From Eutreptiella sp. 'Long Island Sound 2002' (Eukaryota; Protista; Euglenida): a DNA stretch of 64,000 bases. The notes under the pieces were generated by a model. That model saw only the letters and a list, made by a program, of their open reading frames with translations, had not been told where the DNA came from and made no database searches. The stretch lies in assembly GCA_964036045.1 (NCBI GenBank), contig OZ038378.1, positions 161,262,001 through 161,326,000 of the forward strand, in the 5' to 3' direction. Made by a program: the position numbers and the translations under genes. This document shows, piece by piece, positions 1 through 64,000 of the stretch. Every line of letters begins with the position of its first letter. The stretch's first letter is position 1.

Positions 1-3000
1 CCCACTTTTCCCCATCTGTTTCCACTTGGTCCCACTTAGTCCCAATTTTTCCCAGTTTTCCCCACCTGTTTCCACTTGGTCCCACTTGGTCCCAATTTTC
101 CCCAGCTTTCCCCACCTGTTTCCACTTACTCCCCGTTTTCCCCAATTTTTCCCAGTTTTCCCCTCCTCTTTCCACTTGGTCCAACTTAGTCCCAATTTTT
201 CCAAGTTTTCCCCACCTGTTTCCACTTGGTCCCACTTAGTCCCAATTTTCCTCAGTTTTCCCCACCTGTTTCCACTTGGTCCCACTTAGTCCCAATTTTT
301 CCCAGTTTTCCCCACCTGTTTCCACTTGGTCCCACTGAGTCCCAATTTTCCTCAGTTTTCCCCACCTGTTTCCACTGGGTCCCACTTAGTCCCAATTTTT
401 CCCAGTTTTCCCCACCTGTTTCCACTTGGTCCCACTTAGTCCCAATTTTTCCCAGTTTTCCCCATCTGTTTCCACTTGGTCCCACTTAGTCCCAATCCTT
501 CCCAGTTTTCCCCACCTGTTTCCATTTGGTCCCACTTAGTCCCAATTTTTCCCAGCTTTCCCCACCTGTTTCCACTTGGTCCCACTTAGTCCCAATTTTT
601 CCCACTTTTCCCCACCCGTTTCCACTTGGTCCCACTTCGTCCCAATTTTTCCAAGTTTTCCCCACCCGTTTCCACTTGGTCCCACTTAGTCCCAATTTTT
701 CCCAGTGTTCCCCACCTGTTTCCACTTGGTCCAACTTAGTCCCAATTTTTCCCAGTTTTCCCCACCTGTTTCCAGTTGGTCCAACTTAGTCCCAATTTTT
801 CCCAGTTTTCCCCACCTGTTGCCACTTGGTCCCACTTGGTCCCAATTTTCCCCAGCTTTCCCCACCTGTTTCCACTTGGTCCCACTTAGTCCCCATTTTC
901 CCCAGCTTTCCCCACCTGTTTCCACTTGGTCCCACTTAGTCCCCATTTTCCCCAGTTTTCCCCACCTGTTTCCACTTGGTCCAACTTAGTCCCAATTTTC
1001 CCCAGTTTTCCCCACCCGTTTCCACTTGGTCCCACTTAGTCCCAATTTTTCCCAGTTTTCCCCACCCGTTTCCACTTGGTCCCACTTAGCCCCAATTTTT
1101 CCCAGTTTTCCCCACCCGTTTCCACTTGGTCCCACTTAGTCCAAAGTTTTCCCAGTTTTCCCCACCTGTTTCCACTTGGTCCAACGTAGTCCCAATTTTT
1201 CCCAGTTTTCCCCACCTGTTTCCACTTGGTCCAACTTAGTCCCAATTTTCCCCAGTTTTCCTCACCTGTTTCCACTTGGTCCAACTTAGTCCCAATTTTT
1301 CCCAGTTTTCCCCACCTGTTTCCACTTGGTCCAACTTAGTCCCAATTTTTCCCAGTTTACCCCACCCGTTTCCACTTGGTCCCACTTAGTCCCAATTTTT
1401 GCCAATTTTCCCCACCTGTTTCCACTTGGTCCAACTTAGTCCCAATTTTTCCCAATTTTCCCCACCTATTTCCACTTGGTCCCACTTAGTCCCAATTTTT
1501 CCCAGTTTTCCCCACCCGTTTCCACTTGGTCCCACTTAGTCCCAATTTTTCCCAGTTTTCCCCACCTGTTTCCACTTGGTCCAACTTAGTCCCAATTTTT
1601 CCCAGCTTTCCCCACCTGTTTCCACTTGGTCCCACTTGGTCCCAATTTTCCCCAGTTTTCCCCACCTGTTTCCACTTGGTCCCACTTAGTCCCAATTTTT
1701 CCCAGTTTCCCCACCTGTTTCCACTTGGTCGTGCTTGGTCCCAATTTTTCCCAGTTTTCCCCACCTGTTTCCACTTGGTCCCACTTGGTCCCAATTTTAC
1801 CCAATTTTCCCCACCCGTTTCCATTTGGTCCCACTTAGTCCCAATTTTCCCAAATTTTCCCCACCTGATTCCACTTGGTCCAACTTAGTCCCAATTTTCC
1901 CCAGTTTTCCCCACCTATTTCCACTTGGTCCCACTTAGTCCCAATTTTTCCCGGCTTTCCCCACCTGTTTCCACTTGGTCCCACTTAGTCCCAATTTTTC
2001 CCAGTTTTCCCCACCTGTTTCCAGTTGGTCCCACTTAGTCCCAATTTTTCCCAGTTTTCCCCACGTGTTTCAACTTGGTCCCACTTAGTCCCAATTTTTC
2101 CCAGTATTGTAAACCTGTTTCCACTTGGTTTCACTTAGTCCGAATTTTTCCCAGTTTTCCCCACCTGTTTCCACTTGGTCCCACTTAGTCCCAATTGTTC
2201 CCATTTTTGCCCACCTGTTTCCACTTGGTCCCACTTAGTCCCAATTTTTCCCAGTATTCCAAACCTGTTTCCACTTGGTCCCACTTAGTCCCAATTTTTC
2301 CCAGTCTTCCCCACGTGTTTCAACTTGGTCCCACTTAGTCCCAATTTTTCCCAGTTTTCCCCACCTGTTTCCACTTGGTCCAACTTAGTCCGAATTTTTC
2401 CCAGGTTTCCCCACCTGTTTCCACTTGGTCCAACTTAGTCCCAATTTTCCCCAGTTTTCCCAACCTGTTTCCACTTGGTCCCACTTAGTCCCAATTTTTC
2501 CCAGTTTTCCCCACCTGTTTCCACTTGGTCCCACTTCGGCCCAATTTTTCCCAGTTTTTCCCACCTGTTTCCACTTGGTCCCACTTAGTCCCAATTTTTC
2601 CCAGTTTTCCCCACCTGTTTCCACTTCGTCCAACTTAGTCCCAATTTTTCCCAGTTTTCCCCACCTGTTTCCACTTGGTCCCACTTAGTCCCAATTTTTC
2701 CCAGTATTGTAAACCTGTTTCCACTTGGTTTCACTTAGTCCGAATTTTTCCCAGTTTTCCCCACCTGTTTCCACTTGGTCCCACTTAGTCCCAATTGTTC
2801 CCATTTTTGCCCACCTGTTTCCACTTGGTCCCACTTAGTCCCAATCCTTCCCAGTTTTCCCCACCTGTTTCCATTTGGTCCCACTTAGTCCCAATTTTTC
2901 CCAGCTTTCCCCACCTGTTTCCACTTGGTCCCACTTAGTCCCAATTTTTCCCACTTTTCCCCACCCGTTTCCACTTGGTCCCACTTCGTCCCAATTTTTC

Positions 3001-6000
3001 CCAGTTTTCCCCACCCGTTTCCACTTGGTCCCACTTAGTCCCAATTTTTCCCAGTGTTCCCCACCTGTTTCCACTTGGTCCAACTTAGTCCCAATTTTTC
3101 CCAGTTTTCCCCACCTGTTTCCAGTTGGTCCAACTTAGTCCCAATTTTTCCCAGTTTTCCCCACCTGTTGCCACTTGGTCCCACTTGGTCCCAATTTTCC
3201 CCAGCTTTCCCCACCTGTTTCCACTTGGTCCCACTTAGTCCCCATTTTCCCCAGCTTTCCCCACCTGTTTCCACTTGGTCCCACTTAGTCCCCATTTTCC
3301 CCAGTTTTCCCCACCTGTTTCCACTTGGTCCAACTTAGTCCCAATTTTCCCCAGTTTTCCCCACCCGTTTCCACTTGGTCCCACTTAGTCCCAATTTTTC
3401 CCAGTTTTCCCCACCCGTTTCCACTTGGTCCCACTTAGCCCCAATTTTTCCCAGTTTTCCCCACCCGTTTCCACTTGGTCCCACTTAGTCCAAAGTTTTC
3501 CCAGTTTTCCCCACCTGTTTCCACTTGGTCCAACGTAGTCCCAATTTTTCCCAGTTTTCCCCACCTGTTTCCACTTGGTCCAACTTAGTCCCAATTTTTC
3601 CCAGTTTTCCTCACCTGTTTCCACTTGGTCCAACTTAGTCCCAATTTTTCCCAGTTTTCCCCACCTGTTTCCACTTGGTCCAACTTAGTCCCAATTTTTC
3701 CCAGTTTACCCCACCCGTTTCCACTTGGTCCCACTTAGTCCCAATTTTTGCCAATTTTCCCCACCTGTTTCCACTTGGTCCAACTTAGTCCCAATTTTTC
3801 CCAATTTTCCCCACCTATTTCCACTTGGTCCCACTTAGTCCCAATTTTTCCCAGTTTTCCCCACCCGTTTCCACTTGGTCCCACTTAGTCCCAATTTTTC
3901 CCAGTTTTCCCCACCTGTTTCCACTTGGTCCAACTTAGTCCCAATTTTTCCCAGCTTTCCCCACCTGTTTCCACTTGGTCCAACTTAGTCCCAATTTTCC
4001 CCAGTTTTCCCCACCTGTTTCCACTTGGTCCCACTTAGTCCCAATTTTTCCCAGTTTCCCCAGCTGTTTCCACTTGGTCGTGCTTGGTCCCAATTTTTGC
4101 CAGTTTTCCCCACCTGTTTCCACTTGGTCCCACTTGGTCCCAATTTTACCCAATTTTCCCCACCCGTTTCCACTTGGTCCCACTTAGTCCCAATTTTCCC
4201 CAGTTTTCCCCACCCGTTTCCACTTGGTCCCACTTAGTCCCAATTTTCCCCAATTTTCCCCACCTGATTCCACTTGGTCCAACTTAGTCCCAATTTTTCC
4301 CAGTTTTCCCCACCTATTTCCACTTGGTCCCACTTAGTCCCAATTTTTCCCGGCTTTCCCCACCTGTTTCCACTTGGTCCCACTTAGTCCCAATTTTTCC
4401 CAGTTTTCCCCACCTGTTTCCAGTTGGTCCCACTTAGTCCCAATTTTTCCCAGTTTTCCCCACGTGTTTCAACTTGGTCCCACTTAGTCCCAATTTTTCC
4501 CAGTTTTCCCCACCTGTTTCCACTTGGTCCCACTTAGTCCCAATTGTTCCCATTTTTGCCCACCTGTTTCCACTTGGTCCCACTTAGTCCCAATTTTTCC
4601 CAGTATTCCAAACCTGTTTCCACTTGGTCCCACTTAGTCCCAATTTTTCCCAGTTTTCCCCACGTGTTTCAACTTGGTCCCACTTAGTCCCAATTTTTCC
4701 CAGTTTTCCCCACCTGTTTCCACTTGGTCCAACTTAGTCCGAATTTTTCCCAGGTTTCCCCACCTGTTTCCACTTGGTCCAACTTAGTCCCAATTTTCCC
4801 CAGTTTTCCCAACCTGTTTCCACTTGGTCCCACTTAGTCCCAATTTTTCCCAGTTTTCCCCACCTGTTTCCACTTGGTCCCACTTCGGCCCAATTTTTCC
4901 CAGTTTTTCCCACCTGTTTCCACTTGGTCCCACTTGGTCCCAATTTTCCCCAGTTTTCCCCACCTGTTTCCACTTCGTCCAACTTAGTCCCAATTTTTTC
5001 CAGTTTTCCCCACCTGTTTCCACTTGGTCCCACTTAGTCCCAATTTTCCCCAGTTTTCCCCACCTGTTTCCACTTGGTCCCACTTAGTCCCAATTTTCCC
5101 CAGTTTTCCCCACTTGTTTCCACTTGGTCCCACTTGGTCCCAATTTTTCCCAGTTTTCCCACCTGTTTCGACTTGGTCCCACTTAGTCCCAATTTTCCCC
5201 AGTTTTCCCCACCTGTTTCCACTTGGTCCCACTTAGTCCCAATGTTTCCCAGGTTTCCCCACCTGTTTCGACTTAGTCCCACTTAGTCCCAATTTTTCCC
5301 AGTTTTCCCCAGCTGTTTCGACTTGGTCCCACTTGGTCCCAATCTTCCCCAGTTTTCCCCACATGTTTCCACTTGGTCCAACTTAGCCCCGATTTTTCGA
5401 AGTTTTCCCCACCTGTTTCCACTTGGTCCCACTTAGTCCCAATCTTCCCCAGTTTTCCCCACCCGTTTGCACTTGGTCCCACTTAGTCCCAATTTTTCCC
5501 AGTTTTCCCCACCTGTTTCCACTTGGTCCCACTTAGTCCCAATCTTCCCCAGTTTTCCCCACCCGTTTGCACTTGGTCCCACTTAGTCCCAAATTTTCCC
5601 AGTTTTCCCCACCTGTTTCCACTTGGTCCCACTTAGTCCCAATTTTCCCCAGTTTTCCCCACCTGTTTCCACTTCGTCCAACTTAGTCCCAATTTTTCCC
5701 AGTTTTCCCCACCTGTTTCCACTTGGTCCAACTTAGTCCCATTTTTTTTCAGTTTTCCCCACCTGTTTCCACTTGGTCCCACTTAGTCCCAATTCTTCCC
5801 AGTTTTCCCCACCTGTTTCCACTCGGTCCCACTTAGTCCCAATTTTCCCCAGTTTTCCCCACTTGTTTCCACTTGGTCCCACTTGGTCCGAATTTTTCCC
5901 AGTTTTCCCCACCTGTTTCGACTTGGTCCCACTTAGTCCCAATTTTCCGCAGTTTTCCCCACCTGTTTCCACTTGGTCCCACTTAGTCCCAATTTTCCCC

Positions 6001-9000
6001 AGTTTTCCCCACCTGTTGCCACTTGGTCCCACTTAGTCCCAATGTTTCCCAGGTTTCCCCACCTGTTTCGACTTAGTCCCACTTAGTCCCAATTTTTCCC
6101 AGTTTTCCCCAGCTGTTTCCACTTGGTCCCACTTGGTCCCAATCTTCCCCAGTTTTCCCCACATGTTTCCACTTGGTCCAACTTAGCCCCAATTTTTCGA
6201 AGTTTTCCCCACCTGTTTCCACTTGGTCCCACTTAGTCCCAATCTTCCCCAGTTTTCCCCACCCGTTTGCACTTGGTCCCACTTAGTCCCAATTTTTCCC
6301 AGTTTTCCCCACCTGTTTCCACTTGGTCCCACTTAGTCCCAATTTTTCCAAGCTTTCCCCACCCGTTTCCACCTGGTCCCACTTAGTCCCAATTTTCCCC
6401 AGTTTTCCCCACCTGTTTCCACTTGGTCCCACTTAGTCCCAATTTTTCCCACTTTTCCCCACCCGTTTCCACTTGGTCCCACTTAGTCCCAATTTTTCCC
6501 ACTTTTCCCCACCTGTTTCCACTTGGTCCCACTCAGTCCCAATTTTTCCCAGTTTTCACCAACCTGTTTCCACTTGGTCCCACTTAGTCCCAATTTTTCC
6601 CAAGTTTCCGCACATGTTTCCACTTGGTCCCACTTAGTCCCAATCTTCCCCAGTTTTCCCCACCCGTTTGCACTTGGTCCCACTTAGTCCCAATTTTTCC
6701 CAGTTTTCCCCACCTGTTTCCACTTGGTCCCACTTAGTCCCAATCTTCCCCAGTTTTCCCCACCCGTTTGCACTTGGTCCCACTTAGTCCCAATTTTTCC
6801 CAGTTTTCCCCACCTGTTTCCACTTGGTCCCACTTAGTCCCACTTTTCCCCAGTTTTCCCCACCTGTTTCCACTTCGTCCAACTTAGTCCCAATTTTTCC
6901 CAGTTTTCCCCACCTGTTTCCACTTGGTCCAACTTAGTCCCATTTTTTTTCAGTTTTCCCCACCTGTTTCCACTTGGTCCCACTTAGTCCCAATTCTTCC
7001 CAGTTTTCCCCACCTGTTTCCACTCGGTCCCACTTAGTCCCAATTTTCCCCAGTTTTCCCCACTTGTTTCCACTTGGTCCCACTTGGTCCGAATTTTTCC
7101 CAGTTTTCCCCACCTGTTTCGACTTGGTCCCACTTAGTCCCAATTTTCCGCAGTTTTCCCCACCTGTTTCCACTTGGTCCCACTTAGTCCCAATCTTCCC
7201 CAGTTTTCCCCACCCGTTTGCACTTGGTCCCACTTAGTCCCAATTTTTCCCAGTTTTCCCCACCTGTTTCCACTGGGTGCCACTTAGTCCCAATCTTCCC
7301 CAGTTTTCCCCACCCGTTGCACTTGGTTCCACTTAGTCCCAATTTTTCCCAGTTTTCCCCACCTGTTTCCACTTGGTCCCACTTAGTCCCAATTTTCCCC
7401 AGTTTTCCCCACCTGTTTCCACTTCGTCCAACTTAGTCCCAATTTTTCCCAGTTTTCCCCACCTGTTTCCACTTGGTCCAACTTAGTCCCATTTTTTTTC
7501 AGTTTTCCCCACCTGTTTCCACTTGGTCCCACTTAGTCCCAATTTTTCCCAGTTTTCCCCACCTGTTTCCACTCGGTCCCACTTAGTCCCAATTTTCCCC
7601 AGTTTTCCCCACTTGTTTCCACTTGGTCCCACTTGGTCCGAATTTTTCCCAGTTTTCCCCACCTGTTTCGACTTGGTCCCACTTAGTCCCAATTTTCCGC
7701 AGTTTTCCCCACCTGTTTCCACTTGGTCCCACTTAGTCCCAATTTTCCCCAGTTTTCCCCACCTGTTTCCACTTGGTCCCACTTAGTCCCAATGTTTCCC
7801 AGGTTTCCCCACCTCTTTCGACTTAGTCCCACTTAGTCCCAATTTTTCCCAGCTTTCCCCACCTGTTTCCACTTGGTCCCACTTGGTCCCAATCTTCCCC
7901 AGTTTTCCCCACATGTTTCCACTTGGTCCAACTTAGCCCCAATTTTTCGAGATTTTCCCCACCTGTTTCCACTTGGTCCCACTTAGTCCCAATCTTCCCC
8001 AGTTTTCCCCACCCGTTTGCACTTGGTCCCACTTAGTCCCAATTTTTCCCAGTTTTCCCCACCTGTTTCCACTTGGTCCCACTTAGTCCCAATTTTTCCA
8101 AGCTTTCCCCACCCGTTTCCACCTGGTCCCACTTAGTCCCAATTTTCCCCAGTTTTCCCCACCTGTTTCCACTTGGTCCCACTTAGTGCCAATTTTTCCC
8201 ACTTTTCACCACCCGTTTCCACTTGGTCCCACTTAGTCCCAATTTTTCCCACTTTTCCCCACCTGTTTCCACTTGGTCCCACTCAGTCCCAATTTTTCCC
8301 AGTTTTCACCAACCTGTTTCCACTTGGTCCCACTTAGTCCCAATTTTTCCCAAGTTTCCGCACATGTTTCCACTTGGTCCCACTTAGTCCCAATTTTTCC
8401 CAGTTTTCCCCACCTGTTTCCACTTGGTCCCACTTAGTCCCAATTTTTCCCAGCTTTCCCCACCTGTTTCCACCTGGTCCCACTTAGTCCCAATTTTCCC
8501 CAATTTTCCCCACCTCTTTCCACTTGGTCCACCTTAGTCCCAATTTTTGCCAGTTTTCCCCACCTGTTTCCACTTGGTCCCACTTAGTCCCAATTTTTCC
8601 CAAGTTTCCGCACCTGTTTCCACTTGGTCCCACTTAGTCCCAATTTTTCCCAGTTTTCCCCACCTGTTTCCACTTGGTCCCACTTGGTCCCAATTTTTCC
8701 CAGCTTTCCCCACCTGTTTCCACTTGGTCCCACTTAGTCCCAATTTTCCCCAATTTTCCCCACCTCTTTCCACTTGGTCCCACTTAGTCCCGATTTTCTC
8801 CAGTTTTCCCCACCTGTTTCCACTTGGTCCCACTTAGTCCCAATTTTTCCCAAGTTTCCGCACCTGTTTCCACTTGGTCCCACTTAGTCCCAATTTTCCC
8901 CAGTTTTCCCCACCTGTTTCCACTTGGTCCCACTTGGTCCCAATTTTTCCCAGCTTTCCCCACCTGTTTCCACTTGGTCCCACTTAGTCCCAATTTTTCC

Positions 9001-12000
9001 CAGTTTTCCCCACCTCTTTCCACTTTGTCCCACTTAGTCCCAATTTTCCGCAATTTTGCCCACTTGTTTCCATTTGGTCCCACTTGGTCCCAATTTTTAC
9101 TCAGTCCCAATTTTCCCCAATTTTCCCCACCTCTTTCCACTTGGTCCCACTTAGTCCCGATTTTCTCCAGTTTTCCCCACCTGTTTCCACTTGGTCCCAC
9201 TTAGTCCCAATTTTCCCCAAGTTTCCGCACCTGTTTCCACTTGGTCCCACTTAGTCCAAATTTTTCCCAGTTTTCCCACCTGTTTCCACTTGGTCCCACT
9301 TGGTCCCAATTTTTCCCAGCTTTCCCCACCTGTTTCCACTTGGTCCCACTTAGTCCCAACTTTTCCCAGTTTTCCCCACCTGTTTCCACTTGGTCCCACT
9401 TAGTCCCAATTTTCCCCAATTTTCCCCACCTGTTTCCACTTGGTCCCACTTGGTCCTAATTTTTCCCAGTTTTCCCCACCTGTTTCCACTTGGTCCCACT
9501 TGGTCCCAATTTTTCCCAGTTTTCCCCACCTGTTTCCACTTGGTCCCACTTGGTCCCAATTTTTCCCAGTTTTCCCCACCTGTTTCCACTTGGTCCCACT
9601 TGGTCCCAATTTTTCCCAGTTTTCCCCACAAACTGGGGAAAATTGAGACTAAGTTGGACCAAGTGGAAACAGGTGGGGAAAGCTGGGAAAAATTGGGACT
9701 AAGTGGGACCCAGTGGAAACAGGTGGGAAAAAGTGGGAAAAATGGGGACCAAGTGGGACCAAGTGGAAACAGGTGGGGAAAACTGGGGAAAATTGGAACT
9801 AAGTGGGACCAAGTGGAAACAGGTGGGGAAAACTGGGAAAAATTGGGACTAAGTGGGACCAAGTGGAAACATGTGGGGAAAGCTGGGAAAAATTGGGACT
9901 AAGTGGGACCAAGTGGAAACAGGTGGGGAAAACTGGGAAAAATTGGGACTAAGTGGGACCAAGTGGAAACATGTGGGGAAAGCTGGGAAAAATTGGGACT
10001 AAGTGGGACCAAGTGGAAACAGGTGGGGAAAACTGGGAAAAATTGGGACTAAGTGGGACCAAGTGGAAACAGGTGGGGAAACCTGGGAAAAATTGGGACT
10101 AAGTGGGACCAAGTGGAAACAGGTGGGGAAAAACAGGGAGAAAATTGGGACCAAGTGGAACCAAGTGGAAACATGTGGGGAAAAGTGGGGAAAATCGGGA
10201 CTAAGTGGGAGCAAGTGGAAACAGGTGGGGAAAACAGGGAAAAACAGGGACTAAGTGGGACGAAGTGGAAACAGGTGGGGAAAACTGGGAAAAATTGGGA
10301 CTACGTGGCACCAAGTGGAAACAGGTGGGGAAACTGGGAAAAATTGGGACTAAGTGGGACAAAGTGGAAACAGTTGGTCAAAACTGGCAAAAATTGGGAC
10401 TAACTTGGACCAAGTGGAAACAGGTGGGGAAAATTGGGGGAAATTGGGACTATGTGGGACCAAGTGGAAACAGGTGGGGCAAACTAGGAAAAATTGGGAC
10501 AAAGTGGGACCAAGTGGAAACAGGTGGGGAAAACTGGGGAAAATTGGAACTAAGTGGGACCAAGTGGAAACAGGTGGGGAAAACTGGGGAAAATTGGGAT
10601 TAAGTGGGACCAAGTCGAAACAGGTGGGGAAAACTGGGGAAAATTGGGACTAGGTGGGACCAAGTGGAAAGATGTTGGGAAAACTGGGAAAATTTGGGAC
10701 CAAGTGGGACCAAGTGGAAACAGGTGGGAAAACTGGAAAAATTGGGACTAAGTTGGACCAAGTGGAAACAGGTGGGGAAAACTGGGAAAAAGTGGGACCA
10801 AGTGGGACCAAGTGGAAACAGGTGGGGAAAGCTGGGAAAAATTGGGACTGAGTGAGACCAAGTGGAAACAGGTGGGGAAAACTGGTAAAAATTGGGACTA
10901 AGTGGGACCAACCGGAAACAGGTGGGGAAAACTAGGAAAAATTGGGACTAAGTTGGACCAAGTGGAAACAGATGGGGAAAACTGCGAAAAATTCAGACTA
11001 AGTGGGACCAAGTGGAAACATGTGGGGAAAACTGGGGAAAATTGTGACTAAGTGGGACCAAGTGGAAACAGGTGGGGAAAGCTGTGAAAAATTGGGACTA
11101 AGTGGGACCAAGTGGAAACAGGTGGGGAAAACTGGGAAAAATTGGGACTAAGTGGGACCAAGTGGAAACAGGTGGGGAAAATTGGGAGAAATTGGGACTA
11201 AGTGGGACCAAGTGGAAACGGGTGGGGAAAACTTGGAAAATTTGGGAGTAAGTGGGACCAAGTGGAAACAGGTGGGGAACACTGGGAAACATTGGGACTA
11301 AGTGGGACCAAGTGGAAACAGGTGGGGAAAATTGGGAGAAATTGAGACTAAGTGGGACCAAGTGGAAACAGGTGGGGAAAGCTGAGAAAAATTGGGACTA
11401 AGTGGGACCAAGTGGAAACAGGTGGGGAAAGCTGGGAAAAATTGGGACTAAGTGGGACCAGTTGGAAACAGGTGGGGAAAACCGGCAAAAATTGGGACCA
11501 AGTGGGACCAAGTGGAAACAGGTGGGGAAAACTTGGAAAAATTGGGACTAAGTGGGACCAAGTGGAAACAGGTGGGGAAAACTGGGGAAAATTGGGACTA
11601 AGTGGGACCAAGTGGAAACAGGTGGGGAAAACTGGGGGAAATTGGGACTAAGTGGGACCAAGTGGAAACAGGTGGGGAAAACTGGGAAAAACGGGGACTA
11701 AGTGGGACCAAGTGGAAACAGGTGGGGAAAACTGGGAAAAATTGGGACTAAGTGGGACCAAGTGGAAACGGGTGGGGAAAACTTGGAAAATTTGGGAGTA
11801 AGTGGGACCAAGTGGAAACAGGTGGGGAACACTGGGAAACATTGGGACTAAGTGGGACCAAGTGGAAACAGGTGGGGAAAATTGGGAGAAATTGAGACTA
11901 AGTGGGACCAAGTGGAAACAGGTGGGGAAAGCTGAGAAAAATTGGGACTAAGTGGGACCAAGTGGAAACAGGTGGGGAAAGCTGGGAAAAATTGGGACTA

Positions 12001-15000
12001 AGTGGGACCAGTTGGAAACAGGTGGGGAAAACCGGCAAAAATTGGGACCAAGTGGGACCAAGTGGAAACAGGTGGGGAAAACTTGGAAAAATTGGGACTA
12101 AGTGGGACCAAGTGGAAACAGGTGGGGAAAACTGGGGAAAATTGGGACTAAGTGGGACCAAGTGGAAACAGGTGGGGAAAACTGGGGGAAATTGGGACTA
12201 AGTGGGACCAAGTGGAAACATGTGGGGAAAACTGGGAAAAATTGGGACTAAGTGGGACCAAGTCGAAACAGGTGGGGAAAACTGGGAAACATTGGGACTA
12301 AGTGGGACCAAGTGGAAACAGTTGGTCAAAACTGGCAAAAATTGGGACCAAGCGGGACCAAGTGGAAACAGGTGGGGAAAACTGGGGAAAATTAGGACTA
12401 AGTGGGACCAAGTGGAAACACGTGGGGAAAACTGGGAAAAATTGGGACTAAGTGGGACCAAGTGGAAATGGGTGGGGAAAGCTGGGAAAAATTGGGACTA
12501 AGTTGGACCAAGTGGAAACAGGTGGGGAAAAGTGGGGAAAATTGGGACTAAGTTGGACCAAGTGGAAACAGGTGGGGAAAACTGGGAAAAATTGGGACTA
12601 AGTGGGACCAAGTGGAAACAGGTGGGGAAAACTGGGAAAAATTGGGACTAAGTGGGACCAAGTGGAAACAGGTGGGGAAAACTGGGAAAAAGTGGGACCA
12701 AGTGGAAACAGGTGGGGAAAACTAGGAAAAATTGGGACTGAGTGGGACCAAGTGGAAACATTCCCCACCTGTTTCCACTTGGTCCCACTGGGTCTGAATT
12801 TTTCCCAGTTTTCCCCATCTGTTTCCACTTGGTCCAACTTAGTCCCAATTTTTACCAGTTTTCCCCACCTGTTTCCACTTGGTCCCACTTAGTCCCAATT
12901 TTTCCCAGTTTTCCCCACCTGTTTCGACTTGGTCCCACTTAATCCCAATTTTCCCCAGTTTTCCCCACCTGTTTCCACTTGGTCCCACTTAGTTCCAATT
13001 TTCCCCAGTTTTCCCCACCTGTTTCCACTTGGTCCCATTTGGTCCCAATTTTACCCAGTTTTCCCCACCTGTTTGCACTTGGTCCCACTTAGTCCCAATT
13101 TTCCCCATTTTTCCCCACCTGTTTCCACTTGGTCCCACTTAGTCCCAATTTTTCCCAGTTTTCCCCACCTGTTTGCACTTGCTCCCACTTAGTCCCAATT
13201 TTTCCCAGTTTTCCCCACCTGTTTCCACTTGGTCCCACTTAGTCCCAATTTTTCCCAGCTTTCCCCACCTGTTTCCACTTGGTCCCACTTAGTCCCCATT
13301 TTCCCCAAATTTTCCCCATCTGTTTCCACTTGGTCCCACTTAGTCCCAATTTTCCCCGGTTTTCCCCACCTGTTTCCACTTGGTGCCACTTAGTCCCAAT
13401 TTTCTCCAGTTTTCCCCACCTGTTTCCACTTGGTCCCACTTGGTCCCAATTTTTCCAGTTTTCCCCACCTGTTTCCACTTGGTCCCACTTAGTCCCAATT
13501 TTCCCCAGTTTTCCCCACCTGTTTCCACCTGGTCCCACTTAGTCCCAATTTTCCCCAGTTTTCCCCACCTGTTTCCACTTGGTCCCACTTGGTCCCAATT
13601 TTTCCCAGTTTTCCCCACCTGTTTCCACTTGGTCCCACTTAGTCCCAATGTTACCCAGTTTTCCCCACCTGTTTCGACTTGGTCCCACTTAGTCCCAATT
13701 TTCCCCAGTTTTCCCCACCTGTTTGCACTTGGTCCCACTTAGTCCCAATTTTTCCCAGTTTTCCCCACCTGTTTCCACTTGGTCCAACTTAGTCCCAATT
13801 TTTCCCAGTTTTCCCCACCTGTTTCCACTTGGTCCCACTTGGTCCCAATTTTCCCCAGTTTTCCCCACCCGTTTCCACTTGGTCCCACTTAGTCCCAATT
13901 TTTCCAAGTTTTCCCCACCTGTTTCCACTTGGTCCCACTTGGTCCCAATTTTCCCCAGTTTTCCCCACATGTTTCCACTTGGTACCACTTAGTCCCAATT
14001 TTTCCCAGTCTTCCCCACCTGTTTCCACTTGGTCCCACTTAGTCCCAATTTTCCCCAGTTTTCCCCACCTGTTTCCACTTGGTCCCACTTAGTCCCAATT
14101 TTTCCAAGTTTTCCCCACCCGTTTCCACTTGGTCCCACTTAGTCCCAATTTTCCCCAGTTTTCCCCACATGTTTCCACTTGGTCCAACTTAGTCCAAATT
14201 TTTCCCAGTTTTCCCCATCCGTTTCCACTTGGTCCAACTTAGTCCTAATTTTTCCCAGTTTTCCTCACCTGTTTCCACTTGGTCCGACTCAGTCCCAATT
14301 TTTCCCAGTTTTCCCCACATGTTTCCACTTGGTCCCACTTCTTCGCAATTTTTCCCAGTTTTCCCCACCTGTTTCCACTTGGTCCCACTTAGTCCCAATT
14401 TTCCCCAATTTTCCCCACCTGTCTCCACTTGGTCCCACTTAGTCCCCATTTTCCCAGTTTTCCCTACCGGTTTCCACTTGGTCCCACTTAGTCCCAATTT
14501 TTCCCAGTTTTCCCCACTTGTTTCCACTTGGTCCCACTTAGTCCCAATTTTCCCCATTTTTCTGCACCTGTTTCCACTTGGTCCCACTTAGTCCCAATTT
14601 TCCCCAGTTTTCCCCACCTGTTTCCACTTGGTCCCACTTAGTCCCAATTTTTCCCAGTTTTCCCCACCTGTTTCCACTTGGTCCCACTTGGTCCCAATTT
14701 TCCCCAGTTTTCCCCACCTGTTTCCACTTGGTCCAACTTAGTTTCAATTTTTCCCAGTTTTCCCCCTGTTTCCACTTGGTCCCATTTAGTCCCAATTTTT
14801 CCAAGTTTTCCCCATCTTTTTCCACTTGGTCCACCTTAGTCCCGATTTTTCGCAGTTTTCCCCACCTGTTTCCACTTGGTCCCACTTAGTCCCAATTTTT
14901 CCCAGTTTTCCCCACCTGTTTCCACTTGGTCCCACTTAGTCCCAATTTTTCCCAGCTTTCCCCACCTGTTTCCACTTGGTCCCACTTAGTCCCAATTCAA

Positions 15001-16730
15001 TTTTCCCCACCTGTTTCCACTTGGTCCCACTTAGTCCCAATTTTTCCCACTTTTCCCCACTTGTTTCCACTTGGTCCCACTTAGTCCCAATTTTTCCCAG
15101 TTTTCCCCACCTGTTTCCACTTGGTCCCACTTGGTCCCAATTTTCCTCAGTTTTCCCCACCTGTTTCCACTTGGTCCAACGTAGTCACAATTTTTCCCAG
15201 TTTTCCCCACCTGTTTCGACTTGGTCCCACTCAGTCCCAATTTTCCCCAATTTTCCCCACCTGTTTCCACTTGGTCCCACTTGGTCCCAATTTTTCCAGT
15301 TTTCCCCACCTGTTTCCACTTGGTCCCACTTGGTCCCAATTTTTCCCAGTTTTCCCCACCTGTTTCCACTTGGTCCCACTTAGTCCCAATGTTTCCCAGT
15401 TTTCCCCAACTGTTTCCACTTGGTCCAACTTAGTCCCAATTTTCCCCAGTTTTGCCCACCTGTTTCCACTTGGTCCCACTTAGTCCCAATTTTTCCAAGT
15501 TTTCCCCACCTGTTTCCACTTGGTCCCACTTGGTCCCAATTTTCCCCAGTTTTCCCCACATGTTTCCACTTGGTACCACTTAGTCCCAATTTTTCCCAGT
15601 CTTCCCCACCTGTTTCCACTTGGTCCCACTTAGTCCCAATTTTCCCCAGTTTTCCCCACCTGTTTCCACTTGGTCCCACTTAGTCCCAATTTTTCCAAGT
15701 TTTCCCCACCCGTTTCCACTTGGTCCCACTTAGTCCCAATTTTCCCGAGTTTTCCCCACATGTTTCCACTTGGTCCCACTTAGTCCCAATTTTTCCCAGT
15801 TTTCCCCATCCGTTTCCACTTGGTCCAACTTAGTCCCAATTTTTCCCAGTTTTCCTCACCTGTTTCCACTTGGTCCGACTCAGTCCCAATTTTTCCCAGT
15901 TTTCCCCACATGTTTCGACTTGGTCCCACTTAGTCGCAATTTTTCCCAGTTTTCCCCACATGGTTCCACTTGGTCCCACTTAGTCCCAATTTTCCCCAAT
16001 TTTCCCCACCTGTTTCCACTTGGTCCCACTTAGTCCCCATTTTCCCAGTTTTCCCCACCGGTTTCCACTTGGTCCCACTTAGTCCCAATTTTTCCCAGCT
16101 TTCCCCACTTGTTTCCACTTGGTCCCACTTAGTCCCAATTTTCCCCATTTTTCTGCACCTGTTTCCACTTGGTCCCACTTAGTCCCAATTTTCCCCAGTT
16201 TTCCCCACCTGTTTCCACTTGGTCCCACTTAGTCCCAATTTTTCCAAGTTTTCCCCACCTGTTTCCACTTGGTCCCACTTTGTCCCAATTTTTCCCAGCT
16301 TTTTGCCAACTGTTTCCACTTGGTCCCACTTAGTCCCAATTTTTCCCAGTTTTCCCCACATGTTTCCACTTGGTCCCACTTAGTCCTATTTTTTCTCAGT
16401 ATTCCCCACCTGATTCCACTTGGTCCCACTTGGTCCCAATTTTCCCCAGTTTTCCCCACCTGTTTCCACTTGGTCCAACTTAGTCCCAATTTTCCCCAGT
16501 TTTCCCCACCTGTTTCCACTTGGTCCCACTTGATCCCAATTTTTCCCAGTTTTCCCCACCTGTTTCCACTTGGTCCCACTTGGTTGCAATTTTCCCCAGC
16601 TTTCCCCACCTGTTTCCAGTGGGTCCAACTTAGTCCCGATTTTTCCAAGCTTTCCCCACCCGTTTCCACTTGGTCCCACTTAGTCCCAATTTTCCCCAGC
16701 TTTCCCCACCTGTTTCCACTTGGTCCCACT
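1..16730. repeat. 50-bp tandem satellite array (about 330 monomers; runs off the left edge of the window)
   Basis: Monomer CCCACTTAGT CCCAATTTTT CCCAGTTTTC CCCACCTGTT TCCACTTGGT repeats continuously, with point variants and occasional loss of 10-20-bp subunits. It ends abruptly at 16730 (...tggtcccact|cgggagcc). Confidence 0.98.
9630..12760 (-). repeat. Inverted block of the same 50-bp satellite (G-rich strand on +)
   Basis: Sequence switches to AAGTGGGACC AAGTGGAAAC AGGTGGGGAA AACTGGGAAA AATTGGGACT at 9630 and switches back at 12761. Confidence 0.97.
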
Positions 16731-19318
16731 CGGGAGCCGGGGAGGCGTACCGGGCCCATACGGCGATGGCGCTCAACCGCATGTGTCACAACCAGGTGTG
16801 GGAGGTGAGACGCGTGTGTTGGCATTCGGTGGCCAGGGTGCAGAAGGAGGAGAATATGTGCCCGGAGTGGGTGTGGAGGAGGAAGTGGCGGCTGGGCAGC
16901 AGAGGTGAGCGGATGTGGGGCACACTCCAGGCTGTGCTTCCGGGAGGGGAACACATGCTGGCAGTGAACAGGAGGTGTCGGCAGAAAGGACCCCTAGTGG
17001 TCCAGGAGATAGACCTGGGAGGAGGAACGGCAGGACAGTTGCGGACAGTGGAGCTCGAAGGGGAGAGCGTTTGGGTCCTGCATGTACGCCGACAACACCT
17101 CCGCATGCTCGCAAGGGCGAGGATACACCACGCGACGTTCATCCGGCGCGGCAAGGTGGTGCCCAAACGGGAGTTCAGGGTGATAATGAACAGAGGCAAG
17201 GGCGGAGGGGACCGCGGGCGGTGGAACAGGAAGGTGGACGCCATGTGGGGGTGGTGGAGTCGACGTAGGTGGCGGAACTGGACTGACACGGAGGATAAGC
17301 GGGGAGACGAGCAGCCCACGGCGCCGTTGACCCCGCTGCGCAGGGCCCGACACGCGGACCTCCTGTGCGTCCCCCTCCGGCTCAAAGGGCCGAGGGGACA
17401 AATTCACGTGGCGGGCGAGGGGTGGTGGCAGGTCCAGGAGCACAAGTTCAGGGGGGACAACATCTCCAAGGATGGAAAGGGGGTGCGAAAGGAATGCTGG
17501 AAATGTGATGAAGCGGGGGCGGGAGTGCCGTGGCCCGTACTGGAACTCGTGAAGATGGCGATGCCGCAGTCCACCCTGCGGGCGCCGGAGGAGGTGCGAG
17601 CATGGTGGAGACCCGTACTCCGACCGGGCGCGGAGTACGATGCCGCGGAGGAAGGTGGCTGTGTGGATGAGGCAGGGGGCACGGTACGGTGGGGTGGAGC
17701 GTGGGGTCCTGGGGAGTGGGGGGTGCACTTCCGGAGAGGGGGCCTCCGCCCCCAGGACGCCGGAGGTATCAGCTTCAAAGTGGAGGATGCCGGCCGTCCG
17801 GGTGAGGAGGACCCGGTGTGCAAGGTGGGGCACGAGTGTCGCCCGGCTACGGGGGAGCGCATCAGCGTATTCACCAGGGGCCTGCCGGACGGCATGACGT
17901 GGCTCATGGCGGCGATATATGCCTACCTGGTCTAGGGCCGAGCCGAGGGCCAACACACCGTACGAGTCACGGACGATATGTGGGGGCTGCTGGGAGGGCC
18001 GAAGGTTCTGCAGGGGATTCCGGGGCTCGGAGTGAAGAGGGGAACACAAGGGCAAGCGGTGGGCCGACACACGCTCTACTGCCATTACCCGGCGGATGTA
18101 TGCAAGCTGCCGGAGGCGAATGGACGGAGGGCAGTGGTCTTCCTGGACGGCGCGGGACTCGAGCAGCGGAGGCTGGAACCGGAGGTCACCGAACTGTGGT
18201 TGGTCGTGGATGCAGAAGCGGACATGGCCACACTACGTAGGGTGGCGGACAAGCCGATGCATGAATACCTGGGTACTGGGCAGGCCACGCAGGTGTTCGA
18301 GCTCTGGGCGGCGTTGGAGGATCGGCATACCCCGGTGACGATCCATGTGGTTAAGCAGGAGTCCCACAGGTGCTCAACGGGGAACCATAAGGCGGATGCC
18401 GAAGCGGGGCGCGTGATCAAGACGGGTGAACCGGTATGGCGGTCACCACCGAGATCGGAACACCTGCATCTAGTCTTGGTCCCACCAAAAGCAGAGAGGG
18501 GCATGTGGGTGCACGGCGGGGAACGAAGGAAAGGTGACATCCGCACGTACCCCCAACCGGTACATATGCTTGCACATCAACGCGGAGGACCGCGGATGCA
18601 GTGGGTGGACGAATACCTCCGGGGGAAGGCGGGGGTGTCCAGCATCCGATACCCAAACCCCCTGAAGCCAGAGGACCTGCCGAAGCACTTACAGGCGAGG
18701 GGGCTACAGGCCCTGACCGGACAGGTCCCTGTGCGGGACACGGTTCTGCGGTGGTACAGGCACCTAGAGATTGCCGTATCGGAGGAGTATGGCATGTGCC
18801 ACTGTGGGCAGGCCCGGGAGACGTACGAGCACTTCCTCGGCTGCCAGGAGTACGCGCACATTAAGGGGGGCCTTCACATGCAGATGGTACAGGCGGCGAA
18901 TGTGAGGTGGCGAAAAAGGGGCGAAAAGGGGGTGGCAGCGGCGGAACGCGCGATGGGTGCACACCGAAGGGCCCTCTTCCACATGGTGGTGAGCAGTGAT
19001 ATGTGGGCGACCCTTACCGCACACTACGCAGCGCCGGAGGACATGGCCAGGAGGTTACTGCGACGGGCGGTGGAGCACCTGCACGAAAGGATGCAGTACC
19101 GAGCGGAGATGCTGGATGCCAGATTGGAGCGGCTGGCGTGCGCGCGCACCAGGGCGGTCGAAGGCACAGTGATCCGCTACAGGCGGCTCCTCCGGCTGGA
19201 CGCGGTGGGGGAGCCCGACTGGACGGAGAAGCGCGAGGGGACGGGGCACGGCGGCGCATCGCAAGCCCCACCCCTCAAGCGGCGCAAGGTACGGAGAATA
19301 CGGCGGGTGCAGGAGTAG
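16731..19318 (+). pseudogene. LINE ORF2 C-terminal half (post-RT region, RNase H-like domain, zf-RVT-like CCHC)
   Basis: ORFs 16670..17935 and 17978..19318 are in the same frame, separated by one TAG (17933-17935). Motifs: VVFLDGAG, LWLVVDA and VVKQESH...GNHKAD (RNase H), and CHCGQARETYEHFLGC (C-x-C...ET..H...C, typical of LINE ORF2 ends). Confidence 0.75.
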
Positions 19319-19490
19319 AAGCGGGCGAGGAGCAGAGAGGGAGGTGGCGAAGAACGAGACCAGCGGCTGACAAGGAGATGAACGGCGGACGAGGCGGACA
19401 CCGCTATGACGTACGGGGCACCATGGCGCGGACTGGTAGGATCACCGGTGCGCATGACCCCCCCCCCTCCCCTCCGAAAAAAAAAGCAAA
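16731..19490 (+). mobile_element. 5'-truncated non-LTR (LINE-like) retrotransposon: C-terminal ORF2, 3' UTR and A-rich tail
   Basis: One reading frame runs to 19318 with RNase H-like motifs and a C-terminal zinc-finger motif. An A-run (ccgaaaaaaaaagcaaaa) lies at about 19476-19490. No RT core (YADD) is visible, so the element is truncated at the satellite border. Confidence 0.72.
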
Positions 19491-19653
19491 ACACACGGGA
19501 CACCAACACGCAGCGCGCGTGCAACCGGCGAAAACGGGGGGGGGGGGTGATTCAGCACGCCGTGCGCACCGAAGAGAACCGCACGACGCCCCCCCCCCCA
19601 CGCGGAGCCGCCCGACACACCCCGGCCGCCTCCTGTGCATTACAGGCAGCCCA

Positions 19654-22074
19654 TCATGCCCGAGACGCCCAACACCGCCGCCCCCACCGCCCCCACGACC
19701 GCCCCGGCCACGGGGGCGGCGGGCGGCCGCGCCCCGGGGCCGAGTCCCCCCCCCCGGCCCGTGGACGGACAACGAGGAGATTTCCTCGGGGCTGGGGGGG
19801 TGCACGGCGTCGGCCGTGAGCTCGGTGCCGGTGAGCTCCCCGACTGCCGGAGGAAGCGGACAGCTTCATGAACATGCTGAACGCGGAGGCGGAACCGGAC
19901 CTGGTCGCGGGGGCGGGGGAGCCGCGAGTGCGGTCGGCGGAGCCGGCACACGGCGGAGCGGGGGGCGGAGAGGGGGATGGGGCCGGGGGGGGGGGGGTGG
20001 TGGCAGAGGGCCAGAGGGTGGAGGGGGGGCCCAAGGCGCCGCCCAGCCCCCCCGTGCAACAAGGACAGATGAAGTCTGTCCTGGCGCACGTGGGAGCGGG
20101 GACAGGGAAGGGGGGGGGCAAGGGCCGAGGCTGGCAACCACAAACGAAGTTGCAGGCCCACCTGAACCCGAGCCACGTCAAGGTGACGGGTGCTGGAGGC
20201 GCAGGGGGGGGGGCAACGGTGGTAAGTGGGGGACCGCCACACGCAAGGAGCGCCGGAAGGGCTGGCGGGAGCAGGGGCGGAGGGGGTAAGGGGAAAGGCC
20301 GGGAGACAAAAGGGGTGGGGGTGGGGGGGGGGGGGGGCAGCCCCCGTCGCCCCCCAGAATGGCGAAGACACGGGAGGCAATGGAGTTGAGGGAGAGGCTG
20401 CAGCGTCAGTACGTGGCGCTTGAAAACATGCGGCACCACCGGCGGCCCCCGACCCCCCCGCCCGCCCAAATTTTCGAGCTGAGGGCTGCACCTCCGGCAG
20501 GGCCTCCCCCACCCCCGACAATGCCCCCCCCCGCCTCCGAAAGTGCCCCCCCCCGCCCACGGCGTCGCCCCCCCCCGCCGGAGCGGAGGGGGGAGGACGT
20601 GCGGAGCGCCGATGCATCGGCGGTGCCGCCCCCCCCTGAGGCACCGCGACCGAACGAGGGGCACGGCGGGCACGAACCCACAGGGGGTGCGGGCAAGGGG
20701 ATGCAGCACCCAGGGGAGATGGGTAAGGGTAACTGGGGCAAAGGGTGGAGCCAGTGGGGAGGAAAGGGGGGCCAGGAGGGTGGCAGAGGCAAGGGGAAAG
20801 GGGGATGGGGGTGGGCACAACCGCCCCAGGGCGCCCCGGGGAATATGGGAGGGTGGCCGGGTACGGGGGGAAGACCACCCCCCCCCCGCCCCGCCTTATA
20901 CCTATAGCCTCTCGTACACCCCCACGGGTATGCGAGAGGGCGCGCTGGGGAAGGAGATCGAAGGCCTCAGGCGGCAGCTGCGGCAGCAACAAGAGCGGCT
21001 GAGAGACGCGGAGCAGGCGAAGATGGGACTCGAAGAGCGCTTGCGGCAGGCGTCGGGGGCAGTGGCGGCGGAGAGGATGGGTGCGGCGGCCGAGCAGGAG
21101 CGGGGTCGTGCGGCAGTGGAGGCGGAGCGGCGGCTCGGTAGAGAGTGCGCGGCGCGGTGGACGGAGGCGGCGGAGAGGTGGGGTAAGCAAGCAGAGGAAC
21201 GTGCCCTGGAGGCGGCCCAGCTGAAGGGGCGGATGGAGGCAAAGCAGGAGGAAATCGAGCGACTGCGCGGGATGCTGGAGGAGCAGAAGGGGCAGGGGAG
21301 GGGGGGGGCGAGAGGCGGCGGGCTCGAGGACCCCGATCCGGACACGGTCACGGAGGCCGACACGTCGAGCTCGGAGCCAAGCGAAGGGGAGGGGCGAGGG
21401 GGGGGCGGAGGCGATGGTAAGAGGGGAAGGGCCGGAAAGGGGGGCGGGTACGGAGGGGGGGGGGGTCAAGAGAGAGGCCACGGGGGCGGACGACCCCAGG
21501 CCGAGCAAGCGACACAGGCTTGCAACCCCCCCCCCCCAAGCGGAGGTCACGCACTACGAACCCCGCGTCCCAACCGCATGGCTAGCGCCCTTCCCCCCCC
21601 GAAGCCCCGCCGGGCCGCGGCGTGGCACCCCGGTACCAGGGGGTGGGGTACGAGTCAAGATAGAGACGGAAGAGATAGGGGTGGGCACGGAGGAAGAGGA
21701 TCGGTGGGGTGCCAGGGAAAGAGGGCAGTGCGGCAGCGTGGAAAATGGGGTCGACTCGGGGGTGGGGGGACAGTGCCGTAGCAGAGCTGGCCCGATATGT
21801 TCACTGGGCGGGGCGGGCCAAGGGAAAAGACCAACCCATGACCACGACGCTGGGCGAAGTGGTGGAGCGACAAGGGGAGCAACAGGAGGTCCCCAAGCAG
21901 ATGGCGAGAGGCGACTGGGTGGAGCTCCTCCACCAGGTCCTCCCGGAGTTGGACACGGGGGACCGGAGGCAAATGGCGGACAGGAAAGTGGTGGGGCAGA
22001 TGCGGCAGATGCTGGAGGCGGAGGGGAGATACCAGCTGAGACACGACCGGAGGTGTTGGGTGCGGTCCCCCTAG
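19654..22074 (+). pseudogene. Long low-complexity, coiled-coil ORF1/gag-like coding relic, broken into several frames
   Basis: Joinable segments: ATG 19654 (MPETPNTAAP), 19868..20389, 20359..20907 (Pro-rich, GKGKGG), the E/R/A/Q coiled coil at about 20930-21290 (KEIEGLRRQLRQQQERLRDAEQ...), and the final block 21709..22074. Frame breaks fall at poly-G/poly-C runs. Identity as ORF1 is inference. Confidence 0.5.
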
Positions 22075-23949
22075 AGGGCCCGGGGGGAGGACAGGGATAG
22101 GGACAGGGGTGGAGACCACGGCCGGAGCGGCGGACGAAGAAAGGACTGGGATAGGGGCGGGGATATGGGCAGACGCGGGGGTGGGGACTGGGACCCGCGC
22201 GGGGGACACGGGGGGGGAACAGACCGGGTAAGGGGGGAGAGCGGGGGGAGGACGAGGAGCCCAGCCCGGAACGAGGGCAGAAACAGCGGCGCGGGGGGGG
22301 GGGGGGCGGGTACGGGGGCGGGGGTCAGACGGGGCGCAGGGGAGGCGGAGAGCACGGACACGAAAGGCGGGGGGATCAGGAGGGGGACAGGTGGTGGGAC
22401 GGGGGAAGGGACCGGGGGTGGGAAAAGAGGGGGGGCTGGGGACGACATGGGGATGCGCCAAGGGGGGGTGACGGCCGACGCCAAGGCCCACCGATGGCCT
22501 AACCTGGATGGCGGACGTTAGCCCGGCATGAGGTGATGCGTTCGAGGCTAGGGGGGGCGCAGGAGGGGGCAGGGGCGGGGGCGGGGAAGGGCGGGGACCA
22601 GAGAGGGGGGGGGTGGGGGGCGCGCATCAACGGCTGCACCCTCCAAGCACTCCCCCGACCTCCACTGCAGCTCAATTACGCAGGACGGCCTATGCGGCGC
22701 ATTCTACCCCTTGGTTTTTCAGAACAGTACACCAAGACTTCCACATGCACCATGCACAGTGAGCCGAGCAACCCACACCCTCGCACAAGCAAGCCTTGGT
22801 GATGGTCCCGTCCAATCACAGTAGGGGGGGGTATATGCGCATTGACACCCCTGTTACTCTGTCAGCAGTTCAGCACATGGCCAGCAGGCCGTTCTGTGGG
22901 GCCAGAGATAGTCGCGAGGGGGGGGGGGGTTGCGAAGAGACTCAGAGACTAAGAGGCTCCACTGACCTCCACGCCCTGCTTGTGCCAGTGGGGGGCGCGC
23001 GTGTCATGACCACCGCCCAGGGAGCAGCGGAGGGCGGGTAGACATGCGCATGCGTCACACACCGAGCGCTGCTATGGGTCCCTTGGTCCACGAGGCTATG
23101 ACGCACACAGCCCAAACCCACCCCCCTGTCTACTGTCGACGACTTGCGAAGCCACGTCCCCCCCCCAGGGGTATAGGCGCGTGCTCTGCGCCGGGCGCGG
23201 GGACGACGCGGGGGGGATAGTGCGTACAGCGAAACGGAGAATAGCAGAGGAAGCCTGTCCCTATGCTAACCAGTGAGAGCTGACCGTCAGATAACCACAC
23301 TGTCCTCACGAGGCACCCTGGAGGGGCTAACGCATGGGCCAATCCACATCTGCTTGCACTTGGCACCCTGGTGGGGCGTGCGCGAGGCTTACCCGTTCAT
23401 GGTGCACTTGATGTACACACAGATCAGTGGCTGTGAGCCAGGGGCGCCGGGATGGGGCCTGGGCACGGTATGCCATACCGCCCCCTTGTGGTGCCGGACG
23501 CCCATCAGGGCTTAAGTGCGGGGTGCCAGGACCCAAGACCTGATGGACGCAAACAGCCAGTCACAATGAATGCCCAACGGTGCTTCCGGGCACACTGAGT
23601 AACGTTCGGTCCGCTGACAGGCGCCGCAGGAGTGCTGTGATGGCTTTTGATTAACAAGCCCGTGCGTGCTGCATGCCTTACGACAGGTGCGCCCCCCGGA
23701 GGAGAGACGCAAGAACCCCCCCATGTGACTCCCACCCCAGCCACTGTTGCCAAGGGCAGTGGAGAGCAGGGGCCCAGTGCCCGGGTACTGCCCAGAGTGC
23801 ACCCAGGGTCCAGGATCCCGCGGCACGCATACACGGAGACCCGACCTCGGCGGGAGGGGGGGACGGCGACACACGAGTGTGCGTGGCCCAGCACGGTACT
23901 AGCCCCAGCCTTAGTCTGCACGAACGCGCAAAGTCGTCATGGCTTCCGT

Positions 23950-24545
23950 CATCCAAAAAAAAAAGGCAACGGGGGGGGGGGGAGGGGCAGCGAGCCACAG
24001 TCCAGGAGTAGCGAGTCCAGGCCGCACACAACGAGCGATGGGTGGGGGAACCCTGGAAAGGGTTGCAGAGGCGCCCGGATGGGGTACTGCCTCCCACCTG
24101 TCCCTTCCGACACCCCATACGTGTCTGTAGCACGAATGACAGGACCACGCAGCATGGCGGAATGTGAGGCCTCGTGCGGCCTGGGCCGCTGCCCCTGGTG
24201 CGGCCAGGAGGACACCCGGCCCCGAACGTGGGTCATTTGGGGCAGAGTCTGCGCCCACACGGGTGTGTGTGCGGTCAACATCACCTACCTGATGCATCAG
24301 TGGGGGTATCTGTTGGACATGAGCGCGTACCCCGTACGGCCGCACCCGCATCCACGTTCGCCGGCTGGGTATACACACATGCGCACATGTATTCTGTCGC
24401 TCCCCACGGCCACATGCGGGGAACCAGGACACAAAGGGCGGCGCAGCAATCGGTAGCCAGAGGGGACTGGGGCCGGAGGGACAGGAGAAGAGGGGCGGCA
24501 CAAGCCGGTAGGAACACCGGAGTGGGCACGCGGAAAAAAAAACCC
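23950..24545 (+). mobile_element. Probable second LINE-like 3' end fragment
   Basis: A CGLGRCPWCGQEDT cysteine motif is followed by a stop (24456), a purine-rich tract, the CCGGTAGGAACACCGG hairpin (24505-24520) and an A-run (about 24534-24542). Confidence 0.4.
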
Positions 24546-24759
24546 TTAAAACAAGAAGGGGGGGGGGGGGCAGACTGAGGGATAGCAAGAGGCAGGGTAC
24601 CGGAAGCGACGGGGTAGCCGGAGCCGGTAGGAACGCTGGCCCGGACACCCCCCCCCCCCGCGGGAACGGGAGGTGGGTGGGCAGGGTGGGGGTAACGAGT
24701 ATGGTGCCCCCCCGCCCTCCCCCGCAGAGGCGGGGGTGAGAGGGGAACGATGACAGCTT

Positions 24760-25200
24760 GGTGTTGGTGGGCCGCGATCACCTCAGCGGGGTGCCATCGA
24801 TCTCCCTCCTCTGTGGTGGGAAGTCAAAGATCAAGGATACAGAGGGGCGTATGGCCCGGAGGCTGCAGCTTCAAGGAGTCGATGGAGTGGCCACACACTG
24901 CGTGGGATGTGCGGCTTGCAAAGCCTCTACGCGGAGATGGTTGCCGGGCGAAGTCTAGGTTCACAGGCCGAGAGTTCCTCCTGATCCTCAGGACGTGACG
25001 GAGGTTGGGTCCGCTGCGACAAAGGTCATCCGCCAGAGCGTATTCGCCGATCGAGGACGAGAGCGAGGAGCGATCTGCTAACGTAACCTCTGTCGTCTCG
25101 GTGTCGAAGAGCCGGGGTCTCCCCCGCGGGATGACGTCCCACTCCTATACAGCGGGGAACCGCAGCTTACCGTCTCAAGGGGACTACGGACATATGGCTA
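24760..25200 (+). pseudogene. Possible highly decayed retroviral-type integrase fragment
   Basis: Read-through of the 24758 frame gives HCVGCAACKA (C-x2-C) and later VFADRG...NLCRLGVEEPGSPP, loosely resembling the rve SDRG...LC..LGI...SPP region. Similarity is weak. Confidence 0.25.
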
Positions 25201-26999
25201 CCGCCTCGGAAACATGGTGAAATGGCCCCGCAGGGGGTGGAGTGTACGGCGGCAGTGACCCACCGTGGGGAACGGTACCGGATCGCAGGAGCACCTACAC
25301 AACGCATTTACATCATAGGAGTGAGGAGTGACCCTGAGTCACCTCCGGGCTGCTGGCAGGCTGACGACTCCGGCAGGCCACCGTGCTGCAGCCACGTTGC
25401 CGCTGTGTGGCGTTGTCAGCTCAGTGGACACCGCATAATGGGGCTTGCAGGGAAGAAGGTGAAGGACTGACCCTTTTGCGTTCAGCAGCAAGTAACGCCC
25501 GGGTACCGGGGGGCGCAATGTTTTTTTCGTGTGGAGCCCACGAAAGTATAGGAACCAGTTGACGTTGGGAACTGAGCCGGGGAGGGGCTGGTTAACTACC
25601 GGCGGTTGGCGAACAACAGAAGTAGGTGTTCAACGGCCGGCAGGTTCGGTCTTGGGTGAGTACGTGGAGTGAGGCTGGTAACACTGGGACGTCGGGATCC
25701 GGTGAGCCAATGTGGGCGACTGGGGTGTCAGGACCGTGGAGTTGGGAGTCTGAATCCAGAGGCCAAGTTATGTCTCGGGGATCTGGCCCTGCACGTTTCC
25801 CTTACCAATCTGATTGTGGCCCGACGCCAATATTATCTTCCATTTTCCAGCCCGGCAGCACCGGGGCTGCAGACTATTGGGACAGAGGGTTCCGCGGGAG
25901 GGGGGCACGATGTCCTCTCCCGAAGGTCGGAGAAAGTCCAGGGACCCGAGTGGCCGGCGGTTGGGTGGTCTACTGGCGGTGGTCGGCGGTCGACGGTCGG
26001 CAGGCGTTGGTTGGTGGCCAACCGTGGGGAGTCGGTGCGCCAACGGTTGGGGCACAACAATGCAGCCGTAGGCGGAACGAATCGAGGAAAAGCGTTAGGT
26101 CTGCCCCCCCCCCGCCCCCCAGGCAATGCCTCCTGCCCAGATAAGGTACCACTACAGCCCTATAGATCACGACAGGGACCTCAACCTCTGAGAGGTACTC
26201 GGCAGCACTCAGCACAGTGCTGACGATTACAATGCATGCCAAGGGCGTCTGTACATACCTGCCAGGGGAGAGCTTGGGATGGACGGAATGGTGCACCTGG
26301 CCCCGCGAGGAACAGTAGGCCAGGTTGCCACCACCACCATCTACCGGAGAGGGGGCTGGACCGGGAGTGGGCGGGTACGGGGGGCGACACATGCGGGGAC
26401 GGCAGGTCGTCAGCCCTTGGGGCCGCGGCCGAGGAGGGGGGGAGGTGCCAGGGGAGGGAAGCCATAACAGCTGGCAGGGGCGCCTTGCGCACTGCAGCAT
26501 GGGGCGGGCGCCGGAAGGTCAGGAGCCAAGGGGACGGGTAGGGGTTAGTGTAGTGAGGCAGCGGCAAGGGCGAGAGGGTTGGTCAGAGAGAGAGTGGGAG
26601 GCCCGGACTGGCGCGGCACTAGGGTGGAGGGAGACAGCCCCCCGGTGTGGGGCGAATGTACAGCTGGGGTGTGGAACAGTCAGGAGACAGGACACGAGAA
26701 CAGAACGGCCCAATACTATGGAAGCTCGGTGTCGCGTGCATGCAAGGGTGGGGACGGAAGACCGTACAGACACCCGCCCCCCCCCCCCCCCGAGGGCGAG
26801 CAATGGAGAAGTGACGTAAGGGGCAGACGCCCCGCGGCCGGCGCTTGACCCGGTAGGAACACCGGGACACACGACACCAAGAACGAAGGAAAAAGTGAGG
26901 GTCACCGGGGACGAGTGGGACACCCGAGGTATAGACGCTGTGCGCGCGTGGCCGGAGAAGAGAGGTGGCGGCCGTGCCGACGGGGCTGCACACCTGGTC

Positions 27000-27917
27000 G
27001 CCCGTGAGGGGGACCGGGGGGCGGTGACGAGGCGCGGCGCCGGACAGTGGCGAGAGCGGGAGGGAGACGCGTTGCGCGCGGGGGAACAGGGGACGAGGGA
27101 AGCAACCCGTGCACTAGGCACGAAACGGTCCTCCGGGCCCGCGCCGCGGGGTTGCCGGCGGCCCGGCGGGGTACAAACGCGGAGAGGGGCTGAATGGGTG
27201 CGAGGGGCAGTGCATGAGAAAGGGACAGGGCCGAGGGACGAGGGCAGAGTGCACCGGTAGGAACACCGGGGCGTGCGCCAGGTAGAGGGCGGAGGAACAA
27301 GGGGACAGCCGAAGCACGGGGGCCCACACCCCAGGTTGCCCGTGAGGGGAGCCGGGGGAGCGGGTGCCGGACGGGCGAAACCGGAGGTAGGGGACAGGTG
27401 CAGGACGCAGTGCGCACGTGGACCGCACGAGAATCAAGGTGACCGGTACATCGACAATGCAACGCCACATGCCCCGGGGAGCAATCGCCGGGAGAGGGTG
27501 CCCGGGGCTAACCCGGATACACCCTGGCCACGGACCCCAAGCTGAGTCGGGGTAGCCCTGCCCTCGGCGCCCGTGAGGGGGCCGGGAGAGGAGGGTGGCA
27601 GCCGTCGGTCAATGGGCCCACACCTGAGGTCGCCCGTGAGGGGGGCCGAAGGGGTGGGTGCCGAGCCCGATCGCAGACGGTCGCGGGTGGACGATACCCA
27701 AGTGCACCCAGGAGAAACGAGTGGGTACTTCGCCCGTGAGGGGGGAGAGTGGGCCCGGTGGAGGTGGGACTGTTCGCCAGTGCACCGACACAGGGCCCCG
27801 CCCGCAGGTGACCATAAGACCGTCTGCACGGGTGAGGGGTGGGCTGACTAGGCGTCGGCCGGGCCCCGGGGGAACCCAGGATGTCGCCCGTGAGGGGGAC
27901 GGTCGCCCGTGAGGGGG
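27000..27917 (+). repeat. Dispersed cluster of seven GCCCGTGAGGGG motifs
   Basis: Copies start at about 27000, 27338, 27569, 27632, 27732, 27886 and 27905. Confidence 0.85.
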
Positions 27918-28024
27918 ACCCTTGTTCTTGGCGGAACCTACGGCGGAGATGATCCCCCCCACCGTATGGTGGCCGCCAGACAAAAAGGGGTGTGCAGAAG
28001 GCGCCCCACATTCGTGGGCAACGG

Positions 28025-28053
28025 TTGATTGATTGATTGATTGATTGATTGAT
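28025..28053. repeat. (TTGA)7 microsatellite
   Basis: ttgattgattgattgattgattgattgat. Confidence 0.95.
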
Positions 28054-29166
28054 CTCTTGATTGAAAGACGTCTTCAGATGACCAACCAACAGGGGTCCCT
28101 TTGATTCTCACTGGCCCCTTCTTTTTCAAAAACCACTCCCCCTTCACTTTTTTATTGTGCCATCGCAGGCAAGGGATATTGGTGGTTCCGGCAGAAAAGC
28201 AAGACACAAGGGTAGCAATGTGCTGCCTGGCCCATCCCCGTTTCCGCGCGACATGTTTTCGCCCGCGCCTAACCCATACTGCAGACCCCACTGTCCCAAA
28301 ATTACGAAAAAAGCCAGTCTCATCCATGTTATGGATGTATGTGGCTCCGAAATTTGGAAGAATGAGGGCAAGCTTGAGGGAAGTGTTGAAAAAAGAGAGC
28401 ATTTCCTCTGTTGTTAATCTAGCTGTAGCTCGCTGGCTTTCAGCTGAGGCTTTCTCTCTACGAAGTCTTTGTGCCTGTTCTAAAAAAGAGCCCACCCCTT
28501 TTTCCGAAACTTGCAATTCACGAGCGACATAGCATTACAGGGAAGTGCCTTCGCCATCTGTTCCGCATGCTTTTTGATGTGCTTCATCGGCGGAGCCTAA
28601 CTGGCATCTGCCTGGCTATCCATCCACCGGATTAACTCCTCTCCGTTCAACAGTGGTTTCAGTCCTCGCTTGAGCCGCATGGGGTTGGCCCTTGCTCTAC
28701 ATTGCGGTAGGGCAGGGAGGGAGGGAGCGAGACAGTGTAGGTGTTCACTCGCTGCCTTAGCTTATTAATGAATAGGGCGACGTGTCGCGCAGCAGTTACG
28801 GACACGTCGCGTGACACCTTCATGGCCGCAAGCAATTTTAAGAGCAAGGGCAGTAGTGTCGCGTACACTTGTATCTCTCCAAGGCACCGGTGACACTGTC
28901 GCGATGAACTCCAAGTGCTTTGGCGGCGCTTCGCACACTACGTCTCTTTGCCAGGGCCTCGGCGGCTGTCATCTCGAACTCAGTCCTGTTCTTTTGCTTC
29001 AAATGCATTGGCACAGCTTCTGGCGCGACCCAAAAATGCGCTACCGCCGCGCGACCTGTTCTGGCACTGTTTTCACAAAAAAATATCAAATTTACAATAT
29101 AAACCGGTAAACCAAATTAAAGATCGATATTTTACCTAACTGCATGCCGCTATTCCGTTTACAGTA
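28054..29166 (-). mobile_element. pogo/Tigger-like (DDE_1 family) DNA transposon relic, 3'-truncated
   Basis: N-terminal HTH RSVRSAAKALGVHRDSV (28838..29089), a CENP-B-like segment (28659..28868) and the DDE start YIHNMDETGF...ATLVSCFSAG...GW (27938..28516). The coding sequence stops at the (TTGA)n tract. A possible terminal end ...ccgtttacag|ta lies at about 29155-29166. Confidence 0.8.
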
Positions 29167-29180
29167 GTAATTGCTACAAT

Positions 29181-29453
29181 TGTAGTGGTTGTTGTCTGGA
29201 TCTTCGAAAACCTCTTGCTCTGCTAGTTTCTTGAAAATCAACAACCTCGACACGGGGGATCTTTAAGTGGGGCAGCAAGCCGTGTCAATTCAAAACTCCA
29301 AGAAAAACCCTGTGATAAACATATGAACACATGTCGAATATTTATCACAATCATTGATCACTATTTCAATATCGATCATCATTAGCGCATGCACGCGTGT
29401 TCGATCTTTTGCCAGATCTCGCGACGCGCGCTCGCACTAATCGAACCATAACA
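29181..29453 (-). repeat. 3' LTR
   Basis: tgtagtggttg...ccataaca; 8 differences from the 39136-39408 copy; preceded by caat. Confidence 0.96.
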
Positions 29454-29466
29454 CTACCCCCCCCCT
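29454..29466 (-). other. Polypurine tract (PPT)
   Basis: Minus strand reads AGGGGGGGGGTAG immediately before the 3' LTR. Confidence 0.85.
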
Positions 29467-29815
29467 GAGACCTCGAAGAGTTCTCACCCAACTGGGCTGG
29501 GTGGGCGGAACAAGCCTGCTGAAAGTGCAGAGCTCAAAAAGGTCCCATGGTTCGAAAAAAACTGTGACCCGTGATCGTTGACTGTGGGGAGGCTCCAATG
29601 CGCCTGAGGCATAGTAAGGGTCGGGGCCCCCCTTGGTAGTGTCCTGTCAATTAGTCGAAAGCAGGACCAGATAGTCACTCGACATAAACAAAAATAGATA
29701 GAACCAACAATCAAAAAAAATTGTAACTCTCGGGCCACACATGCACAGCATCCCTCGCAGCCAGAAGCAGCGGTGGACACTGTGGCACAAAGCAAGGTGC
29801 AGCCGTACCAATTGC

Positions 29816-32691
29816 CTAGACGCTCGTGGAGAAGAACAGCAAGAAATTTTGTCTTCCCCAAAAACACAATAACCAAATTACAAAATCTCGATCAACAAAC
29901 GATCGATGAAATCCCTCATTCAGCCGAATAAGGTAGACGTCGATGAAACTCCTTCGCACATTGTCCCAATCGAAGGTATAATTCTTCTGGGTAATCAACC
30001 TCGAGTATTCGGGGTTGCGTGCATCGATTCCTTGACAGCGTCGAAAGGCATCGAATCCTGCATGACAGGGGTAGTCACATCCAGGAGCTGCGGGGTCGAG
30101 CATAACCGCACATCGAGCAGCGATGGGCCGAAGCTCAGGATTCCCTGCAGGAAAGTCGCCCTCATTCCTCGGGAAATATTCGAAGATGTAAAGATCTTCT
30201 CGAGCAAGTGGTCGACCTTCCTTCGGAGCTCGACGTTGGAAGAAATCGTGGAGATTTTCATTCTTCCAGGAACATCGATAGAAATCCTCTCGATGAGTGC
30301 CAAAACTTTGGCGGAAACGTACTTCGCCCTGACCGAAGTCGATCTGCGACCACGCCCGGTCTTGTCGAAGGTTGTTCGCTGTGGGCGGCAGGAAGTAAAT
30401 TCTTCATCGAGCATCCGCAATCCACCACTGAGTATCGGCACAAGTGAACCGTCGAACAGTGACAATGGCAGTGAACCTGTTCCTGAAGGTTCAAAATCGA
30501 ACATGGATTTCGAACTGCCGGGTGTACTAGCTGTCTGCCAAGCGCCCAAGGTATTCGTGAACAAAATTACCCTTGCCAAGTCGAAGTTGAATGGTCTGGG
30601 CAATGCAATGTATGTCCTCGAAGGGCACTGGGGTATCGAGGACCACTGGCCTGAGGCTGAATTCTTTTGCTCGAGCAACCCCTTTCTTGTGGTCTTCGAT
30701 GAATCGGTCGATCAGGTCTCGGCCCAAGTAATGCAACTCCGGCACACCGTGATTGTGCTGGCACAGATTCGAGTTGAGGGGCAGCAGCCGAAGCTCAAGA
30801 GGCTCGGGGTGCATAGGGTCCTTCGATGGCTAGTACGGCGTCGGCGGGGGCGTCGGACCCACATCCTGTCGAAACGCAACGTTCCGGGTGAGTTTGTATC
30901 CGTCGCCATCAGTGGCCGCTTCGACGTTCGCGAAGGGATATTTCGACATGCTCATCCCATTTCCGACTCCATATTCGAGGATGAGTTCATCGGCGTTCTC
31001 GAATGGAAAGTACTTGTGGATGAGTTTCTCGTCCCCAGATGAACGGACAACCATCGAATGCTTGTCAATGTCGAACATGCTGATGCGTTGAATGACATTG
31101 TAAACTCGGCGTAGGTCGATCAATGGTCGACCGTGAGGACGGTGAGTGCGGGACATCGAACGTCCAATGTCGCCTCGAGATTTGCCGGCCTCAGAGTACT
31201 CGATCATTTGCAATGCGAGCTCGGCAGGGCTTACCGGCGCTCCTTCGAAGCGCTTGTAGGCTAATCGGACGGAGTTGATGTCGTAGGACTGTCGAACAAG
31301 AAGACTTCCGAGGTAACCGATCCAATCGGAGTTGTCATCGAAAGTCCATCGTTTTCGATTGCAAACATCTCGGTGGTTGCGGATTAAGCCATCGATAAGA
31401 ATGGCCGGAACCAGATTCTTGGGTTCTCGAGGAGAGTAGTGCCTTCGGATGTTGAAGCAGTGTTCGAGTGCGTCGTAGGTCGACAAAAGCTTGGTGACGC
31501 CTTCACGCTCTCGAAACATCCGTTCATGCCACTTGGCATCCGCGTCGACAGAGTCTCCGGTGAGCGCATTCATTCGAGTCCTCCATGCCTCATTAAGTTT
31601 GCGAAGCCAAGCTTCTGCGTGTGTGCGACAGTCTCGGAGGTCATCTTCGATGTCTGTGTACCATCCCGGACTCGGGGTCAGGCCAAGATTGCCAAGTTCG
31701 TCCATCGACGTCTGGTGTGCGTAGATCATTGCCTCGGAGAGGTCCGTTTGGCTTAAAGCATCGAGAGAATGAGGCATCAGATCATACAATCGTCGATGAG
31801 TTTGAAGCAGGGCGTCGATGACCTGTTCGTGTCCTGTCAGACACGCCACATGTTCGGGCACTGACGAACATTGTCGTCGAAAAACGTGGGGTGGCAGCTT
31901 CGAATACTGAATAGCCAATCGATCATCCGTCGCAGTGACGTATTGGTAGGGTGGTCGACTCATCTGCTCTCGCAGCATCAATTGATCGACCGTCTCGAGT
32001 TGACGGATGGGTTGCAAAGTGTAGGGATCCCACGGAGCTCTATCATCTTGTTCTCGAGCACGTTTGGATCCTCGATGACAGACGGGAGACTGGTCCCACT
32101 GTACATGCTCTCTCTGAGGCATCGGTGGCGCACTCGAAATGCCGGTTCGAGGTCGAGGAACATAAGGTCGAACGGGGGCACTGGCCACACTGCGATCGAA
32201 GTCATAGTTGCTGCCTTGGGGGACCGCCTGGCGACTTGTGCTGCGCTGGTGGCCTTGACTTGTGCTGCGCGGTTGACCTCGACTCTCTCGACCAGATTCT
32301 GACCGGGATTGTTGGTCTGGTTGATCGTTGTACGTGTACCTGGGAGCTCGGCTTCGATCCTCTGGAAACGGTCCGTAGTCGATGGGGCTCGGCGGGCTTG
32401 GGGCTCGACTGCGCTGCGAAGGCGGTCGGGCACCACCCGTGGTAGAAGGCGGGGCATGCGATGATGTTGGTCGGGTCGATGCCAGGTCTGGTACCTGGGC
32501 GATTCCCCGGGTTGATGATCATCGTTGAATCGTCGGGGGGCGTCTCCTCGAAATCGAGCTGCTTCTCAGCGATCCACACCGCGATCATCCCGAGACCAAC
32601 CGTCATCGAAGTGATCATCATAGCCGGTGTAGGTTGAGTAGTCATCATGGTGTGAGGCGCCTGTGGAACTGGAAGTCCCTCTGGCGGACAT
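29816..32691 (-). pseudogene. Accessory ORF3 of the chromovirus, about 950 codons, unknown function (disrupted)
   Basis: ATG at 32691 (MSARGTSSSTGASHHDDY) lies 40 bp after the pol stop. It runs into ORF 31978..32457, then after a frameshift into 30830..32188 (452 aa open), reads through a TAG into 30527..30814, and then into 29995..30678 and 29816..30103. Joins between frames are inferred. Confidence 0.65.
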
Positions 32692-32731
32692 AGCGGGTCG
32701 AAAGCTACATTCCTAAAAGGAAATGAAGCAG

Positions 32732-35700
32732 TCACTCGGGATTGAGCTGAAGGTACTCGACGAAGACAGGGTCCTCATATGAACTCTGGCTCGATTCCCA
32801 AGACCATGTGCCATCATCCCATTCGCATCGATAGAGCCAGCTCCCACGTCTCTTAGCACCCACCTGTCGTCTAGCAGAGATTCGAACTAGATTCGGGGAG
32901 GGGCCAGTCTTGGCAGGCGGCATAGGGAACTCGAAGACGAGTTGTCAATGTCGATGCAAGTATGGGTGAACACTGTGTCGATTGAAAACTGGGTGGCGAT
33001 CGACGGGAGGTGGAATATCGAGCCGAACATTCTCCCCATTGTTGAAGACTTCGAGAACTTTGTAGGGGCCACACCAAACCACGTCCAATTTGCCTTTGTT
33101 TTGATACTCGGGAACCAGGACCCACCAGAGCTCGCCTTGTAATGGGACTCGAACTTGTTTGTCTAATTGCATGACTACATGCATTTGTTGTCTCCGTTCC
33201 TCGAGGAGCACGGCACGCACAGAGTCAAAGACACGTTCAGCTCGAGTCAGGTAAGCATCAATGGTGCAAGGTTCACTGGAAGTAGAGTTCACTCTAGGGA
33301 AGTCCAGCGGAAAGTGTGGAGTTCTCCCCTCATCAATCTCGAAGGGGGAAAGCTGTAGCTTGTCGGAAGTGAGATTGTTGAACTGGATCTCAGCAAACAA
33401 CAGGTAGAGATCCCACTCATTGTCGCCGAAGATGCCGTGTGTCCGCAATCGCTGCAAAATCGACTGATTGGCGCGTTCAGCAAGACCGTTTCCTCGTGGC
33501 CTGTTGGCTACTGTTTGGTTCATCTCGATCTTGAAACCCTCTGCCACAGTGTTCCAGGATTGCGACTCGAACAGCTTATCTCGGTCGGAGACAACTTGTC
33601 GTGGGCATCCCTTGAGTCGAATCACTTCTCTCGTGAAGGTGTAGATGAGATCGTCCGCAGTCATGTCTTTCCGACAGGGGATGAACGTTCCTCGTTTGGA
33701 GAATCGATCCACTACAGTCATGATCGCATCGTGGCCTCTCGTAGTGGGTGGCAATCCTGTCATCCAGTCGACAGACACGCTGTGCCATTTTGCACCATGA
33801 ATTGGTATAGGTCGTGGTACTCTTGCTGTCCAAGTATTGCGAGTCTTGGCAGCCTGACAGACGTCGCAACTCAGGATGTACCGCTCGACGTAATGTCGAA
33901 GGTGTGAACAAACGTAATCTCTTTTGATGAGTGCCATAGTCCTCAGAATTCCGGAATGGCCGTAGAACTCTGATTCATGATACATCGAGACTATGGTGTT
34001 GACCAGGGTTCGAGGTACTAGAATTATCTTGCCCACTGAGGAATGATGTCTCGGTTTTCCTTTTTCGAAGGACAGATAAGCACAACGGAGTTGGTGTCGT
34101 GCATGTGGGCTTCGAATTGCAATCTCAAATAATTGACAAGTTCGGGGGTCTTCTCGATGGGCAGCAGACCATACTGAACTCTGGGTCAAGTCTCTGAGTT
34201 GATAATGTCGAAGGAGTCGTTGACGGGAACCCTTGATACTCGACGGATACGCTGTATTGGGTCCGGCCTTTGGCAATGGCACTGGAGGTAAATGGCCTTC
34301 TCGAGTGCGTCGATAGCGTACGAGGTCACCAGGGGAAGGGGCAACTCGAGGTTCTTCCCTGGTGAAGAACACACGCAGTACTTTCGATGGCTCATCAGCT
34401 CCAGGGTTAACGGGCTCCCCACTTCGTTCCCAGCCTCTTCAACGTTGTTGTCGACGCCTGCGTCATCGGTGTTGCCTGCGTCATCGACGTTGCTGGCATC
34501 GGTGTTGCCCGCGTCATCGACGTTGCTGGCTTCATCGAAGTCGCTAGCCTCGCCGGCGTTGCTGGCTCCAGTGTCGGTACTGCCCGGAACCACTGGTGCA
34601 CTCGCGTCAGTACCATCCACCCCAATTTCTTCGATCTCGTGGGGTTCATCGTCGGACTAAGTCATGTCGACAACCTGTGAATGGATTGTTCGCCCGCTTC
34701 GAAGTGATACATAGAGGTGATCGTAGGGATGTGGCCATAATTCATCGTGTGAATAGTGAAACTCGAGTCGATGCAAGAAATCATCGTCTGGTTCACGATC
34801 GGGTGAAACCCAATTCTGGACAAGAGGCATAACCATTGGTTTGTGCTTGGCCGTATTCTCGATCGCCATGAGTTGTCGAGAAGTAAGTCTCGAGCATGCG
34901 CCAGCCGCTGGGTTAGCCACCCCGGGTAGGTACCAAATGGACAGGTTATACTCCTCGAGAAATTGTGACCATCTGGCCTGTCGAGGAGTCAGCGGCCGGG
35001 GGCATGTCTGGAGATATCGGAGGCTCTCGTGGTCCATATGGACATGGACCTGTTGAGGTCCTCGAAGCAAATGAAACCACTGCTTCAGTGCCGAGACGAT
35101 TGCCAACAATTCTTGCTCTCCAATGGGGTATCGTGTTTTCCCGCCGGTTGCATCTTTCGGGACAGAAAGGCTACTGGTCGCAAGTGGCCTTTGTACTTTC
35201 CTCGATTACACTGTTGTGCCAATGTGGCACCTATGCAGTCTTTCGAGGCATCGGTGTACAGATGGTACGGGCGGTTTGGGACGATGGCGCTGAGGTGCGC
35301 AGCAGCTAGCATGGCATTCTTCAAAGTGTCGAACGCCATCTGGTGTATAGCACTCCACTCCCATTCGAAGTCGTTTTTCAACATCGCGGTTAGTTGAGGC
35401 TGCGATGGAGTGGAACCCTTCGATGAATTGCTGATAGAATGCGCAAAGGCCAATGAATTGTCGAACCTCGTGGACTGTAGTCGGCGGTGGCCAAGCTCGG
35501 ATCACCTTCATCTTGTCGGGGTCCATGTGCACTCCATCCGTGTCGATGATGTACCCGCAAAACGGAACCCTCTGCTGAAAGAACGTAGACTTGTCGATGC
35601 AGGGATAGAGCTGATGTTCTTCGAGGAGGTCGTGCACAATGTCCAGGTGTCGTTGATGCTTTTCCTGGTTTTTGGAAAAATCAGGATGTCCTCGATGTAC

Positions 35701-37127
35701 ACACAAACAAAGGTAGTCTAGGTAGTCTCGAAGCACATCATTTACCACGTGTTGAAATGTCGAAGGAGCATTGCATAGACCGAAGGGCATGACCACCCAT
35801 TCGAAGGCGCCAAACTGGATGTCGAAGGCAGTCGTCTCGACGTCATCCTCGTGGATTCTGATTTGATGAAATCCGGACACAAGGTCGATTTTGGAAAAAA
35901 TGGTCGACTCACCCAACGTACTCAAGATGGATGGTATAGAAGGCAGCGGGTAGCGATCCCGCACCGTTCGAGTATTCAAAGCTCGATACTCCACACACAT
36001 ACGCCGCTTTCCGTTGGCCTTTTTGACAAGGAGGCAACCCGCGCCATACGGGTTGGAAGAGGGTAGAATGCGTCCGCACCGGTGTAATTTGTTGAGTTGT
36101 CGTCGTAACTCCTCAAGCTGAGCAGGATCCATTTTGTAAGGATGCACCCATGGTGGGTTGTCATCAGTCTCAAGACGAATTCGGTGGTCTCGCTGGGGTC
36201 GATGCGGTGGTAACTGACCTATTGCAGCACGTTCTCGATCATATAGGTGTGACCACTTGTGCATAGAGGACGGCAGTCGTGATTGCACCTTATCGCCTTG
36301 GAGTCGTCTTTCGGCATAGCATGGAGGTGTTCAACGGGATTCGAAGTATCTCTGGGCATGCAACACAGGTAGACCTGGTCTCCAGTCAAGTCAGCTCGGC
36401 GAATCTCTCGCCTGAGCTTGGGTATCGAAATGTACTCTATTTCGACATCACTGATCTCTTCATCTGCGAAGCCAGGCGATTCGCAGCCCTCATCATCTGT
36501 TGCTCGGGATGGCGATTTTGCTCGAGGTGATGATCGGCTTGGGTCCCGGTGTTCCTTGGCATGTGGCACTGGGTCGCCAAACGGAACTGCTTTCGAGGGA
36601 CTGGATGAAAGTGTTGAAAGAAGATCCAACTTCGGAGTCGGACGAAACTGTAGTTGAGTAGATCCCCTGGAACCGTCGAAAGACAATCAATAGGAAGTTG
36701 ATGCTTGACGTACATCAGCATGGAGTTCCACCCAATTAACAACTGGATTGTAACTCCGAAGCCATGGCAATCCAAGCACCACATCCGGTAGGATTTCGAG
36801 AACCTTGAAATGGTGTCGAAATACAACATTCCCTATCCTGACATAGGCTCGGGCGTAATACCGCACTTCGACTTGGACTCCTCCGGCGGCGAGGACGTGT
36901 CCAGGTCGGGTTGGTTTATAGAGGGGAAGGCGCGCGCTCTGAGCTGTCTTCATCGACATAAAATCGCTTGTCGCTCCACTGTCGAGCAACACCTGTACTC
37001 CCATGGAATCTTCGAGGCCCTCTCGATGCGCTGAGAGGCGCCCCGCGACCGTGAACAGAATCGCGTGTTCAGGGTCATCGACACTTTCTAAAGTCACATT
37101 TTCTTCGGGTTTGGCGGCAGTGTTCAA
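32732..37127 (-). pseudogene. pol: pol polyprotein: aspartic protease, RT, RNase H, integrase, chromodomain
   Basis: PR VLLDSGATSDF; RT RYPLP...FSKIDLVSGFHQIRI...VMPFGLCNAPSTFQ; RH LYTDASKD...VAFLSRKM, MDHESLRYL; IN GHSG...CDVCQ, VSVDWMTGLP, VVDRFSK, SDRD, ERANQ; chromodomain YRCEWDDGTWSWE (32732..32923). Confidence 0.95.
34460..34530 (-). repeat. 33-bp coding tandem repeat (ASNVDDAGNTD x2) in an acidic RH-IN linker
   Basis: gcgtcatcgacgttgctggc occurs at 34478 and 34511. Confidence 0.8.
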
Positions 37128-37199
37128 CTCTTCTCCAGAACTCCTGCCAATTCTTCGAACTCTCCTTTTAGGCCGTTGAGGACGGCCCTATTGATTGGC

Positions 37200-38987
37200 C
37201 ACCACTCCGCGACCGAAACCGTCCCTTCTTGTCTCGGCTCAAATTACGTCCCCTTTGAGGAGTCCCTGATCGTGATCCACGGGAATCTCTCCAATCTCTC
37301 GAATTTCTCCTTGAAGATGCTCGATTCTTAGGGCAATCCCTAGCAAAGTGCCCAGGTGCGCCAAAATTGTAGCATCTTCGAGTATTACTACGATTCTCGA
37401 AACAGCATCCTCGATCCCTGGATCTCGATCTCCTGAATGGATGTAGGCATGCAGCTCTTCTCGAAGTTTTGCGATAGCATCGAGGTTCATTGGCTCCGGA
37501 CTCGTGGATGGCGCAAGTGGCGGTGCCGTTGCCATACTGGGTGGAGGCATAGGCGTGGTAGAAGTAGGGGGAACTGCCATTGGCAAAGGCCTCGAAACTG
37601 CAACTCCAGTTGAGTCTCCAGGAGACTTCGATGCATTCTGCACTTCTTCGAGCTGATATCCCGCAGCGATATACGCTTCCGCGATGGTTTCAACCAGAGC
37701 AACGAACCCGAAAGGCTTTCCAGATCGCCATCCGGATCGAACTTCAACAATGGACTGTCTGTGAATGGCGTCATTGGATAACCCTTCAACAAACCTCGAA
37801 TTGACCAAGTAACCCATCTGCAGATCATCAACATTGACTTTCGACTTGATGACACACACTCAAAATTCCCGAACATAATCCGCATGTCGTGGAAAATCGC
37901 ATTCCTTCAAGGTCAACATTCTCGAAAGGTAGACGGGCTCATTGGAAATACTGTCGAAACGCTGCGCCAATACCTTGGTCAACTCGTTCCAGTCACTCCG
38001 CACAGTCGAAGTCAAACTGTGATAATAGTCGACGGCGTCTGACTGGAGCATAAAGGGCATAGCCGTCGCCTTCTCGAAGGCACTGGAGATGTCTGAGAGG
38101 ACAAGTGCCATCGAGAACTCCTGCTCCCAAATACGAAACTCTCCTTCACCAGGTTTCCCAGAGAAGGGTCGAACCAGCTTCGTCGAACGTTCGACTTTGC
38201 GTCCCAAACTCTCTTCGGAAACAGTTTGGGTGAAGGTCGGTTGTGGAAAGAAACCTGGTTGATTCGAAGGACGTTGCTGTGGCTGAGGATGTTGTGGAGG
38301 ATGTTGCGGAAGGTGTTGTGGAGACGGCGGTGGTCCATTCGAATTCCAAGGTTGTGGAGAAGGCGGTGGTCCACTCGTATTCCAACTGGATCCTCGAACA
38401 AAGTGATGTACAAACATGAGGGTTTTTTGTAGCTCCTCTTAGATTTTGCTGACGGTCGAGTTGAAGAGTGCCTTGTGAGGTTCGAGTGCTTGTTCAAAAC
38501 CCATGCGACTGTTTGAAGCTACGTGTGCATCGGCCGTAGCAGCCACCGAGGCTCGTGTAGCGTTCTCTGTCGCCACCGTCAGGGTGTCGAAATTCCTTTG
38601 GAGCCCACTAAAATTGTGTTCGAGACCATTGCAGTCAGCTGCAATCTGACTCTGTGCCTTCTACACGTTGTCGTTCAATTACTCAAACCTCTTTCCTAGA
38701 TCAAGGTAACCAGTTTGAAGAGCTTCATTGTTTGAAAGCCAATCCATCCATTGCTCGTCAAATTTATCAAGTCGTTGCCTGTTCTCTTCATTTGCACTCG
38801 TGAGCCTGTTAAGGTCATGAGACATCGACGCAAACCACTATGTCTCTCGATTCGTTATTCGAGTAGTTATGAGTTGATGCAACGAATTGGTAAACTCTTG
38901 ATGCAACGGAGATTCAGGTCGAAACAAGCAGTTGCGCACAAAAACCAACATAAGCTGTTCGTCGAAAGCATTGCCGATGTTATCCAT
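37200..38987 (-). pseudogene. gag: gag (coiled-coil N-terminus, capsid-like domain, degenerate zinc knuckle)
   Basis: ATG 38987 is in frame with ORFs 37860..38417 and 37239..37859, with five in-frame stops. PFSGKPGE..F..W is a gypsy gag motif. The knuckle CYNFGAPGHFARDC (37333-37374, shifted frame) is CX2CX4HX4C with the second C changed to F. Confidence 0.85.
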
Positions 38988-39115
38988 CAGGTCTTGGAAA
39001 TTGTATCGAACTCAGATTGAATTCAAGTTGGGGTTGAAATCAACGAAATCTTGAACACGAAAATCTCGACGCGACGCGTAGATCGAGTTCAAAATGTGAA
39101 ATGCTGCTCCCCCAA

Positions 39116-39133
39116 CACCCAAGCTGCTTACCA
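39116..39133 (-). other. Putative primer-binding site
   Basis: TGGTAAGCAGCTTGGGTG begins 2 nt downstream of the 5' LTR on the minus strand; TGG is complementary to tRNA CCA. Confidence 0.7.
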
Positions 39134-39135
39134 AG

Positions 39136-39408
39136 TGTAGTGGTTGTTGTCTGGATCTTCGAAAACCTCTTGCTCTGCTAGTTTCTTGAAAATCAACAAC
39201 CTCGACACGCAGGATCTTTAAGTGGGGCAGCAAATTGTGTCAATTCAAAACTCCAAGAAAAACCCTGTGATAAACATATGAACACATGTCGAATATTTAT
39301 CACAATCATTGATCACTATTTCAATATCGATCATCATTAGCGCGTGCACGCGTGCTCGATCTTTTGCCAGATCTCGCGACGCGCGCTAGCACTAATCGAA
39401 CCATAACA
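39136..39408 (-). repeat. 5' LTR
   Basis: 273-bp match to 29181-29453; followed by caat. Confidence 0.96.
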
Positions 39409-41153
39409 CAATGTGTACAATCGCGGCAAGATTGGTAAGGAAACTGGGGATTTTACCTTAATAGACTGCCCACAGGTGGGCTAGTCCTCCGGACGATAAC
39501 ACATACACGGGTCGGCCTATAGAATGCACAGCAGTTGGGGTTGAAAAAAGATATACGATGGGCTACACCATCCACCGGGTCTCAACCACCTGTGGCACCC
39601 GGCACTGGACGGTAAGGAATGCTGTCAATTGGCACTGGGGCAAAAAATAGAACCGAAAAAGTAGACACATCAAGGTGCTCTGCATGCACAGTATGTGGCA
39701 CAACACCACCAACTGCCTTATGTGGGCCTCTTGGTACGTCAACAACTCTTATAAGTGGCCGGGAACCAGTCTCTCACACTACAGCTGCTCGTGCCAAATC
39801 CAGAAAGGCCACGCTCAAACCCGACGCAGAGGGGTATAGGACGGAGAACCGGAGAATTAGAGGCGCAAACACGGTCACCAACTAGGACCGGCAAAAGCGT
39901 ACGGGGCCCGGCGGTACTCCTCGGTATCACATCCCCATAGCGTAGTTACATAAGCTGGGACACCCCCAAAGGTCATGCCTGGCACAGCCACGTTTGAGCA
40001 TTTGCAGATGGCAGTGAGCAGTCGGTGCGGGCGATCCTTATTCCTCATAAGGTGAAAGCTGCCAGAAAAAAGAAGACGGCAGTGAGGAGTCAGTGGCAAC
40101 GATAGTTATTCCTCAACTTGTGGAATCTGCACAGTACTCGACCATTTTTCCACGACCGGCGTGTTTCGTGTGTTCTCCATTTGCCATTTAGCTCCTTAAA
40201 CAGCGCAATGATGGTGTAATCCGAAGCCTTTTGTACACGAATGTCGGAATCGGATGGTAGTAGCACATGTAGCATATCCTTATCAAAACCATGTCGTTCA
40301 TTTTCATTAAACTTTTTCGCCGCAAGATATGCAACAACAAACAATGTTTCAAAGTAAATGGAGTACGACAACACCCACACTGCCCATTGCACTGGAAAAA
40401 CTACGAAGTCGTGAGCAGAGGCAAAAGAGCGTCATAAGAGGTAATGTTGCCATAGTTCAGCAAGTCGCCAGGTGTCCAAATGTAGGCCCAAGTGAGGTGT
40501 ACATCTACGCTCGGGGTGGACGAGTTTGCTACTCTTGTGACCTAACCTCCGGCCATGGTCTATTGCAATCTTGCAGTGATTAGTGATGGTTGATCCATCT
40601 TCCCAAGGTATCTAATCGCACTAAGGTAAGGCGCCCAATTAAAGCTCAAGGTACCAAATGTTCCCGAGAGCAAGAAAAATTCAAAAAGATGTAGTGTAGT
40701 TGCTCCGCGAAGAATATGCATTTACGAATCTGATGAGTGAAAACTTTCCAGAAATATTCAGAATGAGCTATTACGCAACTGTAGCCTAGGGTGAGGAATA
40801 GATATGAATATTGCTACGCTAGGGTGCCCAAAATAACATTGTCTGCTCATCGCTTATTCAATGCATATGGGAAGCAAAGCAGTGTGCGCATTTTCATACT
40901 GGTGTATGCAATACTGCAGTGCAATAACAACGCTGCAAGTTTTGCCCTGATCCTCACTACATGCCGTAAAAATGACTGGTGGTGTTTCTCTTGGAGAGAT
41001 TCCACTGTACAAATTTCGGCCTATGGACCCATGTTTGTGGTGCTCAATGTTCTTCCGACATGTACACATTGTGCATAACACTTTGGAATTTCTTTTAACA
41101 CACGAAAGGACCTGAAAAACGTTCAACAAACAAGACAACAACACGATACGGAC

Positions 41154-41408
41154 ATGAAGCTGGTGTCATGGAACGTACAAAGCGCACAGGGAACACTCAG
41201 CCTCTAGCGTTGGGCCAACATGCTACAACTGATACATGACTTCTGCATAGACATGATAGGTATACAAGAATACAACCCGGGTTTTCCCCTACCCGAAGCG
41301 GCCACCACGGCCCTCTAGAACCAACATAAATGCTTTACCGTCCCGGGAATCGGGCGACGGGTGGCCTTCTTGGTCGGGAACTATCCGGTCCTAAAAGACG
41401 AGATGTAA
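41154..41408 (+). pseudogene. N-terminal fragment of an APE-type (EEP) endonuclease, as in LINE ORF2
   Basis: Hand translation: MKLVSWNVQSAQGTLSL*RWANMLQLIHDFCIDMIGIQEY...RVAFLV. It has the SWNV and D-x-x-G-I-Q-E motifs and two internal TAG stops. Confidence 0.75.
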
Positions 41409-43979
41409 TGGGGACAGAGCGGATGGATGCACATTATAATGACATGGGAATGCAGGTTATTAATATAGAGTGTTGTAGCAGGAAGTGAATCTTGTTTGTG
41501 GTGTCTTCTTGCAAATACGTGGCCGCAAGGCATACCCTGATGCTTGCACATACCTCTATTAGAAATTTGGGAAGTGTTTGGTGAAACACGCCGAACAGAC
41601 CGACAAGTAAAGCCATTACGGACCGTGGCGTGGCCATGATTCCACTCTGCGACAATGGCCGAACTGAGGACTTGCGGATGCTCAATATAAAAAGTGCATA
41701 TGAAGACTAAGATTTGGAATTGCTTTCATGCAAAACAACCGATTATTTCGAAGTATTTCTCAGAAAAGGACCAAGTATTCCAGTTGTATTTCATCGAAAT
41801 AATCAGCTGTTTCCGATTATTGCTTCTGAGATAACCAATTATTGACCAAAATTTGTAGATTTTCACAAAATTGATAATACATGCAAGACAAAAGGATGAA
41901 GATTAACCAAAACCCTAAACTCTTTAATGTGCACACATGTAATGATGCAAAACGCTCTTTTATGGACAAAAAAATGACCTAGTGTATGCATAAAATGTTT
42001 CTTCGCTGTTTATAATTGGTTCAATTAATTGGTTTGTATTCATTTTTAAAGATAACCAAATTTGCCGATTATTTTCAAAATCACATCCGGTAGTTGCCGA
42101 TAATAAATTTTTTTGATTAATTGGTAAAACCGATTCCGAACCCTAATGAGGGCAAATGTTTTTGTATTGTTGTGTTTTGACCGGTACAGTTGGTTCATGT
42201 CTGCAACATGTGTTCTGTAGTGTTTGTCAGGCGCAAGCACGCGCTTGTCTAAACACCGCCCTGTGTTTCCGCACTTTTTGATGAGCCTGGTATGTTTTAG
42301 CAAAAAGGGGGGGAGGGTAGTCTTTTGGGGGGTGCACCGTGCACTGTGCGCGCTGTACGAAAAGTAGGCCATTTTGTGGAAAATTACCTTGACAGTGGAT
42401 AAATTGGTTAACAATGTGTGGGTATATATGCCCAGTCTTACCCGGTGCAAGTGCCTATGTTAAGCTATGGGACAAATATGGGCCACAACGCACCAAAAGA
42501 TGTTTCACGAAGCTTGAAGTGGGTATACATGATGGTGCATATAGGGGAAGATTGCATTCCCACATCCTTTTCATTGACGGCAAAACAATATCTGTGCGGC
42601 AAAAGACCTATGATGATATTCATGGACATGGGTGGATCATTTGTTTGCCCACCTTTGGTCTTGGGGGGTTGCTCATGACATTTGGCTGGGGTCCCATGAA
42701 GATTTTGGCTCTTTTTGCCATGTGAACTTGTGCTTCCCCAGAGGTGGGTCGCCTTCAGGTTGTTACAGGGAAATTGACTTACTATTTGGCATTGTGCCCG
42801 CGCTGTGCGAAAACACCCTTTTTGTCCATTCGGCCTTTTTCAAGATGCCCCCGCTGATCATTCCTTTGCTGCCTGTGGTAAGTTTTGTGCCAGAGCTGGC
42901 ACAGATAATTGTAGGCTTTCTTAGGCGTTTAGTGCATTCCTTTACAATGGTTCTCGCCCTGCATTGCTCTGCAAATATCCTCCGCTATCTTTCGATGAAC
43001 TTCGGTTGGCCTTGAATGTTTTCTCAACCCGTGGCTCAGCCACTTTGCTGCATTGTTTCCAGTGGGGGACCGCCATGCCTCAGGAAATGAGCAATAAAGA
43101 CTGTTCGTAGGGCCACTTGCCCCTTGCGTGGCCGCCCATCTTGGCTGGGTCCTCGGAGTGCTGAAAACTCCCAAAGTCTTGGCCCTCATCATTGCTTCCA
43201 TCTTGCCCTACATTTTGATAAAATCCAACACAAGCCAATTGAATTCCCTTGCACAACTAAATCCTCACGTAGGCAGTGATCAATGAACTCTGATCTCAAT
43301 TGATTGTTGAAAAAGCAATGAAGACTGAGTTGCAAAGCTCGATGAAATCTGAACTTGCGAAAGGCAACACAAATCCAACACAACTGGATACCGGTTAATG
43401 AATTCTCAAGAGCTAATGAATTCACATGATCATGGAGAGGCAAAGAGGAACAAAAAGACAATCGGGAAAAGAATATGAAACCCTCAAATGGAATATGCAC
43501 AGCATTGGGAATAATACCGCAAAGCGACCAGGAGCACCAGACGAGCACGTGCACGCTGACAGGCCTGTGCTACACCCATTTCAGTATAAATTCGGAATTC
43601 ACCAGAAATGATACCCAAAATTGCAAACTGTATAAGCAATCGCAAACTGCACGCGAAATCGCAAAGAAACGGAAATCGCTGTCCGATGGGTCAATACTCA
43701 ACCACATGGGATCCGAACCGGCTTCACCCGCCTTCCCAGAGCATTGTCTCCTGCTCGGAAAGAACCGAAGAAGATAGGAGGATCCCGTGGGTCTCTTGGC
43801 GTCCCCCCCACGTTGCCCGGACACTTGGGGGTCCCACATACATTGTAGGCGCCCCCTCAATGAACCGGAGGGTGTAGGAAGAGTAAGCTCAGCCACAAGC
43901 AATCGAAAGAAATCACTTTTCTTCGGTCCGAATTTTCAGAGGTTGTTGTTGCACGGGGTGTGTATGGCGTACACACGAT

Positions 43980-44080
43980 ATTTCTCCCTGCGTTCCCTCC
44001 TTCTCCAATCCAGCAGGCATATGCAAGACTCAGGACATAGGAATATTCGACTTGCTTGCTTCATCATTCACCCACCGCGC
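43980..44080 (-). repeat. Split direct repeat B2 (3' terminus)
   Basis: 101 bp; 4 differences from B1 (44284-44384). Confidence 0.92.
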
Positions 44081-44170
44081 AGCGGCGTAGGTGGCTGGGT
44101 AATAGTCACTGTGGCGTAGGTGATTGAATCAACCTGTGAGTTCTGAGTGTCGTGGGGAGGCCAGGGCCGG

Positions 44171-44283
44171 GTGCCCTCAATGCCCAAATCTAAAAAGATT
44201 CTAAGATGAAGATAGGAATCATATTTATAGCAGATTCAGAGTGCATTGGGGGAAATCCTTGCATTCCCTACGGGAATGCTGGT
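44171..44283 (-). repeat. Split direct repeat A2
   Basis: 113 bp; 3 differences from A1 (48944-49056). Confidence 0.92.
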
Positions 44284-44384
44284 ATTTCCCCCTGCGTTCC
44301 CTCCTTCTCCAATCCAGCAGGCATATGCAAACCTTAGGACATAGGAATATTCGACTTGCTTGCTTCATCATTCACCCACCGCGC
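44284..44384 (-). repeat. Split direct repeat B1 (abuts A2)
   Basis: atttccccctgcgttccc...cccaccgcgc matches 43980-44080. Confidence 0.92.
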
Positions 44385-44578
44385 CACTCCCCACCAGGGG
44401 CACACGGAGTCACTGGGATTGCCTGCCTTCATCGCCTTGGTGTAGACGCGAAGTTTGAGCGGCTTCTATGATGTCAACAATATCTCCCACCCGTCCACCC
44501 TCTCCATACCGAACCACCTGTAAAAGAGAAACACAGCGTGGTCACATAGCACCAGGGGCTTGGGGGGGGGGGGGGGGG

Positions 44579-46831
44579 TTATACTCTGACTGATCCCATG
44601 AAGTGTAGGAGTTGTAAATTGTTCATGATAGAGGTCCATTTGCTCCGTGCCTCCACCATCGCTGTACCCATGAGGTTCCCTGATGCTGTGGGTATTCGAG
44701 AGATAGGGTCCGCAGGCATGATCTTAGTCGGTACCCAGAATCAATGTAGCATCGTGCCAGTCCACCAGAGGTGGTTGAACAGGTTCCGCACAATTTTGGT
44801 CTGCATTGGTGCCTTAGGGCTGGCCTTCAATTTCTTGGATGAGAAAATGGCCGCCATGTTATCAATCAGTAGGTTCACACTGTGAATCTGCTGATTCGAA
44901 ATGAAGTGGGCGGCATAGTTGACCCCTGCCAGTTCACCGTGCTGCCGGTTCCCCAGTTTCTTGACGACTGTGCGTGCTGTGCCTTATTGAGTCGAAAGGC
45001 CGATCCTGTACCCTCCTGTTGTCTCTGCTGTGTCCACTGCAATGAAAGGCGCCAGCAGGGGGGCAGTGTGTCGTGGGGGGGCTGTGTACGGTACCGCACC
45101 AATGGCAATAGCCTCAAACATGGTGTGGACAAGTTTGTTTGATGGCCTGTGTGTGTGTCGTATGTTCTTCCACCTGGTCCTGTGCCATCCATAAAGGAAA
45201 GATGTGGCACCGTGTCTCGGGCCGAAAAACCATTGCAGGCGGCCTGTAATCCTTTCTATGCGTTTCGGGGACATTGGCTGTACCGCTGCTCTGACTGCTG
45301 CAACTACACTCTTTAGAGTCGGGGATGGGAGGTTTTCCACTCTCATGTGTTTGAAATCAAATTTCTTCCCTATCCAGCAAACTGCCTGACTGGGTTCCGT
45401 ACAGGACTTGGGGGAGATCACCAATCCTTTAGCGACCAAGAAGTTGCAGAGTGCCTGTGTGAGGACCCTGAGCAAAGCGGGGTCCGTGGCCAATAGTATA
45501 ATGTCATCAAGGTAATAGAAGAATTCCACGTGGTGCACTGTGTGCCTACTGAAAAATTCAGACAGAAACAGGCGCAGTGTTTCATGCGCAATCACTGGGG
45601 CATAGTCCCAGCCAAAAGGTAGGGACTTGTAGTAGCAACCTGGTAGCCTGAATTTGCTCCAAAATTTGTTGGGCATGACTAATGACCAGTAAAATTTTGA
45701 GACATCAATAGTGCTGGCATAGACCTCCCCCCCCCTGCCCAGTTTCATCGCTGTTTCAAAAACATCAGAAATTGAGGGCATGCTGCAGGGGGGGGGTCTG
45801 AAGGACTGTTGTTCAATGAAGTTCCTCATGTCCAATATGAATGAGCATTTTTCCTTCGTCTTCGGTTTTGGGAATGCCGAGCAATTTGGTTCCACCGGTA
45901 AGTACTGTCGCTCCAGGAAGCCTTCTCGGACCAGCGTATTGCACCGCACTGCCCTCACTTCGGAGAGACGTCTTGGCTGGACCCTGGATTTCGTCGGATC
46001 CCAATTTTCAATGTCATTCGGTAGGCCGATGGGGACACATCTTTTCCAAACCACTTCTGGGATAGGGCAGGACCCCTTCTTTCCAAGCCCCTTCTGAGCT
46101 GTCTCCTCATCCACTTGTCCACATCTGGCAGGCCCATCGTAGCCGTCATAGTCCGCATCGAAATTTTCCCAGTCGATGGTCTCTAATTTGGACACTGCTT
46201 CCACAATGGAATCCATGGCCTCAGTATTGGTGTGGTACGAGCGATGCCTGTCCCTTGCCATGAGCAGCAGTTTTAAAATTGCCCTGTGAGCTTCGGATCT
46301 CTCCACGTGCAAATTCGGTGCCAGTCGCCGTGACGTTTGCCAGGCCAGTTGTCTGAGGAATTGGTAATTTGCCCACCTTGGTCGTTTTCCCCTGTCTTCC
46401 CCCACTCTGGGGTCTGGCACCTCGTTCTCACCCCTCTCCAGGCACCCTAGATCATGCCGTTGTTCTCTTTCTCTTTCGCCTGGCCTGAGTCCTCTTGACC
46501 CTGCTTCTTGTGGTGGAGTCCGACTCTGATGTTGAATCATCATGTCCACTGGAGGATTCCTCGGAGCTGGATGTCTGGGGGTCATCGCATCTGTTGATGA
46601 TTGCGATCTGTGGCCAGATCTCCCGTACTTCTCTTTGCTGCCCTGGACACAGGGGCCTTCTTTGTGGGATTCGGAGGTAGTGGGACCCATGGGTTTTTGG
46701 ATATTCTTTCCGCTTGCGGGCAGTCCATGTACTGCCGGGCCGTCGATGTGCTTCTCCATCTGCACCATCCTTTGATCTTCTGTGTGGATGATCCTGCTGC
46801 TGCCAGTGTCACTGCACAGAGGCGCCTCCAC
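44579..46831 (-). pseudogene. DIRS-type reverse transcriptase / RNase H
   Basis: RT motifs: FILDMR, STIDVSKFYWSL, SLPFGW, YYLDDIILL, WIGK. The same frame continues past TAA 44984-44986 and TGA 44741-44743 with RNase H motifs FIAVD, GELAGV, LLIDNMAA and WVPTKIMPADPISR, ending at TAA 44579-44581. Confidence 0.92.
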
Positions 46832-47475
46832 CCATGCCAGCGTAGCGTTTTGTTTGGGGAATGCTGTAGGAGTTTTGCCATGATGCGTTCAAGTTGACGG
46901 GTGCCGGAGAAGATGAATTGATCTGGCGTTCTTCCCAGTTTCTTCGCTGCTGTGTAGTGTAGTGCCATGGCCCAGGTTGCGCCATAGTCGCTGAGGGGTC
47001 CGGTGTACCACTTGTGGTTGATCTTCTGGTCCCAAAAGGTGACTCTCCTTGCCAGCCCATTGATGTGTCGTAGCTTGAGGGTCGCTGCTGCCGAGATTCG
47101 AAGGCCCATAATCGTCGACAATACTGCTGCTGCGACCACACACCATTCCATCGGTGTGTTGGCCGCCTCTGTCATCTCCGCGAGTGCCGCAAAAGATCCC
47201 CACTCCGGGGGGGCGCGTGTTTGTCTTTTTGCTGCTGCCTTTGGTAATTTGCCCATGCCTGTCGGGATGGGTTTGTCCAGGTACCCCAACGTCCCAGCCC
47301 AGGCCGCTGCTGATAGGATGGTGCGCACAACACTCGGTGATGACCCATTTTGTAGTTCTGCTGTGACTTGGGCATCCCAGGCTTGCGTCGTTGTCCAGTG
47401 TGGTCTCGCCCAGTGTACCTGGTACAATTTTCTGAGGCCAGTGCGGTACGTTCGCAGCGTACTAAGCTCCCACAT
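46582..47475 (-). CDS. Tyrosine recombinase (YR), intact 297-aa ORF
   Basis: Catalytic set GLRIS (R), WDQK (K), HGWRR (HxxR), CRWRS (W) and ARQY (Y). Confidence 0.92.
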   Translation of the reverse strand: MWELSTLRTYRTGLRKLYQVHWARPHWTTTQAWDAQVTAELQNGSSPSVVRTILSAAAWAGTLGYLDKPIPTGMGKLPKAAAKRQTRAPPEWGSFAALAEMTEAANTPMEWCVVAAAVLSTIMGLRISAAATLKLRHINGLARRVTFWDQKINHKWYTGPLSDYGATWAMALHYTAAKKLGRTPDQFIFSGTRQLERIMAKLLQHSPNKTLRWHGWRRLCAVTLAAAGSSTQKIKGWCRWRSTSTARQYMDCPQAERISKNPWVPLPPNPTKKAPVSRAAKRSTGDLATDRNHQQMR

Positions 47476-47547
47476 CCATGCTTTAGTGTCCCACAGGTAT
47501 TTCTCAATTCCCCTTTCTCTGCGTTGGATGATTCCTTGGATTCCAAA

Positions 47548-48918
47548 CTAGGCCTTTCGGAATGCAGGCCAGCCCCGGGGCATTCCAAGGTGGTCCTCAG
47601 TATCTTCATCCCCTTTGACTTGTGGAATTGCTTCCTCCTGTGGTACGTGCTGTTCTCCTCCCCTTCCACTATCCACAGCAATGCCTGGGTGTTGTGGGTC
47701 TTCCTCCTCTGAGATCCACAAATCTGGGCAGTCCCAGATCCAGTGTGTCCTCCCACACTGGTTGCAGCTGGCAGGTGGGGAGCCTGCGATGTTACAGCAA
47801 AGGCTGTCCCCTTTTGTTACGTAGTACACCACATCATCCAGCTTCACAAATTTGAATGGACCTCCTGTTGTGTCTTCATAGAAGGTTTTTCCTCCCTCAG
47901 CCACGATTTTCGCCAGTGGGATGCCACTCTTCTTGTTCTTGGCTGTCTGATTCCCTTTCCAGGGCTTCCTCTCGGGCCATTTCTCCTCCCTCCGATGAAC
48001 GATCCGTATCTGCTGGAGTAGGTTTGCTGGCTCTCCCGTATCAATCCCCAGGCCTATTTAGCCAGTGCATCGCCTTTGGAATTTTCATTGGAGTCCAGGT
48101 ACTCAATCACCGATCCGCATAGTGACGTCATCCACTTCGGTAATCCCTCCTTTTCCAGGAACTTTTTGATGTTCTCCGTCGTGGCTTCTTCAAATTCATC
48201 TTTCTCCGCCTATTTAGCCTCCAGTTCTTTCACCCTCTGTGACAATGCCTCCACCTCACTGTCCTTCTGGTCTTCACGGCGTTCTCGCCCTTTTCCTTTG
48301 GCTCCTTCATCTACCACCTTTTGGAAGAAGATCTTCACCCCGGAGTCCACCTTTCCGCAAACCATCTTGCTATTGGAGAATTTCTCGTAGGCAGCCAGGG
48401 CTTTCTCCTTCTTCCATTTGTGTTCCTTCTTGCCAGCCGGTCAATTCTGCTTGGGTTGTTTTCGCTGTGAGACCCACTGGTGCCAGCATCATTCCCGTGA
48501 AGGCCCCTGCCTGGCTCAGCTCGGAGTCACTCACCGCTGTCCGGTAGACCGTATATCCTCCGATCAAAAAATTCATCAAGTCTTGCTTCTGATCTCCTTT
48601 CCAAAAGATTTGTACATCCTCCACCGAGTCCACAGCATCCTCAAACGTACCTTCAGGGATCTTCATGACCTTGTCACAGCACATCTCATAGACTGCTATA
48701 GCCTGCAACAGTCGTGCCGCGTCTTGCTGCCATCCCGAGGCCTGTCCCAGCGCATCGAGCCATGGTCCATGTTCCACGCCTGCGCCCTGGATTCTGGTTA
48801 GGACTTCAACAGCTCCTTTCGCTACATCTTCTTTCCCACGGGCTTCCACAAATAGGTCGAGGTGTTGTCCCGTCACGAACTGCACAAACGTCAAGTTTCC
48901 CAGGTTTGCTTCAGCCAT
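47548..48918 (-). pseudogene. gag-like ORF of the YR element
   Basis: ATG 48918 (MAEANLGNL), then a charged helical region broken by stops and frameshifts. The C-terminal knuckle CNQCGRTHWIWDC (CX2CX3HX4C) is in ORF 47548..47904. Confidence 0.75.
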
Positions 48919-48943
48919 TTTAATGCACAGGGGGGGGGTAGCA

Positions 48944-49056
48944 GTGCCCTCAATCCCCAAATCTAAAAAGATTCTAAGATGAAGATAGGAATCATATTTA
49001 TATCAGATTCAGAGTGCATTGGGGGAAATGCTTGCATTCCCTACGGGAATGCTGGT
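48944..49056 (-). repeat. Split direct repeat A1 (5' terminus)
   Basis: gtgccctcaat...gggaatgctggt matches 44171-44283. Confidence 0.92.
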
Positions 49057-49737
49057 GCTAAGGTTTCTTCAAAATTCATCCAAGTTTTCTCGGCTAGATG
49101 AGCCCCTACAAAAACACCCTGCTTACCACAAAACAGAGCACATGAGTAGGGTTGGGTTGGGGTTGGAGGTAGGTCCGTGTAGAAGACGAGAGGTCTGCAA
49201 AGCAGACGATCCCCGTGCTACAGGACCACTGAGCAACTGATCTGAGAACTCTCAAATGGTGGTGCAACAGATCCTGGTCCACTAGGAAGGGGTCAAACAA
49301 AGGCAGATGGGTTGGCCATGACACACAAATGCGCAATGAAGACGGGCAAAAGAAGAGGGGCCAAGATCTGCAGAAACCAACCACCTTTATATACATCAGT
49401 TTGCTACAGAGAGGGGGGCTGAGCGGATCAAATCCAGTCAAAATTCATTTCCAATAACTCTAATGCTTAAAAATCGTGTCAAACCTCAGAAATGCTAGTT
49501 TTCAGTCACGTCAGAATACACAGGGCAAGAAAGTGAAAATGCAGCGGTGCACAAAGGTCTGGGGAAAACTTCGCTGAACAAAACCCTGATTGCCAAAAAA
49601 ATGCCCAAATCCTTAGAAAAGGCTGCAAAACTTCGTCCGCATATATTCTGACGAGCCCGAAGTGGACGACCGCCCACCGACAAGGACTACCCTACCGGTC
49701 TATTCTCTCTCTCTCTCGTGGCCGTATGGCCCTCTAA

Positions 49738-50903
49738 GGGGGTGTTTCTGCACAGCGCGCGCACAGCGCGTGCACAGCGCGCGCACATCGCGCGCACAGC
49801 GCCAAATAGTAATGCTACTTTCCTATGAGCAGGATTGAGAGGACAGCACAAGCATACCAGCCTGAAGTTCCTGGTCGTAGGTGCTGTAGTTAGGCGGGAA
49901 GAAAATTGGTTTGGGAGGGGGAGATGGCACGGAAGCCCATTTTCCCAACCCCCCCCCCCCCCTCCTTGGTCGCCGTGCCGGGACGCAGTCTGGGGGGCAA
50001 GCCGGTTGGCCAGTCAGCCGCCGGGGCCCCCAGGGGGGGGTCGGTGGGTACCCCAACATACATACCTCAAAATGATCCCCATGACGCGCTGATCATTTTG
50101 AACATACACAAGGGGTAAAAAAATTTTTCAAAAAAAATTTTCCCGTTAGCTCAGGCTCCCATCAGCCAAGGTCCGACCCATAGGTCGAGTCGGGGGTCAA
50201 ACTTTTTTCTTGTGTTTTTCACCCATTTTTGAATTCTCCAGAAAATTCTGAGTATTTTGAGTGTAGACACATACGGTAAACTAGAAAAAATTTTCCCCTT
50301 GGGAGGCCAAAAAAAATTTTCCGGCGCCTTCGGCGCCATCAATTTCCCCCAAACTAAACATACAACAAGGGTCCCGGCACGGAAGCCCATTTTCCCAACC
50401 CCCCACCTTCAGAGGGCGCCCGTGGCACCCCCCCCCGCCCAAGCAATTTTCGGGTCGCCTTAGCTCAGGCCTGGTTCCATTTCCAGTTCAAGTTTCCCAG
50501 GGAACCAGGGAACCAGGCGCCATTCATTAGAGGGATAGTCGTGTTTCATGGTACCATCCCGGTTCAACCCTGAAATTCTGTAGTGGCAATGAGTCAGCCA
50601 CACCGAAGCGTGGGAGTCCTTAACCCCAACTCGAGGGGCCTCCAGCGTAGAGGAGAGAACTGTGGACCGGTAATCCTCAATAGCACCGGAAGGTTAACGA
50701 ATCCGTGGGTGTCAGTAAGGAGGAAAACGGGAAAAGAGGGGGAGAACTGGGGAAAATGGGGGGAAACTTTGCCCGGCACGCTAACGTTCCCACCTTAACC
50801 CCAACGCTATGAACATCAGAAGTGGCTACCCCAAAATGGCCTACTTTTCGCACAGCGCGCGCACAGCGCGTGCACAGCGCGCGCACAGCGCACGCAACGC
50901 CCC
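49738..50903. mobile_element. Non-autonomous PIF/Harbinger (Tourist-like) element
   Basis: Flanked by TAA (49735-37 and 50904-06). Ends are GGGGGTGTTTC and, by reverse complement, GGGGCGTTGC. Arrays of 11-bp GCACAGCGCGC lie inside both ends. No transposase. Confidence 0.6.
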
Positions 50904-52186
50904 CTAATAAGACCCTGATGTTGGCAGTATGCCTCCTCTTGCAGTGCACCCATGGGCGCATGTGGCACATGAAGAGCTAATGCGTATGTACAGCAAGTGG
51001 TCTGCCTTCGAGTACATCCAAGGACCACTGCAGTGCAGAATACCGAGGGAGAAAGGATGGGTTGGCGTTTCATTGAAGGTTGTCACCTGAAGGCAGCCAA
51101 TAGTCACCTGGAGGGCAGTTCTTTGGTACTTGACCGCCATTGACATCTGCTGTGCTGCGTGGGTGCTCTTACAACGCCCTGCCCTGCTGATTACACGATT
51201 GCACAAGCACCGTTGAGCTTTCAGCAGCAATTTTGTGTTTTGCCCCACATGGCACGCATTTCTTCATGTACTGTCCCATCTCCTCAAGGGAGGATGAAAA
51301 CACAGCCAGTGTCTCATGCACATACAATGCTGAGTGTAGGTCATCCATGTTCTTCCCCTGGTCAGTCGAACAAGGCCTGTCTGGATTTTTGCTGTCTCAA
51401 CACTGTTGAATGGCGTCTAGAGTCTGTCCATGGGCCGGAGGCTGCAGTGGCCCTTAGGCAGCACATCTATCAGGAAACTGAATACAGAGGAATGCGCTGT
51501 TTGAACCTGCGTCCCAAGAACCCTCTTTCCTTTGCCTTCAGGAAGGCGTTTTTTTTTAACTACAACGAGGGGGGGAGGTCTCAACGAGGGATTCTTCGCC
51601 ATGTGTGCGCCATGTGCAACACCATTTGGCGGAAACCCCAAGAATACGGCCCATTTCAAGGATCCATAACATAGCACCAAAAACCTGCATGGAAACGGAC
51701 CTGTTCAGCCTATGAGTCCGTTGGTGCAGTGCAAAGGAATCAAGGTATCTCCTTCTGAATGGAGTGCTGGACTGTCTATGTACAGCTTGGGTTGAAAGCC
51801 ACGCAAATAGATGAGTTTGAACAGCCAAATGTGACAAATTGCGGCAGCATGTCTATACCTGCATCTGTGGTGGATGAGTCCCTAAAATCCCTCAGTGTAG
51901 CAACATGCCGTACTTTTGGACAGCAAAAGGGCCTCACAGCTGCCATGTGCACGCCCCGTTCAGCATGCTTCCCTCAAAAGGCCCCGCAAAATGGGGGTAG
52001 GCTGTCCGTGTTCAGATAACTCTTTGGGGGCGTGTCAAAAATGGGTGGATCTTTTGTCTAAATACCAGGCAAATGTTGAATTTTCTGATTCCCATTGCTG
52101 CGCTGATTCCAAAAATACTATTTTCGCTTTCTGAATTCTATTGCCTTTGGCAATGCACCTCAAAGAGGGAGCCCCCACCCCATCCT

Positions 52187-52504
52187 GGCACCCTATGCCC
52201 AAATAGGGCCAAAAACACATAAACAAAGCCTAAAACATGCTTTACATGGATGTGAGTGGTCATAACATCAAAAAAACGAGTCTTGAAAATCTCGATTTTC
52301 GAGCTGTACAGGGTGAAAAACAGGTTGTGCACCAGTCCATGGGGAGACCTCCCCCGGCACCCAATACCCAAATAGGGTGAAACACACATAAACAAGGCTT
52401 ACCTAGGATGCATGATCATTGTGAGTGGTCACAACATTAAAATGCATTTCGAAAATTTCAATTTTTGAGCTGCGGAGGGTGAAAAACTGCATAAGCAGGT
52501 TGTG
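52187..52504. repeat. Degenerate tandem duplication, period about 169 bp
   Basis: ggcacc...cccaaataggg...cacataaacaa...tgtgagtggtca...gggtgaaaaac...caggttgtg occurs at 52187 and 52356. Confidence 0.8.
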
Positions 52505-53610
52505 TAAAAAAGCGAATTCGAATTTGGGGCAAATTTGGGCTTCAAATTCAAACTCGTAAATTCGGAACACACTAGAACTCTCAGGGCAGTTCAACCGAAT
52601 TCGGCAAGTTCAGGGCAAATCCGGGCTTCAAATTCGAATTCGCAAATTCGGCCTCAGGCGCGTTGAGGCCCCACAGGGCAGGGGGGGGGGGGCAGTCGGA
52701 GGTACCCGGAGATAAAACTCGGGGCCTCCACCATTAGTTATGGGGTTCATATTGAAGAAAGAAGCAGAGTGGGACGCTGGTCTGGATCCACGCATAGTGG
52801 TAGCTGTAGGCCAACCAAGTATTGCTCGCCACAGTGCAGATATGCCTATAACAGCACTTTTGGAGCCCAATATGCACCACTGGGAAGGCCTAATGGGTGC
52901 TGAATGGCTTCCCATGGGTTTCTGTGTTCCACTGTCACCAAATGATCACCCCTCTTAGCCCAAGCGTCCCCAGGGCCCGTCAAGGGTCGCCAGACAAAGT
53001 GCATTTTTCAGCCAACCCATGCAAGCCATTTCCAGTGGAAACAGTGATTCCGGATCACACAGGCCATGACTGGCCATAGGCAAGGCTAGAGGGTGCAAAA
53101 TTGTCCTTTTGTATCCTAGCATGGGTATGCTGTCACAACATCCCCAATCCCCAAAATGGCCGAAAACTACATCAATCGCATAAGTGTTCATCCCACTATA
53201 CCGAGACAAACCCCATGGAGTCAGGACCGAAAGCACTTCTTTGGCTCAAAATTGAAAGAAACCGAAAGATTCATGACTTTCTAAAAAAGGGGGGGGACTC
53301 ATTTTTTTTACCCCCCCCCTTCCCCCCCAATCCCCCTGAAAAGGGGGTTTCTGGTGTGTCTGTGGGGAGGGGGGGGGGGGGGGGGGTTCGCGACCAAAAA
53401 CTCATTGGGGGGTACTTTTAGTGGATAAAACAATCACCTTACGAGGGGTTAAATCACCGATTCAACCCCTTGAGCTAGGGTATGCGAATGGGCCGTAATG
53501 GGGGTATGTGGCGTTTTCCCATACATGCGGGCCTGCATTGCTTTGATCTAACAACCCCTGCAAGGTGATTAATGATTTCCGGGTCAAAAAATGGGTGGAA
53601 CCCACGGGAT

Positions 53611-53923
53611 GGGGTAGGACAGGATGTGGCTATTCAGACTGTCATCACAAGTATGCTGACGCCATCGCCAACACCGACCCTCGACCAGCCAACACAGTTG
53701 AAAAAATGCAGACTTTCTCCCACACGCTGACAAATCCTGAAAAGGCTCCCTTCCCTTTTTCAGAAAAGGCAAGCGGGTGCTGCTATCCACACCCATACCG
53801 AATGTGCAGAGCCACGAAGGGACATGCACTCACCTAATACAACTGATGGCTACAGGTGACCAGCCCAGCACACTTGCTGGTGTACAACTGGGGAACGCAA
53901 AAATGCTGTCAATTGCACTTGCT
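53611..53923 (+). repeat. About 310-bp direct repeat, copy 1
   Basis: ggggtaggacaggatgtggc...caattgcacttgct recurs at 55641-55957 with small indels. Confidence 0.9.
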
Positions 53924-55640
53924 GAGCTTGCCTTTTTGAAGGCTCGCTTCGGAGCTCCACGGAATACCACACCAGAGCAAAGCAGTTTTTTTTTTTTGGT
54001 CCAGAGCAAGATGAGCTGGCGTACCCTGTTCATCATCTGGTACTCGAGACAACGTCCCGGAATCAAGGTTCAGAGCTGTCCGGTGCTACGATGATCCCAC
54101 AAGTGACTGTGGTAACGGATCTGGCATGTAGTGAGGAGTAGCTGAGTCTGAAACCAGGTTATGCAGTGGGAGACTGCCACGCCCGTAGGCTTCCCAGTGT
54201 GCATGAGGCACAATGACTGTAGGCTGAAAACAAAACAGCGATGTGAGGACTGAAGGCTGAAATGAATCAGCGGGTTGCAGTGCATACAATATCAGTTCCA
54301 GAGAAGAAGGGGGAGACGACATTCAGGCATAGCTGGTAACTGTTCACTACGGGGCTAAGGACACTGTTGCCCCAATTCCAGTTTAGGGTGAGTGGGGACG
54401 GTGGCACACAGAAAAGGACTGGGGAGAAAGCTAAAACACAAGCGGGGTTACGGCGCGCTGGGGGGTGACTTTCCACACCTGTGGGGGAAAAGATAGAAAG
54501 GGGGACGAAGCCACAGGAGGGCCAACCTGTCATTGGTTGGTGGAAAAAATATTAACTGGCGTGCAGCTGACACCACCGACAAATGAAAGGATCAAGTGTC
54601 AAGGACTGTCATCGCAACTCTGACTCTGAGGAGGTTTGGGGAATGCGGGGCATGCGGACCCTTTTTGGGTTGGAGTATTCCGAGGTACAGGGCAGTGAAC
54701 GCTTTTGGAGGTGATGCATGGTGGCTGCAGGAGCTCGGAAAAGATCCTCCACAATAGACCAGTTTTCCCTCAAAAGATGAGTGGCGACTTTGGTAAGTTG
54801 CTGCATCGACCAATGCCTCAAAGTACGCAGGGATTGAACCCACAAGTTTTCTTTCTTTATCTTACACGTTTCCATCAGTGTGTCGTAATAGTCAAGAAGA
54901 AAAGTCCCCTGGCGCCTCCAAAGGATGATGCGGCGACGCGAAGTAGCAATGGAAGTGTGTAGGTTTGTGTAACACTGTCGCACGCGCTTGTGAAAATGCC
55001 GCAGAAGAGAGGCTTCCGTGCATTGATCATACTGGAGGAATCGACTCCCTAACTCCATATCCCATCGCCGGTGTCGCATGAGGGTTTGGGCAAAGTGTTT
55101 GAATTCCCTGAGCGCAGTAGACTGGTACTCTGAAGCAGGGTGGGGTAGTGAGGGGTGGGGGAATACCACACCAGAGCAAAGCAGTTCAAAAAGTTCAGTT
55201 TTAGTACAAACACCCACACCCACCCACACCCACACACACACACACACACACACACGCAATCTCTGTCTCTGTCTGTCTCTTCAAACAGAACCCGAAGGCA
55301 ATTCGAAGACGGAGGGGGCGGGGGTTGTGAAAAAGAGGCCGGATCATTAAATGGCTGTTGTAAAATATGGAACCGAGGTGGCAGAAATTTGTTTTTTGGG
55401 GTGGGGTGATAAGGTGGTCGAAAGTTCAGCAAAAGACCATGCAGACCAAAACCTTGAGGCTGGCTCCCTCCGATATACATTGCCATTTCGCCTGACGGGG
55501 CTTCGGCCCTCGCCACTCACGAAGGCCGGTTCGCCTTCTTGTGGGATGTCCAAACAGTCACAATGCTGAGGAGCTACAGGGATTCTCGCTACTACATGGC
55601 GGCAGCTGCCTTCATACCCGACGGTAGAAGTGCGTTACTT

Positions 55641-55957
55641 GGGGTAGGACAGGATGTGGCTATTCAGTCATAAGTATGCTGACGCCATCGCCAACACCGA
55701 CCCTCGACCAGCCAACACAGTTGAAAAAATGGATGCCCCTCTCTGACTTTCTCCCACACGCTGACAAATCCTGAAAGGGCTCCCTTGCCTTTTTCAGAAA
55801 AGGCAAGCGGGTGCTGCTATCCACACCCATACCGAATGCGCAGAGCCACGAAGGGGCATGCACTCACCTAATACAACTGATGGCTACAGGTGACCAGCCG
55901 AGCACACTTGCTGGTGTACAACTGGGGAACGCAAAAATGCTGTCAATTGCACTTGCT
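55641..55957 (+). repeat. About 310-bp direct repeat, copy 2
   Basis: Matches 53611-53923. Confidence 0.9.
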
Positions 55958-58239
55958 AAGACATTTACGCCAGACATTTGTGTCCCAACCACTGTTCAAA
56001 CCGCCTGTACTTGCCTTTGCAACTGAACCCCCTTTGGGCCCGTTTCTCCTGAAGCGCATCCCTGGGGATGGGGTCAGACAGAAGAGAGGAGGTTGTGTTG
56101 AGTGACATCGCCTGAGTCGGACCTGTAGTACAGACTACAGCACCACGTGTACGATTGACAGAGGACTCACCAATGGGGTGGGCTGAGGATCTGGATCCCC
56201 CCGAGGCCCGGGAGCCGCGGTGAGTGTGATGTCCTCTGGCAAGCCTCACCAGTCTCAATACCTGCAGACCTGGTCCTGTGGTCCAGTGGCTCGGCCCTGA
56301 CCTCGTGCATCATGTCTCAGACTGTGCACCGCTGCCCGTGTGTCTTCGACACTGTGGCACGTTGTGGGACCTGCGGTGGCTGCCACTGCTTGCGGGTGAG
56401 CGCAGATACTCCACTGACTGCCTTGCGTAGGGCCCCCAGCGCCCCCGGTCAGGACCATGAATTAACATGGTTGTGTATGCAGGTGAGCTGTATGGGCATC
56501 GTGTATGGAAACTTCACTGCGCCGGTTGCGGACTGGGTCTGTGGTGGTTTGAGTCGCTCCGAGTCAAGTGCAGCCTGCGACACGGGCCACCGACGCAAAG
56601 GGTCGGTCTGGCTGCGTGCCTGGCAGGTGTTGGACACACTCCCATCCCATCCCCCCCCCCCCCCCCGAAGGGAGACACCATTCCAGGTCTTGGTAAGTGC
56701 AGAGCCTACGTGGCAACCTTCGCCCGATGCAATCCATTTGTCGGGCCAGTCAGCCAGTCAGCCTGAGGCTGGTCATTACCCCCCCCCCGCTCTCCTTGTC
56801 CAAACCATCCCCTGACCCAAGCACAACCAATTCGTTTGGATACCCTGAACACTTGCGATTTTGTTTGTAACAATGGAGCCCCGATCTAGCCCTCCCTGCC
56901 ATCCCCTCAGTCTGTTGTCTTGTTTGTGAAGGCGCTCACAGCGCTGGGAACCCGCCCACCCACCCGCAAGTGTCAAAGCCCCACGCCTGTGGGGAATGAA
57001 AGGACAGCCACGCGAGTTCTTCCAAAGTCATCCTGTACAGGCTGTCCATGCAGAATGGTACAACAGAGTTGCTGCGTGCTGGTGCAGGGCACGGGCTAAC
57101 AGAATTTATTGTCATGATTCAGGCTGTTGTTACTTATGAAAAACGCAGCATTGCCTGGTGGCCAGCGGCTGAGGATCACAGGTGTCAGCTGATCAGCGCG
57201 CCTTGTCTGACCTGTCCTGTCCTGGGGCATTTAGAGGACACCTCCTGATATCATGCACAGCCCGACGGTAGGGTGTGTGGGAGCAATGGGGCAGTCCCCG
57301 CTCAATCTGGCGCAGGGGCATCCTCCATTGGGCACCAACGAAGAGCAGCGCCAGGTAGCCTCCCCCTCCCGCAGGCCCCAGTGACCATTTAGCCAACGAC
57401 CCCACCACCCTCCCACAAGCCTGCGCTGGTGCAAGAAATCCCAGGAGTGCGATTCAACTCAGATGGGGCTGTATATGCACCAAGACAGTAAATCTGCAAT
57501 ACCCCTAGACTTACAACAGGGTCGTGGCAATCGCTTAGGTTTCCACGCAATGCCTTGAGGCTGAAAATGCTGGAACAAACTGCACTTTGCTGCAACGTTG
57601 GGCTGTGCGCCACGAGCTTCGAGAGAGCGTGCGTGGGCCATGCAGCAAATCAATGGTCAAACTGCGAGGTCCAGTTGGTCTGCAGCAAGCCATATGCTCG
57701 TGTCTGGTACCGACATTCTTTGCCTTTGAATGGCATGGCCTCAGATTGCCTTTGAATAGCATGGCCTCAGATCATTGAACTGTATGTGTCGGTAGGAGAG
57801 AGGAGGGGGTTGCTCAATTCTGCTGTTCTTGGGCCGTATGCCATGATAGCTAAATCATTGTTTTTCCCGTCAGAAGGCTCGGGCTCGTTATAGCTGACTT
57901 TTGACAATGCAATACTCTACCCCGATATCGGGCTGTGGACTGTCATGTCAGGACATGGAGTCACAATATGCCATGCGCTGATACGGGGCTCCGCACCGCC
58001 ATGCGCTCTCCTTGGACTGCTGCCTGCCGTGTCCTGACATCCCTGCGCTTTTCTCCACTGTGCCGTGAGATGGCGCTGTGCTCTACCAAGTCCTCTTGTG
58101 CGACGACAGCACAAGGGGTCATTGCGCTGCAGCGCAGCAAAGCTTCGAGCGAAGGGGCGAGATACTGCACTCAGGTCGCTCCTCACAAACAGCCCCCAAT
58201 GAGACCGCCAATCAAGCGTCACTGACCTTTGTACTGGGC

Positions 58240-59115
58240 CCTGACTGTCAACCCCAGCCCTACCTCAGCCGAGAGCCCCCCCCGAAAAAAAAATACTGCG
58301 TCTATCACGAGTCATCCCCCCGTGCTCATCCCCTGAGCACTTCCAGGGGATCACAGGCTGGGGCCCACGGTCAGGCAGTGAATGGGGCTTGGGGCTCAGG
58401 CAGCACCTCGAACCCGAAATGCGCCAGATGGCGCGCCGCCACGAGGCCATCGCCGCCATTATTGCCAGGGCCGCAGATGATGAGGACGTACTCCTTCTGG
58501 ACAGCACAGGCCACGCTCAGTCCTGCCAACTCCATGAGGCAGTCGATGGAGAAGCCACGCTCGCCCATGAGCTCGTCGAGGGCCTGGACCTGCGCCGCGT
58601 TCAGGTGCGTGAGCGGCGTTGCTTCGCCGGTCGCGGCAGCCATGGCCATGTAGTGCCTGTGCGGCGCGGCGTGCACGCTGGAGGAGTGCCCTGCGGCCGT
58701 GTGGCCGTGGAGGCGCTGCCACATTACACCTGAACCCATAGTTGCCAACCTCATCAGTCCCGTCCACTTGAAGGAGCCCGCGCCATAGGCCTGTGATGTC
58801 GAAGTGCTTGCGACAGAGGGCTTGCCGTTGTCATAGGCCTCATCGGATGAGGGCACCGCATGCCCCGCAGCCCCAGCAAAATTACGAGGGGCTGAGGCGG
58901 GTGTAGCCCGTGTGCAGAGGCTGGGCCCTCGTGATGGTCTGGCCCATCCACAGGCGGCGTGGTGCCACCAGTTGTAGGGGAATGTAGGCGTGGGTTCCGG
59001 GGCGGCGGGGCAGCAGAGCGCCAAGTGGCGAGTGCGCCAGCGTGAGGGACAGAAAAAGCACTGCACAGCCTGCGAGCAGACAGAGAGATTGTCTACTGCA
59101 CGTCTTTGGTGGCAT
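58240..59115 (-). pseudogene. NAXE: Decayed intronless copy of NAD(P)H-hydrate epimerase (YjeF N-terminal domain) with a long presequence
   Basis: [16 protein letters not shown] and [21 protein letters not shown] are hallmark YjeF_N motifs. LVIDAVF (the D-A-I-F-G motif) occurs downstream in another frame at about 58290-58311. There are small deletions, an early stop (58371) and a frameshift in the leader. Confidence 0.85.
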
Positions 59116-59766
59116 GAGTGCCCTGTCCGAAAACAAATTAGACACTTGGGAGGGACAACCCTCCCCATAGCAACACCATGAGGCCTGCAATGACTGGCCT
59201 GCTCCCTCCCTTGGCCCAACAATGGATGTACCGTTTAGAGCATGCACGACAGCTTGGACCTGGGCCGGGGCACCTCAGCCCAGACAGGCTGAGGTGAGCA
59301 GGTGTGGGGCAGTATGGCCAAAGGAAGCGCGAGACGCTGCAATGGTTGCCTGCCCCCCCTTGTGGCTAAGCACATCCCTTTTGTGAACACACACACACAC
59401 ACACACACACATGAAAAGATACAATAAAATTGCCTCGTGGGAATGGGCACCTGAAGGACAACACACCAAGTAGTCAAATTTTCTGTTGTAAGGGTGTAGA
59501 TGGGGCCACAAATGGGTATTTTTGAGGAGAAATGGCCATGTTTGGTACTTTGATTAGGATCAGTGATGTCATACCCTATTTTTAGCCCTTCCTACCCCTT
59601 GTTGGGCCCTGATGCCCAACCCCACCCCTCTAAATACATTCTACAAGTTGTTTTTTTTTGAGCATCCTACCCTCAAAACAGGGGAGGGGGGCGTCCCTAC
59701 TCCCCACCCAAATCCCACCCGGTCGTGGGGTGTAGGGTGGGGGTGGGGGCAAAAATGTATTATTGC

Positions 59767-60350
59767 CACATACATATATGGCATATACACACTCTAGCCC
59801 CCCCCCCCCCCCAGGGCCCGGAACCCATATCGGTGCCTTTGGCACTTCGCACCTTAAGAGTGATTATTCTTGCACGTGTAAACGGCGTTAGTGGCCCATT
59901 TTGGGGGGAAGGGATGCCAAATCAGGCCCGAACATTGTCATTTTGTGTCTATGACATGTAGACAGTGCCTACAATTAGCCGACAGTGTCTACTTGGGGCA
60001 GACAGTGTCCACAAACTAGCACGCCTGTGTGCACGGGTAAACGACATTAGCAGACCGTTTTGGGGGAAGGGGGCCTTCGGCCCTCTTCCCAAATACTGTC
60101 ATGTCGCGTCTACAACATGCCAACAGTGTCTACAATTAGCAAACCGCATGTACTTGGGGCAAACAGTGTCTATAGACTACAAGACACAATTCTTATGGTC
60201 CATGGGTAAACGGGTGTGGTGCAGGGGTAAACAGAGTGGCACTTGGTGTCAAATGTGCATATTCTTGCATACTAGGGGCCTTTGGTCCCATATGGGGGGG
60301 GTCTGATGGGGGGGGGGGGGGGGAGTGCATATATACCATATATATGTGTG
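59767..60350. mobile_element. MITE-like element with imperfect inverted arms
   Basis: cacatacatatatggcatatacacactc plus poly-C (59767-59812) mirrors poly-G plus gagtgcatatataccatatatatgtgtg (60308-60350), 23/28 matches. Internal repeats of acagtgtctac. Confidence 0.4.
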
Positions 60351-62200
60351 TGCCTATGTGCAACAAAGGAATACTTGGAAATAAAATGGTTTAGGGCCTC
60401 CCCTAGGGCCGCTTGGTAAAGAGTTCGCTTAACATTGAGAACGATTTGTAGTTCAATAGGTTTGGGTGGAAGCCACATTGGTAGCATGTAGATGACAACT
60501 CCTTTCAGGGTTGGGACTTGCATAGACAGGGTGTTACCGTGGAGCATGGGGGAGGGATTGTTCGTAATGTTAGGGTTATACTCAGACATATACTTCTCCC
60601 GACTATGTGGAGTGGTTGGGTGTTTTTCTATGCAACAAGTGGATCTGTGGGTGGCCCAAGGTGCTGCCATGCTTAAGTCTACATGACATGGGAAGATGGT
60701 GTACCTTGATATGCCGAGATACTTGGGTGCGGTGTGCCATGTGCTGTGATACCAAAAAAAAGCTGTTTTTTTTTTCGCTGTCTGATTTCTGATTTTTGAG
60801 CTTCTTCAACCTTTTGTCTTCATTGTCATGGTCCTGCATTCCGGATCTGTCACGTATTTTGTGCATCAATACTTCAATTGTCTTCCCAATATTTTTGCTG
60901 GGCTGCTTTGCAACATTTGCCAGAATTATTGCTCTTCAATTCTGATTTTGTGTCGCTCCATGAGTGCCCATCTACCACCATCAGTATGCCTTTTCAGCAG
61001 TCCACGCAGGTGTTATTGTTATGGACGTGTCGGCCACGAACTAAGACAGTCGCCCACCACCCCACACAAAACTATGCAGGTACGTTGACAACATCGTAGG
61101 CATCTGCCCACTTAATCAACTGCTTCCCACTGTGGATCGCATTCATCGTATGCTCACCAGTGACTAGTGATTCCCCCTCACTATTGAGAGAGTGGGTTGC
61201 AGCTTCAGCACATTGGTCTCCTGTGTGAGGTCCCAAATTCAACGGGGTTTGAAAAGGCTCTACTCTCCCATCCAACCAGCTTGTTACAATCCTAATGCAA
61301 ACACCCAGCGCATTGATCATGATCTTGCACGAAAACAACGCAGAAGCGTTGGCCGTGTGACTAAAGCAGTCTTTGGATAGAGACGTGTCACGTGGTAAGC
61401 CACCCTTGCACCATCATGTACACTGCTAGGTGTGTGAGGCCCAACTTGGTATGGTTTGCCTATCTTCCCTATCCACCCTTTCCTCCCTTTCCCACACTTA
61501 TGCAGCAAACGAGAGGAATGTGTGTCACAAAAAGGCAACTATGGGATGTGCATTACCTGCTACATTGGTCAAAGGTCCAGAAATTTGGAAGTGCTTATCA
61601 TTGCTGGCGCCATTTGATCTTTGTCTTCCAAGCTGTGTTCATTTTCTTGACTGTCTTGTTGATACACATTTCATTTGCTTTCATTTTCTGGATCCTCTTG
61701 TGACACAGCACTTTAAACCCCAGTGGTGTTCACGAATTGCTGACACTGCAATGGGGGCAGCTCAAAGCATGGTGGATCTCAAGACTCACTTGAAAAACAC
61801 CTAGAACCGGACAGTCTCCTCAAATGTGCCTGACCCTTTGCCCCGCTACAAACTGTGATCCTCAGCGTCGCTACAGAGTCCTGGGGGGGGCCTCCAGTGT
61901 TCCACATGTGCTCTCTGTTCTGTTTAATACAGCAATCCGGTGCTTCAAATCGCAGTACAGTGGGTACGACCAGAAGAAGAAGGAATAATTCTAGAGGGTT
62001 CTAAGGTATCATGTCCAATGGAATGCCGCTGAATGGTGGGCATTCCAGCGGAAGGCAGTAACACGAAGCCCTCCCCCACGCCAAAAACAAGGACTCATAG
62101 GTGACAGTCCCCCACCCCCCGCCTGTGGGTCTGTTGCACGCTGGGTGGGGGATGACAAAGGGGTGCAAGGGTATCCAAATGGATTTGCACAAAAGACTGG

Positions 62201-62273
62201 AAGTGTGGGAGCAGCAGAAGTGTGGGAGGAGCAGAAATGTGGGAGGAGCAGAAATGTGGGAGCAGTAGAAGTG
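62201..62273. repeat. 17-bp minisatellite, about 4.3 copies
   Basis: aagtgtgggagcagcag / aagtgtgggaggagcag / aaatgtgggaggagcag / aaatgtgggagcagtag / aagtg. Confidence 0.9.
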
Positions 62274-64000
62274 CCAGTGGAAGAATGGCTTGGGAAATGG
62301 GGTGCAGGTTGAACTGCATTCGCACTGCATCAGCACCCCCAACTTTATGTGAATGTCATGCCAAAGAGCTCAGGGGGGGGGGGGGGCATTATTTTGCCTC
62401 TGCTCCCACGCTTCTGCTACGAGTATTCCGAGCTGCATGTCCACTCCTTGAATGCATGGATTGCTGCATGCATGCACACAGAGGGGCTTAGGCAATCAAT
62501 TTGGGTGTTTCCCAGCGGACAGCCAGCTGAAGGACACATGAGCAGTGATCCACAGCGCATCAAAACTGTCATGGCTGAATTCTGGGTATCAGTGTGGCAG
62601 TATGCAGCACACCATTCTCGACCTCATCATCCCAGAGGAGCAGGCCAGACAACCTCTGGAGGTGGAGGGCAGGCTGTGCAAAGGGTAGGGAAGAGTATGA
62701 CTAGGGTGCCGACGAAGCCCGCAGACACCTACTGTTTGTGTGGCTTGTTTTCTTCTGAACTCTGTCTCATATGGCACATACAAACATGGCTTGCCAGTGC
62801 CGTCAACGGTAAGCATGCGATGAATGATGGATAGTGGAAAGCGAGCTTGCTCGTCCACCGTGGGTGAGTGCGGAGGCTGCTTTGCACAAACGAGGTTTGA
62901 TCTGTCCATTACAAGGTGTTGCATTGTGCAGCATGCATTTAGCGTAGGGATGCTAAGTTCAGCGTTAACCTGCCCAGTAAGGCATGGACCAACTTACAGC
63001 CAATACACCCGATGCATCTTGCATTTTCTCTTTGTCATTTTGCTTGCCAGCAGTGGAGATTCATCGTGATCCCTCGGTTCAGTGTAACAAGACAACACTT
63101 TTCAACAACACTTTGATGCTTGTGTGTCATTTGGTATGGCCCCAAACATGACAACTACTTGATCCAGCAGCTTGGCCAACCAACGCCGGTTCACATTACG
63201 ATTTATTTGCGCAAAGACCACATGCTTTTCTCTGTGGCTCCTTAGTTTCGACAAAACATTTCCCCAAATAGAGGCTCACACACACCATGCTCCCAACAGT
63301 AACGTATAGCCTCCCTTCCAAAATGAGAGCCCAAGTGATGTGCCTGAAAGAAACATCCGATTTGCGCAACTCAGTGAGTAGTAGAACAGAACAAGGGAGT
63401 CTCCAGGGGGGGTACCGGTTTCAATGCTTCTTGTGGGGAAAGTAATGAAGAAAACCCGCGCATGTGGAAAAGGGCCTTCTAGCCTTGCATACACTCCATT
63501 GATGTACCACACTGTGCTGAGGACTCGGGGACCCGCCAGGTCCTTGGGTTCTAGAACTTCCCCTTGCACAAACAGCGGACAGCAGCAAAGGCACTAAAAG
63601 TTGCGTAAACAAAACCCAAGATTGTTTGCAGAATGCCGTTGTTTGTGCATGACCCCATAGGGCACATGCTAGTGACATTGCATCGAATGGTGTCGCATAC
63701 CACAGATAGTCGAAAGGTACTGCAAACAAAAGAACCCCCAGTCCCAGTCCCAGTATTAGCAAATCAAACCAATCCACAGCAAAAAATCCATTTCTATTCC
63801 AACCAAAAAATGGGACCACGGAACACGTAATGTTGTTGGACAACGTGTAGGCTGCGCAAGGGGGGGTGGCACATTATTGCTCCATGAATGGGCAAATACT
63901 ACCGAGGTACAGTGCCACACAAACGAATCTGTGGAGATTTGATGTGCTCACGATGGAGATTGGAAACTATTCTCTTCAGGCCCTTGTCCAATGAGCTGAG

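Follow-up and report, generated by a model that had tools for sequence, protein, structure and literature searches.

Background

Many retrotransposons carry extra open reading frames (ORFs) downstream of pol, and most of these lack an explanation (PMC6317226, PMC7264820, PMC11963269). Among plant Ty3/gypsy elements, extra ORFs of at least 250 codons have been reported in 3372 elements, falling into 314 groups, and only 21.4% of the encoded proteins match a known domain (PMC6317226). Rotifer elements with an ORF3 cargo have also been described (PMC5408684). In C. elegans the CERV protein, made from a spliced mRNA, exports Cer1 RNA (PMC10309623), and the VANC proteins bind motifs that have accumulated in their own VANDAL element (PMC5735166). 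The Euglena genome has been described as heavily 5mC-methylated, and Euglena LTR elements as carriers of epigenetic cargo, including DAM, DNMT and chromodomains (bioRxiv 10.64898/2026.05.21.726589).

Here we analyse a third ORF (ORF3) in a 64,000-nucleotide stretch of DNA (the window) from the euglenid Eutreptiella sp. 'Long Island Sound 2002' (GCA_964036045.1, contig OZ038378.1, positions 161,262,001 to 161,326,000 of the forward strand). An earlier note on this sequence had put ORF3 forward as a candidate for a novel system. The view of ORF3 as a categorically new system is not supported; extra ORFs after pol are already a known kind in the plant survey (PMC6317226). The eORF-3'F and aORF-3S classes are like ORF3 in position, orientation, length (>250 codons) and lack of a known domain, and the extra ORF of barley Bagy2 is possibly spliced, as is predicted for ORF3 (PMC6317226, PMC7264820). 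The extra ORFs described in those texts come mostly from plant non-chromovirus lineages and SIRE (PMC6317226, PMC7264820), whereas ORF3 has about 958 codons and no transmembrane segment, and belongs to a euglenid element with a chromodomain-like end; it has no Pfam match to any described extra-ORF domain.

The other systems resemble ORF3 in part. CERV of Cer1 and ORF3 would both be non-env accessory proteins of LTR elements, splicing and export being only predicted for ORF3. VANC and ORF3 are alike in pairing an element-encoded accessory gene with a short motif that abounds in the element but is scarce elsewhere (PMC5735166). The VANC motifs are 8-9 nt long, non-coding and built by tandem repeats (PMC5735166), whereas the motif in our element, TCGA, is a 4-nt palindrome spread across retroelement coding DNA, and its binding by ORF3 is hypothetical. 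The Euglena DAM-LTR and EpiLTR elements are gypsy-type, carry a chromodomain and extra cargo, and likely come from the same host group, but neither ORF3 nor the spacer between RNase H and integrase in our element matches DAM or DNMT. TCGA has 0 occurrences in the text of the EpiLTR preprint (bioRxiv 10.64898/2026.05.21.726589). We found no account of the ORF3 family or of a TCGA bias in the literature searched, which consisted of main texts and included few subscription papers. The ORF3 protein family appears to be undescribed. With it, the known accessory genes of LTR retrotransposons gain a conserved family of about 700 residues that has no counterpart in the libraries searched, from a host group that has received little study.

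Architecture of the element

ORF3 lies in a decayed Ty3/gypsy LTR retrotransposon of about 10.2 kb, which occupies positions 29181-39408 of the window on the minus strand. Its parts, in the sense of transcription, are as follows.

39136..39408, minus strand: 5' LTR, 273 bp, TG...CA, located by self-comparison and motif search
39122..39135, minus strand: stretch resembling a primer-binding site (PBS), which also contains a splice-donor-like site, G/GTAAGC, at 39131
37210..38987, minus strand: gag, decayed, with a zinc knuckle (Pfam)
32732..37190, minus strand: pol, decayed, with protease, reverse transcriptase (RT), RNase H, acidic spacer, integrase and SH3_Tf2-1 (Pfam)
32732..32899, minus strand: candidate chromodomain-like C-terminal end of pol (last 55 codons; motif found by eye)
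29816..32691, minus strand: ORF3, about 958 codons, with five internal stops and one frameshift in this copy
29457..29466, minus strand: G-rich polypurine tract, preceding the 3' LTR
29181..29453, minus strand: 3' LTR, 273 bp

The order of the Pfam domains (gag, protease, RT, RNase H, integrase) is that of Ty3/gypsy, and so is the structure, with a TG...CA LTR pair, a target duplication (4 bp on either side of the element) and a polypurine tract. The two LTRs differ at eight positions. The gag assignment combines a weak Retrotrans_gag match (E 0.088) with a zf-CCHC match (E 1.7e-5). The last 55 codons of pol look like a chromodomain by eye, and the element is a putative chromovirus; this end has no chromodomain match in Pfam (E<=10) or in a PDB sequence search, and a part of it, 32789-32824, is common to many related copies. 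RNase H and integrase are separated by a spacer of about 290 codons (34030-34900, minus strand), which comprises an acidic tandem repeat (34456-34552) and a part that contains Cys and His, and which belongs to no Pfam family.

Comparison over positions 29400-39500 distinguished two alleles of the insertion in runs X1-X4, of which X1 and X4 represent one sample. In the same runs, parts of pol and the polypurine tract region have many diverged relatives, whose depths add up to thousands, compared with about 60.

Reading frame of ORF3 and its decay

ORF3 begins at an ATG at 32691, 40 nt past the pol stop (32734-32732), and ends at a stop at 29818-29816, a span of 2876 nt. It lies in the sense of gag-pol, on the minus strand, and in start and orientation agrees with its first description. 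The copy in the window is interrupted by stops at 32568, 30832, 30529, 30493 and 30406 and by a frameshift near 32.5 kb. The frame can be traced to 29816, as the note had claimed in speaking of in-frame read-through, but the ATG is out of frame with the core in this copy. The core of 452 amino acids that had been singled out is indeed uninterrupted; the open stretch is really 562 codons long (30830-32518), and the shorter version merely begins at a GTG. Among 2000 Markov mimics of the region, an open frame of at least 562 codons arose by chance in two, and a best frame with four stops or fewer in six.

A second allele of ORF3, present among the contigs from runs X3 and X4, has neither the frameshift nor one of the stops; the ATG and the ORF3 body are therefore one gene. 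The stop load of ORF3 (5 in 958 codons) can be compared with that of gag (5 within its first 506 codons), which indicates that ORF3 is no more decayed than gag; it was thus likely coding at insertion and then decayed along with the rest of the element. As in the eORF-3'F class of Neumann et al., the frame exceeds 250 codons (562 open), lies downstream of pol in forward orientation and is not a tandem repeat, just one 53-bp tandem repeat occurring inside it. An antisense open frame of 389 codons (29873-31042, plus strand) overlaps ORF3; it has no Pfam match and is probably a shadow of the coding bias.

A candidate splice acceptor

32713..32731, minus strand: candidate cis- or trans-splice acceptor of ORF3, a pyrimidine tract followed by AG, between the pol stop and the ATG

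This site, with 15 pyrimidines out of 17, has the top score of the 219 YAG sites in the sense strand of the element (next best, 13). An ATG-stop pair lies directly behind it, which speaks against its use for ORF3. Only three of the 219 lie within 60 nt of the ORF3 ATG. Also on the negative side, acceptor-like sites of the same score number 13 of 1106 in flanking DNA, and one occurs antisense. The donor-like site just past the 5' LTR is one of four GTRAG sites in the element. Together, the top-scoring acceptor and the donor-like site suggest a spliced or trans-spliced subgenomic mRNA, and from these signals we lean towards the view that ORF3 would be made from a spliced or spliced-leader trans-spliced message through the acceptor at 32713.

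Homologues and selection

An exhaustive protein search of 1.84 billion representatives gave 19 matches, three of them the window's own pieces and 16 non-self, and profile searches extended the non-self set to 125 unnamed fragments. All 110 non-self rows of one profile search lie on ENA contigs of 0.09-7.8 Mb. Of the fragments, 122 align to ORF3 at about 30% identity and together give continuous coverage of residues 159-852 of the read-through (694 residues). One fragment, P0085, is 525 amino acids long and stop-free, and crosses four of the stops of the window copy. The homologues start with a similar low-complexity arm, rich in D, S, N and Y, and end near residue 852, so that the last 48 codons of the window copy may fall outside the conserved protein. 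A word-based search with a size range of 423-1348 residues returned only the window's own protein. A profile search with the C-terminal half gave a single non-self match; it missed known members and was therefore insensitive.

Of the 65 aligned homologues, 39 span one block, in which they are 27-35% identical to ORF3 and 46-91% identical to one another. The homologues lie on many large contigs and form a star-like tree. Such a tree at such identities would be a pattern as in a transposon burst; the homologues presumably sit in LTR elements. ORF3 shares 161 positions with at least 80% of the homologues that cover them, among which are 8 of its 11 W, 10 of its 27 Y and 11 of its 27 G residues. 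When neutral decay to 32% identity was simulated, 15.6 stops accumulated per 432 codons, 20% of W residues were kept and none of 300 runs stayed stop-free. From these comparisons we infer, at the protein level, that ORF3 evolved under purifying selection; the protein level was used because no copies of ORF3 at 80% nucleotide identity or more occur in the runs examined, in which it is single-copy. These runs also contain many pol-related copies without an ORF3 of that identity, so that ORF3 may be dispensable or fast-evolving.

Family searches and predicted structure

32045..32691, minus strand: low-complexity N-terminal arm of ORF3, about 215 codons, probably disordered (from composition)
29963..32044, minus strand: conserved body of ORF3, 694 residues, tiled by homologous fragments
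31424..31876, minus strand: predicted antiparallel helical bundle (block pLDDT 52-95), the sole confident part of the model

The N-terminus had been described as rich in S, R, P and D, which its composition bears out, large hydrophobic residues making up 7-9% of it against 25% in the core. The charge of the conserved body is near neutral (-3). No domain had been recognised in ORF3 by eye, nor did family searches recognise one: Pfam gave no significant match in ORF3 and none in any of 53 homologues, NCBIfam and Rfam gave nothing significant for ORF3, and the best PHROGs value (E 0.021, in a homologue) was not significant. A search of PDB sequences with ORF3 yielded at best E 0.049, to designed barrels, which is not significant, and a PDB profile search yielded no match at E<=10. 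The Atlas search gave no significant match, a blank that signifies neither absence nor novelty.

AlphaFold models of ORF3 have mean pLDDT values of 45.5 and 36.5. About 150 residues are confidently predicted to be helical, so that the description of the core as helical-looking holds for that part; the remainder is predicted as mixed alpha/beta at low confidence, with alpha/beta domains in the C-terminal half of both models. The matches of the bundle in VIA are generic, spectrin- or syntaxin-like; the best has Z 10.6 (rmsd 3.0, 120 residues aligned), below the VIA guide of about 13 for bundles, and the C-terminal domains are barely covered by VIA. Foldseek returned nothing at E<=0.001 against PDB and viral structures with these low-confidence models, in which there was likewise no nucleic-acid-binding fold and no significant match to a fusogen fold. 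With models this poor, neither a new nor a known fold is demonstrated for ORF3.

The TCGA bias

The ratio of observed to expected TCGA is 5.5 in the element and 0.44 in its flanks (one element, about 19 kb of flank). Within the element it reaches 7.3 in ORF3, 4.9 in pol and 5.1 in gag, and is 0.22-0.60 in three flanking stretches; ORF3 is therefore like gag-pol in composition, as had been noticed at first sight. This bias, shared with gag-pol, and the conservation of ORF3 in its homologues both fit the original view of ORF3 as long resident. TCGA is the most over-represented tetramer in the element, whereas the other 15 NCGN words have ratios of 0.45-1.43 and are mostly depleted. Each kilobase inside the element contains 13-30 copies of it, the kilobases at the element's edges contain 9-15, and those in the rest of the window 0-5.

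The window contains a further retroelement, DIRS-like, at 44984-49002 on the minus strand, with overlapping RT and tyrosine recombinase frames. The TCGA bias is absent from it. Junctions of the form [FIV][DE] are encoded with TCGA in 24 of 26 cases in ORF3 and in 3 of 20 in the DIRS-like ORFs. Synonymous codon use in ORF3 correlates with that in gag-pol at 0.66, compared with 0.11-0.16 for the DIRS-like ORFs; one antisense frame correlates at 0.61, so that part of the correlation comes from the TCGA bias. We discarded a dipeptide-based proxy for TCGA because the DIRS-like control gave the same score (1.35). The out-of-frame tails of homologues imply TCGA use in 28 of 34 cases; other TCG words are used in 14 of 23, which is not significantly lower (p 0.12, the tails being non-independent), so that the tails are only suggestive.

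The bias extends over gag and pol as well and could be unrelated to ORF3, to which no result connects it. We consider it unlikely that TCGA is the site that the ORF3 protein reads. Equally doubtful is the fuller proposal, in which ORF3 would be a sequence-specific reader or modifier of TCGA with a new fold, and TCGA, spread by the element through its genes at about 21 per kb, would let the protein mark every family copy for escape from host methylation. If true, this would be a VANC-like self-recognition system in a retrotransposon. Two matters become testable through the acceptor beside the ATG and the TCGA bias, namely the splicing mode of ORF3 (cis or spliced-leader trans) and the co-variation of TCGA density, methylation and ORF3 presence across families. 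If these three co-vary, the element would be a retrotransposon whose self-recognition depends on a motif within its own coding sequence.

Possible roles of ORF3

ORF3 is, in our view, very probably a genuine accessory gene of the element. The whole of what we propose, that it is a selected third gene with a spliced message, whose soluble protein acts intracellularly on its own nucleic acid and keeps the element expressed, has about an even chance of being correct. A spliced or trans-spliced subgenomic mRNA formed through the acceptor at 32713 would give rise to the ORF3 protein, which would be soluble and consist of a disordered arm followed by the helical bundle and then by the modelled alpha/beta domains. 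The protein would act on the DNA or RNA of the element, against host silencing or nuclear retention, and could possibly recognise the dense TCGA marks. An element with gag-pol between a donor and an acceptor, as predicted here, must export unspliced RNA, as CERV does for Cer1. That ORF3 would aid the expression or export of its own element, and its escape from silencing or nuclear retention, is a reading drawn by analogy with CERV, VANC and the Euglena LTR elements and from the anatomy of the element; we hold it tentatively, at slightly less than even chances.

The strongest of the alternatives considered, though rather unlikely, is that ORF3 acts as a structural helper or one associated with particles, for instance by scaffolding virus-like particles or their transport, and has no connection to TCGA or silencing. 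The combination of a disordered arm with a predicted spectrin- or syntaxin-like bundle, the position of env and the large size of the protein are consistent with it, and sense extra ORFs have been suggested to act as chaperones (PMC7264820). However, the matches of the bundle are generic at the Z value given above, and no result ties ORF3 to gag or to particles.

It is unlikely that ORF3 is divergent enzyme cargo beyond the resolution of the present models, such as a nuclease or a modifier of DNA or RNA, with its target marked by the TCGA bias. In the predicted alpha/beta C-terminal half, conserved residues (D, H, W, Y and R) would suit an enzyme, and DAM and DNMT are carried by other LTR elements (bioRxiv 10.64898/2026.05.21.726589). 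Against this, the methyltransferase motifs [DNS]PP[YF], FxGxG and ENV are absent from all five proteins checked, and neither ORF3 nor the 53 homologues nor the RNase H-integrase spacer has a DAM or DNMT match in Pfam; the blanks in Pfam for all 53 homologues and in the PDB profile search (0 at E<=10) point the same way. The word RPPY/KPPY does not qualify as an adenine-methyltransferase motif, since its first residue is wrong and FxGxG is missing.

An alternative to our preferred reading of ORF3 as a gene of the element itself is that it is a passenger from another repeat family or a host gene, captured by or nested in the element. Its single-copy state at 80% nucleotide identity or more, which contrasts with the many relatives of the polypurine tract and of parts of pol, could be explained in this way. 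However, no terminal repeats or duplication bounding ORF3 were found, it adjoins pol at 40 nt with its own candidate acceptor, and its TCGA bias is as strong as that of gag-pol and is missing from the flanks and the DIRS-like element. We therefore regard a passenger origin as very improbable.

Hydropathy agrees with the first description of ORF3 as lacking a transmembrane anchor and as no typical env. The highest 19-residue hydropathy (KD19) is 1.36 in ORF3 and does not exceed 1.62 in any of ten proteins (ORF3 and nine homologues), the start in the ATG frame is polar, and at most three N-x-S/T sites occur in the five proteins checked. Three homologue starts reach 12-residue values (KD12) of 0.93-1.72, a statement about hydropathy only. 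An atypical env, for which the position of env and an env-like splice arrangement might speak, is extremely improbable in view of the missing anchor in all ten proteins, the polar N-terminus, the few N-x-S/T sites and the lack of a hydrophobic tail at the ends of the homologues.

Other parts of the window

Positions 1-16730 of the window contain about 335 copies of a 50-bp satellite that has a 10-bp substructure; one block of it, near 9.7-12.8 kb, stands in inverted orientation. Positions 17000-28100 form a repetitive stretch rich in G+C (61-72%), which the tails of two ORF3 homologue fragments weakly match. At 58371-58650, on the minus strand, there is a truncated piece of YjeF_N (NAD(P)HX epimerase-like), which seems to have no introns and is possibly a retrocopy.
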